This document shows, one piece after another, positions 1-64,000 of a stretch of 64,000 nucleotides of DNA. The translations under genes were made by a program, and so were the position numbers. Under the pieces are notes generated by a model. It had not been told where the DNA came from, searched no databases, and saw nothing but the letters and a program-made list of their open reading frames with translations. Source of the DNA: Octopus sinensis (Eukaryota); the NCBI RefSeq assembly GCF_006345805.1, contig NC_043007.1, positions 12,648,001-12,712,000 of the forward strand. Reading direction: 5' to 3'. How positions within the stretch are numbered: the stretch's first letter is position 1; every line of letters begins with the position of its first letter.

Positions 1-802
1 TATGAATGTTTATTTTCTTATATAATTTTGTTTTTTTTATTTATTTATTTATCCTGTAAAAGGCTCCATCACACAAGATGAAAGTGTTATTTTTAGTTCA
101 TTAAAAGCCTCGCTTTTTCAAACGTACTGATTTTATCTTTTGACAAAATTGCTAATTTTCCACACATTGGATGGGTCTTATGAAAAGCAGTATTATGAAA
201 TGTTGGCCATATTTTCATTTTTTTTATTATTTTTTTTTACTTCCTTTCATCTTTTAGTCAGAAGGGAAGGCAGTGCTTATGGCCCTTTGCAGGGCCTCTT
301 GAGACTCGTAGGAGGGCGGGAGGAAGATATCCACAAACCGGAAACCTGGCCTGTTATGTTTGCAACAGACTGTACTCTCACTGAAAAATTCCCTATGTTC
401 CAGGTGATAGTATTAAACTGAGTGGGAAGTTGAATCTACTGGCCATGCGGGGACCCATGGTGGGATTTGAACTGAGAACGCAGAGAGCCAGAACAAACAC
501 TACAAGGGTATCTGGACTGATGTTCTTACACTTCTGCCAATCTGCGGCTTTGGAATAGTATTCTCTTATTGACCACGAAATGATAAAAAGTAAATTTGAC
601 CCCAGCTGGACTTGACCTCTGAGTATAGAGTCAGAACAAATGCCACAAAGTATTCATCTGATGCTCCAATAACTCCGCCAATTTACCATTGAACTTTCCA
701 TTAAACCTTGTTTTACAGTAGAATTTGGTTTTGACTATAAGACATGTATTACATCTTATATATATATATTACGTCATATATATGTATTATATCATATATA
801 TA

Positions 803-1165
803 TCATCATCGTTTAACGTCCGTTCTCCATGCTAGCATGGGTTGGACGGTTCGACCGGGGATCTGGGAAGCCAGAAGGCTGCACCAGGCTCCAGTCTTAT
901 CTGGCAATGTTTCTACAGCTGGATGCCCTTCCTAATGCCAACCACTCCGTGAGTGTAGTGGGTGCTTTTTACGTGCCACCTGCACAGGTGCCAGGCGAGG
1001 CTGGCAATGGCCACGGTCGGATTGGTGTATTTTATGTGCCACCGGCACGGAAGCCAGTGGAGGCGGTGCTGGCATCGGCCACGAGTCGGATAGTGCTTTT
1101 TATGTACCACCAGACCAGGGATCCTGGCTGGTTCAATTCGATTTCAATTTCGCTTTCCCCAACAT
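803..1165 (-). mobile_element. Family B repeat (RTE-type LINE 3' UTR, (GAT)n tail)
   Basis: CATCATCGTTTAACGTCCG...GCTGGATGCCCTTCCTAA...GGTGCTTTTTACGTGCC. Other copies at ~22955-23138, 26781-26970, 30868-31168, 32158-32525, 41366-41658, 43995-44168, 47415-47853, 59455-59865, 63325-63554. Confidence 0.85.
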
Positions 1166-1288
1166 GTCTTCACAAGCAAATATATATATATGTATACATT
1201 ATGTTATATATTATGTCATATATATATATGTATATATTATGTCATATATATGTATATATTATGTCATTTATATATTATATATATAGGC

Positions 1289-1324
<36 letters not shown>

Positions 1325-1332
1325 ATAGTGAA

Positions 1333-1673
1333 GGCACGTGGCTCAGTGGTTAGAGCGTCGAGCTTACGATCGTGAGGTTGTGAGCTCGAATCCCATCCGG
1401 GCTGCGTGTTGTGTTCTTGAGCAAGACACTTTATTTCACGTTGCTCCAGTTCACTCAGCTGTAGAAATGAGTTGCGACGTCACAGGTGCCAAGCTGTATC
1501 GGCCCTTGCCTTTCCCTTGGACAACATCGGTGACGTGGAGAGGGGAGGCCGGTATGCATGGGCGACTGCTGGTCTTCCATAAAAAAAAACAACCTTGCCC
1601 AGACTTGTGCCTTAGAGGGTAACTCTCTAGGTGCAAACCCATGGTCAGTGTCTGACGGAAGGGGGTCACCACC
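1333..1673 (+). mobile_element. tRNA-derived SINE
   Basis: A box TGGCTCAGTGG, B-box-like GCTCGAATCC, then TTGTGTTCTTGAGCAAGACACTT...CACTCAGCTG central domain; inserted in (TA)n. Confidence 0.8.
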
Positions 1674-1681
1674 ATATATAG

Positions 1682-2141
1682 GCAAATAAGAAAACGGAGA
1701 GGATATAAAATCAACAGACATCAGCCAGTAAACATTCCAGTATGACTATTTATTCAAATGTATGAGAGGTACAGATTCTCGAGGAGAAAAAGCTGGTAAC
1801 TGCATAAACAAGGGTGTGAATATATATACGCATTTAGAAACAAATGAACAAATTGTCAAGAAACTGAATGGGTGTGCAGGTGCTAGTTCCTTACAGCTGT
1901 TTCATTGCCTCTTGGCAGAAACAGCTGTAAGGAACTAGCACCGGCACACCCATTCAGTTTCTTGACAATTTGTTCATTTGTTTCTCTATATGCGTATATG
2001 TATTCACACCCTTGTTTATGCAGTTACCAGCTTTTTCCCCTCGAGAATCTGTACCTCTCATACATTTGAATAAATAGTCATACTGGAATGTTTACTGGCT
2101 GATGTCTGTTGATTTTATATCCTGTCCGTTTTCTTATTTGC
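1682..2141. repeat. Long near-perfect inverted repeat (arms 1682-1903 and 1918-2141)
   Basis: Base-by-base reverse complementarity with scattered mismatches; the 14-nt centre contains TGCC-TCTT-GGCA. Confidence 0.95.
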
Positions 2142-2286
2142 TGTATAAATCATGGGTAAATCACTCTTTTACTCAATTTCGAGATTGCCATGCAATAACT
2201 AGCACTTGGCTATGAATAACTGAGTACACTACCAGCAGTATATCAGATAGGTACTATCCCTTAGTTGGTTTCTCAACCTCTAACTC

Positions 2287-2290
<4 letters not shown>

Positions 2291-2348
<58 letters not shown>

Positions 2349-2388
2349 TAATATATATATATATATATAATATATATATATATTATAT
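2291..2388. repeat. (TA)n microsatellite
   Basis: Long TA run; others at ~1180-1327, 14247-14295, 17570-17607. Confidence 0.95.
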
Positions 2389-2530
2389 AGAGGGCATCAC
2401 TATACATAAAAGCCACATGCTAGGATGGACTCTTAAAGTCAAAACTACCAAAATAAATATTTTGGTAGTTTTGACTTTGAGTCCATCCTAGCGTGTGGCA
2501 TTTATGTATAGTAATGCCCTCTATATAATA
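2381..2530. repeat. Inverted repeat (arms 2381-2455 and 2458-2530)
   Basis: TATTATATAGAGGGCAT...CTACCAAAATA-AA-TATTTTGGTAG...ATGCCCTCTATATAATA. Confidence 0.92.
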
Positions 2531-2637
2531 TAAATAAATATATTTAAAAGAAAGATTGGTGAATTTTTCTCTTATGAGGTTTTTCACGCTAACTACTTCA
2601 TAAATTCTTATAAAGATTTTATCCTATTTTTAAATTG

Positions 2638-2668
<31 letters not shown>

Positions 2669-4637
2669 GTAAAGGCTTGGTTATTGATTAAATTATACAT
2701 CATGGTTTTACTGTCAAGCAGAAGTAAAGCAGTCTTCATTATCAGTTAAGTATGTGACTAATTATATCAGGATCATAGGTGTAGCTTGATAAAGGTTTTA
2801 GCTGTAAAACATTAGTTTTGGAAGTGTTAGACACACTCACACACACACACACATACCTATTTATATACAATGAAATTTTACATAGTTTTAGTCTATCTAA
2901 TTCGCTCACAAGCCATTGATCAGGCTGAAGGCTATAGTAGAAAACACTTGCCCGAGGTGCCGCATAGAGGAACTGAACCTGAATCCATGTGATTGCAAAG
3001 CAAGTTTCTTATCCATACAACCACACCTGCACCTATTTGTGTGTGTGTACATGTATTAATAATATCCTTCTGTGAAACAGAAGGATCTCATCTGTAAGAT
3101 AATGATAGTAAATAAACTTATTCTACCCACCCACAATCATCACCATTATATACACATACACATACACTATTTTAAGCACAAACTTGTGACTGGAAAGAGA
3201 AACAAAGGCCCACTGTTGGGATTCGAACCATGCATCTTTTGCTTGCCAGCCACATGTTGTTTATGAAAGGAGAAATCTAAGATTTGTATGATTTACATAC
3301 CTTAGAAAATAGTTATTGTTTTTACATGGGTAGTAACACTTTTGTCAGGTATCTGTTCATTCTGGCACAGTTGGTTTCTTCTGTTTCTGCGATCATAGTC
3401 CACGTCAGTTATTGTTTGTCCAGATGGGTTGGAAGACAATGTGTGCGTTCATTTTGTTGTATGGCATTGAGACATAAAGAGTAAATGTAAAGAAACGGTA
3501 GTGATAAGAGAAGCATGATTTAAGTTTGGGTCATTTTATGCACCCTATGAATTTGAGAAAGAAGATGAAGAGCCAAGTGAACTGAGGAAATAGCTGGTTA
3601 CCAAAGATGTAAGTTGGTATATGGAAGACAGATGATTGCAGTTTTCTGAATATGTGATGAGAAAGATTGTAGTAAAAGGCAGCTGAGGTAAATTTAGGAT
3701 GAACATGAAATAGATAAATCAGATTGTAACCTAGCATTTAAACTGGTCATATCTACCTCAGATAGTCTACCTGTTTTATGTTCAAACTAGCTAGATCCAG
3801 CCTCTCACACCTACCCTACAATGTCATTCTAAAAATAAACAATCACATCATTGAAATCTCAAAGCTACAAGATAACATGTAACTATAATGTGAATAAATA
3901 TGCATTACATTTGATAGAGTAATCTGTTTGCTAAAGGGTTGAATCAGGTTTTTCAGATTAGATAAAGAAAGAAAAAAAAATGGTGGAAGTAATCATAGCA
4001 ACACGAAATAAGAAGAAGAAAAAAAAAGATATTAAAACGACGATGCTGGCATTAATGACATGTTTATTTGACAGAAAGCAGTTAAATCAAGGCTGGCAAT
4101 ATTATTCTGCTAAGGTATATTATTGATGGTTTGTTTGCACACATGTAACTTTGTTCCCAGAAAGTTTAGAATTAGATTGAACTGTTAGAGATGTTGGGGT
4201 ACAAATGACCCAAAGCAACAACAACAGCAACAACAAGTGAAAAGTACAACAGTGAGTCATCAAGTTAACCTGTACTGTCTGTTCAAGCAAGGATTAAATA
4301 TACCTTTAGCTTCACAGATTTAATATATATAATTTGATCTCAAGTTGCTGTTGTACTTTTTGAAAGCCATCAGTGTCTATGAATGTACATTATTTGATTT
4401 TCTTAAAGGTGGTTCATATTTAGTGTGAGTTTATGCATTTATAAAGATTAGAAGACATGATTATATATGTGACATGTAGTTCACTCAATAAATGATCTTG
4501 CTAAATTATTGAAGAAGCGATCACTCTTTCTGATTGAAAAGGTTGTTTATAAATTTCATTACAAAAAAAAAAAAAAATAATCTGCAGAACAATTGTGGTC
4601 ACTAGATTATAGTAACCAGTCAAGAGAATTTGATTAA

Positions 4638-4859
4638 CCCTTTCATTACTGTATTTATTTTGAGATACTCTGTGTTTCTTTCAATTATTTTAAATATAAC
4701 AAAGAATTTAGTAGAATAACTTAATTCTCATTAAGCTAGTGTTAGGAACATAAATTGTGACTAAGGTTTGGTGGAAGATTTTAATTCAAAAATTTATGAA
4801 AACAAGGCATTTGTACTACAAAGCTAGAGGGAGTTTCAGCCATGTTAGTATTGAAAAGG
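4638..4859. mobile_element. piggyBac-type MITE (TTAA TSD, CCCTTT termini)
   Basis: TTAA at 4634-4637 and 4860-4863; homologous to 5010-5230 and 28291-28872. Confidence 0.82.
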
Positions 4860-5009
4860 TTAAACACACCTCTACATTTGGGTAGAGGCACATTAGTAGT
4901 AGTTGGAAGGGTGTGGATTAAAGGAAATTTAGGCTATTATTTCCAGCATAAAGAGTGACGACATCGAAGTCTCCTCTTATGTCTTCTGCTGATTATTTTT
5001 TCTTTTTAA

Positions 5010-5230
5010 CCCTTTTGTTACCATATTTCTATTGAGATGCTCTGTGATTCTTTCAATTAATTTTAGATATAACAAAGAATTTAGTAAAATAACTTAGTTA
5101 TCATTAAGCTAGTGTTAGGAACATAAATTTTGACTAAGGTTTGGTGGGAAATTTTAATTCAAAACTTATGAAAATTAGACATTTGTACACAGAGCCAGAG
5201 CCGGTTTCAGCCAAGTTGGTAATGAAAGGG
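5010..5230. mobile_element. piggyBac-type MITE
   Basis: TTAA|CCCTTTTGTTACCA...TGGTAATGAAAGGG|TTAA. Confidence 0.85.
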
Positions 5231-6514
5231 TTAAATCTCAATGAAATTTAAATGGCAAAATAGTGGCCAGAAAATATTTCAAGTAGTAACAAAATAATGG
5301 TTACTTGCTCTAAAATAATTTTACTGTTAGGTTTTTTTCTAGTCATAAAGGAGGAAATCCAGGACAGTCTTAGACAAGCAAGATTTCTCAATGGTATTCC
5401 CTTTTTGTTGAATTTAAGAATCCCATCATTATTAAGTTGTAGAAATAATTGTCTTGAAGAATATAACTAATCCTGTTGAATTTGCAACAATTCAACCTTC
5501 ATTGCCCAATGTATTGCTGGCATTTATATTATTAATTCTGTAGAAGTGAAAGGCTGGATATTATTAATGATTTGCTTGCCACCATGTAACTTCACTCCAC
5601 AAAAGCTTCAAATTGGATAATCCTGACAGATCGTAGCTACAAATGACACAGACAAAATACTGAGTCATCCGGCCAGCATAGACTCTCGTTTCAGAGAACA
5701 ATTTAACATGTGTTTCTTTGATGTAATATAGGATTCAGTTTGAGTTTCTTTACAAGTATAGAAACTGCTCTACAGTTATAATTTTATAAAACACAAAAAT
5801 GCCAGTAATATGACCATCAGTCTAAAACACTATAAAATTAGTTATATTTTCACATGAGAAAGGAAAGATTATAGAATTAAAATATATATATATATTGTAA
5901 CCCAGTAGTCTAACTAGAATATAGAGTAGACAGCCATTGTGTGTGTGTGCCATGGCTCAGGTTGGCACAATAAGGTGCATTCTTCTCTGTCGCCATCCTC
6001 CTTCTTGTACCTTGAGGGTATATCCTGACATGTCATCACCATCTTTCTTTTTTCAACTGGGGTAGTCATGTATATCCTCTACAGCAAGACACCTGTTCCT
6101 CTCCCTCTGTCATACTCTTACCTCTTAACACCTGGCACAAACTGCCACCCTCAATACTGCATGCCGCTCAATCGAGGGGTCATGTCTTGTCAGTTTCTTG
6201 GTGAACCTCACTAATGCCAGTGACATGGTAAAGCACCCAGTTCACTCAGTCGAAATTATTGGTGTTGGGGAGGGCATACAATCATAGAAACCATACCAAA
6301 ACAGATATGGACACTGAACATAATTATCTAATCTGTCAAATCCTGCCAGCATGTAATTCAAACACTAAATGATGATGATGATGATGATGGAATCAGGTTT
6401 TTCCATATTGCTCTGTGAAATTTCTTCACATCGCCTTTCTGCTTCCACTGTTACTTGCTTCCTTTCTTTTATTATGCCACCTCCTTTCCAAGGTTGTTGG
6501 GTTTTATTTTTTTA

Positions 6515-6924
6515 AAATTTGCATAAAGAACCTATTTCTTTGTTGAGTAACTTGTTTCATACATGAATGATTTAACCTATTTTAACAAGAATTACTTTTT
6601 GACATACAGAATTTGGGAATAACTAAAAAAAATGAATTTAAAAAAAAAAATCTTTCCCCCTCCTCTCTTCTGATCTCTGTTGTTTTGTAATATCCCGTGA
6701 ATGAATAAAGTTACAGTCGTGAATCTGACTCATTATTTAAGAATTTGTTTATGGGATGTGGCAAGTTTATATGGCATATTGTTGCGTATCACATATCTGG
6801 GCTGAATAACTTTTCTGGCTGTTTGAAAGGATTGTTGTGATTTATCGTGTTAGATCTAATGAAGTACTTAACCACAAATATTAATTAATTACTCAACAAA
6901 GAAATAGGTTCTTTATGCAAATTT
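6515..6924. repeat. Perfect 36-bp inverted repeat pair (6515-6550 and 6889-6924)
   Basis: AAATTTGCATAAAGAACCTATTTCTTTGTTGAGTAA and its exact reverse complement. Confidence 0.9.
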
Positions 6925-7264
6925 AAGGGTCTACGAGGTGTTGTGCAGTACTTATTGGACGTAAAATTCTGCATAGGTGTCACTGTTTTTATCACTGATG
7001 GTCTTCCTTAAACACAAGTGGGCAATGATCATATATTCATGCATCCATCCATCCATCCTTCCCTCTTCTAATTTCAAGGTTTACAAACTGACATAAGAGG
7101 AAGTTTTTTGTCATAAAATGAATAGTTGTTACATCAATTTAGTTACTTAAGATCTTCAAAACCAGCCTCCCCCTATTCAGTTACAAAGAATTATTTTAAA
7201 TGTTAAGCGACATGCTTAAATTTCTTATTTTATCACTGCTCAATCTTTAACACTTTTGTTACCA

Positions 7265-7674
7265 GGCGCAGGAGTGGCTGTGTGGTAAGTAGCTTGCTTA
7301 CCAACCACATGGTTCCGGGTTCAGTCCCACTGCGTGGCAGTTTGGGCAAGTGCCTTCCACTATAGCCTCGGGCTGACCAAAGCCTTGTGAGTGGATTTGG
7401 TAGACGGAAACTGAAAGAAGCCTGTCGTATATATGTATATATATATGTGTGTGTGTGTCTGTGTTTGCCCCCCCCCCCACACACACACATTGTTTGACAA
7501 CCAATGCTGGTGTGTTTACGTCCCCGTAACATAGCGATTCGGCAAAAGAGACCGATTGAATAAGTACTAGGCTTACAAAGAATAAGTCCTGGAGTCGATT
7601 TCCTCGACTAAAAAGGCGGTGCTCTAGCATGGCCACAGTCAAATGACTGAAACAAGTAAAAGAGAGAAAAGAGT
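7265..7674 (+). mobile_element. SINE family A (GGCGCAGGAGTGGCTGTGTGG head, internal microsatellite, AAGTAAAAGAG tail)
   Basis: Near-identical copies throughout the window; Pol III-like head TGGCTGTGTGG...GGTTCAGTCC. Confidence 0.88.
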
Positions 7675-9862
7675 ATATCTCTAACAAAAAGCAATTTCAG
7701 TTAATTTTGTAGATAGTTGAAATTTATTGGGCTTTTTGTAAAATTAACTTTCGTTAAAATAATGTTGAGTAAATAAAACTTAGCCAAATCTTTCATTATC
7801 AGTTATAACAGCAAGTTTTAATTTTAAATTCTTTAAATCCTGAGGCCATCCTACATGCTCTCAGGTGAGTTGATACCAAAAGGGTTAGGTTCTGCAAAAG
7901 ACTCGACTGCTTTTTCTAGCATGCCAGGTAACCACACAAAAGAGCTCTCTCATTGATCTTTAAATGTGGTTATCGTACATGTGTTACATGCTCCAACTAG
8001 GCTACATATCTGGTTTTATTATTTATATATAACTTTATTAAAGACTGTGACTGTTATCTGTTTGCAAAAACAATCATTTTTATAATGTACTTCTTTTCTT
8101 AATAAAATATGCCAGGTCACTTTCGTAGAACATTTTGTACCCCATTACTTGCTTCATAACCAAATATTCAAATCTGAGAATTTCTGGAATTTATTACTAC
8201 TTAACATTTTTATTTCTTGTGTAGCATCGCAATAATAATAGACTTTAATTAACTCATTAACAGTCTGTATTTGCTTTGTTATTATTAAAAGTACTTCTTG
8301 ATTGATTTAACAGCTTTTAACTAATTTTTATTTCATTAATAAATTAAAACAAAAACAAAGAAAATAGATGCAGACATGGCTGTCTGGTAAAGAAGTTTGT
8401 TTCCCAACCATAGGATTTTGGGTGGAAACTAAAAGAAGCATGTGTTTGTATAACCCTTTTTAGCATGATAGTTGTGAACAATTGTCATAGCAGCAGTGTT
8501 CTTTATTTCAAATCACATGTGAAAACATGTCCACCCATGGAGAAATATTACCTTGCTTGGAAACAGGAAGAGTATCTGGCCTTCAAAAATTTGCCTTAGT
8601 TAATTTCATACAACCCATATGAGCATCATCATCATTTATCATCTGTTGTCCATGCTGGAATGGGTTCAACAGTTTGAACAAGGCTGGCCTTAAATTCCTA
8701 GTTACCACTGTAGACTCATCTCCTTGCTGGCTCTTAGTAAGCTTCAGTATAGTGGCCATGCTTTGGTAACCATCTTGGCTGACGGGTTAAACACAATGAG
8801 GGTGTCTGTACATAGAGACAACATCCCCATCCTCTCAAGGCTTCATAAAGAGAAATGGTTTCTATAATACACTGACAAAGGATTAAGTGCTTAAAAATTT
8901 GAATGCCTATACAGGCATGGCCATGTAGTTAAGAAACTTGCTGTACCTCACTCTACCTTGGACAATAGCCATTGGTTAATGCCTTGTGAGTGAAATTTGC
9001 TTGTCAGGAACTATACAGTAGCTTGTCATATTGGTATGTGTGTGTGTTAGTCTCTGCATGTTTTCACATTGAGAGAACTTGGGCAGTGGTGACATTTGTT
9101 TATATTCCACATAAACAGTGTCCCTTAGTTTGGCAATACAATGTGCCAAGACCATTGATACAAAGTATATTACTTAAGAGCAAGCGTTAGGTACAGTATT
9201 CAGCCATATATAGAATATTATCTCAACAAGTCTTGTCCTAACCCTACCAAAACAGGGGGGGGGGGATCTTACACAGAAGTAACCCTACTAATATTTTGGG
9301 GGGACCTTCTGTACTGAAGTAACCGGAGGAGATAAGTGTAGCTCAAAAACCTTTCAAAATACTGCGTATTATTATTATTTGAAAGGAGCACATATTCATA
9401 GAGTGGATCATTTTTGAAAATAGCAGAAAATTCAGTTGTTTTGATGGAGTTAATAAGTTCAGTAGAGTGTGGGTTATAAATGGAGAGAAGAGGCAGTCGG
9501 ATTACAAACCAGTAATTGAAGAATTTGTGTGTATGTGTGTGCGTAATCTGTCTGATGGTTGTTGTAATCTTTGTCAGAACATAATTGGTCTTCGTAAAAG
9601 GTCATTGGTTTGTTGACACCAGAGTTTGTTTGGATTGTGAATATCCTTTCCTGCCCCTTGGTTTCATGCTGTACTAAAGTAGATGTGAATGGAGGCTTTT
9701 GAGGTCTTTTACAACTGAATACAATTTTTGTTACTAATTACTATGACAAACCATACCAAGTGTGTATATTGTACCTCTAGTAATAGACAGGTTCTCTTTC
9801 GGGCTTAAGTGACTGAGGACCAAAACAAAATTTTGTTGCCTTGTAAAATAAAGTAAAATATA

Positions 9863-10240
9863 GGTGCAGGAGTGGCTGTGTGGTAAGTAGCTTACTTACC
9901 AACCACATGGTTCCAGGTTCAGTCCCACTGCATGGCACCTTGGGCAAGTGTCTTCTACTATAGCCTCGGGCCAACCAAAGCCTTGTGAGTGGATTTGGTA
10001 GATGGAAACTGAAAGGAGCCCGTTGTATATATGTATATGTATATATATGTGTGTTTGTATGTCTGTGTTTGTCCACCCAACATCGTTTGACGACTGATGC
10101 TGGTGTGTTTACATCCCTGTAACTTAGTGGTTCGGCAAAAGAGACTGATAGGATAAATACTAGGCTTACAAAGAATAAGTCCTTGGGTCGATTTGTTTGA
10201 CTTAAGGCCGCAGTCAAATGACTGAAACAAGTAAAAGAGT
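9863..10240 (+). mobile_element. SINE family A
   Basis: Same head, body and tail as 7265-7674. Confidence 0.88.
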
Positions 10241-10467
10241 AAAATAAAATAAAATAAAATAAAACTCTGATGATGAGGAAGCGGAAGAGAGGTGAAGATG
10301 TATGCGTAGGCATGAGTGTACATATATGCATGTTCACAGTACATACATTGTTAGAATTAAGCAAGGATGGGAACAGATTTCCAGTGTCAAAGTTGATTAT
10401 CATCAAATACAGCTGGTCCTGAGATAAGCACTAGCAACCTGAATTGGTGCATGGAAAAGCTGTATAC

Positions 10468-10501
<34 letters not shown>

Positions 10502-12359
10502 TCTAATGAGTAACATGTTGAACAGAATCAAGGAATTTAGATTCAGTGTGACAAAATAAAGAGACAAGTTTACACTTAACTGATTGTTAGGTAAAATTAC
10601 TAGAATGATACAAATGCATTCTAAAGAGGTCATTTAATTCCAAAACAAATTTCTTGAAACAACAGCAATTACTGTGAGATCAACCATTTAAGAATTTTGG
10701 GATAAAAATTTGCTTTACAAGGAAAATATTAAAAAAAAAATTATTGAACAATATATTACCTTGGTATGCTAAGTTTGAACTATTTCTACTGTCAGCTGAT
10801 GCTAGTAACACTGCTGAAATTATTTTTGAGAAAATACAATTTGGTCTTTGATAGACCTAGACAGGCATGTTACTATATTCCAAACAGATTTGTGTTACTT
10901 CCCAATAGCATATTCTCAGTTTTGGTGGGTGAGTGATGGACTGGAGATGACACTATTGTCTTGGGTACCTTCATCATTGACTAACTGATTGGCTCTCAGC
11001 AGAAGAGGCAAAATGCTGCAGAAATCAATGACAGCAGCTGGTGGGGGTAAGGCTGATGGTAAATCACCTGTACTGAATGGTCTAGTCTACAGACTTGGCA
11101 TACACATGCCAGATTTGTATGCCAGCGTCTTGGCAGGCATCTGTCAACTGCAACCAGCAGCAGAATGGAAGATTCTAAGTTTTGAGAGTCAAAGAGTGGT
11201 GGTGTTGCTGCTGTTGTTAAGCAACAGGACGGGTAAGGGTGATTAGGTGATGATCTAGGGCTTAGGGGCGGGAGACCCCAGACCTTGAGGGGGAAAAAAT
11301 AAAAACTTTGGTCGTCTTGTTGTAGTCGAGGGCTCTTCGTTGATGCCTGACACCACTAGGAGGTGGCCCTTGAAGTCGCTGGAAATGGAGATCTCCAGGT
11401 TCAAATTCTTGGACGGCTGACGGTACTGCTGAGGAGGGATGCAAACAAATGGGGACATATTGATATTTTGTAGGTGATGGTGGATAGGGAGGTGCTGCAC
11501 TCTCCTAAAGAGGTGGGTGAATGTGGTAAGAAGGCCCTAGAGAACAGGCCTAATCTGAACATGTGCCTGTTGGCTGAAGAACACAGCTGGGAGAGGGCAC
11601 TTACCATTGGCAATTTTAGTAGTCTTAGACCTGTGGGATTTCTTGTGGAATGTCTCCCTGTTGGAGCATCTTGTTCCTTTTTGTATGCTGGTGTTTTTAT
11701 GATTGAGTTTGGCACCTTGCCTCCAAGATGTTTTACTTGGTCCTGTTACTATCCTCCTCGTCTATTACTCTGTGGAAAATATAAGAAATCATAGCCAAGG
11801 CAGAACTACTGTTATTTTCTTACATCACATTCTTGTGATAATGTCTGATAATTTTCTTCCAAGCTACTAAAAAAAAAAGAAGAAAAAGTAGAAAGTTTAG
11901 TGAGAGTGGATTAATGGTAGAAGACACAGGTTTTAACTGTTCTCAACTGACTTACATCTTGTCAGTAACTGAGCAAATTGATAGCACGGTTTCTTGAGCA
12001 TTTTCTTTAACTACTTGTAGATAATGTAGATGTGCGCACACACACACACGTGTGTGAGTGTGCTTGTTCAACCATCCAATCAACCATCCAGTCAGCTTGA
12101 ATTTTCAATGATTGGACCCTTCTCTCTATATTGAGTCCCTTACTCAGTAAATGTTCCATTGTTATTAATTAACTTTTAAATAATAACCTCAATTTAACAG
12201 TCTGCAGGTGTGTGTCTTTTTTTTTTTTTTTTTTACCAAAACATGGGGAGATACTGCAAGAGATATCAACATAAAAATTTTCCTCTTTTTGTTTTAAACA
12301 TAGTTTGTGACCAACATCATCATTGGTTACATATTTCCAACCCAAATCTCTGATTCATT

Positions 12360-12362
<3 letters not shown>

Positions 12363-12391
<29 letters not shown>

Positions 12392-13820
12392 ATTTGGCTC
12401 AAAAGCAAATAGCAAGGCCATGTAGGGGGACATGGAGTTAAGTACAGGGTGGTGTTCATGTAAAGAGTTCAGGCCACTTGAGGTCCAGGGAGGCTTTGAA
12501 CAAAGCGGTCGTCGGCATCTTCACCATCTCATCTGGCAGCTTGTTCCACGGATCCGCAACCCGGACGGAGAAAGCTCCTCTCCTTCGATTGAGATGAAAT
12601 CGTCGCAGGTAAAGCTTTTCGGAATGACCCCGCAGCCGACGCTCCGGAGCAGGAGTGAAGAACAGCTCTTTCGAGAGGTTACACTTCCCGCTTATGATGT
12701 TGTGGGCGAGAATGAGATCACCACGGCGGCGGCGTTTTTCAAGAGAATAAAGGTCGAGCGTCCTCAGCCTTTCTTCGTAGGACAAATTTTTGAGACCATG
12801 AACCATGCGGGTAGCCAGCCTCTGGACTCTTTCGAGGTGCTGTATGTCTTTGAGGAGATAAGGAGAAGAGGCTTGAATCCCATACTCCAATATGGGTCTC
12901 ACCAGCGTGACATAGAGTGGCAGGAATATGGCTGCTGTGAGCACTCCGAATGACCGTCGAATCAAAAACAGAATTCCGCGCGCTTTGTTGGCAGCATGGA
13001 CGCACTGGGCCGAAGGCGAAAAGGAGGAATCCACCAAGATACCCAGGTCCTTTACCTGATCGGTCCTCTCCAGCAGCAGACGACCCGGCTCGAAATCAAG
13101 TTGAGTTGTAGGAGTAGAGCCGACAGGCAGATGACAGCACTTTGACACGTTCAGACACAGGTCCCAATCGTTAGACCACTTCCAAATTTGGTGGAGGCAT
13201 CGACGAAGATCCTCTATACTACCGCGAGGAGCGACCAGTTTGATATCGTCGGCAAATAGAAGGGTGTGTTGCGTGAGGTCGTCGGGCAAGTCATTTATGA
13301 AGACTAAGAACAACAAGGGCCCAAGCACTGAACCTTGAGGCACGCCACTGCTCGCACTGGAGACGTCGGACCGCGAACCATTAACTTGAACTTGGAAGGA
13401 GCGATCTGAGAGGAAGGCACCAACCCATCGTACAATATCCGGATGGAAACTATATGCTTGAAGCTTGACAAGTAGTAGGCGGTGGTTTACCGAGTCAAAA
13501 GCTTTGGCAAAGTCCAATAAAACGATGTCAACAGCATCACTATCATCGAGGATGCACGTCACCAATTCTTCCATTACTAGTAAGTTGGTCAAGCATGATC
13601 TCTTCGGCACGAAGCCGTGTTGGGAATCAGTGATCGAGGCTGTGCTTAGGAGGTGGAGCATCATACTTTTCTTAAGGATGGTTTCGAACATCTTGCTGAT
13701 TATTGATGTAAGGGAAACCGGTCGGTAGTTAAGCGGGTCTTCGCGGCTCCCTTTCTTGAAAATTGGGCAGATTATCGCTGTTCTCCAGTCTGCAGGTATA
13801 ACACCCGTCGCCAATGACAT
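12363..13820 (-). mobile_element. 5'-truncated CR1-clade non-LTR retrotransposon with (TAAC)n tail
   Basis: Uninterrupted RT ORF, short 3' UTR 12392-12455, (GTTA)n run on + at ~12360-12391, possible ATTGTT target duplication at 12357-12362 and 13821-13826. Confidence 0.92.
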
Positions 13821-13841
13821 ATTGTTCTTGTAACATTGCAA
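12456..13841 (-). CDS. Reverse transcriptase plus C-terminal domain of LINE ORF2 (no endonuclease; first few codons are flank-derived)
   Basis: RT motifs NYRPVSLTS, QHGF, LLDFAKAFDSV, GVPQGSVLGPLLFLVFINDL, LFADD, KDLG; CR1-type C-terminus LVRPILEY, LERVQR, RRRGDLI, RGH, FSVRV..WNKLP. Confidence 0.93.
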   Translation of the reverse strand: MQCYKNNMSLATGVIPADWRTAIICPIFKKGSREDPLNYRPVSLTSIISKMFETILKKSMMLHLLSTASITDSQHGFVPKRSCLTNLLVMEELVTCILDDSDAVDIVLLDFAKAFDSVNHRLLLVKLQAYSFHPDIVRWVGAFLSDRSFQVQVNGSRSDVSSASSGVPQGSVLGPLLFLVFINDLPDDLTQHTLLFADDIKLVAPRGSIEDLRRCLHQIWKWSNDWDLCLNVSKCCHLPVGSTPTTQLDFEPGRLLLERTDQVKDLGILVDSSFSPSAQCVHAANKARGILFLIRRSFGVLTAAIFLPLYVTLVRPILEYGIQASSPYLLKDIQHLERVQRLATRMVHGLKNLSYEERLRTLDLYSLEKRRRRGDLILAHNIISGKCNLSKELFFTPAPERRLRGHSEKLYLRRFHLNRRRGAFSVRVADPWNKLPDEMVKMPTTALFKASLDLKWPELFT

Positions 13842-14085
13842 GAAGCACCATGATTGTTTTGACTTAACTAATATTTACACCCTTTGCTATAACATAACAG
13901 GCTTTAATCACATTTCCGGCTTACCAAATTCCACTAACAATTTATTGATCAACTTTAGGCTGTGAGAGAAGATACTTGCTCAAGATTCCATCCAGTGGGA
14001 ATCAAGCCCAGAGCCACACAACCATGCCTGTTTATATTTTCTCTTAGCACAGGATGTTACATTAAATTTGTTGAAAATACTAACA

Positions 14086-14246
14086 GTGCAGGAGTGGCTG
14101 TGTGGTAAGTAGCTTGCTAACCAACCACATGGTTCCGGGTTCAGTCCCACTGCGTGGCACCTTGGGCAAGTGTCTTCTTCTATAGCCTCGGGCCGACCAA
14201 TGCCTTGTGAGTGGATTTGGTAGACGGAAACTGAAAGAAGCCTGTC

Positions 14247-14300
<54 letters not shown>

Positions 14301-14481
14301 TTATGTGTGTGTGTTTGTGTATCTGTGTTTGTCTCCCTAGCATTGCTTGACAACTGTCACTTAGTGGTTCAGCAAAAGAGAGACCGATAGAATAAGTCCC
14401 GGGGTCGATTTGCCCGACTAAAGGCGGTGCTCCAGCATGGCCGCAGTCAAATGACTGAAACATGTAAAAGAGTAAAGAGAG
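14086..14481 (+). mobile_element. SINE family A (internal deletions)
   Basis: Same family with an internal (TA)n; ends ~400 nt upstream of PACSIN coding exon 1. Confidence 0.88.
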
Positions 14482-14896
14482 TGACTTAATGTCTTTTATT
14501 TAAAAAAATGTAGTAAAATATGCATTCTTACTTGAGAGTAAAAGCTATAGCCTGAGGTTTGGGTTTTGTAATTTAAATACTGCTTTGACATTTTATTTAT
14601 CGTTCAGATATGAATAAAATGTTGAAGTGAGGAGGTGTTATTTTTTACTCTGTGTTTAATATATTGTTGTGGGTGGAAATTGTTACAAGTGTTATTGTAA
14701 GACAATTCCTTGTCAAAAACTAGATTGTGCATTGAAAAAGAACAACAACAAAGAGAATCCACAAATAATCTTTATATAAAGCCTGCTTTTTGTATCAATT
14801 GTTGAGTCATTGTAATAAAATTCTCACATGCTATCATAACCACATTCTCATTTATTTATTTTTCTTTCTAATTTTAGGTTAACTGTCAGCTGTAAC

Positions 14897-15104
14897 ATGT
14901 CTGTTATGGATGAGTATAACAACCAAGCAAGTGAGAGTTTCTGGGAGATAGGAAAATATAACCGGTCTGTAAAACGGATTGAAAATGGCAGTAAACTTTG
15001 TGACAGTTTAAGGCAATTAATTGAAACAAGAAGTGATATAGAAAAATCTTACGCAAAGCAGCTTTCACAGTGGTCTAGAAAATGGAATGACTTCCTTGAA
15101 AAGG
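14897..15104 (+). CDS. PACSIN: PACSIN/syndapin coding exon 1 (F-BAR N-terminus); exon begins at 14878 with 19 nt of 5' UTR
   Basis: Pyrimidine tract and TAG acceptor ending 14877, ATG at 14897. Translates MSVMDEYNNQASESFWEIGKYNRSVKRIENGSKLCDSL...RSDIEKSYAKQLSQWSRKWNDFLEK, matching the PACSIN FCH pattern SFWExGxYxRxVKRI. Donor G|GTAAAT at 15105, phase 1. Confidence 0.95.
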
Positions 15105-17569
15105 GTAAATTATATTTTGTAACATTTTTGCTTCAGTTATTGTTGGCGAGTGGCCCTATATTGTTATTCTCTGCTCAAGAAATCTTGCCGTTGCTGTAGT
15201 AACTGATAATTTGTATGTGACCATATTTTATAAATGAGTTTTGATAAGTTCAGTTGTCATGAAGAGTGAAGAATGCAATGTTTTGCTTGAGGGTGAAGAA
15301 AATAAAATGGTGTTATTGCCTGGCTGTGGGCAATTAGATAATGCCATATTTTAGCCTTGTTTGTAACACTACTGCTTGTTCTAACATGCATAGCGCACAG
15401 TGGTTACCATGGCATATTACATTTAAGTTTCTTGTAGGTAGGTTTCTGTAATCCATGTATGTTTAAAGATGAACAAGTGAGATTCTGTTGGTCAATCGCT
15501 TGTGCTACTTTTTTGAAAAATTCATTACTTTAGAATGAAAGCTTTCTTTGTTCCATATCTAAACAGTCTCAGAATCAAACAGCAACACAAGCAGAGGCAC
15601 AAAGTAATTCATTTATGATCTAAGAAAGGAAAAGAGTGGAGTCCAAGGTTTTCGGCTGTGGTCTTTCATTATGAGACAAAATGCTCTTTCTCAATGTAGG
15701 ACCTCAGTTTACAAATTTAATTCATGAAGGCTGGTCGTCACTCAAAATTTCATAAACCGAAACTATCTTTCTCCATAGGAAATTCAACAGACGGTACAGT
15801 GAATGAAAAACAAACATGTGTCCTGTGTGAAAGCTAGACAGCAACTGATGCTCTCCTCATGATACTCTCAGCCTTGTTGCCAACTTACATGTTTGTTACT
15901 GAAGACACCATTTATCACCCAAGATGTTTTATATTCAAAAGTTGTTCATAAACCGATTTGTATTTGATGAGAGATTCCAAGTGAGATTCTGCTGTATAAT
16001 CAGAATATAAAGAAGCATGGGAGATAATTGCTAACAGATGTAAAAGAGCTAAATGATGTCTCACAACGGTAAAGATCTCTTACTCAAGGAATATAGTGAA
16101 CAGGAGTTCTCATGTGTGTATGTATGATTTAAAAAAAAAATTTTATGTGTATGTATAAGTAACTATATAAATCACAAAGAAAATGTTAGAAGTTTGATGT
16201 AGTTGATGAAAGAGAAAAGGTTAGAAGAATTTCTGGTTTAATTCAGAGACTTGTTCTGCATCAGCATATTGGTAATATATCCAAAATATTTCAGGAATGA
16301 AAAGCAACCCAAACAGAAACACTTCCTTTTAATTTAAAATATTGATATATCATTCCAGATCTTTTAACAGCAGTGATATATATATATATATATATGTATT
16401 TATTGCTTGATTCAAGATCTGCTTAAAGAATATATTTCTTTGTTAATTATCAATCAGACGTTTATTTTTGTAGGTGATGATGGAATGTGTAAGTACCAAA
16501 AGACACGCCCAGATAATTATTAGTGTTGTAACCTGCACTTTAGGTTCACTCTTTCCAAACATTTTAATTAAAAGAATCATGACAATTCAACTTTTTTTTT
16601 TTTTTTTGGTAATTCTATATTTAAAAGTTAGTAAATACTAAGATTTAGTTTAACTTCAAGTCTTTGACTTTTATAATTGCTATATGTTTCTAATGTTAAT
16701 TAGTGATATGAACTGAAATAATTAGAATTTTACAGTCTTCCAATCAGTCAACATGCTATTGATCTGTCATTAAACTCTTAAACATTCTTTATTAATATTA
16801 TTAAATTTATATTTATAAATTAATTACTATCATCAATAGTTATATCTTTTTTTTTTTTATATATATAAGATTTGATAATTCAACAGAACAACCTCCTATA
16901 TCCTTTACTTATTTTCTCCCCCTAAACTTGATTCAAACCAGATCTTGCCATTGCCAAATTTTCTTCCAGTATGCCTTTGTTTCGGTTATCGTTCACAATC
17001 CTTCTCACTTGCCAAACACTGTTCCTGTTATTACATTATCAAACCCAAAATAGTTGTCTTTTTTTGAATTCTTAATTCACCCGACATCAGTTTTTACTTG
17101 ATGTTCACATTGCATGTCCAGCAAATCTAAAATTTCTGAAATATATATTTCAAAATGTACCAACCATTTATTTTGTATGTTCTTCATTGAATATCCTTGT
17201 TGCTTTTAGCTTAAATTTTGTTTATCAGTTAAGATACAAAATATAAAGATTTATCTTTCATACATGAACTTCTAGTCCAGTGCTTAAAAATACTTGCTTA
17301 TCTTTATGAATGACTAAAACATTTTTATTTACCACAGAAGTTACTTATTATGTAGTTCTCTACTAAATACTTCAATATTTGTATAGTAAAACACACTAGT
17401 AGTTTACAACTAGATAAGTGTAGTAGGATAAATTAGTTTTCATTATGGTACATAGTTATTGTAATTGATTAAAGAGGTTATAGTTTCTCTTGTCTGCTAT
17501 TCTAATTAATCATCAGCTCTGAAAATAACATTAAACATTGTTTTTATAAAACAAAATATAATTGCTCGA

Positions 17570-17609
<40 letters not shown>

Positions 17610-17817
17610 TTAACACTGAAGAGGAATTAACAAGCTTATATTATGTTTCGACAAGCAATTATGCAATTCAATGAAATTTGTTTTATAAAGCATAAAATAT
17701 GTTTTCTGTATTTTATAAATACCAAATATAATGTGTGTGTGTGTACACATAGTCATGGATACACCATGCTTTATAAATTTCATTTTGATGCATGAATTTA
17801 TAGATTTTCATAATATT

Positions 17818-18207
17818 CTTTTCTGCACAAGGCTCAAAATTTTGGGGGAGTGGGGGGCAGTCGATTAGATCGACCCCACTACATAACTGGTACTTAATTT
17901 ATTGACCCTGAAAGGATCAGAAGCAAAGTCGACCTCGGCAGAATTTGTACTCAAAACATAACAGCAGACGAACTACCTATTTCTTTACTACCCACAAGAG
18001 GCTAAACACAGAGAGGACAAACAAGGACAAATGGATTAAGTCGATTACATCGATCCCCCAGTACGTAACTGGTATTTATTTAATCGTCCCCGAAAGGATG
18101 AAAAGCAAAGTCGACCTCGGTGGAATTTGAACTCAGAACGTAAAGACAGATGAAACACCACTAAGCATTTCGCCCAGCGTGCTAACATTTCTGCTAGCTC
18201 ACCGCCT
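17818..18207 (-). mobile_element. Dimeric family C SINE
   Basis: Two head-to-tail units with different tails inside one TAGATTTTCATRATATT direct repeat (17801-17817, 18208-18224). Confidence 0.8.
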
Positions 18208-20484
18208 TAGATTTTCATGATATTGTTTCCTTATATTTAAAATTTTCCTTTTTTTATAATAGTGAGTTATTGTACTGAGATTATTGAAAAATTAGGATTT
18301 AGATAACTTATGGTGTTAATAATTATATGTCCTGGTCTTCTTTAGCTGAAAGGTGATGGGCCCATCAGTCTATTGTATTGCTCAACAAGCTGCTGGGGAT
18401 TGGTTGTTTCTTGCAAACTGTAAATGGCATCTTCTCTTTTTGATGTGTGCATTGACTACATATTGTCGGTGAAACATTGTTAATTTGTAAATGATACCAA
18501 AGCTACCTCTGCATGCAAAGTAATAATGGAACTTTTTGCATAATCACCTTATTTCAAACACCGGTCTATTGTTCTTCAGCATGCTGCATAATACCATTGT
18601 GCCCACTCCTGCACATTATTGTGAAATAAGTGAGTAACCCATAGGGTTCAGGGGTCAAGATGAATATAAGATCCCTCTAATGGTGCAATATTTCTTGATT
18701 TTTTAATATTTTTTGGTCTGTTGGATATTTTCACCAGTAAACACATAGATTTCATTATTTTTGAGGAAGTTGTTCCTCTTCATTGTCAAGTCCTCGTCTG
18801 AAGTGCAGTTCATATTCATAGGGAGGGAAAGTTTATCAAATATATATTTTTATACATTCCTGCATATGGTTTGTGAAAAATCATAATTTCAAGTCCCTTA
18901 TTGAAGGTGAAGGGGAAAGTATTTTAATCCTCATCATCTAGCATCCGCTTTCCATGTTGGCATGGGTTGGACGGTTTGATTGGAACTGGGGAGCCAGAGA
19001 GCTGCACCAAGTTCTGGTCTGATTTGGCTTGGATTCTACTGTTGGAGACCCTTCCTAATTCCTCCTTGAAAATCACCTTAGGAAATGGAAGAATTTAATG
19101 ACTTCAGATTTTTGCCACAAGGGCAGCTTGGGAGAGGGGATTAAGTCAATTACATTGACTCCAGTGCTCAACTGGTACTTATTTTATCGACCCTGACAGG
19201 ATGAAAGGCAAAGTTGACCTTGGCGGAATTTGAACTCAGTACGTAGTGACCGTCAAAATGCCACTAACGATTCTGTCAGCTCGACACCTTGGATGTATTT
19301 AATAATGAAAGTAAAATAAACATGGTACAATAGGGCACCGACTAGAAACTATATAAATCATCCAGTATATCAAAAGTAAGCTGGATTGTTTTGTAATTGC
19401 GTAAAAGAAGAAATAAGACATTAGTACTCCTCTCACACAGATTCTTTTTTTGATTTTTGTGGGGGTTTTTTAAAAAATAATATTTTTTTTTTTTTTTTAC
19501 TAACGATGGATTTGAACATTTATCTTATTGAAAAATAAGAGAAGCATTAAAAATAGTTTTTGCTTTCTCCTGAAAATCTTTTCACTTTTTCCTTTTGAAG
19601 TGTAACTTTTTGTCTTTCTGGTGGCATTCACCCAGGCTGGGTTGAGCTGGCTATGAACGAGTTCCCCTTGTCCCTCATGAATGCTGACCACGTGACAGTT
19701 TTGGCCACAGTCAAGGCTGTAATGGATACCCACTCCCAGTTCCACTACCAAAGACCACAGATGCAGGAGACCAATTGTGCTTCCATGTCCACCTTTACCA
19801 TTGCCAACCACATCTTCAGTTGCTCTCCAGCTCATTTGCCCCAGCCTGGGAGGGGAGGGGAGGGGAGCTGGGTTGACCCCTTTGTGAATGAATTCCCCTG
19901 GAGGCTGATGGACAAGTTGCCTTAGACATGCACAATAATATTATAGATATTGGTTTCTATATTTTGTGCTAATTAAATAATTAGGTTTTTCCATAATATT
20001 GTCAGACGATTCCAATCCAACATGCACCCTCTCCAACCCCCTCCAACACACTCCATTGATTGCAGTGTATTTCTGTGCAGAGTTATGTCCCCCTTGCTCC
20101 TCTTCATGTAGGTGGTTTGCTTACCAACCACATGGTTCCGTGTTCAGTCCCACTGTGTGGCACCTTGGGCGAGTGTCTTCTATTATAGCCTCGGGCCGAC
20201 CAAAGCCTTGTGAGTGGATTTGGTAGACGGAAACTGAAAGAAGCCCGCCGTATATATTCTTTGTAAATTCTATCGGTCTCTTTTGCCGAACCACTAAGTT
20301 ACAGGGATGTAAACACACTATCAGTTCTTAAGCGATGTTGGGGGGACGAACACAGGCACACAAACACACGCGCGCACACACAATTACTCCTGATAATGCA
20401 TTATTCCTAACGCCACGTACAAATATGTCTAAATAATTTGTACTAGATTTCACTCTCTTTTAACCTTCTACATATAACCTAGAC

Positions 20485-21141
20485 CAGTGCTTCTCAAACT
20501 ATATGATGTGGCGTACTGGCAGTTTTTCTCTTTCCAGTGTGTCAGAGACTGGTAATATTAATTTATACCAGAAACAACATATATAATGAATGTGATAAAA
20601 GTTGACAGTTTTTATTATCTTACTCTTTACTCTTTTACTTGTTTCAGTCATTTGACTGTGGCCATGCTGGAGCACCGCCTTCATAGTCGAGCAAATCGAC
20701 CCCAGGACTTATTCTTCGTAAGCCTTGTACTTATTCTATCGGTCTCTTTTGCCGAACCGCTAAGTTACGGGGACGTAAACACACCAGCATCGGTTGTTAA
20801 GCGATGTTGGGGGGACAAACACACAAACATATGCACACACACACATATAGATATACATATATCCGATGGGCTCCTTTCAGTTTCAGTCTTCCAAATCCAC
20901 TCACAAGGTTTTGGTCGGCCCGAGGCTATAGTAGAAGACACTCGCTTAAGGTGCCACACAGTGGGACTGAACCCGGAACCATGTGGTTGGTAAGCAAGCC
21001 ACCTACATTTATTTTGTAAACAAACAATACAATATACATAAGCATTTTATAATGTTTCTTTTCTGGAAACTCTCTGCATACAGGCAGCTGATGGCTTGTG
21101 GGCCGGTGCCGGTTCGCAGACCACCACTTTGAGTAGCACTG
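20485..21141. mobile_element. hAT (Charlie-like) MITE containing a SINE
   Basis: TIRs CAGTGCTTCTCAAA / TTTGAGTAGCACTG; flanks ACCTAGAC and ATTTACAC. Confidence 0.7.
20620..21000 (-). mobile_element. SINE family A nested in a hAT MITE
   Basis: Reverse complement of family A; a partial + strand copy lies at ~20110-20370. Confidence 0.85.
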
Positions 21142-24056
21142 ATTTACACCACTGACAACAGGCAAAAAAAAAAATGTTTCCTTTGATCAAAGACTTCAAA
21201 AAGAAAGCTATCCAGAAAAATGGCTACCTGGTCTCCCTCAACAAAATTAACATAAAAACAGTTACACTCCCTCATTATGCGTGGACAACACCCAACTAAA
21301 GCCCACACATTTAAAATAGATTCTATATCTCAATATCTTATCTATGATGATGATATCACATATATATAACATAAGTAGTTTTGTGTGCCAAACATTAGGC
21401 TTCCACTTCAGTGCAAGAAAATAGTTCAAATTTTACCCAGTAGTCAATCCACTACAATGCACTGAGTGTGACTTGCATATATATATATACTCTAAAATAT
21501 CCGGGTCAGTACTTCTTTGTGTGGGCTAAATGCTGACAATACCGACAAGATTAAATGCTGACAGTCAAATTGTTGTCATTCAAAATGCCATCAATTTTTG
21601 TTCAGTAAAAATAATAATAGAAAATTTTTTTTAAACTGAAGCAATTTATTAAATAGAGAAAGGTTGCCAAAAATCTGTTTAGTTTTAAAAAAAAAAGCAA
21701 TTCAAACTTATTTCTTTGAATTGAAGTAGGTCGCCAAAGATAATTCACTTCAAAATTGAAGCAATTCATCAAATCAAATATAATAAATTCTGGGTCATTG
21801 ACCTTATGAAATGCATGAGGCCAGTCAAGTTGTAAGTTATGAATACCTTTTTTAGATGCACTTATAAATCGTTGTATATTTTTGTCTATTCAGTTACAGT
21901 ATATTTGCTTAAAAGAATGTTTGTTTGAGAATTAAGCCAGTGTTAGATTGTTTTTGCTACAGTGGGTTTTTTTTTTGTGTGGTTTTGTTTAAGCATGGTC
22001 AAGTGGACTATTAAAACTCTTATAGTATAAGTTTTATACCATACTTCCAAAGAATTGGCTTTTCATTTCCATCATTAACAAATCAGAGCCTGGTTTCAAA
22101 GGCTGGACTCCTTAAGAATGTTTTTGAAATATTCTAAAAGTTCACATAGCACTGTATGTATTTTTTTCATCTGGTGAGACCTCAAGTTCATTATTTTACA
22201 TTGTACACATCTTGTGCGGACCAAACATTAAAGCTTCTAGCTGCTTCATAAAGAAGGTATTTTCTGGATGGAAATACCAACCTGTTAATCGTATGGGAAT
22301 GCACTTTTTCTTGCTGTTTATTACAGCTATTTTAAAGTTCCCTGTAGTTCTGGATCTCTCTCTGTCTCTCAAATGAGGTTGCTAATCTTACCTTTGGTGT
22401 TGGTAATGTACAAAATTAAAGATAAAATTTTAGTTTCAGAAACGAAAAGCACAAAGTTTCATTTCAAGAGACACATCAGAAAATATTTCATTGTGAAATT
22501 TTTTTTTTGCAAAAATACGTGGATTTTTCATTGGTGTTAAATATAACTGTCCACCCTTCCTTTTTAATAATAAAAATATAATACCTCTTCTCATTAATCA
22601 CTTGTAGCATCATTGTGCCTTCTTATTTGTTGCACATTGCTCAGTAATTGGATTTGTTGCGGCAATGTATTACACGCACTTAAAGGTAGATTACTCATAC
22701 AATTGTTAATTACAGATGTAATTAAAGTATTGATTGTACTACTCATTGTTTTGTTTTCAACTGGTTTTAAAATGCTTATGGCCGAGAGATGGTTGATGTT
22801 GAATGGTTTTGAGGAATCTTTATGAAGGCAGCCAGTCATACAAACCAAGCCAAAAATGAAACCTGCAAGCAAAATTTGGTCAGCCAACCCATCTGAAAGT
22901 GCAATTATGATCAATACCAGCATGGAAAACAGGACATAAAGCATCCTTTTGGGATGCCGGTGGCACATAAAAAGCAGCCATTACACTCTCGGAGTGGTTG
23001 GCATTAGGAAGGGCATCCAGCTGTAGAAACTCTGCCAGATCAAGATTGGAGCCTGGTGCAGCCATCTGGTTCGCTAGCCCTCAGCAAAATCGTCCAACCC
23101 ATGCTAGCATGGAAAGCGGATGTTAAACAATGATGATGTGTCAATGGAGGGTATCAGATTGGTGGAACTGTTAGGGTTGAGCAAGATGTCTTGTGGTAAC
23201 TGTTCTGGTTCTTTGTGCTCTGAAACCAGTGTGTGTTGTGACTCTGGTCCCAAGATGTATCAGTCCAAGTCAACAACTTTTCCCCTGGTTAAACATTGGT
23301 GACATGGAGAGGAAAGGTTTGTATACTGGGGTGGGGAACTGCCAGTCTTCCCCAGAGTTTTACCAAAGTCTGCTCAAAGCTTGACTGAAGCGGGTGGAGT
23401 CGCTGTATTGGTCAACCCAAAATTGCCCAATGTGTCATACAGTTGAATCAAACCTTGAAAAATATGGTTGTGTAGTGAACTTATCCCAAAACCCATACCT
23501 CCATCCAAGGTGATGTGCAGTTCGATAAAACCCTGAAACATGGGTGTATAGTGAATTTAGCCATACACCTATACCTGCACCTAGTTAAACATCCTAGACC
23601 GTTGCTAAGGTTATCTCGACAGATAACGAAATACCAATTCCCCCTCCAAAGTTATTAATATCCTTGACGGTATCCAAGAAATAACCGTTCAGCTGATTGG
23701 TAAAAACTAGTTCATAATGTCTCTCCCTTTCTCTTTTACTACACCTAAACAAGGCCTCCACTGCTTTGAACTTGCAAACTGCATAACACCCCTTTCTCAG
23801 TACCACTTCCGCCCTTCTATGAATACACTTGTATTCATCTGCTCCTCTCGTCATCTTTTACTGTGCCTCACATTAAACACTTTGTTTGCCTAATTGTACA
23901 TATCTAGATCTCCAATCTGACATTGGCTGCCACAGTTAGGGAGTCGTCGGAACTACAAATGGTTACAGCTGTAAACTCTCCTCCACTGACTTGAGAAAAT
24001 ATCAATTGTATGTTTTAAAGCCGTTCAAAGTTATTTTGTTGGTGCTACTTTAACAT

Positions 24057-24342
24057 GTGGAGGTGCAATGGCCCAGTGGTTAGGGCAGCGGACTCGCGGT
24101 TGTAGGATCCCGGTTTCGATTCCCAGACCAGACGTCGTGAGTGTTTATTGAATGGAAACACCTAGAGCTCCACGAGGCTCTGGCAGTACTCTTTCGCCAC
24201 AACTTTTTCTCACTCTTTCTTCTGTTGGCCTGCTCGCTTAGCCAGCGGGGTGGTGTCATTTGAAGGCTAAAACAATGCGAAGCGCATTTTGACCAGCAAT
24301 GTGTAGCAACATCTTATAGCCTGGTCGGTCATAGTGACGATG
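24057..24342 (+). mobile_element. tRNA-derived SINE with 10-bp TSD
   Basis: TGGCCCAGTGGTTAGGGC A box, TTCGATTCC B box; ACTTTAACAT at 24047-24056 and 24343-24352. Confidence 0.82.
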
Positions 24343-25926
24343 ACTTTAACATACAGTTTACTGCAGTACCTGGAGCCTGCTCTGTGAAATGACCTGACCT
24401 GGGTTAGAGCTAGGTAGCACACAAAAGTGTAAATGGCTAGGTAAACAGCATGTTAAAGCGATACCGTTTTGTCTATCTACCTCTTACACAGTGCAATACA
24501 GAATAGAATTGATTGCAGCAATCTTTCATTCCTAATATGACTCCCATGTGTAAAAAGAATAATTTATGCTTGAAAATATTTTTTTTAAATATGGTTTAGT
24601 ACATGAACAATATAACAGTCTACCTTCTTGGTTGATTTACAACAAATTATGGAGAAACATTGTATATTTATTTTGTTTTCCAATCACTGCCAAAAGTAGA
24701 CTCTACTCTTGTAGTAATTGATTGTCAATTTATACTTTTCCCTTCGTCTAAAAGCTTTTCCATTTGTCTTGAATATTTTTTTTCTCTTCCATGTAAATTT
24801 TGTTTCTCTAAATAGTTTCATAATTGTATTGCTAAATACAAAAGAGCATTTTGTAGTTAGGCATCATATAAAGTAGGATAAATTAGTTTTCATTATGGTA
24901 GTTATAATTATTCTAATTGCAAAAAAAAATTATTTTTAAGACTTTCCCCTTTCTTTCTTCCTTTTCTTCTTTTTTTGTTAATACTTCATAGAGATGTATA
25001 AGTCCATTATTTTAATCAGTCTTCATTTCTGATATTGAATAATGTCTTTGCAAAAACTGAATATAATTAATAGAAACTATAAAACATCTTAATCTATTTC
25101 ATTCTTAAGACGGCAAGCTGGCAGAATCATTAGCACACGGAGCAAAATGCTTGACAGCATTTCATCCATCTTTGGGTTCTGAGTTCAAATTCTGCCAAGT
25201 TTAACTTTGCCTTCTATCCTGTTGGTGCTGATAAAACAAGTACCAGTTGAGTACTGGGGTTGATGTAAATGGTTTAATCCCTATCTCCAAAGTTGCTGGT
25301 CTTGTGTTAAAGTTTGAAACCAGTTTATTTCATTCCTAACTGCTCGGTTAATAACAAGTAATTAGGCTTTGCCACAAACATGTCGTTACTGTCCGTATTA
25401 GCACAGTGGGACTGAACCTAAAACCACATGACTGTCAATCAAACATCTTATTCACATAGTTATGCCTTCATCTATAATCACAAATAATTTCTTCTATGAT
25501 CTCCGATTTCTTTGGCTTCTTTATGATCCTTAGTACCAGTTTCTTCTGAGCCGTAGCCACAGGATATTGGTCCTTTTGTTTATTTCACACATTAATGGCC
25601 TCTTGGCCTTGAGAACTTGGCCCAGTTCACATCAGCAAAATATGTGGATGTCTGTCAAGAGAATCTTCTGACAAAGTTTCCCACATTTCATCTTCCAACA
25701 TCTCAAATAACCTGAATTTCACAATTCCTTTCAGTATTGTAGTATGTTTTGACAGGGTATGGTCACTTTTCACCTTAGAACTTTGTTACATTTTTTTTTT
25801 TGATATTTATTGTATTCAACCTGATGTTCATTAATGGACTACCTACTGTCATCATCTACCACTGATCTCATTCAGATGATACTGTGTTACACTCCCTCCA
25901 TGCCGCTTTTTAATGGAGTCCTATCT

Positions 25927-26336
25927 GGATCTTTTCGGTTTGACCGGCAGTTTTTTCTAGCGGTGTCATGTGAAATTGTCACCCATAATTATGACCCTAG
26001 TATCGATCTATTGCATTTCAATCTGTTTTAGGGTTAGGGGTGGGGGAAGGGTATCTTTTTTCTTCAGAAATGTAAATAAACCCAATCTGTTTCTTAAACG
26101 AGGGACATATTCATACGGCACAGAATGTTTTTTTACCTCAATGGACGTCAGTGATTGGTTGAAATTGCAGAAATTGAAGAAAAAGAACAACAAATATCTT
26201 ACAAACCATAGAATTTTCTCAATAAAGCCAAGAGAAAAAGATGTTTTATAAACACATTCTACCAGTATACGAAGTTTAAAATTTTTTAGTTACTTAGAAA
26301 TTATGTTAAAAACTGCCGTTCAAGCCGAAAAGATCC
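25927..26336. mobile_element. Unclassified TIR element (GGATC termini)
   Basis: GGATCTTTTCGGTTTGACCGGCAGTTTTT / AAAAACTGCCGTTCAAGCCGAAAAGATCC, 29-nt TIR with 2 mismatches; internal TTAGGGTTAGGG. Confidence 0.75.
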
Positions 26337-28290
26337 TTGTATTTGTTCCTTCCTTTCCTTCCTTCATAAGTCCTTCGCAGCACATACAGCATGTCTCGTG
26401 TATTTCAAACCCGGCACAGTCCATCTTTCTCCATGTCTGAACGCATTTGATATCTTCCGGAGAATGAGTTGGAAGAAGAAGTGATCCTAGCACTGAACTG
26501 CTACTTTCTTTATTGATCCCGGGAAAGATAAAATGCAAAGTTGACCTAAGAGTACAGAGTATTGGAACAACTATCATAAAGCATTCTACTTAGTGTTCTA
26601 ATAATTTGGACAACTGGTGGCTTGAAAAGGATTAATCCACTTTTGCTAAACATGGCCTAATTTGAACAGGAGTCTTAATGATATCCAATACACTCTTGAC
26701 AAACTAGTCTCAATTAACAGCACCAAAATGCAGATAAAATACTTAAATGGTAATGTTATCATAACATAGCATTTCCATTCTTCATCATCATCATACATCG
26801 GTTTTCCATATTTTCCATGCTGGCATGGGTTGGATGGTTTGACAGGAGCTGACCAGTTGTAGAGCTGCGCCACGCTCCAGTTGTCTGTTCGGGCCTCGTC
26901 TCTTTGGTTGGATGCCCTTCCTAACACCAACCATTTTACAGAGCATACTGGGTGCCCTTTACGTGGCACCATCATGGTTGCTTTGTACATGGCACTGGCA
27001 GGGACACCTTATATGTGATACTGGTGCCAGATGCTTTTGATGGATAGAATTCCTCACAGTACTTGCTCCCTCTCCCTGCACTCTGAAATCAAATCCCATT
27101 GAGGCCCACTTTTCCTTTTATCCTTTTGAGGTTACTAAAAAAAATTAAAAAAATAAAAATAAAAGTTCCAAATTTATGCGCTGGAATGGTAGAACTGTAA
27201 GAATGCTGAACTGGATGTTTTGCAGTGTATGTTCCCAATCTTTGCATTCTGAGTTCAAATCCTGCCGTGGTCTTACATGGTGGTTGACTTAATCTGTCAC
27301 CCAGTTTAACACCACTACATATGAAGGATGTTAAACTGATTTTTATCATATTTATTCATTAATCATCTATAGGATGACTGGTGAGTGAGACAAACTTTCT
27401 TGTGCTGCTACCATAAAATTCACCCAGTCTACACTGTAAAGTGACTGGCAAAGGAAGAGAGTATGAGGAGTTTCAAGGTCCCTTTTATTCAACCTATTTA
27501 GTGTTGGTGCCATAAAAAAACGCATCTAGTACACTGATGTGGTTGGCAATAGGAAGGGTATCCGGCCATAGAAACACAGCCAAAGGACATGGAAGCACCA
27601 GTCTTTGTATGGAAGCAGTAGCTCTCCAAGAAAAATGTTATTTGAACTTTGACAGCCATGTAACCCATGCCAGGTGGAAAGTGGACATAAAAATGACAGT
27701 CATATATATCACTTCCTTGTTTTTAATTTGAACACTGCTCTTAGGCCTTATTTCTCAAAAATTATTCTTTCTTACTGATTGTGAGCCAACCTCATTGAAG
27801 TTATCATAATTATGATTGACTTACTAACCTTAAACAGGAATGTTTCTATCATTTGTTTTTATGTCATGTCAGTAAATATTTAAATTTGTTTCTCATAATT
27901 TCAGAAACTGTTTTCATAAAGAAATGTGATGACAGAAAGAAGTCTTTGATCTGTTTAAGTGGGCTAGTTGTACGTAGTTAAACAGCTAGATAACATCACT
28001 TTAATTTATATTCATTTCTTAACATAAAGAGATCTTGTTTCTGCAGAAAACTGGATCGTTGTTATAAGTATACACGATAAAACTGGTTGTGGTAGAAATA
28101 AACATATTTTTTAATTTAAAAACATTGAGCGAAAGAGATTAAATGCTATAAGGCACACAAAACTTTTTCCTCTTTAATCATAGTTTACTGTTTAGCAGCT
28201 AAACACTGTAGTGTGTATTATAGGTCTACGATTATTGAAGCTGGCATACTGAAGCACCTCTAGCAATTGCGTTGAATTTGTGGGTTTTAA

Positions 28291-28872
28291 CCCTTTTGTT
28301 ACTGTATTTATTTTCAGGTGCTCTGTGCTTCTTCCAATTCTTTTAAACTAGCACTATGACCCGGCAACACTGGGTCATACTGCTAGTGCATGCATATACA
28401 GCTGCGTGCGTGCACGCGCACATACACGCGAGTACTGTCCAAATCTCCGACCAGTCACATACAGCTAGCTGGCATTCAATTGGCGTATCAAGTTTCGGGC
28501 ATTTTGATTGGGTTTTGGATAGAAAATTCACAAAAAAGTCACTTCTATTGATTTTTTAATGGCTTTGCAGGGTGACTGGGGAAATGTAAAGATGTGCACG
28601 ACCACCCTTGGACGGTTTTGAATGACCATAGAAAGTGCAAGACCTCTAACTGAAAAATTGTGGATTTGTATAAAGGACACACACACATGCCATTTATATA
28701 TAGAGAGATATAACAAAGAATTTAGTAAAATAACATTGTTATCATTAAGCTAGTTTTAGGAACATAAATTGTGACTAAGGTTTGGTGGAAGATTTCAATT
28801 CCAAACTTATGAAAACAAGACATTTGTACTAAAGAGCCAGAGCCGGTTTCAGCTGGGTTGGTAATGAAAGGG
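28291..28872. mobile_element. piggyBac-type MITE interrupted by a Helitron
   Basis: TTAA|CCCTTTTG...GAAAGGG|TTAA; removing 28348-28708 restores the family sequence. Confidence 0.85.
28348..28708 (-). mobile_element. Non-autonomous Helitron
   Basis: 5'-TC...CTAG-3' on the - strand, inserted between A and T with no TSD, 3' hairpin; homologous to 55099-55476. Confidence 0.85.
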
Positions 28873-29509
28873 TTAAAGAATAGACATTTAGTTTGCCAAC
28901 CCATGTCATCCTACACAAACAGATTGTTATGGTGATGTTTGTAAGATGAAGATGCAGAAACTGAAAGCCACCTGGAAGCAATGACTTTTTCTCCCCCGCC
29001 TCACAGAATTCTCCATTTGATTCTTCCTTACATCCTACTCAGGTCAGTAGAGGAAGATGAGAAATGTCAAGCTACACATTCATGCATCATTTGCATCTCA
29101 GACACCAACAATCAGTCGAAGGTCCCCTGGACGTGAGTGATCAACGTACTCATCTTTATCTCCAACAGGAGAGGTCATAACTAGAATATGTGTAGGAATG
29201 AGATGATGATGATGATTATGGTAATTACCATCATCATCGTTTCTTAATTTCATTTTCTTTTTCTCTTTTTTTTTTTCTTTTGTATTTTCTTATTTTATAT
29301 TTGTTTGTCGAAGTAGTTAAGAGTTGGAAAGTTCTGCAAATACAAACCGTTTTTATTCCGAGGGTGTTTCAGGTCACATGCCGTTATGAAAGCTGACGAA
29401 TCCCTCACAAAGTGGAACTTTATATAATTAGGCTGATTAACTTGAGATATAACACAGAATATTGAATAATTAACTGTGCTTGTTATTGTTCTAATGATAC
29501 AACTGTTAA

Positions 29510-29660
29510 AGATGTTTCTAGCTAAGAACAAACAGCACTACCTTGCCTTTGTTGATCTGGAGAAGGCCTTTGACAGAGCCCTTTTGTCTTTAAGCTCATA
29601 AGAACAATGTTAGGTATAGATGCCATGCAAACTGTGTAAAAGAACTCTATTGGTAAGATT
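29510..29660 (+). mobile_element. RTE-like RT fragment, interrupted by a SINE
   Basis: MFLAKNKQHYLAFVDLEKAFDRA (RT motif AFVDLEKAFD). Confidence 0.6.
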
Positions 29661-29669
29661 AGAGTTAAG

Positions 29670-29897
29670 GCAGTGAGGTGGCAGAAACGTTAGCACACTG
29701 GGCGAAATGCTTAGCGGTATTTCGTCTACCGTTACGTTCTGAGTTCAAATTCCGCTGAGGTCGACTTTGCCTTTCATCCTTTCGGGGTCGATTAAATAAG
29801 TGCCAGTTACACACTGGGGTCGATATAATCGACTTGATTCATTTGTCTGTCCTTGTTTGTCCCCTCTATGTTTAGCCCCTTGTGGGCAATAAAGAAA
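29670..29897 (+). mobile_element. SINE family C (Meta-domain-like core GCCTTTCATCCTTTCGGGGTCGAT..AAGTACC) with 16-bp TSD
   Basis: TAAGATTAGAGTTAAG at 29654-29669 and 29898-29913; GAGTTCAAATTCC B box. Confidence 0.88.
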
Positions 29898-30326
29898 TAA
29901 GATTAGAGTTAAGTTTAGTGGAGATTATAACACAAGGGTTCAGTACTGAAATGAGTATATTCTGTTTTGTAATGTGCAGTGTGAACCTACTTTAGACTCA
30001 GACAGAGCACCAGGAGAGAACAGTGAAACCTCAATCAAAGTGTATTATCCTGAGTAATCCGTCAGTACCTTCTTCCATAAATTTAACGAACTTGCTTCTT
30101 TCGGTCAAATTGCTTGCTCTTCTGATGTAGATGCTTTTCCTGTGAACATCTGCCAATGCCTTTGATGTTTCATCATTCTCAAACCACTTGTATTCACTTT
30201 CATTTGGTAGGTACATCCATCGTATACCCTTTAGTCATTTATCACCACTTAGTACTGTGTAATAAGATACAACCCAAATGGAGTTTTATGTGGTTGCTCA
30301 GGCATCTCCTCCATAGGATCCTCTCA

Positions 30327-30592
30327 GAAGACTTTGTGGTTGGATTCCCAGGCATGACCGACTGAGATAATGGATATTATCCAACCATCTCATTCATGGC
30401 CTTTACCCCTAGGCCTAAGTCTCCAACTGGTTGCCTCGGTTTGTGATTCTTTCATTAGACTTTGTGGTTGAATTCCCAAACATGACCAACTGAGATGATG
30501 GATATTACCCAATCATCTCTTTCTTGGTCTTTACTCCTAGGTCTCCTGCTGGTTGGCTCAGCTTGAAGAATCTGTCTTGTGGTTGGATTCCT
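30327..30592 (+). repeat. ~130-nt tandem duplication (two copies plus a partial third)
   Basis: AGACTTTGTGGTTG(G/A)ATTCCCA..CATGACC.ACTGAGAT.ATGGATATTA..CAA.CATCTC at ~30329 and ~30457; TGTGGTTGGATTCC again at ~30578. Confidence 0.8.
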
Positions 30593-31676
30593 GCTACATT
30601 CTAATCACATGTCCTTAGTACTGGAGCTTTGACCTCTCAATGTGGAGAAGTAGTGGCTCAACCTGCAGAGACTCCCTGATCTCTGAGCTATGCACCCTGT
30701 TGTGTAGTGTTACCCTAGAGATCTTCCAGAGCCCCCCCCCCCATTTCAGACATTTGTATTCACGATTGTACTCTTTCGGTCATTCATTACCCAACATTCA
30801 TGATCACTGATGAGGATAGGCATGAAAACCAAATTGAAGGTTGTGAGTTTGGCTAATATTTTATTTTAATGGAAATTGTAAGTATGATACCCGTGCCGGT
30901 GGCACATAAAAAGCACCACCATCCGAACGTGGCCGATGCCAGCGCCACCTGATCATAGCCATTTGCCATCCTCCTCTGGTCCCTGTGCTGGTGGCACGTA
31001 AAAAGCACCCACTACACTCACAGAGTGGTTGGCGTTAGGAAGGGCATCCAGCCATAGAAACAGTCACATCAGACTGGAGCCTGGTGCAGCCTCCTGGCTT
31101 CCCAAACCCCGGTCAAACCATCCAGCCCGTACTAGCATGGAAAATGGACGTTAAATGATGATGATGATGTGGTACAGCTTTGATCTGTTTATATATTACG
31201 CAATTTTCTCTCTTGCTAATGTAAAGCTATTAAATTGAATTTATTATTTAACTCCATTTTCTGAGTATCTTGGGACATGATGGAAAATTACCAATTATTG
31301 ACTGAAAACTATTTCGTTGAGAGCAGGATCTGGCAAAGCATCAAAGTCCCCAAGCAAAATTCTGTGTCAGTATCTGGTAATATGATATACGCAGTCGTTA
31401 ATTTACTGAGAGAACTCCAAAACTCATTTAGTTAAAAACTAATTATAATAAAATTCATATTTGTAATTGTCATCATCACCATCACTGTCATATCATGTCA
31501 AGGCAAGGAGATAGTGAAGCACACACAATGAGCTTCCATCAGTTTCCATGAGGCAATAGTTGGCCATACTGTGGAATTGAACCCAAAACCATATAGTTGG
31601 GAAGCAAACTTCTTACTAAACAGCCACATGACAATAATATAATAATTGTCAGGGTGTGTTTACATATATATATATA

Positions 31677-32048
31677 CTAGCAGTATCGCCCGGCGTTGCT
31701 CAGGTTTGTAAGGGAAACAACTATAAAGCATTTTTAGAGAGTTATAGCCAAAAAATAGCAAAAAAATGATGGTAAATTTTTTTTGAGAGTAAAAAAAGGT
31801 GGAGTTGCGTCCCCTAGACAGTTTGCGGTTTGTGTTTCTGATTCTCGACCCCATGTCAAATTTATCGATTTTTTTCAGAACTGGGGGAACTTTTCAAAAT
31901 TTTCGCTGCGTTAGTTTTGAATTATGACATTGGGCTATGTGTGTGTCAAGTTTCATCAGAATCGGTTGAAAGCCGTGGTCAGGGTGAGGGTACAAGCAAA
32001 CAGACACACAGAAACACGCACAGACAAACTGCCGTTTATATAGAGAGA
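31677..32048 (-). mobile_element. Non-autonomous Helitron (second family)
   Basis: On - strand TCTCTCTATATAAACGGCA...CAAACCTGAGCAACGCCGGGCGATACTGCTAG|T. Confidence 0.78.
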
Positions 32049-33299
32049 TATATATGTAGAGAGAGAGAGAGAGAGACCGACGGACAGTTTTGCAAGGAGG
32101 TAACTCCAATAAAATTGACTTTGCATCCTGACTTTGAATTTGTATATAATGTATTACCATCATCATCAACATCATCATCATCGTTTAATGTCCGTTTTCC
32201 ATGCTGGAATGGGTTTGACTGAGGACTAGCAAGCCAGTAGGTTGCACCAGGCTCCAATCTAATCTGGCAGTTTTTCTACATCTGGATGCCCTTCCTAACG
32301 CCAACCACACCGAGAGTGTAGTGGGCGCTTTTTATATGCCATCGGCATGGGACCCAGTCAGGCAGACCTGGCATTGACCACATTTGGATGGTGATTTTTA
32401 CATGCCACAGGCATGGGACCCAGTCAGGCAGACCTGGCATTGACCACATTCGGAAGATGCTTTTTACGTGCCACCGGCACAGGGAGCTAGTCAGGAGACA
32501 CTGGTATCGTCCACGTTCGGATGATAGTTACAAATATGCGAATTTTTCTGAAAAATAACTAATGTTGCTGAGAGAATTTGTGGGCAGGTATCGATAGTGT
32601 CCCAAGTCATTTCAAACATTTGTGTTTACACAAAAGTTTCTGCATGAAAATTCAATGGAGACACAATGTGAGTTGCTGGAACACTTAGTTAATCAACATC
32701 AATAATGTTTTCAGTAATCATCAACGTCTGTGTTTGTGCAAAACTTTTTTGTATATAAATATTTAATAAACACAGCACATAACCAAATTAAGATATTTTG
32801 AATTTTTCTGTCATAATTTGACATACAAGAAGATTTAGTTGATTAGCTGTTCTGAGTAAGCGTTATGTTCTGACTATAATGTGTATGTGTGTGGCATCGC
32901 TTTTCCTTGCTTGCATGGATCAGATGGAATTTGTTCAGGTTCATTTTCTACATCCCTTGTTGCCAGCCCTCACTTGTTTCCAAGCAAGGTGAGACTTTCC
33001 TCTTGACTTGATACGTTTCATTGGAAGATTGGAAACAAATTGTTGATTATGTGAAGGTACACTCATTTTTGTACACTTACACAATGTCAAGACAATGATG
33101 TACACACACATGCACACACATGATGGGCTTCTTTTAGTTTCCATCTATCAATTCCACTTACAAGGCTTTGGTTGGCCTAGGGCTATAGTAGAAAACACTT
33201 GCCCATGTTACCACACAGTGTGGCTGAACCCGAAACCATGAGGTTTAGAAGTGAACTTCTTAAGCACACAGCTATGTCTGTGTTGTATATTCTTTCTTT

Positions 33300-33506
33300 T
33301 CTTTTTTTTTATTTGTTTCAGTCATTTGACTGCAGCCATGCTGGAGCACTGCCTTTAGTCGAGCTAATCGGCCCCAGGACTTATTCTTTGGAAGCTTAGT
33401 ACTTATTCTATCGGTCTCTTTTGCCAAACCGCGAAGTTATGGGGATGTAAACACACCAGCATCGGTTGTCAAGCGATGTTGGAGGACACACACACAAACA
33501 CACATA

Positions 33507-33552
<46 letters not shown>

Positions 33553-33718
33553 ATACGATGGGCTTCTTTCAGTTTCCATCAACCAAATCCACTCACAAGG
33601 CTTTGGTCGGCCCGAGGCTATAGTAGAAGACACTTGCCCAAGGTGCCATGCAGTGGGACTGAACCCGAAACCATGTGGTTGGTAAGCAAGCTACTTACCA
33701 CACAGCGACTCCTGCGCC
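33300..33718 (-). mobile_element. SINE family A
   Basis: Reverse complement ending ACTCCTGCGCC. Confidence 0.88.
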
Positions 33719-34522
33719 TATGTTCTAATTTTGACAAGACGAATTATTTTTCCTGTCTTTTCTGGAGGACAACTCTGGTTGGTAGTATGTATAACTAGAA
33801 GCAAGAATAATTTGGAACTGCATACAGAAAATATGTGCAAACAAGGAAATCTTTTTGAGAAGAAAATTTTCACTAAAAGTCTATTATTAAATTAAATAGC
33901 ACCTGTATAACTCCTGCCTGCTCAGCATTGCCGTGTGATCATTTCTCTAGAATTGGCAGTTTTCACTTTGTATGCTGTTAATGCAAATATTGAATCAAAA
34001 ACCATTTTTTAAAAAAAATGTTAAGATTGTACTATGCGAAGTCTACTACAATATGTAAATATATAAAAAAAAAATTAACTTTATTTTCTATATTTTTACT
34101 GTATTTTATCATCATTTTCAATACATTTAAGATAGTCATGTTTGTCTGTATTATTAACAACACTAGTTGGTAATGTTACATTATTGGAATTACAATATAG
34201 ATTTAATAGTATACAAAGTAAGTTTTTTATAGAATTCTAAAAATTATTTTATGATGAGGTCTATAACAGTTCCTACCAGTTTAAACAGAAGGGGAAGCTG
34301 GTAAAAGAACTGAAAATATTTTTTCATTCAATATCTTACTTTCTTTCTGATGTTTGATATTTTCCCTAAAATATTATCGGTATTCATTATTGCTTTGTCT
34401 GTTTTTATAAAATAGTAATAATATTTGTTTATAACTTTTTTTTTTTCCATCTTAATATAATTGGTCATTTTGTTCAGTTAATAAAAATCACCTAATAGAT
34501 ATAACTCCCTCTGAGTATATCT

Positions 34523-34751
34523 ATTTCTTTACTACACACAAGGGGCTAAACACAGAGGGGACAAACAAGGACAGACAAACGGATCAAGTCGATTACATCG
34601 ACCTCAGTGCGTAACTGGTACTTAATTTATCGATCCCGAGAGGATGAAAGGCAAAGTCGACCTTGGCGGAATTTGAACTCAGAACATAACGACAGACGAA
34701 ATCTGGCTACGCATTTCGTCCGGCGTGCTAACGTTTCTGCCAGCTCGCCCC
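34523..34751 (-). mobile_element. SINE family C with 12-bp TSD
   Basis: CTGAGTATATCT at 34511-34522 and 34752-34763. Confidence 0.88.
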
Positions 34752-35262
34752 CTGAGTATATCTTCTGTCTTTCACTAGCTTCAATCATTGGACTGTGGCC
34801 ATGCTGGGGCCACTGTCTTTAAAGGTTTCATCAAACAAATCAACTCCAGTACTTACTTGAGACCTTTAAAAAAATGGTCTCATGCTTAACCTATAGGTCT
34901 CTTTTGCTGAAACTCTTAACTCATGGGGAGGTAAACAAACCAACACTGGTTGTCGAGAAGTGCTGAGGGGGGGGCAAGCATAAGGACACTTACACATATA
35001 CAATGGGCTTCTTTCAGTTTCCATCTATCAAATCCAATCACAAGGCTTTGGCCAATCTTATAGAAAAGCATTTTATTGCAAGATTAACAGATAATTTTCG
35101 CCAATACTTCTTCACTATGATTAGGCAATCTGCTCTTTTACCAAGTGGTTTTGGTTCCAAATTTATTCTATCTTTTTCTTTCTTTCTGTTCTCACCTCAC
35201 CTCACATCACTCCACCAAATCAACTCTATTCTTGGTATCCAGGACAGCATTTCACCATCTAA

Positions 35263-35652
35263 TCTCTCTATATATAAAGCTGAAGTTGTCTGTGTGTGTA
35301 TGGCAGGTCTTGTAGCCTTCAACTAACACTATCTCCTCCGAGACCCTGCGGCACAAGTTGACCAAAATTGAGAGTATGATAGAAGAAGGCTTGCTCTTCC
35401 TTCCATAGAAGAAAAAAATTCAAGTCGGACCCTGTTAATACCAAAAATTATTTACATCAAAAAGGTGCATTTTTTCTATGAAAATCCCTATTTTTTACGA
35501 TTTCTTTACTGCTGTGTCGCCATTTTTCGGTGTATTTCAACCAGAAAAATGCTCACTTAAAGAGAATAACAAGCTACATAATGCAACATTTTCAAAAATT
35601 CCAATTCTAAAGGGTCAAAACAAACCCGAGCAACGCCGGGTGATGCTGCTAG
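35263..35652 (+). mobile_element. Non-autonomous Helitron (third family)
   Basis: A|TCTCTCTATATATAAAGCTG...CAAACCCGAGCAACGCCGGGTGATGCTGCTAG|T; the start could instead be 35258. Confidence 0.78.
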
Positions 35653-36161
35653 TTTGCTTCTAAATCCACTTTCAAAACCCATCCATAATACCCTTCATTG
35701 GTACACTACCCTCTGCTTCATACTTTAACTTAACTAAATGCCCAAGTAACTATGTGAAAAATACACATTTCCCGACTTAATGACAATATAACCAGCTGAA
35801 GTGTTAGCCTTAACGAAGTTGCTCACCTAGTTATAAGAACTGATTGCAAAACTGGCTGGACTGGCTAGTGTTAAGAGCCTATCTCTCTAATATTGTTGAT
35901 TACTCTGTATGGAAACAAGAAGAAAATATGAAAGTGCACTAAATTTTTTTGCTTTCCAAATACTGCTAGATCCTGTCCTGGCCATTATCCTCTCGCAATG
36001 CAGTTATTTTCAATAAGCCACTTTGTGTGTCTTGAAAATGAAAACATTAAAGTAATTGTCCTGAGTTAAGAAAAAACAACCCAATAATCATTAACAGACT
36101 AACTATTGCATATTGTATTGAATAATCCATATGATTATCTCTCTCTCTCCCTCCCTCTCTC

Positions 36162-36207
<46 letters not shown>

Positions 36208-36685
36208 TACATACATACATACACAATACAAATATACACGTCTCTACCCCTCCCTCTCTCTATATATAAAGTATTAAAATATGGGGTGCTCAATACATGT
36301 GAGAACAGTGTAGAGCCTGTTTTGTGGATTATGTACACTAACTATGAAATCATATGATATGTGGCTGAATCTGTTTTTAAGTGGTTGTCTTTAAGAGATT
36401 GCATTCCCTCACCTTCAGTACACTGTGTATTTATTATGGTAGTTTTGACTTTACGTGTAGTAATGCCTTTAATATAAATAAATATATTTAAAGGGAATAA
36501 TTATAAATTTTTCCTTGTGAGGTTTTCATGCTGACTACTTGATAAATTCTTATAAAGATTTTATCCTATTTTAAATTATATATAAAAATTATGGCGAATT
36601 ATATAAGAATAAGTTCTGGAGTTGATTTGTTTGACTAAACCCCCTTAAGGTGGTGCTCCCTTCTTTGGATTTTTCCTTTTCCTAT

Positions 36686-36720
36686 GTTTCTGACGAAGAG
36701 CTCTGCTCGAAACATTAAAC
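36686..36720 (+). ncRNA. Minimal type-I hammerhead-ribozyme-like motif
   Basis: GTTT-CTGACGA-A-GAGC(TCT)GCTC-GAA-ACAT-T-AAAC. Confidence 0.55.
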
Positions 36721-38084
36721 CCTCCTTCTTTCCTGAGCGTCCAATAATACTATACTTGTTCCACGTCCTCGCATTGTTGTGTTTTCTCTTTGTGTTTTCA
36801 TGTTTGGGTTAACTATATATATATGACGAGCTTCTTTCAGTTTCCATCTACCTGATTCACTTGGCCCAAAGTGCCATGTAGTGGGACTGAACTCGGAACC
36901 ATGTGGTTGGGAAACAAATTTCTTACCACACAGCCACACCTGTTTCAAGTTTTTAACAAGTCATATTTAAACACCCAGTTATCTTCCCCTTGACCTTAAA
37001 ATAAAGAAAAGAAAGGAAAAAGGATTGGGGACAGCAAACTCAGATGTAAATCCAGGAAGTAATTTTAATTCTCCCCTCTAAATTCAGAAGAATTCACATT
37101 TCTGCTATTAGAAGTTTACTATAAATGAATAACATTGAATCATTAATTAGCTTATTAGAAGTTTTCTGTTTAGCTCTAATGTAGGACAAAGATTATATTT
37201 TTATTGATTGTCCTTACGAAATTCACTGTTCAACAGGAACTGGTCAGCAGAATGCATTTTTGCTGGCATTCATAAATGTTCATGAGGTTTTAAGTAGAGT
37301 AATGATTTTAGATGTTGTTAGTCTTATTTCCAAACCCAGAACGAGTCAATTGATAGTATTGATGTTTCGTTTGTTTCTCGTCTTTTTACTAAAGCCAGTT
37401 CTACGTATTTTTGTATTTCAATTACTTTGTGTTTGATAAAAATTGTATCTTTACTCAATCTATTTCTCGAGAAGTCAAACTGGTTTGCTTCTAACAAATT
37501 GCTCATATTCATTGAACTTTTACATTAAGACTTTTGGCAATATTTTGAAACTTGCATTCACTAAATGAGATGAGTCTATTATTTGCTAGCACAGCCTTTG
37601 TTTCCTTTTATTATTTCCTTGCATTTTTAAACAGAATGTTTGTTATTTCTTATTTGTTTCTCTCTCTTTTTTTTTTTTTGTTTTGTTTTTGCTGCCACGC
37701 CCATCAACTCTCTTACTTATTTACATTATACAGCCCTTCATTCCTCTCCGACTTTCCCCAACCATGCATCATCTACATGCTATCTAGTCCCTGTATGTCA
37801 AACTTGAATTGATTTCCATAAACGGTGACCTTGAGAGCATCCTTTTGTAGAGCCTTACTGACCTCGTTTCTTTTAACAGTTAAAAAAAAAAATTCAAGTC
37901 CTATTCATTAATAAAATATTACCTTGCCCACCTACCCCTAGAGGTTAGTGATAGCTAGAGACTTTACAATCACTCCAAATACTGGCCCTCACGTCATCAC
38001 CAAGAATCTCTACTGGTGAAAACACATCATTAGCCTAGCTAAGACCCCATCCCCAAAACTATTTCAGCCAATTGATGGTTTCTG

Positions 38085-38500
38085 TCATCCTATGGGGCTC
38101 GTGCGAAGCCCACTATGGAGTACTGTGCCCACATCTTGGGCTGGGCTGTTGCTACACACTGTTACTCTGGAATGCATCCAGAGAAGGGCCAGTTACCTGA
38201 CTAGTATTCAGTCACTAATAAATACTCCGACTACTGACCCATGGACATGCAACCTCTATCACTACTTCAATGACCTCTGTTCCTTAGAGCTGGCTGGTCT
38301 CTTACTCTCTTTACTCACGCATTCCCGACCCACTCATCTCGCCACCTCTCATCACTCTTGTTGAACCCAACCCCACTACTATACTCGGTGCTTCCTTCCC
38401 AGAACATCATCCCTTAGGAATCTTCTTTCTCTCTCTCTGCTCATCTTTTGTGCAGGTGTTGTTGACTTGCAACATCTTAAACAACATGTTAATGGCATCA
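38085..38500 (+). mobile_element. Old frameshifted LINE ORF2 C-terminal fragment (Jockey/CR1 group)
   Basis: Fragments across frames: PTMEYCAHI, LECIQRRA, LYHYFNDLCSLEL. Confidence 0.55.
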
Positions 38501-39481
38501 AATTCACCCGTCACAGAGGGCCATCTTAAGTATTGTGTTTAAGCTGTTGCTCAGTTTAAGACCATTGTTTAGCATTTTGGATGTCTTTAGCAGAATACAC
38601 TTAGTTGAAAGCATTCGAGTTTGGTCTCATGTCCAAGTGTAACTTTCGCCCTTCCCTCCAATGAAGCCTTATGAAATGTTATAAGAATTACTTTTACATT
38701 TGACCATGTGTGTATGTATGTATGTGTGTGTGTGTATATATAAAATATATAATATAGTCATTTGATGTCCAGTTTACCATATACTGGCATGGGTTGCACA
38801 GGTTTGGTTTTAAGGTACATCTGTCATGCCAAGCTTGTCTTTTATATCTGGATGTTCTTCTTTTCACCAAGAACTTTACAGTATGGACTCGGTGCATTCT
38901 ATCATAACACTGGCATAATATTTATTATATAGTCATTCTTATCCTTTAATGTCTCATCTATGCTGGCATAGGTTAAGTAGTTTGACAGGATCCAGTCCAA
39001 CAAGGCTGAGGACTGCATCATGCTGTAGCATCTGCTTTTGCATGGTCTATACAGTTAGATGCTTTTCCTGGGGCCAACAGTTTTACAGGGTGTATTCAGT
39101 GTTTTTTGAGGTTTTTTTTCATGGCAAGGTTAAGACATCCCCTCTCTGCTGAAGTCCCTCGCAGACATTCTATGAGTGCCAGGAACTTTAGCAGAGAAGG
39201 AAGCAGCAAGGCAGCTTTACACAGCTTGGTTGCAGCTGCTTGAAGAATGTATTTATGTGTGTGCACGTGTGTATAATAGGGAAATGATTTCCAACCCCTA
39301 AACTCCCTAGCAATGTGTGTTGGGCATACTACTAATTATATATATATATATATATACATATACAAACGTTTTCAGTGAACATATTAGAATATTTTATGAA
39401 TATGTAGCACCTGATTGCTGTTAGAATATATCTGTATTTTCCTTTCTCTTTAACCGAAAGTTAGTTACTAGCCTAGAGTTG

Positions 39482-39482
<1 letters not shown>

Positions 39483-39542
<60 letters not shown>
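39483..39542. repeat. (TA)n microsatellite
   Basis: Perfect TA run. Confidence 0.95.
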
Positions 39543-39544
<2 letters not shown>

Positions 39545-40475
39545 TATATGCCTACAGATTCTTTACGCAGTTAGTGTGTGTTTGAAACGTTAGTAATCAA
39601 CTCTTTGTCATCTACTTGTGAAACGAACATCTGCAAACAGTTCCTTTTTAGAAAGATACACATTGGAGTCTTGATATTTGTTTTCTTTAGCTCTCAATAA
39701 TAATAATAACAACAATAATGATGATGATGATGATGATGATATAACAGTACAGATGGCTTTACTCAGTGAATTTCTTCCGTTTAGAACTAGTTCAGAAGGA
39801 CTTGTAACAAGTGAGAATTTGCTCTGAACCTCTGTTGCTAATAGGAAATAAGGATGTTGTCTCAACATCAGGGTTGAGTGTTGGCAGTAAGAGATAGTGT
39901 GATTTTTCAGACTGTTAATCTCTATTTTTGCGGGGATGAAAGTGTTCCTCTTTACATTCCATTCAGCTTGATCTTCAGTCACCGTTACCAGGTGTCTTGT
40001 TCTTAGATTACCTACTTTAGTAGCCTAATTGACGAGAATAGGATTACCCCAGGTTTAAAAATAATGATTCCTAGTTTTGTCTGCGTGTGTATGTATGTAT
40101 GTATACACATACACATGCTTCACACTTCAGCTCAAGACTATTAGAAGACACGTGTACAAGGTGCCACACATCCATGTCTGTGCCTTGTAGATGTGTGTGT
40201 GTGTGTTGAAAGATGATCTCAGCAGTCTGAGAAATGGTGATTCTGTGGATTAATTGTTCTTAATCTCCTAGCACTACTAACAACTTTCAATTAATCATTG
40301 TAAGTTTATACACTGAAATTTTGTTTCATATACATACATATATATATAGAGAGTAGCTTCTATGCTGAAGTGAAGACAGTATAATCTTTGTCTATCTCCT
40401 TACCTTCTTGGAGGTTTTAGGTAAAATCGCACTAATGTGTCCATCTGTTTTAATTTAATTTAATTCTATGTCTTT

Positions 40476-40563
40476 ATGCAGCTGAGGATTGCTCTGCATT
40501 TAAATTGATGTAATGGTTGCATTGTTCAATTAAATGGAGTCGCTTGAAACAATCGTATTGCAT
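40476..40563 (+). ncRNA. Type-I hammerhead-like motif with long stem II
   Basis: ATGCAG-CTGAGGA-[imperfect hairpin CATTTAAATTGA/TCAATTAAATG]-GAA-ACAATCGT-A-TTGCAT. Confidence 0.5.
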
Positions 40564-40896
40564 TACCTCTGGATATCCTTGTTGCTTATTTTGATTTTAA
40601 TCACCTTATTTTGAAACTGTATGAATAATACCATACTAAATTCTAGTGCCTCGTCTTAAGTACCTAATTCATCTGAATCATTGGTAAGAAACCATTTCCA
40701 TCAGATGAATTTATTATCTTCAAACATAGAGGAGTATGCTTGTTACTCAGACCTAACAAGGTACCTCAATTTAAGTACCTAATCCAACTGAATCTTAATT
40801 GTATTCTGTATATATAAGATAGATCATTAGCTCCTACACACATTTTTTCTCTCCTTTTTTTTCTCTCCGTGTTTCTCTCCTTGTTTTTTCTGTGTA

Positions 40897-40934
40897 TCTT
40901 TCTGTCGAAGAGCATAGGCTCGAAACGTAAAAGA
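40897..40934 (+). ncRNA. Minimal type-I hammerhead-ribozyme-like motif
   Basis: TCTTT-CTGTCGA-A-GAGC(ATAG)GCTC-GAA-ACGT-A-AAAGA: stem I TCTTT/AAAGA, stem II GAGC/GCTC, palindromic ACGT stem III, GUA site. The core has U at the normally invariant A6. Confidence 0.55.
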
Positions 40935-42751
40935 CTTTTTCTATTTCTATTCCTGAGCGCTATACTAATACATTTGTTTGTTTGTACTCCACCTGCCTTC
41001 GTCTTTTGTTTATTTTTGTAAACTTTCCCGTTATATATATATACATACACACACGCACACACATGCAGAAGGACCCGGTTTCACTCTGGTTGTAAACTCA
41101 TAACCATAACACAATACTGTTTTGCAGCTTGTAGCGTAAGATTAGTGTATTTCTCAGAAAGCAATACTTACTTTTGATACTCAAGAACACACAGGTTCTG
41201 AAATGAAAAAGAAGTGATTATACATGCGTGTGCGTATCTAGGTGGCTGTAGTTGCTGTGTCAATACCGGAAGTAGACATTGAAAAAACCTGTTGCTACGT
41301 CAATATTGGAAGTTGACTTTGAAAAACTCTTTCTAAAGAAGTGAATCGTATATATAAAACGATATTCATCATCATCAATTATTGTCCATTTTCCATGCTG
41401 GCATGGGTTGGACGGTTTGACTGAGGTCTGGGGAGCCAGTGGCTGCATCAGGCTCCAGTCTGATCTGGCAATGTTTCTACAGCTGGATGCCTTTCCTAAT
41501 GCCAACCACTCCAAGAGTGTAGTGGGTGCTTTTTACATGCTACCAGCACAGGAGCCAGTCAGGCAGGCAGGCCTAGGATCAATCACATTTGGATAGTGCT
41601 TTTTATGTGCCACCCGCATGGGGTACTAGCATCGGCCACATTCGGATGGTACTTTTTATTTATTTTATTTAGTTCTAATAAAAAAAATAAATGATGACCC
41701 TATTATGCATCTGAGGTCAACTTATTCATGCACCCCAAGTATGGAACCAATCCATGCAGCTATTTTTGCTTGAAAACCAAATACACACACATGCACACAC
41801 ACAGGCCTATTTTATATAATAGATATGTCTTTGCTCCATCTATCCTTTCTGTGGAAATATATAGACTCGGAACATTAAAGCTCTCTTTCATTTTTCCTGG
41901 GCATGAACCGAATACACTCTGTTTCTTGTTCTTTCATCACATCTTTGTGTTTTCTTTATTTTTGAATTGTGTGGGTGTGTGTGTTAATAAGCTCTTTAAC
42001 TCAAACATTTACAAATAGATTATCTCTCAACCCATGTTTTTGAAGTGTTTACCTTGTTAAAGAATCTGTTGAGAAAGTCTAGCCAAAATATATTATATCA
42101 ATGCTGTAGCTGGGGAGGATGGGTGATTGTCACAATCTCAGAGCACCTATCAAGTTGTGTATTTAATCAGTGCTAATGAAATATGATGAAGATTGACTGT
42201 ATAAAAAAAGAACAAAACCAGCACAACAAAAAAGGTTAAAAAAAAAAAAAAGAGCTGTCCTGATCTTATCAAAAATATGTAAGACTACAATACAAACAAT
42301 GAACTATACAAAAGACTCTGTGCACAAAAGCAGTTTAGTGAATTCACTGAATTGGAACAGATTTACTGAGTTGAATCACTCACATGAATATTCTCAAAAT
42401 AAGCTTATTTTTGTTTTCTGGTTTCCCTCTGTTAATCAACTGTACTCATACTGTCTTAGCTAATTGTTTCAGCATGACTGTATGTTTCAGGCAGCCACGT
42501 AGTCGCAAGCGGACACTAACAATCCCGCAGTCATTCCTACTCTAACCCAGCAGAATATCCATGATGGGACGTTGGAGGGAAGGTCATACCAGTCGCCAAT
42601 GGTACTCTGGCCGGTACTCATTTTTAGCTTGATAAACTAAAGCAGCAGGAAATGAAGTGCCTTACTGAAGGAAACAGTGTGTCATTTGAACCAGGGATTG
42701 AACCCTCTACCATATGCTCATGATCCTGATACCCTAACCACTAAGCCATAG

Positions 42752-42796
<45 letters not shown>

Positions 42797-42892
42797 GGTA
42801 CAGGAGTAGCTGTCTGATTAGAAGTCTGCTTACGAACCACATGGCTCTGGGTTCAGTCCTACTGTATAGCACCTTGGGCAAGTGGCTTTTAC

Positions 42893-43131
42893 TATATATT
42901 TCTTTACTACCCACAAGGGGCTAAACACAGAGGGGACAAACAAGGACAGACAAACGGATTAAGTCGATTATATCGACCCCAGTGTGTAACTGGTACTTAA
43001 TTTATTGACCCTGGAAGGATGAAAGGCAAAGTCGACCTCGGCAGAATTTGAACTCAGAACGTAATGGCAGATGAAATACCGCTAAGCATTTCGGCCAACG
43101 TGCTAACACTTCTGCCAACTCGCCGCCTTAT
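42893..43131 (-). mobile_element. SINE family C nested in an older family A SINE
   Basis: AGTGGCTTTTAC at 42881-42892 and 43132-43143. Confidence 0.86.
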
Positions 43132-45137
43132 AGTGGCTTTTACCTCAGGCCAACAAAAGCCTTGTGAGTGAATTTAGGGTAGATGGAGACTGAAAGAAAC
43201 TTCCGTGTGTGTGTTTATTGTTTTTTGTTGTTTTTACAACCTGTGGTTGTTTGTTGCTCTCTCCTTGTCTTGACATGAAGGGATAGTTATAATCAAATGT
43301 CTGTGTTATGCAAGCAGTGTAGGGTACACGCAAGAAGCCAGATGTGGCCAGTTTCAACGCAAACAGGTTGAATATTAGGACCGGACACATCCAGTTTAAA
43401 TGCTAAAAGGTTACTTTGGTACAGTGAGATTTGATGGAGATTTAGTTGCTATTTCCAGCAGGTTGATCCACCTTGTAGGGACTAAAAGCACAGCAAGCTG
43501 AAGTCAGCTAAGTATTCTGATCTGTTTCTTTACTTTCAGATGAATAAATTGATATCGCATCCTCAATATACTAATTCCTTTAATGTCTGTCTGTGTGTTT
43601 ATCTAGTTCTCTGTTCAATCAGATTCCAGTTGGTACACTAAAAACAGTGATTGATCTGACAACGATGCAGGTGATTAGCCATGTATCGGCAAAGAAAATC
43701 ACACAGCTGTTTCATGTTTCACTGTGAAATTCGCCTTGCTTTGATCTCATCCATCTTATTGATTACCGACCTAACTTATATTGGTCAAGAAAATGTTTAG
43801 CAATAAAACTATGTAATAAGGAGCACTTAACAAATGCATCGTATTTTGTCATCATGGGATTTATCGATAGCAACTAAGACCGCTAAAAGCTGTAAGCTTG
43901 GTGGTCATTCATCTTGCTAGAAATAGCAGCCAACCTTACTGTCTTAAAAGAAAAGAAAAGAGACACATTGGCAAATGTTGTACGAGGTACATCCATTCAT
44001 CATCATCGTTTAACGTCCGCTTTCCATGCTAGCATGGGTTGGGCGATTTGACTGAGGTCTGGCGAACCAGACTCCAGTCTGATCTGGCAGTGTTTCTACA
44101 GCTGGATGCCCTTCCTAACGCCAACCACTCCGAGAGTGTAGTGGGTGCTTTTTATGTGCCACCTGCACTCTTGTATACTTGTTTCAGTCATTTTGACTGT
44201 GGCCATGCTGGAGCACCACCTTTTGTACACAAAATACTTTGAATTATAGGAACTCACTGCAAATCAATCAAGGAAACTGCTATTTTGTAAGAAAGGACAC
44301 ATTGGACAATGTAGTCTTAAATATACAAAAGTTGGGATGGTCATGGCTGGAATACTTTTTATCATAGGTCTGATGAATCAGTGTTGATTTGTGGTTAAAC
44401 AACAGCCACTACGTAGTTGTTCAGTGTGCTAGAAATAGCAAACCTAATCTCATTCTGCCTGTATCTCACCACCTTGTTAAAAGGAGGACACACTGGGCAG
44501 GGTTGTTATAAATATATCGAGCCCCTACCTGTGCTTACTCAGAAGGTCATTAACGTATAGTCAGGCAGTGTTTCGACCTCATATATGCATTATAAATATT
44601 ATGCACATTGTCATAATAGACTGTTGAGAGGTGAATTTCAATTGCACATATAGAGCACAATATATAATCCACTTTCAATACCCTGTTCGATTATATACAT
44701 CAGAAATAACAATAATCTACCAAAGCTGACAGAATTCTAGGTTAGATCAACAATGCTTTTTTTTTCCCTATTATATTTAGTTTTTGTGCAAGATATTGTT
44801 TGCATGGACTCATAACCTTCTCCCATTATTCTTACCAGAAGCTGATGTCTTGCCAGAACCACAAAGTGAATAAGTCTGAAGACACAGCTGGTCAACTATG
44901 TATCAATGAAGGCTATTATTACACTGTGGTCTCTCATGTTTTCCGAGAAATTACTGTTTTCGTTCAGTAACCTGACATTGGTTAACAAATATTATAAGTT
45001 TTCAGGTTATTAACCATCTTTAGAAATGAATATTTAAAAAAAAATATATTTACTCTTTATATATTTCCAGTTCCACACTGATTACTCCTATCTGCTCTTG
45101 CATAATGTGAACAAACATGTATCTCTTTTCTCTACAG

Positions 45138-45669
45138 CAAGGCTTCTCAACTGGGGTCCACACAACAAAATAGTAAATTGGGGGGCACACTAGTATTTGA
45201 AGGGCCCCTAAAAAAATTTTGCTTTAAGTGTATGTATTGGTCTGTATTTCAAGAAGCAGCTTGGTTTATTTCCCTAACATTTCACGTATTCAACCTGCAC
45301 AAATTAAGCCTTTAGCATTCAGATTACTCTGTCAAATGTAAAGCCTGTTTAATTACATTATTTTTAATTAATTGTACAGCATCTTGTAACTCTGGGATAT
45401 TGATGATGTCCCTGTTTATTTTTAGAATGACTTAGTAGGGTAGGTGTGAGAGGTCAGAGCTGGCTGGTTTGAGCATAAAACAGGAAGACAATTTTGGCCT
45501 GATATGGTCAGTTTAAACACTAAAGGGTTAATGTGTGAATAACAAAATAGGACTTTTGAAAAAAGTCTATAGAACTAGTTTTTAAACATTGAATGGCTAT
45601 GGGGGTCCATCAGAATAAAATAGTAATCAAAGGGGTTCATAGATTAAAAAATTGATTGAGAACCCCCTG
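45138..45669. mobile_element. hAT (Charlie-like) MITE
   Basis: TIRs CAAGGCTTCTCAA / TTGAGAACCCCCTG; flanks CTCTACAG and CTCTACGC (degenerate 8-bp TSD). Confidence 0.72.
45308..45527. mobile_element. Second piggyBac-type MITE family (CCCTTTAGCATT termini), nested in a hAT MITE
   Basis: TTAA at 45304-45307 and 45528-45531; relatives at ~3728-3941, 43340-43412, 49640-49747, 57659-57750, 59036-59140. Confidence 0.78.
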
Positions 45670-46544
45670 CTCTACGCAAATAACCTGTTCTGGGCCTCTT
45701 CCTTGATACTCTAACTTTTCACCATCTTATGTAAAGCTGCCTCTCTCCCTCCAGTACAAACTGTAAAGTGGTTGGCATTATTAGGACAGCATCTAGCTGT
45801 AGAAACCAAGCAAAAACGAACGCTGGAGTGTAATGCAGTCTTTTGAACCATCCATGTAAGCAAAGAAGACAGACATCAAAAAGGAGGAGGATGTATAGGT
45901 GCTGGTCTGACTGTGATAGGCCCAGACACAGGCATGGCTTTGAGGTTACAAAGCTTGCATTAATCCATGTGGTTTCAGGTTGGTCACACTACATAACCCT
46001 ACAGGCTGAAATATCTTCAGTTCAACCAATGCCTTGTGACTGAAAGCTTTTGACAGAAATTGTAAGAAAGCCCATTCTCTGTGTGTGTGTGTGCATATCA
46101 TTTCAGTGTGTCATCGTTAATTAGCACCATCTGACTGAAAACCAGTAATATTGTCTACTCTCTGAATGGAATAAATGCTCTGCAACTCATCAAGCATGTG
46201 ATGACTGGTAGAATGCAAAACTACCCTGCTGTATAAACAATTAAGGGTTGATAGCAAGAAAAGCACCTGGTCGTAGGACATGTGCTACAACATCATTAGA
46301 TAGGTTTGTCTTACGTACAGGTAGATTTGAAGCTAATCAAGGATGTACTTTGTTTTAAGAGGCAACACATTGCTCCTGACTGGTCGCATAATTAGCTTAC
46401 ACCCCATAGACTAAGAATCTTGTATTCTAACAACTATCTAACTATACTGCAATAAGCAAAAGTTACATACCAATAAGAGATCCTCCATATAATTGCTTGA
46501 CTTACTAAAAATAGTAGCTAAATTTCTCTCAAAATTTTATTCTT

Positions 46545-46916
46545 ATAATAATAATAATGAAATTATTGTATACAGTGCTCAGGTGCACCACAACTTGTCA
46601 AATGTGCATATAAAGCATATGCAGTAATGTACAAATGTCTGGAAAGTGAACAGTGTATGAGTCAGATACATGCTTGCGTGTGTATGGAGGGGAGAAAATC
46701 TGGTGTAGTGTTGGTGAATCTAAGGAAGCATGGAAGTTTTGAAGGATGCAGTGCTCCGACAACTAACAACTGATGCCGGCAGTTTGTTCCATACTTCAGC
46801 AACTCTTAGCATGAAAAAATGTTTCCGAAAGTCATGGGAGCTGTGCTGTTTTCTGACTTTGTAAACATGTCCACGGGTGTTAGACAGGTGGAGTTTGAAA
46901 AGGTGCTCAGAGTTCC
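46545..46916 (-). mobile_element. CR1-clade LINE 3' fragment
   Basis: TRGHVYKV...RKHFFMLRVAEVWNKLPASVV...SFK C-terminal motif, then 3' UTR and (ATT)n tail. Confidence 0.75.
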
Positions 46917-47414
46917 ATCTTAATAGTAAAGAACACATTGAACTATGTAGTTGACTGCTTTTGAAAAGAATAAATGTAAAAAGAAAAAATACTATAATCA
47001 TAGCTGAAATGCTTTTGATTACAAGTCTACTGGTTCAGAATTGACTCGGGGCTAAACAGTATAACTTATAAACGTTGCACCTTTTCATAAGGTATGATCT
47101 TGTTGTGTCAAGGACACCTGGCCTAGTGCTTTGGGTTTTTGTTCTTGAGCAAACCACTTCGTCTCATGTTGCTCTACAACCACTTCAACACCTGACGTGT
47201 GGTACACTGTGCACCTGTTCAGGTAATATTGATTTGATGGCGGGAGGGACCTAATGTACAGCACAAACATTTTGATCACTGTGAACAAATCACTTGTGTG
47301 AGTTGTTCTGCAAGAAATTGCAGAGTCCTCTTTCTCAAACCTTGTTCTAGTCTTTGTCTCAACCCTTATGAAATAACAGAGATTCTGAATATCTTATAAT
47401 TATATAACTATATA

Positions 47415-47853
47415 ATCAAAATCGAAGTCGAAATCAAACTCAGTGACTGACATCCGTTGCTAGTGGAGCGCTAAGAGTACCATATGAGTGAGATCGTTGC
47501 CAGAGCAACAAGCTGGCCTCCATGCTGATGGCACATTAACCGCACCATTCGAGCGTGATTGTTACCTGCGTCACCTTACCAGCACTTGTAACATTCGAGC
47601 GAGTTTGTCACCAGTGCTGCTGGACTGGCTCCTGTGCAGGTGGCACGTAAAAAGCACCATTTGGGCGTGGCCGTTGCCAGTACCACCAAACTGGCACGTA
47701 AAAGCACCCACTACACACTCGGAGTGGTTGGCGTTAGGAAGGGCATCCAGCTGTAGAAACTCTGCCACATCAGAGTCTGGTCGCCAGACCTCAGTCAAAT
47801 CGTCCAACCCATGCTAGCATGGAAAGCAGACTTTAAACAATGATGATGATGAT
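47415..47853 (+). mobile_element. Family B repeat just upstream of PACSIN exon 2
   Basis: Tandem GGCACGTAAAAAGCACC subrepeats and (GAT)n tail. Confidence 0.85.
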
Positions 47854-47998
47854 AACAAATATCTTATAATTTGTAAGACAAACTTTTTATTTCAGTGAAA
47901 CTTCCCTCTCTCTCTCTCTCTCTCTCTCATCCACTCTTATAGAATTGAATGTATTTTTTATAACATTAATTAAAACCTGATGTTTTCTTCATTCCTAG

Positions 47999-48198
47999 GT
48001 CCTGAATATGGTACCACCCAGACAGCATGGAGAAGTGTCTTAACAGAAGCAGACAAGTTGTGTGAACTACATACTGAAGTAGCAGAACGATTAATGACTC
48101 AAGTATATCTACAAGTTAAGCAATGGAACAAAGACAACTACCACAGGACTATGATGAATTTTCGTGAATGTAAAGATAAGGAAGACAATTTCAGAAGG
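47999..48198 (+). CDS. PACSIN: PACSIN coding exon 2 (includes wedge loop)
   Basis: Acceptor ttcctag ending 47998. Phase-1 junction rebuilds the conserved EKG-PEYGT. Encodes AWRSVLTEADKLCELH...NYHRTMMNFRECKDKEDNFRR; HRTMMNF occupies the PACSIN wedge-loop position. Donor GT at 48199, phase 0. Confidence 0.95.
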
Positions 48199-48559
48199 GT
48201 AAATTTCTTCTTCTTTTAGTTTTCTTTTTCAGTTCATCTCCTCTCGTTTATCTTATTTGGAGATGTTTATATCTGATTTGTCAACAGGAAGGCTAACAGT
48301 GAAACTAGCTTTTGTATGTGGAAGATGCACAGGTGCAATTAGCACTGAAAATGGACAGAAAATATACTCCTTCAATGGCCAGTGGGGGTCAAGCTAGAGG
48401 TAGTAGAGAGCTTCTGTTACCTAGGTGACCAAGTTAGTAGTGGAGGTGGGTGCTCCAAGAGCGTAGCTGTGAGAATAAGATTATGATGGGCAAAGTTCAG
48501 AGAGCTCCTACCCCTGCTGGGAACAAACGGCCTCTCTCTCTCTCTCTCAGAGTGAAAGG

Positions 48560-49347
48560 CAGATTGTTTGATACCTGTGTGCGAACAGCATGCTGCATGG
48601 CAGTGAAACATGGGCTGTGACAGCCAAGGACATGCCTGTGCTTGAGTGAAATGAAGCCGGTATGCTTCGCTGGATGTACAATGTCAGTGCGCATGTTTGA
48701 CAGAGTGTAAGCATCTTGATAGAAAAGTTGAGCTTAAGAGGTATCAGATGTAGTGTGCAAGAGAGACGGCTGCACTGGTATGGTCATGTGATGCATATGG
48801 ATGAGGACAGCTGTGCCAGGAAGTGCTGATCTCTGAGACCCAGGAAGACATGGAATGAGGTGGTGAACTTTGAGCCTTACGAAGGTAATGACTAGTGACT
48901 GAGACCTTGGGCAATGTGTTGTGCTTGAGAGGATCTGTCAGACCAAGTGCACCTGTGCTGGTGGCATGTAAAGAACACTTTTCAAGCGTTGGGCCTCATG
49001 GAAGCTAAGTGGCTGAGTTCCTTTCGAGCATTGAGTCTCACAGAGGCAGTGGCTGAGTTCCTTTCGAGCGTTGGGCCTCACAGAGGCAATGACTAAGACC
49101 TTTGTCATGCTTGAGAAAGCCCATCAAGTTGAGCAAAATTGCAGTCGTGACAGATACTGGTGTCACGCAGTTGGCACGTAAAAGCACCCAATACACTCTT
49201 GGAGTGGTTGGCATTAAGAAGGGCATCCAGCCATAGAAAGCCATCCCTTATCAGACTGGAGTCTGGTGCAGCCTTCCAGCGTGCCAGCCCTGTCAAACCA
49301 TCCAACCCATGCCAGCATGGACAATGTACGTTAAATGATGATGATGG
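48560..49347 (+). mobile_element. Degenerate RTE-clade LINE 3' end joined to the abundant (GAT)n-tailed repeat
   Basis: Around 48763-48825 reads RRLHWYGHVMHMDEDSCARKC (RTE RRLxWxGHVxRM motif), then the GCACGTAAAAAGCACC...GAAGGGCATCCAGC...CCAACCCATGC...(GAT)n segment found many times in the window. Confidence 0.75.
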
Positions 49348-50730
49348 TTAGAGTGGAGGCAGAATAACATTGCAGTTTACCGAGAGTTTTTAATGCACTT
49401 CTTTGGTGGTTTCCCCTTATGGTAAATGTATATATTTTTAAAGATATTTTTACACAATTATAATGGAAAAGAATTCACATAAATCAAATAAACGGATAAA
49501 TGTAGAGTGTGTGTGTGTGTGTGTTTTGTTTTGTTTTTTTTAAAGTTTCAGCTCAGAGCTGTGGCCATGCTGATGCAGTCCTCAGTCCAACCCATGCTAG
49601 CATGGACAGCGGACATTAAACGATGATGATGATGATGCATTGTCTCATAGCTTTGAGATTTCAATGATGCGGTTGTATATTTTTAAAATAACATTGTAGG
49701 GCAGGTGTGAGAGGCCAGATCCGGCCAATTTAAATGCCAAAGGATTAAACTGGTTTAAAAAACCATTGCCAATAACAACAACAACAACAAAATTGTTTTA
49801 TTAACCTCTATAAAAAATTTTGTATGAATGATTGAGATGTTTGTGATAGAAGTAGATTGTCATGAAAGGTTTTGGTTGGTGCTTGTCAAAAGATTTATGA
49901 TCCCATTTGGTTTATTCTATGTACTAAATCTGACACATTTACAACTGCTTAAAAAAACTTCTTTAACGATCATGAATTTTGACCGACTAAAAATATTTTT
50001 GTGATATTTTTTCTTTTTTTTTTTTTTCTGCTATGTGATGTTACATAAAAAATTTTTTTCAACAGAAAATACCTTTGAGCATTTAGCTTAATAATGCCTT
50101 TTCACCTGAGCTAGTGAGTATTATGAAAGGAGCACACTTTGTATTATGGTTGGCAACATTAAGAAAGGTATCCAAGTAAAGAAACTAGGCCAAAGCAGAC
50201 ACTGGAGTTTGAAACAGGCCCTCCAGGTATTCAGATCCTGTTGAACCAGTCAACCCTTGCCGCCATGGAAGACAGATGTTAGCTGATGATAATGATCATG
50301 TTGGTGACAATAATGTGTGTCATTGGATGTCTGTAGCAGAGAGTTCACTCTGTTGCAAACATTTAGACCAGCTCTCCAGCCTGCCACTGACCAATGAATT
50401 GTGGTTTCTGCCTCTCTGTTTCCTTAACAGTCATGGAGACTCTATAAAAGGAAGTTGTGGGCCCTGCTTTTCTTCCTTTTCTGATTGATAATATTTTTTA
50501 ATATAATACATTGTAAGTACAATGAAAGAAGACAGAAGCTTCTGTATTTTACTGATGAGTTAATTTAAATATAATATAGACAGGACAGTAGTTGAAGTTT
50601 TATTAGAAAATGTCATATATAATGAAAATGTGTGTAGCAGAATACAAAGGAATGAAAGATTAGACTTCAAAAATAGTTTGATGAAATTTCTCTCTCTCTC
50701 TCTCTCACGCACGCATGCACACACACACAC

Positions 50731-50765
<35 letters not shown>

Positions 50766-50830
50766 GCATGTGTACTGTTGGCGATTTTTTTTCCTCCATC
50801 TTCCCTTCCTTGGATCTTTCCTTTTCCTAT

Positions 50831-50865
50831 GTTTCTGACGAAGAGCTCCGCTCGAAACATTAAAT
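50831..50865 (+). ncRNA. Minimal type-I hammerhead-ribozyme-like motif (same repeat family as 36686)
   Basis: GTTT-CTGACGA-A-GAGC(TCC)GCTC-GAA-ACAT-T-AAAT. Confidence 0.55.
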
Positions 50866-50993
50866 CCTCCTCTTTCTTTCCTTTCCTGAGCGTCCAATAA
50901 CACTATACTTGTTCCACGTCCTCGTGTTGTTGTGTTTTCATTTTTGGATTAACTTTATGTATGTGTGTGTGTGTGTATATACATACATACACA

Positions 50994-51219
50994 CAGTAAT
51001 CTCTCACTATATCATGGTTCACTTATTGAGGTTTATTATTTAAGCTTATGTCAATTCTTCCGTGGTGTTCTTTTGTATTTATAGTAAAATAAATATATAC
51101 AAATTTTTAATATAATAATAAAAAATATACAGTACAGTACTGTTTCTACTTCGTGGATTTTCACCTATCAAAGGGGGGTGGGGTGGAACGCAACACCAGT
51201 GATAGTCGAGGGATTACTG
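50994..51219. mobile_element. pogo/Tigger-type MITE
   Basis: TIRs CAGTAATCTCTC-ACTAT / ATAGTCGAGGGATTACTG, followed by TA on the right. Confidence 0.7.
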
Positions 51220-51350
51220 TAAACATATAATTTCTAATTATGTGCCTTTTACAAAAGAAATAGAAAATGTAGCTGAAATTCAAGAATATTACGTAAAACC
51301 TAGAAAATTAACATTAAAATATCTAGTTCAAACCATTGTTATATTTTTAT

Positions 51351-51399
<49 letters not shown>

Positions 51400-51499
51400 C
51401 ATTTAAGTCCTATTAGAAATGCATTCTGTTTCTTTTAAAATACTTTGTTTACTTTCCTTTTTCTTTTACTGGTTACTTCAGTGAAATTTAGAAAATATA

Positions 51500-52100
51500 G
51501 GCGTAGGAGTGGCTATGTGGTAAGGAGCTTGCTTCCAAACCACATGGTTCCGGGTTCAGTCCCACTGCGTGGCACCTTGGGCAAGTGTCTTCTACGATAG
51601 TCTCAGGCCGGCCAAAGCCTTGTGAGTGGATTTGGTAGGCGGAAACTGAAAGAAGCTCATCATATATATGTATATGTACATATATATATATATATCGTCT
51701 GTCGTTATGTTCTGAGTTCAAATTCCGCCGAGGTCGACTTTGCCTTTCATCCTTTCGGGGTCGATAAATAAAGTACCAGTTGCATACTGGGGTCGATGTA
51801 ATCGACTTAATCACTTTGTCTGTCCTTGTTTGTTCCCTCTATGTTTAGCCCCTTGTGGGCAATAAAGAAATATATATATATATGTGCTTGTATATGTTTG
51901 TGTGTCTGTGTTTGTCCCCTCACCATCGCTGGACAACCGATGCTGGTGTGTTTACGTTACCCGTAACTTAGCAGTTCGGCAAAAGAGACCTATAGAATAA
52001 GTACAAAGGTTACAAAGAATAAGCCCTGAGGTTGATTTGCTCGACTAAAGGCAGTGCTCCAGCATGGCCACAGTCAAATGGCTGAAACAAGTAAAAGAGT
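51500..52100 (+). mobile_element. SINE family A with a 5'-truncated family C SINE (~51695-51872) inside its (TA)n
   Basis: Family A halves flank a family C body. Confidence 0.85.
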
Positions 52101-53747
52101 ATAGAGAGGCTAAAGCATATCAGAAGTTTTTGTTTCTCCGACAAGCAACGTGTCTCTTTGCGTATGCACCCTATACATGACAGTCACATTTAATTTTTTT
52201 TTTAAGAATATATATTTAGCTATTTATATTTATTTATATTTGCATATTCATGTTTGCGCTTATTATACTTCCTTCTCCATTCAAGTAGTCGTCTTGTCCC
52301 AATGAATCACAAAATATGTTTATATTGTAGATGGAACAACACAGAAAAATGAGGTTAATTTTGGCAGTTAACATAATGGCACTGAATGGCAAATTGTACT
52401 GGTACAAAAACAGTACCAAAAAAAAAAAAAAAGAAAGAAAGAAAGAAAACACACAAAGTTTTCATTATTTGATAAAAATGTTTTATTTGCCTTCCAGTAC
52501 TGAAATAAAGTATTTAAATTAAACAACAGGAGTGAAATGTATTGTGCTTTTGTGTCAGTATGAATTTAACAAGACAGTTTGTACAATCCACTTCCTAGCA
52601 ACACGACACTTTTTCCTGGAGCATTCATCATCCAATTACAGACGTTTATTCGGCAAAATAGTATATATTTTTTTAATGTTTTATGTAAAGTTATATTTTT
52701 TATGTTACGGTATATTTTAAGGCTTTTTTCTTTGAAAATTTAAGTAGCTTAATCTTTCGCTTTATTACACATATAAGTTCAGTACAATTCTGAGTTTGGT
52801 TCTACAATTCTGAGCGTGGCACCTTGGGTAAGTGTCTTCGATAGCCTTGAGCCAACCAAAGCCTTGTGAGCGGAATTGGTAGATGGAAACTAAAAGGAAG
52901 CTTGGATATAGATATATGTGTTTGTGTCTCCTTGCCTGGATATTGGGTGATAGTTGTAAACAAGTGTCACTGTCATACAAGTGGTGCCTTTCATTTCCAG
53001 TCTTCCATGAAAATATGTCTGGCCGTGGGGTGGTGGTGGTGGAATACTGCATTGCTTGGAAACGGGTGCAGGTTGATTACAGGAAGGACATCCAGCTGTA
53101 GGAAATTCACCTCAGCAAAATACTGTGCGACCCATGCAATCATGGAAAAGTGGATGTTAAAACGATGACACAACACAGTGATTGTCATCATCAAAAAAAA
53201 CCCTCCTTAGACAAATTTATCCCACCACAACATTACACTTCATGTCTTGATCCTTTGTCATGTGATACACTCAGCAACACAAAAATAAAAATAAGTGGAC
53301 CTGTTGCCACTTTGTCGTGCAGGTCAAGGATTTCCCAACCTGAAACCCTTCCTATTGCCAACCACTTTGCATCACAGTCTCAAAGTTATCAACAATAAAA
53401 ATGTTGTCAGCCAAAACCAAAACACCCACTGCTACCTGGCACCAGCTTCTATTCAATTTGCTGCCACTTGTTGAGTTCTCATCTCTTCCATACCTTACGA
53501 TAGGAAAACTACTGCTTATGAAGGGAGAAGCTCTAACTACACAAGAATGAGGGTCTGTAGAGAGGGAGGGGAGGGACTCAAGTCTGGGCTCATCTCTTAG
53601 AATAACTTTTTTTTTAACCATTTGCATTTTCTAGACTGACACTAGGAATTCAACTTAGCACCCATTGGCTGGCACTGTACTTGTCAATTTTACAATGCCT
53701 ATGGGTTAATGAGTTTAGTTTTCCATTGTATGTTAAATATTTCTGAT

Positions 53748-53965
53748 GATACACATATATATGTTTGTATATGTATGCGTGTGTATGTATGTTTATGTGT
53801 GTGTATGTATATATGTATGTATGTGTATCTGTGTATGTATGTATGTATGTATATATGTATGTGTATCTGTGTATGTATATATGTGTGTGTATGTGTATAT
53901 ATGTGTATGCATGTACGGTGTGTATGTATGTATATATCTGTGTATGTGTGCATGGTTGTGTGTGT
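53748..53965. repeat. Compound (TG/TA/TATG)n low-complexity repeat
   Basis: Visible in sequence; explains the Y/V/C/M-rich ORFs here. Confidence 0.9.
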
Positions 53966-54278
53966 TACTGTTTCGTTGCCTTAATACTGTTGAAAGCCAA
54001 TGTCAGAAATGCAGGTGTTCTTCATTTCCAGTCTTCCAAAACAGTAATGGGGGGAAATATTACCTTACTTGAAAAACAGGTCAGGATTGGCAACAGGAAG
54101 GCCAAATCTGCCTTGACAAATTTCATCCAACCCATGCAAGCATGAAAAAGTGGATGTTAAACAGTCATAATGAGTCTCTGAGATGACAGTTTTTTTATTT
54201 GTACTTGACATAATGTGATCTGTTTCGTTTCATTTTCCGACATTTATTTTAATTAATTTTTTTTTTTTTCATTTCCAG

Positions 54279-54416
54279 GCTCAAAAACCATGGATGAAGC
54301 GTTATAATAAATTAATGGTTGCCAAAAAGGAATACCATTCTGCATGCAAACAAGAAAGAAGTACAGCTAATCAAGAAAACAATGCCAAAGGTGACCCTTC
54401 AGTTCCTGTGGATCAA
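54279..54416 (+). CDS. PACSIN: PACSIN coding exon 3
   Basis: Poly-T tract and CCAG acceptor; AQKPWMKRYNKLMVAKKEYHSACKQE...PVDQ (AQKPW is typical of PACSIN); donor GTAAGC at 54417; 138 nt, phase 0-0. Confidence 0.95.
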
Positions 54417-54504
54417 GTAAGCTTTCATCTGTTTATTATTTGCCTAGAATTTTGTTTCATTTTCAATTTATTCCTAAATAGCTAACAATCAAAGTTCAAG
54501 TAAC

Positions 54505-54885
54505 AATTCGGTGCGATACCAGTGCAGAATCACCTCCCTCCGACAAGTCACCCCAACGAGACGTCTGCGTTAGGTGGGTCATGCCCTCCGTCGTCAACCA
54601 GGAGAATTCATCTACGAAGCAATTGCCCCAGCTCCCCTTCAGGGTTGGCGAAAGCGATGTGGTGGACAACGAAAAACCTGGCTGATAACAGTTAAGGCTG
54701 ATCTGGAACCCAACCTAGGTCCCCATGTCTACAGCGTTCACCGCTGGAAAAAGGAGTGGTTGGAGATCATGTGGTCGTTAGCCTCAAATCGCCAGGTCTG
54801 GTTGGCGTTTGTGAGAGATGCAGCATTGAGGATGAATGAAGCCAGCTCAACCCACCCCGGGTGAATGCTGTCTCAAGACAAGAAG
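54505..54885 (+). mobile_element. 5'-truncated RTE-clade LINE 3' end
   Basis: RRLR*VGHALRR...GGQRKTW...W..LA.NR..W RTE C-terminal pattern with an in-frame stop; CAAGA-like tail; AAGTAAC direct repeats at 54498-54504 and 54886-54892. Confidence 0.8.
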
Positions 54886-55098
54886 AAGTAACCTTCCACA
54901 TCCAAGCACCATCTAGATGCAACATAGACATGCATTTTTGACATTAAATCTGCTCTGAATGTGAGTGTAGCAGCAGTGCCATCAAAAACGAGAAAGAGAG
55001 AGCAATTCTTGTTATGGGTTACCCATGAACTTTGTAGAGAGAGAGCAAACCTCTGCCAAGGCAACACCAACATCCTCTCAATGATTAGCTAGGGATAA

Positions 55099-55476
55099 TC
55101 TCTATATATATATATAAACGGCAAAATGTCTGTGTGTGTGTGTGTGCATGTCCTTTATACAAATCCATAATTTTTCAGTTAGAGGGCTCGCACTTTATAT
55201 GGTTATTCAAAACCGTCCAAGGGTGGTCGTGCACATCTTTACATTTCTCCAGTCACCCCGCAAAGCCATTAAAAAATCAATAGAAGTAACGTTTTTGTGA
55301 ATTTTCTGTCCAAAACCCAATCAAAATGCCCGAAACTTGATACGCCAATTGCATGCCAGCTAGCCGTATGTGATTGGTCGGAGATTTGGACAGTACTCGC
55401 GTGTATGTGCACACGCATGCAGCTGTATATGCATGCACTAGCACTATGACTTGGCGTTGCTGGGTCATAGTGCTAG
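55099..55476 (+). mobile_element. Non-autonomous Helitron
   Basis: A|TCTCTATATA...(GT)n...CTAG|T with terminal palindrome 55438-55476. Confidence 0.83.
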
Positions 55477-56113
55477 TTTTTAAAATGAGAATATCTGAAA
55501 TAAACTTGACTGCTCTCACAAACAAGAATACTGAAAATGAACCTGACCCCCTCTCAAAAATTTTAAAATGCAGGAAAAATAATCAAGAATCCTTGTCCGG
55601 TACTGGATCGTTCCCAAAATCCAATCAGTTTGTGCCAGTCATGAGGCCAAACGTTCCTGAAAGTTTCATCTGAATCCATTCAGCAGCCCTTGAGATATCT
55701 TGTCTACAAACAAACAAACAAACAAACAAACATGACTGAAAACAATACTTCCGCCTTCGCAGTTGTTGATGGCTGTGTCTGTTTATGAGATGAATATGGC
55801 CAAATGGATAAGAAGGTAACTTCTGAGTCACAAGATTCAGGGTTCAATCCGACTCCCACTACAAATGTCTTTTGCTCTTGTCTTGAATCACCTCAAACCT
55901 TGGGTAGATGGAAACTGTATAGAAGCTCTGTAGGTAGATTGTACCTGTAATTTTAAAAGTCCAGCTTTATCACATTGAGTCACACTGACTTTATCTGAGC
56001 ATTTACACCAAGGTTACACGTCTGTGGAAATCTCGACCGCCCACAACGATAATTCTGTGAGTTTGGTAGTTCAGTTGAGCAAATAACTGAAAATGGCTGT
56101 AATCCATTTATAT

Positions 56114-56147
<34 letters not shown>

Positions 56148-57397
56148 TTTGTGTTTATTTTGTAGCATAAAAAAAAATGAAATTGTTCAATACTAACTTT
56201 TGTTAAAAGTGTGTTAGTCTGATGTATAAAGTGTAAAGTCAATAAAGATTATATTTCTGAATAACAATCAGCCTGTTGGTCAATTGTACACATCACCATA
56301 TTGAGAAGATTCACATGAAGCAAGCACACACACACACATTGACAATTACATAGTATTGCATTTATATTAGTCATGTGTTGGATTTTTTTTTAAATATAAA
56401 ATAATGAGCAAAACGCCCCGTCCAATGGACAGTGCTGAGTTATCAAACATTTAAACCAAATTTTCTCAAAACAACTTGTCCAACCATCCCATAGGCCTCC
56501 TCTTTGAGAAACACTGATTTAACCTAAATTTGAGACATATGCGTAGTATTGATCGCAGCAGCTGATGTACTTGCACATATGAATGTACGTTCCCACGGCT
56601 TTATCGATCGTATTCTCACCTGGAATCGATTTTTGTAATTTTTTCAAGATTTATACATGCCCTGATACCGTCGGTATCTACATATCAAATTTGATCACAA
56701 TCGGATGGAGGATGCTCGAGATCCTAGAAGACACACACACAGACAGACAGGCAGAACGGATTTTATATAATAAATATGTGCTTTAAATGTGTTTTAATCC
56801 AACAAGTATATAAAATAGATATTCAATTTGATTTACCATGATATTCCTTTGCCCCCTTTTTTTCTCTCTCTTCTCCTCTTATGTGACCGCTGGTCAACCA
56901 GCCTTTCAGCTTCTAACCAGCGCCTTGAGATTTTCGTTGTCTTCGTCTGCCGAAAAAGGCATTTTTTTCCAAAATACGCCAGCTAAACTAAGTTGTACTG
57001 TCCATTAGTTGTAAGACACCCGCTGTTTTTGTCCTGTTTTTACTATTATTGTTTTTTGTATATTATATTCGTGTGGCATTGTCCGTTTTTCTGTCCCTGT
57101 TTCGTATACATTTGATCCATTTTCCAAGAAATCTAATGCTCGTAGCTTAGTTTTTCCTTGGGGCTGGCCGGATCGGAGCGATCTCAAGATTAATCAGCCG
57201 AAATTGCTAGGATGATCCGGTTCTTGACTGAAGATCGAAGGCTTCGAATGTCCCGTCCGTGTTTTTTGTATCGTCTTCTAAATGTTTTACGTTCTTGTCC
57301 CAGTTTGTATTTTTCTACATATAATAATAAATATATATTTATATATATTGTTATCACAATTCTTATTTCTTTTTTTTTCTTTTCTTTTCTTTTTAAG

Positions 57398-57523
57398 GTA
57401 AAAAAACTTGGCGAGAAATTAACAAAGTGTAAGGGTGAAGTGGAAGCATCGAGAGATAAGTACAAAGCTGCATTGCATGACCTGAACAGTTATAATCCTA
57501 AATATATTGAAGAGATGACTTTT
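57398..57523 (+). CDS. PACSIN: PACSIN coding exon 4
   Basis: Long pyrimidine tract and AAG acceptor; VKKLGEKLTKCKGEVEASRDKYKAALHDLNSYNPKYIEEMTF; donor GTAAGT at 57524; 126 nt, phase 0-0. Confidence 0.93.
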
Positions 57524-58050
57524 GTAAGTAACAGACTCTTTGCAGCTTTTTATGTCCATCCGTTCACCCATTTTCTCTATCCACTTTTCCTAGAAGAGTC
57601 ATTAGGGTAGAGTCCTCCAATCAGAAGCAACCATCACTTGACTTTCTGCCCATCTTTTTAACCCTTTAGCATTCAGGTTATTCTCTCAAATGCTCTGCTT
57701 ATTTATTCACATTGTTGCAAATTAATCATGCATTATCTTGTGGCTCCACAACTTGAGCTGGCATGGAACATGGATGTTAAATAGTGTGTTGGTAGTGAGA
57801 AGGGTCTAGGTATAAAGTTAGATAAAGTATACTTAAGTTTCCTTTGATTGACAGTGCTATTCAGTTAAAATTCTGTCCTCAGCCTTGTTTTTTCATATCT
57901 GAACAAAAATGCAACCATTGTACACACCAAAGGAACAATCTTGCAGTGGAAACCATCCTTTCTCATGAATAAAATGTAACTCAAAATCTTACAGTCTGTA
58001 AAGTAGTGGGGTTTTTTTTACTCTCAAAAGGATGAAAGGTAAAGCTTACC

Positions 58051-58270
58051 TATTTCTTTACTACCTACAAGGGGCTAAACACAGAGAGGACAGACAAATG
58101 GATTAAGTCGAGTACATCAACCCCAGTGCATAACTGGTACTTAATTTATCGACCCCGAAAGGATGAAAGGCAAGTCAACCTCGGCGGAATTTGAACCCAG
58201 AACGTAATGACAGATGAAGTACGGCTACACATTTTGCCCGGCGTGCTAACGTTTCTGCCAGCTCGCCGCC
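58051..58270 (-). mobile_element. SINE family C with 18-bp TSD (1 mismatch)
   Basis: TGAAAGGTAAAGCTTACC at 58033-58050 and TGAAAGGCAAAGCTTACC at 58271-58288. Confidence 0.86.
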
Positions 58271-60151
58271 TGAAAGGCAAAGCTTACCATGGCATGGTTT
58301 GAACCCAGGGAGCAAAGTGCTAAAATGTATATAACAAGATATGCCACACAGAAGCAATAACAAATGACTGAGACTGTTGGCAAAATGCTGTGCTTGAGAA
58401 GGAATCCCCATGAAGCCGAGTGAAATCGTAGTTGTGGCAGATACTGATTCATCCATCTTCTGACTTAGATAGCTGACATAATTTTGGTAAAACAGGTTAT
58501 TAGTGATAGCACAGTGCAGGCAGTTGTTCTTGATGGTGAGGAATCTCAGGAAAGAGAAGATATTGAGGGAACTATTTACATCTAAAAGTTCCCATATCTG
58601 TGCAGACATTCAGATAAGAAGTCTAGCCCCTACTGCCACAACCTTTTATTTATTTTTTATTTTTGTTTTTGGTATGGTAGTAAAGCATATGCAATACAGA
58701 AATATAGAGATAAGCCTTTATATCGATTGGAAAAGAAACACTTTGAATATGGTTCGTTCTTATGGAATGGGAACTTGAGAAACAAGTTGTGTTCTTGAGA
58801 AAATTAGATATGAGTACACAAGAATATTTGGGAAAAAAAGTAGTAAGATCTGGTCTGAGAAGACAGAATTTTTGCATATTTGTCCAGTTCATACCAGAAT
58901 AGTACGGTTAAAATGGTGGTGGTGGTGGTGGTGGTGGTGGTGACAAGTCTTTGCTCTTCATGTAGCATCACAGCAATTAGGTTTCCTTCTGGTTCAGTTG
59001 TCTTCACTAGTTTTTGCCTTTGATTGGTCGCTTATTTAACCCTTTAGCTTTGAAACTGGGCATATCTGGCCCAAATATTGTATTTGTTTTATGTTCATAA
59101 TGGCCAGATCCAGCCTCTCACGCCTACACTGCAATGCCATTGTTGTGTGGTAAGTAGCTTGCTTACCAACTACATGGTTCCGGGTTCAGTCCCACTGCGT
59201 GGCATCTTGGGCAAGTGTCTTCTGCTATAGCCTCGGGCCGACCAAAGCCTTGTGAGTGGATTTGGTAGACGGAAACTGAAAGAAGCCCATTGTATATATG
59301 TATATGTGTGTGTGTTTGTCCCCCCCCCCATATATACTCATATGCATGTGTGTGTGTGTATGTATGTATACACAAAGAGATGCTGGAAAGTTCCTGGCTT
59401 TTAGTAAAAAAAAATACAGGGGAATCAGTTAATTAGAATTTTATTCAACATGGATATTGTAGTTGTGATACCCATGCCAGTGGCACGTAGGGCCTCACAG
59501 AGGAAATGATGAAGATTGAGACCCCTGAGATATGCTGTGACTGTGAAGACCCGACAAATGAAGTGAGTTCATGGCTCGCAGGACGGCCTGCTGTGCCAAC
59601 CTTGGATCGTAGAGTGACCTGCTGCTTTTGAGGAGACCTATTGAGTCAAGTATGTCAACATCAACATCAAAATCAAATGGAAATTGTAGTTAAGACACCC
59701 GTGCCGGTGACACGTAAAAAGCACCGTCCAAACGTGGCAGATGCCAGATAACAATCAAATGGAAATTGTAGTTAAAACACCCGTGCCTCCATGGCTTACC
59801 AGACACCAGTCGAACCGTCCAACCCATGCTAGCATGGAAAACAGACGTTAAATGATGATGATGATATTCCTCTCTCAGATTCACACACTTATTGCAGCAG
59901 TCCTTTAATTTTTCTAAGCCCTGTAAAAGAACTTGGAATGTTGGAACTTTTCAGCTCCCCTTCATATGTATATATGAGCTTCTTTCAGTTTTTGCTTACT
60001 AGATCCATTTTCTCGAAACTATGTGGTTGGGGAGCAAACCCTTTAACCACACAACAGTACCTGTGCCTATATTGGTCGTTGTAAAATAACTTCCATCATT
60101 GTTTTTCTGAATTATTTAATTTTAAAAAAACAAATCTTTTCTTTCTTTCAG

Positions 60152-60252
60152 GTTTTTAATGAATGTCAAGAAATGGAACGAAGAAGATTAACATTTTTTA
60201 AACAGATGTTATTTGAAATTCATCAATGCTTGGATCTTTCACAGAACCAACG
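60152..60252 (+). CDS. PACSIN: PACSIN coding exon 5 (absent from ORF track)
   Basis: Acceptor ctttctttcag ending 60151; hand translation VFNECQEMERRRLTFFKQMLFEIHQCLDLSQNQ(R); donor GTAAAT at 60253, phase 2. Confidence 0.93.
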
Positions 60253-60774
60253 GTAAATTATTAAACTATCTTTATCTTTCAAGTAAATTTGCTCACATTT
60301 CAGCTGAATTAATGACACAGAATAAGCTTATAAAAAGAAAGATAGGGTAGTGGTTTGTAAAGTTTAACTTTTTTAAATACAACACAATTACTTTCGAATG
60401 CTTTAATTTTAAATCTTCATCTAAGGTCATGATTTTAAATATCTTGAAATTAAATCACAGATATTATTAGAAAAATTTCCTAACACCAACCACTCTGTAA
60501 GGTGGTTGGCATTAGGAAGGGCATTCAGCTGTAAAAACTCTACCGAAGCAGACAGTGAGTCTACCGAAGCAGACGGGGTGCAGTCTTTTGCTTAGCCAGC
60601 CACAGGTCAACAGGCCACGATCGTGGCCCAGATAGATGCATTTAATTTATGGGCGTGTTTTGAAATGTCTGTCAAGAGATAGTTCAACAAAGAACTTTTC
60701 AGATGATATAAAACTTGCCACCATTATATACTAAGAAGATATTTTAACTATTTTTTGTTTTTTATGTGTGCATA

Positions 60775-61168
60775 GCTGCAGGTGTGGCTGTGTGGTAAGT
60801 AGCTTGCTTACCAGCCACATGGTTCCAGGTTCAGTCCCACTACGTGGCACCTTGGACAAGTGTCTTCTAATATAGCCTCGGGCTGACCAAATCCTTGTGA
60901 GTGGATTTGGTAGATGGAAACTGAAAGAAGCCTGTCGTATATATGTATATATATATATGTATGTGTGTGTATATGTTTGTGTGTCTGTGTTTGTCCCCCC
61001 CAACATCGCTTGACAACCAATGGTGGTGTGTTTACGTCCCCGTAACTTAGCAGTTCGGCAAAAGAGACTGACTAGGCTTACAAAGAGTAAGTCCTGGGGT
61101 CGATTTGCCTGACTAAAGGCGGTGCTCCAGCATGGCCACAGTCAAATGACTGAAACGAGTAAAAGAGT
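60775..61168 (+). mobile_element. SINE family A
   Basis: Full-length-like copy in PACSIN intron 5; a partial copy lies at ~59145-59330. Confidence 0.88.
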
Positions 61169-61428
61169 ATGGTAGTCTCATTTTCATAAAATGTGCTCAG
61201 CAGTCCATGCTATGTAAGGGCAAATCCCAGCACTTTATGGGTTAAACTAATATTTCTTACCATTGCAGGAGCATTATTGATTAGATATTTTTCATTAAAT
61301 ATGGTGGCATTAACCTTATGTAAAAAAACAGGACAGCTTTATTTACAGAACATTCGATTTTTCTAATACAGAATCCAAAAAGTATTTTAAGAATCCTGTG
61401 TATTTATTTATTGTTCTTCAAATTTCAG

Positions 61429-61549
61429 ATTTGCTGAAATATATCGTCAGTTTTATCAAGAGATAAATTGTGCAGACTGTGAGAAAGATTTAAGGTGGTG
61501 GTCTAATATTTATGGTGCTGGAATGTCTATGAACTGGCCTGAATTTGTC
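61429..61549 (+). CDS. PACSIN: PACSIN coding exon 6 (end of F-BAR; absent from ORF track)
   Basis: Acceptor tttcag ending 61428; phase-2 junction gives R-FAEIYRQFYQEINCADCEKDLRWWSNIYGAGMSMNWPEFV (DLxWW...GxxMxWPxF PACSIN motif); donor GTAAGT at 61550. The gene continues beyond the window; no SH3 exon seen. Confidence 0.93.
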
Positions 61550-62368
61550 GTAAGTGTATTTGAATTTATCTGCTATTCCTGACACTACAGAGCAATACTT
61601 TCTTTCAGCTGCACGGACACCAGTTGACTACAGACCTAACAACCTATACACACCCCTTTCTACTGCAATTACATTTTTTTTTCTTTGATTTGCACTCCAC
61701 CATTTAATGGGTTTTTTTTTTCTTTCTGGAACTATTAGTACGGTTCATTACTGGCAATGGAAGAAGCGTTCTTTTCAAACAGTATCACTGCTGAATGATT
61801 TTCATCTGTTATTGATATTCTTCTATGCTTTTTAGAACTAGATGTCTATACAAGATGCTTTCTTTAGACAAATACCACAGTTTTGTGGCTTTCTATTGTA
61901 TATCCGCGTTAAGATATACTGAATGCTATTAGTACTATGTTTTTTGTTAGTCTGAAAATTCAGTGAAGCAGTTTTTTTTTAATACTGAGGATCATATAGT
62001 TTGCTGGTTTTGTTTGTCCGTTTCACATCTCCTTTTTCCATGCTAGAATGGGCTAGACAAATGTATTATTGAGGCATTGCTTTACAGTCTCATGCCCTTC
62101 CTGTCACTAACCCTTATCTAATTTTCAAGTAAAGGACCTTTTATTTCACAAATCTTCAAAGGAGTGGATAATTTCTTGACAGGAGACATGGCAACAACAA
62201 TGCTCATTGCTTTTGTAGAACGCAGATGTAAACAAACACACACACAGCTTTGGTCAGCTCAGAATGATATTAGAAGACACTTGACTTAGATGCCTTTTAG
62301 TAAGACAAAGCAGAAGTCCTGTGGTTGGAAAGCAAACCCACACTTGCCTACTTACTGAAGTATAAATA

Positions 62369-62749
62369 GGCGCAGGAGTGGCTGTGTGGTAAGTAGCTTG
62401 CTTACCAACCACATGGTTGCGTGGCACCTTGGGCAAGTGTCTTCTACTATAGCCTCGGGCCAACCAAAGTCTTGTGAGTGGATTTGGTAGACAGAAACTG
62501 AAAGAAGCCCGTCGTATATATGTATATATATGTGTGTGTGTATATGTTTGTGTGTCTGTGTTTGTCCCCCAACATTGCTTGACAACCGATGGCGGTATGT
62601 TTACATCCCCGTAACTTAGCGGTTCGGCAAAAGAGACCGATAGAATAAGTACTAGGCTTCCAAAGAATAAGTCCTGGGGGTCGATTTGCTCGATTAAAGG
62701 CGGTTCTCCAGCATAGTCACAGTCGAATGACTGAAATAAGTAAAAGAGT
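62369..62749 (+). mobile_element. SINE family A
   Basis: Copy with the B-box region deleted; an older diverged copy lies at ~63595-63920. Confidence 0.86.
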
Positions 62750-64000
62750 CTCTGTGGTTTTACATAGGTATAGATTTTTATGTAGTTGCTCTCATTAACA
62801 CTGGTCCTTTACTTTGGTATATAGTATATTTATTCTGAATAATTTTTTAAAACTTTTCTCCCCCAAGGTCCAAAAGTATATAACAGCTGCATATTTTATT
62901 CCATACTGGCATGAGACGGACTAAACTAGAGAAGGCAATAGTTTGTGGTCTCATACTCTTCCTGACTTCAGTTCTTGTTTTGAAGCACATCTTTTATACC
63001 ACAACTTCATATGAACTACTGAGCTTTTGAACCTTTGTGTTTACAAGGAACATAAACATTGTCTCTGGCAGCTGAACAATGTTAGTGCAAAGAAACAAAG
63101 CTATAAACACACACACACACATACATTCGTTAGTCTTGATAGAGGCAAATTCTAATTGTATACTAAAAGAAAGGCTAATATTTAATTATTTTATTACAGT
63201 TTAGGAAATATGTCATTGGTTAAAGATTTCCAATAAGCCAATCATGCTATCCTGGGCTCCTAACAATGAGTGTTCAGAAGGGTGCTACTAGTTCTTCAAT
63301 TTTTTTACCTATGTTTTAAAAAGATTCGAGTAAGGTCGTTGCTAGTGCCGCCTGATTGGCCCCGTGCCGGTGGCACATAAAAAGCACCTACTACACTCTC
63401 GCAGTGGTTGGTGTTAGGAAGGGCATCCAGCTGTAGAAACTCTGCCAGATTAAGATTGAAGCCTGGTGCAGCCATCTGGTTCGCCAGTCCTCAGTCAAAA
63501 TCGTCCAACCCATGCTAGCATGGAAAGCGGACGTTAAACGATGATGATGATGATATTTAAAACCTTTGCTGATATACTTTGTTGAATACTGTCTGTGTGT
63601 GTAGTGGCCATGTGGTTAAGAAGTTTGCTTTGCAACCACATGGTTTCTGGTTCACTCCTGTTGTATGACCCCTTGGATGAGTGTCTTCTTGTAAGACCGC
63701 GAGGTGACCAGTATCCTGTGAATGAAGTTGGTCAACTCAAACCATACCCAACACCCCAACTCGATAGTCAGTGTTGGTTTGCTCATGTACATTTAACTTA
63801 GCAGTTCAGCAAAAGAGACCAATGGAATAAAGAGCAGGCTGGAGTGATCAACTAAGCCCTTCACAGTGGTGGCCCCAACATGGCTGCAGTCCAATAACTG
63901 AAACAAACAAAAGAATAAAAGAAATGTGTGTGTGTATGTATGAGGTGCCAGTTGAGCTTTGTGGTTAATAAGTTCACTTCCTAACTGCGTGGTTTCAGGT

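What the first reader, a model, noticed from the sequence alone, without database searches (positions are those of the whole stretch)
1682..2141. ~460-nt fold-back hairpin centred on a hammerhead ribozyme stem II
Seen: two ~220-nt arms are near-perfect reverse complements. The centre reads ...TTACAGCTGTTTC-AT-TGCC-TCTT-GGCA-GAA-ACAGCTGT-A-AGG. That is a small hairpin, then GAAA, the palindrome ACAGCTGT and a GUA triplet: the 3' half of a minimal type-I hammerhead, with the CUGANGA half replaced by the inverted copy. Known: Penelope-like elements carry minimal hammerheads with palindromic stem III in their pseudo-LTRs and often insert with inverted ends. Inference: the inversion arose by fold-back at the ribozyme's own stem II, so the ribozyme structure would set the inversion breakpoint. 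If transcribed, the locus is a strong dsRNA substrate for ADAR or Dicer.
Basis: partly seen in the sequence, partly recalled or inferred. Interest (0 to 1): 0.75.

Follow-up and report, generated by a model that had tools for sequence, protein, structure and literature searches.

The report
Mirror-image Penelope-type insertion stub
This 460-base mirror repeat is two back-to-back copies of the ribozyme-bearing end of a likely Penelope-type jumping gene; hundreds of similar mirror insertions in this genome turn at evenly spread points rather than at the ribozyme, so it is an ordinary by-product, likely made when the copying enzyme folded back on its own product.

Summary
The palindrome is in the assembly as described (226 of 232 columns pair) and is probably not an artefact. 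It is a head-to-head, 5'-truncated insertion of a dispersed hammerhead-bearing repeat in a (TA)n tract, with one short and one long 3' end. This layout is described for Penelope-like elements; I found no ORF for this family. (1) The central TGCC/GGCA hairpin is native to un-inverted copies but is not stem II. The family's CUGAAGA lies 98 nt upstream of GAAA and closes a long predicted helix II. (2) The ribozyme does not set breakpoints in general: inverted pairs number about 2 per nt of gap from 21 to 230 nt and decay slowly, with no peak at the ribozyme. Hairpins only fix the local register (15 of 50 gaps equal native stem II lengths). Near-symmetric loops are in excess (25 of 45, 9 expected), which favours fold-back self-priming. 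Transcription, editing and cleavage are untested. This scan found similar palindromes before, in this genome and in others. Side result: over 3,000 hammerhead cores with helix II spacers up to about 100 nt.

The parts
1682..1903 (-). Inverted (short) arm: copy of the element from GAAA to the family's short 3' end (TTATTTGC, then TA)
   Evidence: reference positions 0 to +252
1900..2290 (+). Forward (long) arm: from 18 nt upstream of GAAA to the family's long 3' end
   Evidence: reference positions -18 to +444
1900..1921 (.). Junction hairpin TTTC-AT-TGCC-TCTT-GGCA-GAAA, native to un-inverted copies; TTTC 1900-1903 is the 4-nt overlap shared by both arms; not stem II
1906..1916 (+). 3' strand of the basal part of the family's long predicted helix II; its 5' partner and the CUGAAGA half-core are lost in this copy
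1918..1932 (+). 3' half of the type I hammerhead: GAAA, palindromic stem III, GUA (predicted cut after 1929), stem I strand AGG
   Evidence: sequence
1889..1903 (-). Mirror copy of the hammerhead 3' half
2142..2290 (+). One-sided tail between the short and long 3' ends (about 150 nt here, about 190 nt in the reference copy)
1674..1680 (.). TA run at the left junction, at the end of a different high-copy repeat; no target duplication can be told apart
2291..2388 (.). (TA)n microsatellite at the right junction, the likely target

Best explanation
The locus is two head-to-head copies of the hammerhead-bearing 3' end of a dispersed repeat that is likely a Penelope-like retroelement, and it was likely made when the new cDNA folded back on itself at a small local hairpin and primed its own copying. 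Shown: the repeat family, its two preferred 3' ends, the (TA)n flanks, the native hairpin with a 4-nt overlap at the junction, the loss of the CUGAAGA half-core in both arms, and breakpoints that are not tied to the ribozyme. Inferred: a Penelope-type RT/GIY-YIG enzyme cut the TA tract and primed at the long 3' site; synthesis stopped 18 nt past GAAA; the cDNA end GAAA paired with TTTC; copying back ran to the short site, where the intermediate was joined to the other target end. The copy cannot form the family's hammerhead and is probably inert. Odds: about 0.9 that it is a Penelope-type head-to-head insertion, about 0.55 that the route was fold-back.
For: Family: 43 matches from 40 scored of 537 candidates, 70-100% identical including the window itself. 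3' ends: 22 of 66 distinct hits end at +230 to +259 and 27 of 66 at +430 to +459, most followed by TA. Of 13 head-to-head pairs with both ends visible, 9 are one long plus one short and none has two equal ends. Hammerhead: 1,967 intact cores with a 6-30 nt spacer and 1,039 with 46-75 nt, reversed-pattern controls 0. Among 105 distinct cores in fetched loci, stem I pairs fully in 74, with TCT/AGA (44) and CCT/AGG (17) swapping together. Fold-back: in the 201-230 gap bin, 25 of 45 fetched palindromes (of 59) have arms ending almost at the same place, against 9 expected for independent stops (p=1.5e-7). In the 21-50 bin, 15 of 50 listed gaps (of 65) equal native stem II lengths 21, 25 or 29 (p=7e-5), so junctions take the register of a local hairpin. 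Both arms share a private deletion of about 27 nt and about 14 substitutions, which fits one template. Literature: head-to-head inverted pLTRs with palindromic junctions were read as self-priming (PMC3846280, passages); opposite-strand min-HHR pairs 100-700 bp apart (PMC4209133, parts 1-2 of 4).
Against: No RT or GIY-YIG ORF was linked to this family after walking about 2.3 kb upstream of GAAA. Fold-back does not by itself explain why the second arm ends at a site that also serves as the 3' end of stand-alone copies (L008, L014, L020, L025, L028). About 20 of the 45 palindromes are clearly asymmetric. A purified Penelope enzyme extends both target strands from two start sites (PMC11167929, passages), which fits twin priming. 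Support for the long helix II by covariation is weak: 3 of 31 pairs change on both sides, 2 of them CpG-type changes in stem III, and 12 of the 18 rows were picked for having the stems.
Confidence: 0.55

Rival explanations
1. Twin priming: both ends of the cut target primed cDNA, one at the short and one at the long start site, on one RNA or on a paired RNP. The two cDNA 3' ends then annealed through the TTTC/GAAA hairpin match.
For: 9 of 13 pairs have one long and one short end and none has equal ends. Both sites also end stand-alone copies. PAc cuts and extends both strands, and its two start sites define the tail (PMC11167929).
Against: Independent stops predict uniform asymmetry, but 25 of 45 are near-symmetric. 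This needs both cDNAs to stop at a shared point, such as one broken RNA.
Confidence: 0.33
2. One reading: the ribozyme's stem II stalls the RT and so sets the inversion breakpoints.
For: 15 of 50 gaps match native stem II lengths. In the window family 9 of 36 arm starts lie between -47 and +7 of GAAA, including 3 of 5 second arms in loci found with an upstream query.
Against: Counts per gap bin are 17 (8-20), 65 (21-50), 65 (51-80), 59 (81-110), 59 (201-230) and 35 (401-430). The first five fit a flat rate (p=0.41) and the shortest bin is below an exponential fit (17 against 27.8). The shorter arm ends within 30 nt of GAAA in 8 of 45, against 28% expected. The 9 of 36 figure is inflated because the query began at the hairpin. 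The hairpin here is not stem II.
Confidence: 0.07
3. A DNA-level fold-back duplication of an older single copy, or later gene conversion between the arms, made the palindrome or kept it clean.
For: The arms are about 2-3% apart but each is 7.5-8.4% from the family majority, and the nearest of 36 other copies is 9.1% away. Tight palindromes (gap up to 20) have arms closer to each other than to any other locus in 9 of 11 cases, against 24 of 68 (p=0.006). Loop size correlates weakly with arm divergence (rho 0.27, p=0.015, n=83).
Against: The left arm ends exactly at the family's short 3' site next to TA, which is a retro-insertion end. The loop effect vanishes within the best-sampled group (medians 0.088 and 0.095, p=0.96). 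Overall the arms are not closer than the nearest relatives (33 of 79). The tight class is rich in thinly sampled families.
Confidence: 0.04
4. Assembly artefact: a chimeric fold-back read or contig.
For: No read or listed contig bridges the centre.
Against: The arms differ by substitutions and an indel, have distinct flanks and end at family-typical sites. Arm-specific contigs exist in independent runs. 300 such pairs were counted in six gap bins.
Confidence: 0.01

Closest known systems
Endonuclease-positive Penelope-like element insertions with inverted pLTR and one-sided tail (PMC3846280 and PMC8557442, passages read)
   Same: Head-to-head inverted 5'-truncated copy, palindrome at the inverted junction, optional one-sided tail, AT-rich or (TA)n target, no discernible target duplication.
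   Different: The tail is about 150-190 nt rather than 30-40 nt. No ORF was found for this family, and at least 2.3 kb upstream of the ribozyme looks non-coding.
Minimal type I hammerheads of metazoan PLEs (PMC4209133, parts 1-2 of 4 read)
   Same: CUGANGA and GAAA core, short helix I, palindromic helix III, an unpaired base after A9, opposite-strand pairs.
   Different: The spacer between the half-cores is 98 nt in this family and 12-102 nt in sister families, against a 7-8 bp helix II in the paper. A second unpaired base precedes GAAA (A opposite A in 42 of 105 cores). The window copy itself has lost the 5' half-core.
PAc (Poseidon of Anolis) in vitro (PMC11167929, passages read)
   Same: Two fixed 3' ends defining a tail; AT-rich target.
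   Different: In PAc the ribozyme overlaps the ORF start; no ORF start is evident here.
Animal non-LTR retrozymes (bioRxiv 10.64898/2026.07.22.740005, part 1 of 5 read)
   Same: Hammerhead-bearing sequence with no protein found, likely PLE-derived.
   Different: Retrozymes are short tandem units. This family is dispersed and at least 2.7 kb long, and no tandem array of short units was seen (one duplicated copy 2.3 kb apart, L203/L204).

Membership tests
Penelope-like element (EN+) | ORF with PLE-type RT and GIY-YIG endonuclease in the same element | tested here: inconclusive
   None found within about 2.3 kb upstream in the longest copies. The ORF next to copy L199 belongs to a separate young family with its own ribozyme.
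Penelope-like element (EN+) | Inverted 5'-truncated copy joined head to head | tested here: met
   The window and 17 other loci of the family.
Penelope-like element (EN+) | One-sided tail, i.e. two alternative 3' ends | tested here: met
   22 and 27 of 66 ends fall in two clusters; the tail is longer than the published 30-40 nt.
Penelope-like element (EN+) | Partial tandem forming direct pLTRs around an ORF | tested here: inconclusive
   Not seen for this family; seen for the separate young family.
Penelope-like element (EN+) | Bias for (TA)n or AT-rich targets | tested here: met
   TA runs follow most 3' ends; no background rate was computed.
Type I minimal hammerhead (family level) | CUGANGA and GAAA-NUH core in type I order with helix I | tested here: met
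   helix I 98% of cells paired in 18 copies; TCT/AGA and CCT/AGG covary across families.
Type I minimal hammerhead (family level) | Helix II directly joining the two half-cores | tested here: inconclusive
   A 10-pair basal helix has 94% of cells paired and is predicted at P>0.5 in 11 of 18 copies, but shows only one-sided changes and closes a long insert.
Type I minimal hammerhead (family level) | Closing pair G10.1-C11.1 next to GAAA | tested here: not met
   An unpaired base lies on both sides of helix II (A opposite A in this family and in 42 of 105 cores).
Type I minimal hammerhead (family level) | Self-cleavage after the GUA triplet | not testable with these tools
   Needs an in vitro assay.
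Type I hammerhead (the window copy itself) | Both half-cores present | tested here: not met
   CUGAAGA is absent upstream of GAAA on both arms.
Non-LTR retrozyme | Short tandem units, each with a hammerhead | tested here: not met
   Dispersed copies of an element at least 2.7 kb long.
MITE / DNA transposon with terminal inverted repeats | Fixed ends and a fixed centre shared by copies | tested here: not met
   Every palindrome has its own centre and most copies are not inverted.

The most novel reading that the evidence does not exclude
This genome holds thousands of Penelope-type hammerheads whose two half-cores are held together by helix II inserts of 50-100 nt, longer than I found described for these elements, and they cleave. 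Its hundreds of head-to-head insertions record two routes, with at least half made by the cDNA snapping back within about 40 nt and local hairpins fixing only the register. That would be a quantitative in vivo test of the self-priming model for Penelope insertion.
Probability: 0.4. Interest if true: 0.5.

Novelty: new member of a known kind. Interest (0 to 1): 0.27.

Why it matters
The locus is one of hundreds of similar stubs and has a layout in print since at least 2013, so on its own it is ordinary. Two by-products have some value. The gap and loop counts give a simple measured test of how Penelope inverted ends form, which PMC8557442 names as an open mechanistic question: no peak at the ribozyme, but a strong excess of short loops. 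The long-helix-II hammerheads would be missed by the 7-17 nt spacer descriptor in that paper and give cheap constructs for a cleavage assay. I did not find a breakpoint map or such long helix II motifs for PLEs in the listings of six paper searches or in the passages read. Supplements were not read, and supplementary alignments of PMC4209133 and PMC8557442 may hold such motifs.

Tried and rejected
Rfam scan of the window: no hit at gathering score. Walking upstream to an ORF: two DNA searches and 10-kb fetches reached -2289 without RT or endonuclease. The long antisense frames in L150 are a LINE-like insertion (type recalled), and the endonuclease in L199 is a separate family. The second CTGAAGA 45 nt upstream of GAAA was rejected as the half-core because it has no stem I partner. 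Reference-based junction mapping was unreliable for thinly sampled families and was replaced by a reference-free method. Expression: no RNA holder listed. Three runs guessed to be RNA gave only short family pieces, none assignable to this locus; the one A>G position (2245) lies outside the hairpin and is also in run X2. This is no evidence either way. Raw DNA runs X22 and X23 gave 0 and 2 reads with 3% of each run read, so no test. General homogenisation of arms was not supported. Gap bins 0-7, 111-200, 231-400 and above 430 were not counted, and arms that stop before GAAA are invisible to the pattern. Tandem or scaffold duplicates were not removed from the bin totals.

Full report
1. Observation. 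Window 1682-2141 is a fold-back with 226 matching and 6 mismatching columns and three small gaps. Rfam has no hit at gathering score in the window. Outside the centre the arms differ by 5 substitutions and a 2-nt indel. Contigs of independent runs match the right arm exactly and a left-arm stretch with one difference. No listed contig bridges the centre, so the junction rests on the assembly.

2. The repeat family. A search of the own genome with the right arm gave 43 matches from 40 scored of 537 candidates. Un-inverted copies carry the same small hairpin, TTTC-RT-TGCC-TCTT-GGCA-GAAA, preceded by native upstream sequence. The window's forward arm therefore starts at 1900, 18 nt upstream of GAAA, the inverted arm starts at GAAA, and TTTC (1900-1903) belongs to both. 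The 28-nt junction folds at about -7 kcal/mol as DNA on either strand. The family has two preferred 3' ends: 22 of 66 distinct hits end at +230 to +259 and 27 at +430 to +459, mostly followed by TA. The window's left arm ends at the short site and its right arm at the long site. I traced the family to 2,289 nt upstream of GAAA without finding an ORF. A GIY-YIG frame beside copy L199 belongs to a separate young Penelope-like family with its own ribozyme variant. Membership of the Penelope-like elements is thus inferred from layout and ribozyme, not shown by an ORF.

3. The ribozyme. In intact copies the order is CCU, CUGAAGA, a 98-nt spacer, GAAA, C-GGCC-G (or C-AGCU-G), UA, AGG. The spacer is predicted to fold as a basal helix GCCUAGGGGCA / UGCCUCUUGGC closing an inner stem. 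On 18 aligned copies the 31-pair structure has 94.8% of cells paired against 35-46% for slid controls, but only 3 pairs change on both sides, and 12 rows had been chosen for having the stems. The basal helix is predicted at P>0.5 in 11 of 18 copies and the small hairpin in 2 of 18. The small hairpin is conserved (96.5% paired) without any covariation. It is therefore a competing local fold of helix II's 3' strand, not stem II. Stronger support for the core comes from sister families: 1,967 sites match CTGANGA-N6-30-GAAACRGCYGTAAG and 1,039 match the 46-75 nt version, with 0 in reversed controls. Among 105 distinct cores in fetched loci the spacer runs from 12 to 102 nt, stem I pairs fully in 74, and TCT/AGA and CCT/AGG swap together. 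The window copy has lost CUGAAGA on both arms. Cleavage was not tested.

4. Does the ribozyme set the breakpoint? I counted head-to-head pairs of the hammerhead tail by the gap between them: 17 (8-20 nt), 65 (21-50), 65 (51-80), 59 (81-110), 59 (201-230) and 35 (401-430), controls 0. The first five fit a flat rate (p=0.41). An exponential fit has a length of about 850 nt and expects 27.8 in the shortest bin, where 17 are seen. In the 201-230 bin the shorter arm ends within 30 nt of GAAA in 8 of 45 fetched loci, against 28% expected. In the window's own family, 17 head-to-head loci plus L009 have arm starts from -2289 to +400, and only the window uses this hairpin. Against my reading: 15 of the 50 listed gaps in the 21-50 bin are exactly 21, 25 or 29 nt, the native stem II lengths (p=7e-5; 14 of 48 after dropping two tandem duplicates), and 9 of 36 arm starts in the window family lie between -47 and +7, though that sample is biased by the query. 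So hairpins supply the pairing when synthesis stops nearby, but they do not attract the stops. Earlier notes on other genomes (e1-9820663, e1-9574893, e1-9072777) report clustering at ribozyme landmarks; I did not test their genomes and do not see it here. Limits: several gap bins were not counted, duplicates were not removed from totals, and arms ending before GAAA are invisible to the pattern.

5. Mechanism. If the two arms stopped independently, the shorter arm would be uniform for a given gap. Instead 25 of 45 palindromes in the 201-230 bin are near-symmetric (9 expected, p=1.5e-7). The 51-80 bin leans the same way, while 21-50 and 81-110 (15 loci each) do not depart from uniform. This favours fold-back self-priming, as proposed from palindromic junctions in PMC3846280 (passages). 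The window copy, with a 14-nt gap, is in this class, and its arms share a private deletion and about 14 substitutions, as one template would give. The rival is twin priming, a lead taken from note e1-9975692. Of 13 pairs with both ends visible, 9 have one long and one short end, 4 have an end at neither site, and none has equal ends. Both sites also end stand-alone copies, and purified PAc extends both strands from two start sites (PMC11167929, passages). Twin priming on one RNA with a shared stop would also give short loops, so I put fold-back at 0.55 and twin priming at 0.33. Later conversion between the arms is possible but not general.

6. Context and dsRNA. The insertion sits in TA repeats at the end of another high-copy repeat, about 12.6 kb upstream of the likely first coding exon of a syndapin gene. 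Whether it is transcribed is unknown. If it is, a stem of about 220 bp would be an ADAR or Dicer substrate on general grounds (own knowledge). The run look-ups gave no test.

7. Comparison and verdict. Inverted 5'-truncated copies, tails and (TA)n targets are described as typical of PLEs (PMC8557442, passages), and opposite-strand minimal hammerheads 100-700 bp apart were reported in PMC4209133 (parts 1-2 of 4). This scan noted such palindromes many times before: 66 findings in at least 18 genomes held my search words, and e1-8807173 describes the same two-ended TA insertion in this genome. The locus is a new member of a known kind. What I did not find in six paper searches (listings and the passages named, no supplements) is a breakpoint map or a PLE hammerhead with a helix II spacer near 100 nt. 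Interest 0.27.

Noticed in passing
G000, e.g. L199:5550-7060, L234, L274, L275: A young, abundant Penelope-like family (17,970 first-look candidates; the 150 scored are 94-100% identical) with RT, a CxxC linker and GIY-YIG, in partial tandems 4.4 kb apart. Its hammerhead has the U3-A8 covariant core reported for Schistosoma in PMC4209133, and a second open frame of over 300 codons lies between the ribozyme and the RT frame.
   Followed up: partly
G000 genome-wide; L061-L090, L260-L269, L166: Many unrelated-looking families share the tail GAAACAGCTGTAAG with helix II spacers of 12-102 nt, each self-complementary with different sequence.
   Followed up: partly
window 14897-15100, about 47990, about 54300, 57398-57526 (+): Exons of a syndapin/PACSIN gene; the last matches solved syndapin at E=2.6e-5. 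The palindrome lies about 12.6 kb upstream of the likely start codon; whether it is in a 5' intron is unknown.
   Followed up: partly
window 12456-13874 (-): A 472-codon frame with a reverse transcriptase domain (Pfam RVT_1, E=5.8e-33), LINE-like.
   Followed up: no
window 2369-2540: A second, shorter inverted repeat (about 174 nt, 91%) just right of the TA tract, related to sequence beside L009.
   Followed up: no
window 17548-17637: A TA run followed by TTAACACTGAAGAGG, resembling the TA-flanked truncated copy L018 and the family's inner CTGAAGA motif.
   Followed up: no
window 1682-2141: The two arms share a private deletion and about 14 substitutions that are rare in the 36 other copies aligned; no close source copy was found.
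   Followed up: partly

What the first reader, a model, noticed from the sequence alone, without database searches (positions are those of the whole stretch)
16474..16488. Candidate 15-nt frame-preserving microexon in the PACSIN F-BAR domain
Seen: TTTATTTTTGTAG|GTGATGATGGAATGT|GTAAGT, a pyrimidine tract with TAG acceptor and a consensus donor 15 nt apart, in non-repetitive sequence 1.4 kb into the phase-1 intron. Inclusion is stop-free and changes EK-G-PEYG to EK-GDDGMC-PEYG (+5 aa), at a Gly-Pro position likely to be an inter-helix loop. Known: neural microexons of 3-27 nt are enriched in vesicle-trafficking genes across bilaterians, depend on SRRM/eMIC proteins and are often missed by annotation. 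Inference: a possibly neural syndapin isoform with an altered F-BAR surface. Caveats: another AG lies ~16 nt upstream, and chance occurrence in 33 kb is possible.
Basis: partly seen in the sequence, partly recalled or inferred. Interest (0 to 1): 0.75.

Follow-up and report, generated by a model that had tools for sequence, protein, structure and literature searches.

The report
Switch-like microexon in octopus syndapin
A 15-base optional exon in the octopus gene for the membrane-bending protein syndapin (PACSIN) is spliced in as the main form in one RNA sample and skipped in six others; it adds five amino acids beside a site known to control membrane shaping in mammals, and it is likely a tissue-specific (probably neural, untested) switch that would retune how the protein curves membranes.

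Summary
The exon is real. The sequence is as described, but its splice signals alone are no better than chance. RNA decided it: in run X1 one 509-nt contig of depth 190 joins the upstream exon, the 15 bases and the next three exons; its length matches the exon sum exactly. Six other runs, from six studies, show only the skipped form: 1 of 7 laid. None of 9 annotated Octopus proteins seen carries it. Tissues are not on record, so 'neural' is untested, and the acceptor lacks the eMIC signature (no UGC, 14-nt AG-free zone). The insert sits in the helix turn four residues before the equivalent of mammalian phosphosite S76. Mouse Pacsin2, bees and bivalves carry different short exons at other F-BAR positions, so this gene is a recurrent target. 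Inclusion rests on one sample. The scan had not noted this exon elsewhere. Verdict: a new, apparently unannotated member of a known kind.

The parts
14878..15104 (+). PACSIN internal exon upstream of the microexon (ATG at 14897; start of the F-BAR/FCH domain); ends in phase 1 with donor GTAAAT
   Evidence: RNA contigs
16443..16447 (+). possible branch point (TTAAT, YTRAY match 31 bases before the exon); inferred
16456..16457 (+). competing upstream AG; its use would give a 31-nt, frame-shifting exon; not seen used
16458..16473 (+). short T-rich tract and TAG acceptor; AG-free zone of 14 nt, no TGC within 30 nt
16474..16488 (+). 15-nt alternatively spliced microexon, adds five residues (D-D-G-M-C) between Gly70 and Pro71
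   Evidence: included in X1; skipped in X3, X4, X17; skipped in X5, X7, X9
16489..16494 (+). donor GTAAGT
47999..48198 (+). next PACSIN exon; begins with the P-E-Y-G-T turn and holds the S76-equivalent Thr
   Evidence: single copy in the genome
54279..54416 (+). PACSIN exon ending at the F-BAR tip (the site of short alternative exons in bees and bivalves)
57398..57523 (+). PACSIN exon; the X1 contig ends two bases past it by length
60152..60252 (+). PACSIN exon
61429..61549 (+). PACSIN exon closing the F-BAR domain

Best explanation
The 15 bases are an alternatively spliced cassette microexon of the Octopus PACSIN/syndapin gene, included in the main transcript of one sample and skipped in six, and they are likely switched on by a tissue-restricted (probably neural) splicing factor to make an isoform predicted to bend membranes differently. 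Shown: splicing at the predicted AG and GT, frame kept, all-or-none pattern at contig level. Inferred: the weak acceptor (short tract, AG 16 nt upstream) keeps it off by default and a cell-type factor turns it on (tissue-regulated about 0.75; neural about 0.6; eMIC-dependent about 0.35). Inferred: the five added residues, two acidic, lengthen the turn between the first two long helices in the central bundle, four residues before the helix-cap Thr that matches mammalian S76, and would lower or alter tubulation much as S76E does (about 0.4).
For:: the X1 contig (509 nt, depth 189.8) has a 43-nt loose end before 47999 whose last 30 letters are window 15090-15104 followed by 16474-16488. It starts at 15077 and so overlaps by 30 letters the X1 contig that stopped at 15106 (depth 183.6). 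28+15+200+138+126+2 = 509. Bin depths show one contig only at the exon start in each of the 4 runs, so no skip path is kept in X1 and no inclusion path in X3, X4 or X17. X1 and X3 come from one study and one organism label yet differ. No second copy of the next exon was found in the genome, so a processed copy is unlikely. The model puts G67-P68 of P0007 between helices 28-66 and 74-114, and Thr72 is invariant in 35 sequences and aligns with S76 of mouse syndapin I (counted by hand). The review PMC5487894 (passages) reports that S76 caps helix H2 in the central bundle and that S76E reduces tubulation. Of 126 distant relatives spanning the turn, 36 have 1-4 extra residues there, so the turn takes insertions. 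Mouse Pacsin2 has a 6-nt eMIC-dependent exon (PMC8797185 table S2).
Against: Inclusion rests on one contig of one run (1 of 7 laid, of 18 RNA-like runs listed); there are no raw reads and no PSI value. No tissue is known. The eMIC cis-code is missing: AG-free zone 14 nt against 16-149 nt at the gene's 12 real acceptors, nearest TGC at -54, no UCUC. 219 of 226 closer homologues spanning the site have no length change and none has this insert (the other 7 diverge wholly after the Gly and look like intron read-through). Nothing was tested on the protein isoform.
Confidence: 0.6

Rival explanations
1. The exon is real and regulated, but in a non-neural tissue or developmental stage (muscle, gonad, gland), by a factor other than eMIC.
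For: No tissue is recorded. The eMIC signature is absent. Only 1 of 7 runs includes it.
Against: Short switch-like exons in animals are mostly neural (PMC8797185 passages). Alternative splicing in Octopus is highest in neural tissue (PMC9699675 passage). The mouse family member carries an eMIC target exon.
Confidence: 0.2
2. Inclusion is genotype-driven: the X1 animal carries a variant that strengthens a young, near-neutral cryptic exon.
For: Sites of this strength arise by chance about once per 10 kb. No homologue shows this insert. X1 differs from the window at several intron positions, and X1 contigs do not cover the acceptor region, so its allele is unseen.
Against: Near-complete inclusion would need both alleles to be changed. 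The 15 letters in X1 equal the window's. The frame is kept, and the insert falls in the turn rather than in a helix.
Confidence: 0.13
3. The X1 contig is an assembly or template-switch artefact and the site is a silent look-alike.
Against: Both joints fall exactly on the AG and GT of a unique genomic 15-mer 1.4 kb from one exon and 31.5 kb from the other. Depth equals that of the flanking exon, and the contig length is fully explained by exon lengths.
Confidence: 0.04
4. Inclusion damages the F-BAR fold or dimer, so the exon acts as an off switch rather than a tuner.
For: The turn is length-invariant in 219 of 226 close homologues; G67, E69, Y70 and T72 are invariant in 35 sequences.
Against: 36 of 126 distant relatives carry 1-4 extra residues in this turn. 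In X1 the included form is the main transcript at undiminished depth.
Confidence: 0.12

Closest known systems
Mouse Pacsin2 6-nt microexon MmuEX0033441 (eMIC-dependent; PMC8797185 table S2)
   Same: Same gene family, frame-keeping microexon; a human PACSIN2 microexon is also reported (bioRxiv 10.64898/2026.05.13.725022, passages).
   Different: Different length and, by inference, a different intron: chicken PACSIN2 (PDB 4bne) has two extra Asp at the C-terminal end of the F-BAR, which I take to be that exon; I could not map the mouse coordinates. The octopus exon lies near the N-terminus, and its regulator is unknown.
eMIC/Srrm234 (SRRM3/4)-dependent neural microexons of bilaterians
   Same: Length of 3-27 nt, multiple of three, switch-like, in a trafficking gene.
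   Different: No UGC near the acceptor, short AG exclusion zone, no UCUC tract; neural use untested.
Short alternative exons at the F-BAR tip of bee syndapin (12 and 21 nt) and bivalve PACSIN (21 and 30 nt)
   Same: Same domain, frame-keeping, next to a helix-cap residue (T181 equivalent).
   Different: Opposite end of the domain, unrelated sequences; inferred from annotated isoform pairs; no such exon in X1's main form.
S76 phosphoregulation of syndapin I (Quan et al. 2012, seen only through review PMC5487894)
   Same: Same turn and helix cap; added negative charge.
   Different: Reversible modification of the cap residue, against a fixed five-residue insert four residues upstream; a similar effect is only predicted.

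Membership tests
PACSIN/syndapin | F-BAR (FCH) plus C-terminal SH3, highest similarity to PACSINs | tested here: met
alternatively spliced microexon | 3-27 nt between AG and GT | tested here: met
alternatively spliced microexon | found spliced into mRNA at both predicted joints | tested here: met
   one run, contig level
alternatively spliced microexon | skipped in other samples | tested here: met
   6 of 7 runs
alternatively spliced microexon | reading frame kept, no stop | tested here: met
neural microexon | higher inclusion in neural than in non-neural tissue | not testable with these tools
   runs are coded and carry no tissue record
eMIC-dependent microexon | UGC close to the 3' splice site | tested here: not met
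   none within 30 nt, nearest at -54; feature from PMC8797185, an enrichment rather than a rule
eMIC-dependent microexon | long AG exclusion zone and long UCUC-rich pyrimidine tract | tested here: not met
   14 nt against 16-149 nt; 12 of 20 pyrimidines against 14-19; no TCTC/CTCT in 150 nt upstream
eMIC-dependent microexon | strong branch point (CUAAY) | tested here: inconclusive
   no CTAAY in 150 nt; a TTAAT at -31
eMIC-dependent microexon | Srrm234 with eMIC domain in the genome | tested here: inconclusive
   PF15230 match over the cut-off for profile positions 13-55 of 67; the second coding exon was not found in about 11 kb downstream on that contig with recalled motifs
eMIC-dependent microexon | inclusion depends on eMIC (loss or ectopic expression) | not testable with these tools
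   needs a minigene or knockdown
evolutionarily conserved microexon | exon and flanks kept in orthologous introns | not testable with these tools
   no other cephalopod genome is held; no protein with the insert among 395 fetched; no metagenome match

The most novel reading that the evidence does not exclude
Splicing has independently targeted both helix-cap control points of the PACSIN F-BAR domain: bees and bivalves at the T181 tip, octopus at the S76 turn. The octopus exon would then be a hard-wired, neuron-specific acidic mimic of S76 phosphorylation, switched on by an eMIC-independent route, letting one gene do what vertebrates split among three paralogues.
Probability: 0.2. Interest if true: 0.7.

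Novelty: new member of a known kind. Interest (0 to 1): 0.47.

Why it matters
It adds an apparently unannotated protein isoform to the one PACSIN gene found in this genome, at a position with a known control role in mammals. That gives a simple test (liposome tubulation with and without five residues) of how microexons change membrane-shaping proteins. With the mouse, bee and bivalve exons it suggests repeated, independent recruitment of one gene. If it proves neural yet lacks the eMIC code, it would be a handle on how cephalopods regulate microexons, on which my searches found little in print.

Tried and rejected
Chance look-alike: this was my working reading, and overturned it. Processed pseudogene as the source of the spliced contig: no second copy of the next exon. 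Repeat origin: the locus is unique, though that search skips common words. RNA structure around the exon: z = 0.65, 146 of 200 shuffles fold as well. Metagenome scan with the exon and its splice sites: 0 matches, uninformative for an animal. No run was on record as RNA, and no contig covered 16386-16600; neither is evidence. Tip-site microexon in the octopus intron 54417-57397: no candidate by a rule-based scan, and the X1 contig length leaves no room. Fly Synd as an eMIC target: the name occurs 38 times in the PMC8797185 supplement; the first 20 places read are all GO lists of mouse targets, and the first lies after table S2. Literature: microexon+octopus (4 papers, 3 listed), microexon+PACSIN (4, 2 listed), cephalopod+microexons (1), PACSIN2+microexon+SRRM4 (1) and syndapin+splicing+F-BAR (13); nothing in the listings or in the passages read describes this exon. 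Three papers were not held. The long-read Octopus annotation of PMC9699675 (data S1) could not be read, and the supplements of bioRxiv 10.64898/2026.09.05.749416, which covers O. bimaculoides, were not seen; either may already list the exon. The +5 isoform was not folded and no complex was predicted.

Full report
Observation. The 15-mer lies at 16474-16488 between TAG and GTAAGT. The host gene is PACSIN/syndapin of an Octopus: the upstream exon is 100% identical to O. vulgaris records, and annotated O. sinensis and O. vulgaris proteins map exon by exon over the window and its flanks. That exon ends at 15104 in phase 1 and the next begins at 47999, so inclusion adds five residues without a stop. 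It is an internal exon, not the first: two alternative first exons lie upstream of the window. The locus is unique in the genome.

Chance. The signals are unremarkable. In 100 shuffles of the 33-kb intron, a strict rule gave 0.13 frame-keeping, stop-free hits per shuffle and a loose rule 1.08; the real antisense strand has one strict hit. Matrices trained on only 12 acceptors and 12 donors of this gene found 21 plus-strand and 28 minus-strand sites as good in 264 kb. Sequence alone could not have decided.

RNA. One search listed 21 runs, 18 guessed as RNA, all as assembled contigs and without tissue. I laid 7 of them. In one search, X5, X7 and X9 went from 15104 straight into the next exon; X1 stopped at 15106 beside an intron-retention contig. 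Before the second lay I noted that a start at 47999 instead of 47998 would mark an inclusion path. In one search, X3, X4 and X17 skipped. X1 gave a 509-nt contig of depth 189.8 that aligns from 47999 with a 43-nt loose end, whose last 30 letters are window 15090-15104 followed by window 16474-16488. Forty-three is 28 + 15, so the contig begins at 15077 and overlaps the one that stopped at 15106 (depth 183.6). Its whole length equals 28+15+200+138+126+2. Bin depths fit one contig per run at the exon start, so each run keeps one form only. Contigs drop minor forms, so this means main form, not 0% or 100%. The six skipping runs come from six studies and three organism labels; the including run shares study and label with X3. 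No second copy of the downstream exon was found.

Annotation and homologues. All 9 Octopus records seen and the Argonauta record lack the insert; I saw only two O. sinensis isoforms. Of 250 proteins, 226 span the site: 219 have no length change and 7 diverge completely after the Gly, as intron read-through would. This set is redundant and ranked by score, which disfavours insertions. Among 150 representatives at 50% identity, 126 span the turn: 83 same length, 36 with 1-4 extra residues, 2 longer ones that look misaligned, and 5 shorter. None of 395 proteins carries this insert.

Regulation. PMC8797185 (passages) gives the eMIC code: long AG exclusion zone, UGC near the acceptor, long UCUC-rich tract, CUAAY branch point. 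Here the zone is 14 nt, shorter than at all 12 real acceptors (16-149). The nearest TGC is at -54, there is no UCUC and only a TTAAT at -31; the nearest TGCATG lies 620 nt downstream. A partial SRRM_C match exists in the genome. So the acceptor is weak, which fits default skipping, but the exon is not filed as an eMIC target. Neural use is a prior, drawn from the general behaviour of such exons and from higher splicing rates in Octopus neural tissue (PMC9699675 passage).

Protein. The AlphaFold model of P0007, without the insert, places the site in the short turn between helices 28-66 and 74-114, and the fold matches solved PACSIN F-BARs. The invariant Thr four residues after the site aligns with S76 of mouse syndapin I. 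The review PMC5487894 (passages) reports S76 as a helix cap in the central six-helix bundle whose phosphomimic reduces tubulation, and T181 as the cap at the tip; the primary paper was not held. I infer that five added residues, two acidic, shift curvature or tubulation in a similar direction. This is untested.

Comparison. Mouse Pacsin2 has a 6-nt eMIC-dependent exon (supplement row), probably the two-Asp insert at the F-BAR's C-terminal end in chicken PACSIN2 (inference). Bees and bivalves have unrelated 12-30 nt exons three residues after the T181 equivalent. The octopus exon is at a third site. Recurrent, independent gains of neural exons in one gene are a described pattern (bioRxiv 10.64898/2026.09.05.749416, passages; its main text does not name PACSIN). 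Five literature searches showed no description of this exon, but two unread supplements may list it. The scan's notes hold other octopus microexon candidates, not this one; I did not test them.

Verdict. Real exon about 0.95; tissue-regulated about 0.75; neural about 0.6; eMIC-dependent about 0.35; effect on membrane shaping about 0.4. New member of a known kind; interest 0.47.

Noticed in passing
G000:C11, about 57 kb and 20 kb before the window (L002-L021 region): Two alternative first exons feed the exon at 14878: X1 and X5 use the far one, X9 the near one.
   Followed up: partly
window 54416/57398 junction; proteins P0026, P0131, P0132, P0177, P0188, P0208: Bees (12 and 21 nt), scallops (21 nt), oysters and mussels (30 nt) have unrelated short alternative exons at this F-BAR tip junction, three residues after the T181-equivalent cap. 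None was found in octopus.
   Followed up: partly
window 57523: The X1 contig ends two bases past this donor by length, a fork that may be intron retention or another alternative exon beginning with GT.
   Followed up: no
window 15105-16368: X1 holds a contig of depth 9 running from the exon into the intron up to a TA repeat: retained intron, pre-mRNA or DNA.
   Followed up: no
beyond the window, window coordinates about 100589, 110883 and 111517: Three alternative exons after the F-BAR, one of them a terminal proline-rich exon giving an isoform without SH3.
   Followed up: no
proteins P0195, P0035, P0141: Oysters also have 15-nt and 27-nt alternative exons in the linker after the F-BAR.
   Followed up: no
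window 12456-13874, minus strand: A 472-codon open frame that reads like a LINE reverse transcriptase (recognised from memory, not tested), in the intron upstream of 14878.
   Followed up: no
window 20189, 43134-43163 and antisense copies: A dispersed repeat carries a ready-made acceptor-donor pair 21 bases apart, which supplies many of the decoy microexons.
   Followed up: no
L022 (G000:C11337:11167-11301, minus): Srrm234-like exon with the first part of the SRRM_C/eMIC domain.
   Followed up: partly

What the first reader, a model, noticed from the sequence alone, without database searches (positions are those of the whole stretch)
36655..50960. Family of ~200-nt microsatellite-associated repeats carrying minimal hammerheads, sense to PACSIN
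Seen: related short elements at ~36655-36822, ~40830-41035 and ~50762-50960. Each has stemI-CTG(A/T)CGA-A-GAGC-loop-GCTC-GAA-AC(G/A)T-H-stemI', then TTCCTGAGCG, and ends in TA/TG repeats. Stem I covaries between subfamilies (GTTT/AAAC versus TCTTT/AAAGA) and the stem II loop varies while the stem is kept. Two copies have ACAT where the palindrome ACGT is expected, consistent with CpG decay. Known: minimal hammerheads with palindromic stem III work as dimers in Penelope-like elements and non-LTR retrozymes. Inference: a possibly uncatalogued cephalopod retrozyme or PLE-derived family with a variant core (extra A after A9; A6-to-U in one subfamily). Several copies in one pre-mRNA could in principle pair up and cut the intron. 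My - strand search was not exhaustive, so I do not claim an orientation bias.
Basis: partly seen in the sequence, partly recalled or inferred. Interest (0 to 1): 0.75.

Follow-up and report, generated by a model that had tools for sequence, protein, structure and literature searches.

The report
Penelope retrotransposon ends with altered hammerheads
The three repeats are short end pieces of a known kind of jumping gene (Penelope-like retrotransposons) carrying a known miniature self-cutting RNA motif; most genomic copies have a changed catalytic core and were likely copied from uncut RNA, so they probably do not cut the PACSIN intron.

Summary
The three motifs are real, on the + strand, inside PACSIN introns. 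They are not an orphan retrozyme family. Both subfamilies join upstream to RT–Cx4Cx2C–GIY-YIG reading frames, and a near-intact element has the motif in both pseudo-LTRs, 4,508 nt apart: Neptune-type Penelope-like elements (PLEs). The genome holds 31,931 exact cores. The extra A after A9 and the ACGU palindrome are published traits of PLE minimal hammerheads. Less ordinary: 83% of cores alter the CUGA turn (A6U 18,323; U4C 8,095), and A6U sits in a young, nearly intact family. Of 140 sampled copies, 67 have 5' ends 95–120 nt upstream of the predicted cut and only 3 end at the cut, which points to uncut RNA templates, probably starting at the pLTR promoter. Intron cutting is unlikely: two copies lost the palindrome, the third has U6, and spliced PACSIN contigs cross copy 3's intron. 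Cleavage was not tested. This scan reported the same kind on other DNA before.

The parts
36657..36814 (+). Copy 1, family A pLTR end, 5' part missing; hammerhead core 36690-36716 (CUGACGA, ACAU decay, H17=U); TA tract follows
40818..41030 (+). Copy 2, family B pLTR end; core 40902-40929 (CUGUCGA = A6U, ACGU, H17=A); 5' end about 110 nt before the predicted cut; TA tract follows
41845..41962 (+). Decayed family B copy, core broken (68% identity to the young family, E 0.001)
50763..50954 (+). Copy 3, family A pLTR end; core 50835-50861 (CUGACGA, ACAU decay); 5' end about 99 nt before the predicted cut; TA/TG tract follows
14900..15104 (+). PACSIN/syndapin F-BAR exon (limits approximate), upstream of the 33-kb intron holding copies 1, 2 and the decayed copy
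   Evidence: recalled short motifs matched in translation
47998..48198 (+). PACSIN F-BAR exon
   Evidence: syndapin E 2.5e-18; contigs
54279..54420 (+). PACSIN exon, joined to 48198 in contigs of 4 of 4 runs across the intron holding copy 3
60152..60251 (+). Probable PACSIN exon (limits approximate; no Pfam hit on its own)

Best explanation
The repeats are solitary ends (pseudo-LTR pieces, about 210 nt) of two Neptune-type Penelope-like retrotransposon families, each carrying the PLE minimal hammerhead, and most were likely written into TA tracts from RNA that had not been cut. Shown: both families run upstream through a C/T- or CA-rich 3' UTR into RT, thumb, Cx4Cx2C and GIY-YIG frames. A full-length family-B element has the motif in both pLTRs and a short internal TA tract right behind the 5' pLTR. 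Copies share one 3' end at TA tracts, and 5' ends pile up 95-120 nt before the predicted cut, not at it. Inferred: the GIY-YIG endonuclease nicks (TA)n; the nick primes on the RNA's UA tract; RT copies back through the intact hammerhead and runs off the transcript's 5' end, a TCA(+1)-type start 110-111 nt before the cut; longer copies come from the 3' pLTR. Inferred from the literature: the hammerhead would cut only as a dimer, from the two pLTRs of a full element, and slowly, more so with U6 or C4. The window's copies are inert passengers of PACSIN introns.
For: Link to coding PLEs; RVT_1 above cut-off and GIY-YIG below cut-off; DKG, GxAMG, YIDD, Cx4Cx2C and the Cys-containing GIY-YIG, aligned with 7 homologues. 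pLTRs at L207 1591-2368 and 6095-6877, and in L215; internal TTATATATTAT. Inverted neighbouring copies typical of PLEs at L016, L041, L050. 3' TA tract in 55 of 66 A and 65 of 69 B copies with a callable end. 5' ends at -120..-95: A 48 of 70, B 19 of 70; within 3 nt of the cut: 2 of 70 and 1 of 70; ending rate per nt 0.034 and 0.017 in the pile-up, against 0.001-0.005 elsewhere. One 13-bp target duplication flanks a -110 copy (L329). In D. virilis Penelope the start lies in the pLTR, 46 nt before a 75-nt intron whose end maps to helix I. Core kept between A and B: 29 of 34 nt, against 44 of 80 upstream and 60 of 100 downstream.
Against: No transcription start or cleavage data: only contigs were available. 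The TCA motif was picked after seeing the pile-up, and one A subfamily has TCT. Hairpins lie at the same place, and in B the pile-up sits at a hairpin base (shuffle z only -2.0 to +0.5). TA/TG microhomology blurs 5' ends by several nt. The sample is the first 70 places per family, all on contig C1, with a few duplicated pairs. Uncut templates cannot be told from cut-and-religated circles for the longer copies. Only 1 clear target duplication in 110 copies examined, most lying in TA tracts. No full-length family A element with a 5' pLTR was retrieved. Neptune was not separated from Nematis by a tree.
Confidence: 0.72

Rival explanations
1. Same origin, but the 5' pile-up is a reverse-transcriptase stop or snap-back at an RNA hairpin, or a length limit near 210 nt, on ordinary 3'-end transcripts.
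For: Hairpins are predicted across or just before the site in 7 of 7 long copies folded, and in B their 3' base matches the -108 peak. PLEs are prone to fold-back inversions (PMC3846280 passages). Both families give similar total lengths.
Against: The hairpins are weak against shuffles. In A the peak (-110, 12 of 70 copies) lies at the far side of the loop with a hard upstream edge, not at the stem base.
Confidence: 0.15
2. The 210-nt copies have become a self-propagating non-autonomous family (SINE-like or non-LTR retrozyme) that is transcribed from its own promoter and moved by the PLE protein.
For: A copy that keeps an internal promoter and a flanking TA tract has all it would need. About 90% of A copies are short (64 of 70). 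Occasional tandem pairs exist (L134, 228-nt unit). Animal retrozymes derive from pLTRs (bioRxiv 10.64898/2026.07.22.740005).
Against: Only 8 of 140 sampled copies have a second same-strand core within 700 nt. No array was seen. The short subfamilies examined (A1, A-U4C, B1, young B) each have long relatives; coding frames were traced for A1, B1 and young B only.
Confidence: 0.1
3. One reading: copies in one PACSIN pre-mRNA pair through ACGU and cut the intron.
For: All copies are sense to PACSIN; copies 1 and 2 share an intron, 4.2 kb apart.
Against: Copies 1 and 3 have ACAU and copy 2 has U6. The intended dimer of copies 1+2 scores +2.3 kcal/mol against an alternative fold of -20.8. Spliced contigs cross copy 3's intron in 4 of 4 runs. 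Three sense copies have a 1-in-8 chance, and 3 copies in 64 kb against 0.75 expected gives P about 0.04 in a window picked for them.
Confidence: 0.03

Closest known systems
Minimal type I hammerheads of metazoan Penelope-like elements (Cervera and de la Pena 2014, PMC4209133; read parts 1-2 of 4 and searched supplement file 2, file 1 not searchable)
   Same: Located in pLTRs; extra nucleotide between 9 and 10.1; G10.1-C11.1; palindromic 15.2-16.2; short helix I; U-rich upstream; mostly single motifs from truncated PLEs. A tick entry has the same CUGACGAA...CGU layout.
   Different: Published consensus is CUGANGAH; here 18,323 cores have U6 and 8,095 have C4. Stem II is 4 bp with a 3-4 nt loop and stem I only 4-5 bp. 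No octopus entry among the supplement passages seen.
Neptune clade of endonuclease-bearing PLEs (PMC8557442 and PMC3846280, passages)
   Same: [quoted passage not shown]
   Different: Nematis shares the linker and was not excluded. The sharp 210-nt size class was not found described in the passages seen.
Non-LTR (animal) retrozymes (PMC7229834 passages; bioRxiv 10.64898/2026.07.22.740005 part 1 of 5 and passages)
   Same: Short unit with a type I hammerhead; pLTR-related.
   Different: Retrozymes are tandem repeats with two or more ribozymes that yield circles; these copies are solitary and belong to coding elements.
Natural hammerhead core variants A6C (phage Bcep176) and U4C (viroid) (Perreault et al. 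2011, PMC3088659, passages)
   Same: Changes at the same CUGA-turn positions, with reduced activity (A6C below 0.1 per min).
   Different: Those are rare single cases; here the changes are fixed in thousands of copies, and the residue is U6.

Membership tests
Penelope-like element (EN+) | Single ORF with PLE-type RT and GIY-YIG endonuclease linked to the repeat | tested here: met
   (GIY-YIG Pfam score below its cut-off; homologues annotated PF01541)
Penelope-like element (EN+) | Partial tandem forming pseudo-LTRs, with inverted truncated neighbours | tested here: met
   L207 and L215, family B only; L016, L041, L050
Neptune clade | Cx2-5Cx2C linker between RT and a C-terminal EN | tested here: met
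   CSRSRCRTC in L211; also in family A
Neptune clade | RT phylogeny with named Neptune versus Nematis references | not tested
   no named references were fetched
PLE minimal hammerhead | CUGANGA + 1 nt + G-C closed helix II + GAAA + palindrome + UH + helix I | tested here: met
   A bulge in 248 of 255; H17 is G in only 3 of 239
PLE minimal hammerhead | Conserved U4 and A6 | tested here: not met
   Met in copies 1 and 3, not in copy 2; genome-wide at most 5,513 of 31,931 cores keep both
PLE minimal hammerhead | Compensatory changes in helices | tested here: inconclusive
   5 of 5 stem I pairs covary across 14 hand-picked copies of three families, better than all slid controls; between A and B only one pair does; stem II was misaligned for the third family and not counted
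PLE minimal hammerhead | Self-cleavage as a dimer | not testable with these tools
   bench assay needed
Non-LTR retrozyme | Tandem repeats with two or more hammerheads | tested here: not met
   8 of 140 sampled copies have a same-strand core within 700 nt; no array seen
Non-LTR retrozyme | Small circular RNA intermediate | not testable with these tools
   only contigs were available

The most novel reading that the evidence does not exclude
In this Neptune-type lineage the hammerhead has been tuned down or switched off twice independently (A6U in family B, U4C in a branch of family A) while the elements kept multiplying, and tens of thousands of 210-nt insertions are run-off copies of uncut transcript 5' ends. 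The motif would then be kept for pairing or RT recognition rather than for cutting, giving a natural test of what PLE hammerheads are for.
Probability: 0.3. Interest if true: 0.62.

Novelty: new member of a known kind. Interest (0 to 1): 0.33.

Why it matters
The role of hammerheads in Penelope-like elements is stated to be unclear (PMC8557442). This genome offers matched natural alleles (canonical, U6, C4) on one scaffold, a young near-intact carrier of U6, and a mapped insertion-end profile. One cleavage assay and one 5'-end mapping would show whether cutting is needed for transposition. For PACSIN itself the finding is probably of no consequence.

Tried and rejected
Rfam scan of the window: no hammerhead hit. 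RNA search: no listed holder is on record as RNA; contigs of 4 runs cover the full element but cannot show start, cut or level, and showed no convincing intron. Pile-up of 5' ends at the cut: looked for, not found. Cofolding gave near-zero palindrome pairing for every dimer tried, including a third family with a canonical core, so it says little about activity. Internal 'tail' on short copies: only 2 B copies continue into the internal sequence, both for hundreds of bases. Target duplications: 1 clear case in 110. One translation was made on the wrong strand and discarded. Lunse et al. 2017 (PMC5785218) is not held; only its citation and a review's account were seen, so it may already contain U6 or C4 variants. 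Literature searches that showed no description of this family. Repbase and Dfam could not be checked, so 'uncatalogued' is untested. Look-up of earlier findings by sequence: nothing. No covariance model was built. Genome-wide orientation in introns was not tested (no annotation).
Full report
Observation. The three motifs are at the stated places. A both-strand scan for CTGNNGA + stem II + GAAA found only cores 36690, 40902 and 50835, all on +, with none of stem II >=4 bp in 30 shuffles. A decayed fourth copy lies at 41845-41962. PACSIN is on +: exon 47998-48198 matches syndapin at E 2.5e-18, further exons were located with recalled short motifs, and contigs from 4 of 4 runs join 48198 to 54279 across the intron holding copy 3. 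Copies 1 and 2 lie in a 33-kb intron, copy 3 in the next.

Copy number. The pattern CTGNNGAAGAGC-N3-4-GCTCGAAACR has 23,836 exact matches in the 2.72-Gb genome, balanced between strands, reversed control 0. The CCG version adds 8,095. That is one core per 85 kb, so three in 64 kb is only mildly high (0.75 expected).

What the repeats belong to. Walking upstream from family B (copy 2) led through a roughly 800-nt pyrimidine-rich UTR into a frame ending in Cx4Cx2C and GIY-YIG, preceded by thumb and RT motifs. Family A (copies 1, 3) does the same through a CA-rich UTR of about 1.2 kb; its endonuclease is 46-51% identical to B's. A protein search found 7,666 candidate places and a young family with long open frames. 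Of 12 stretches fetched, 11 carry a B-type end downstream of the frame. L207 is near full length: 5' pLTR 1591-2368, a frame open for 1,009 codons with an apparent frameshift near its start, 3' pLTR 6095-6877, hammerheads 4,508 nt apart; L215 is alike, and most of these copies align to L207 at 94-98%. Pfam gives RVT_1 above cut-off and GIY-YIG below it; homologues are 41-59% identical, mostly unnamed, with named ones from marine animals. The Cys linker before a C-terminal GIY-YIG marks Neptune and Nematis (PMC8557442, PMC3846280; passages). I call it Neptune-type without a tree.

The ribozyme. Cervera and de la Pena 2014 (PMC4209133; parts 1-2 of 4; supplement file 2) define PLE minimal hammerheads by a nucleotide between 9 and 10.1, G10.1-C11.1 and a palindrome at 15.2-16.2, mostly as single motifs from truncated PLEs, with no monomer activity and low dimer activity. 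All these traits are here: A bulge in 248 of 255 distinct cores, ACGT in 206, N7 and H17 free, H17 almost never G. The core is kept between A and B (29 of 34 nt) better than the flanks (44 of 80, 60 of 100). Stem I covaries at all 5 pairs across 14 hand-picked copies of three families, but between A and B at only one.

Core variants. 18,323 cores have U6 and 8,095 have C4, so at most 5,513 of 31,931 (17%) keep CUGA. The two changes mark different branches and coincided in 1 of 255 cores. U6 is in both pLTRs of the young near-intact element, so it is not decay. Changes in this turn lower activity: natural A6C cleaves below 0.1 per min and U4C considerably lowers activity (PMC3088659, passages); in a saturation study single and double mutants of the turn were low except the C3-G8 swap (PMC9901934, passages). 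I saw no U6 core in print, but Lunse et al. 2017 could not be read and one supplement file was not searchable.

How copies are made. I took the first 70 listed places of each family's 3'-side pattern (of 7,594 and 8,367 matches, all on contig C1) and extended them upstream against six long references each. 3' ends are fixed and followed by TA tracts (55 of 66; 65 of 69). 5' ends pile up 95-120 nt before the predicted cut (A 48 of 70, B 19 of 70); 3 of 140 end within 3 nt of the cut. Window copies 2 and 3 fall in the pile-up class. In the full element a short TTATATATTAT follows the 5' pLTR. A TCA (TCT in one subfamily) lies 110-111 nt before the cut in six long copies, chosen after seeing the pile-up. 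One such copy has a 13-bp target duplication. In D. virilis the Penelope promoter and start lie inside the pLTR, about 120 nt before the hammerhead (PMC2377424 passages). The simplest reading, inferred, is priming at the UA tract and run-off at the transcript's 5' end, on RNA in which the hammerhead has not cut. A hairpin stop remains possible, mainly for B.

Retrozyme and intron cutting. Retrozymes are tandem (PMC7229834 passages; bioRxiv 10.64898/2026.07.22.740005). Here 8 of 140 copies have a same-strand core within 700 nt. In the window, two copies have lost the palindrome and the third has U6; the intended dimer of copies 1+2 is +2.3 kcal/mol against -14.9 for the young family's homodimer, though the model disfavours all such dimers.

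Earlier findings. The scan has reported PLE hammerheads in TA tracts of octopus-like genomes, and strong-stop or uncut-template readings in other genomes. I reached my reading before seeing these notes; they are unchecked and are not counted as support.

Verdict. A real, high-copy new member of a known kind. The residual interest is the fixed U6 and C4 cores in successful lineages together with the insertion-end profile. Interest 0.33.

Noticed in passing
L177-L206 (e.g. L204:1490-1545, minus strand): A third minimal-hammerhead family with canonical core, stem I GACAC/GTGTT and a long stem II (GGCTG...CAGCC); it dominates the listed places of a pattern with 6,977 matches. Its parent was not traced; absent from the window.
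   Followed up: partly
L020:271-302, minus strand: A canonical-looking type I hammerhead (CTGATGAG, 5-bp stem II, GAAAGAACTC), seen once.
   Followed up: no
L092 (reverse) 2600-4736: A decayed second Penelope-like reading frame without the Cys linker (probably Penelope/Poseidon type) just upstream of a family-B copy.
   Followed up: no
window 12456-13874, minus strand: 472-codon RT frame (RVT_1, E 5.8e-33) of another retroelement upstream of the first PACSIN exon found.
   Followed up: no
window 7262-7674, 9860-10250, 14082-14482 and others: Very abundant SINE-like repeat families on both strands; copy 1 sits between pieces of them.
   Followed up: no
window 2419-2492: Near-perfect 74-nt inverted repeat (miRNA-model hits below cut-off), probably a small fold-back element.
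   Followed up: no
L049, L245/L263, L243: Family A and B copies inserted next to one another in the same TA tract.
   Followed up: no
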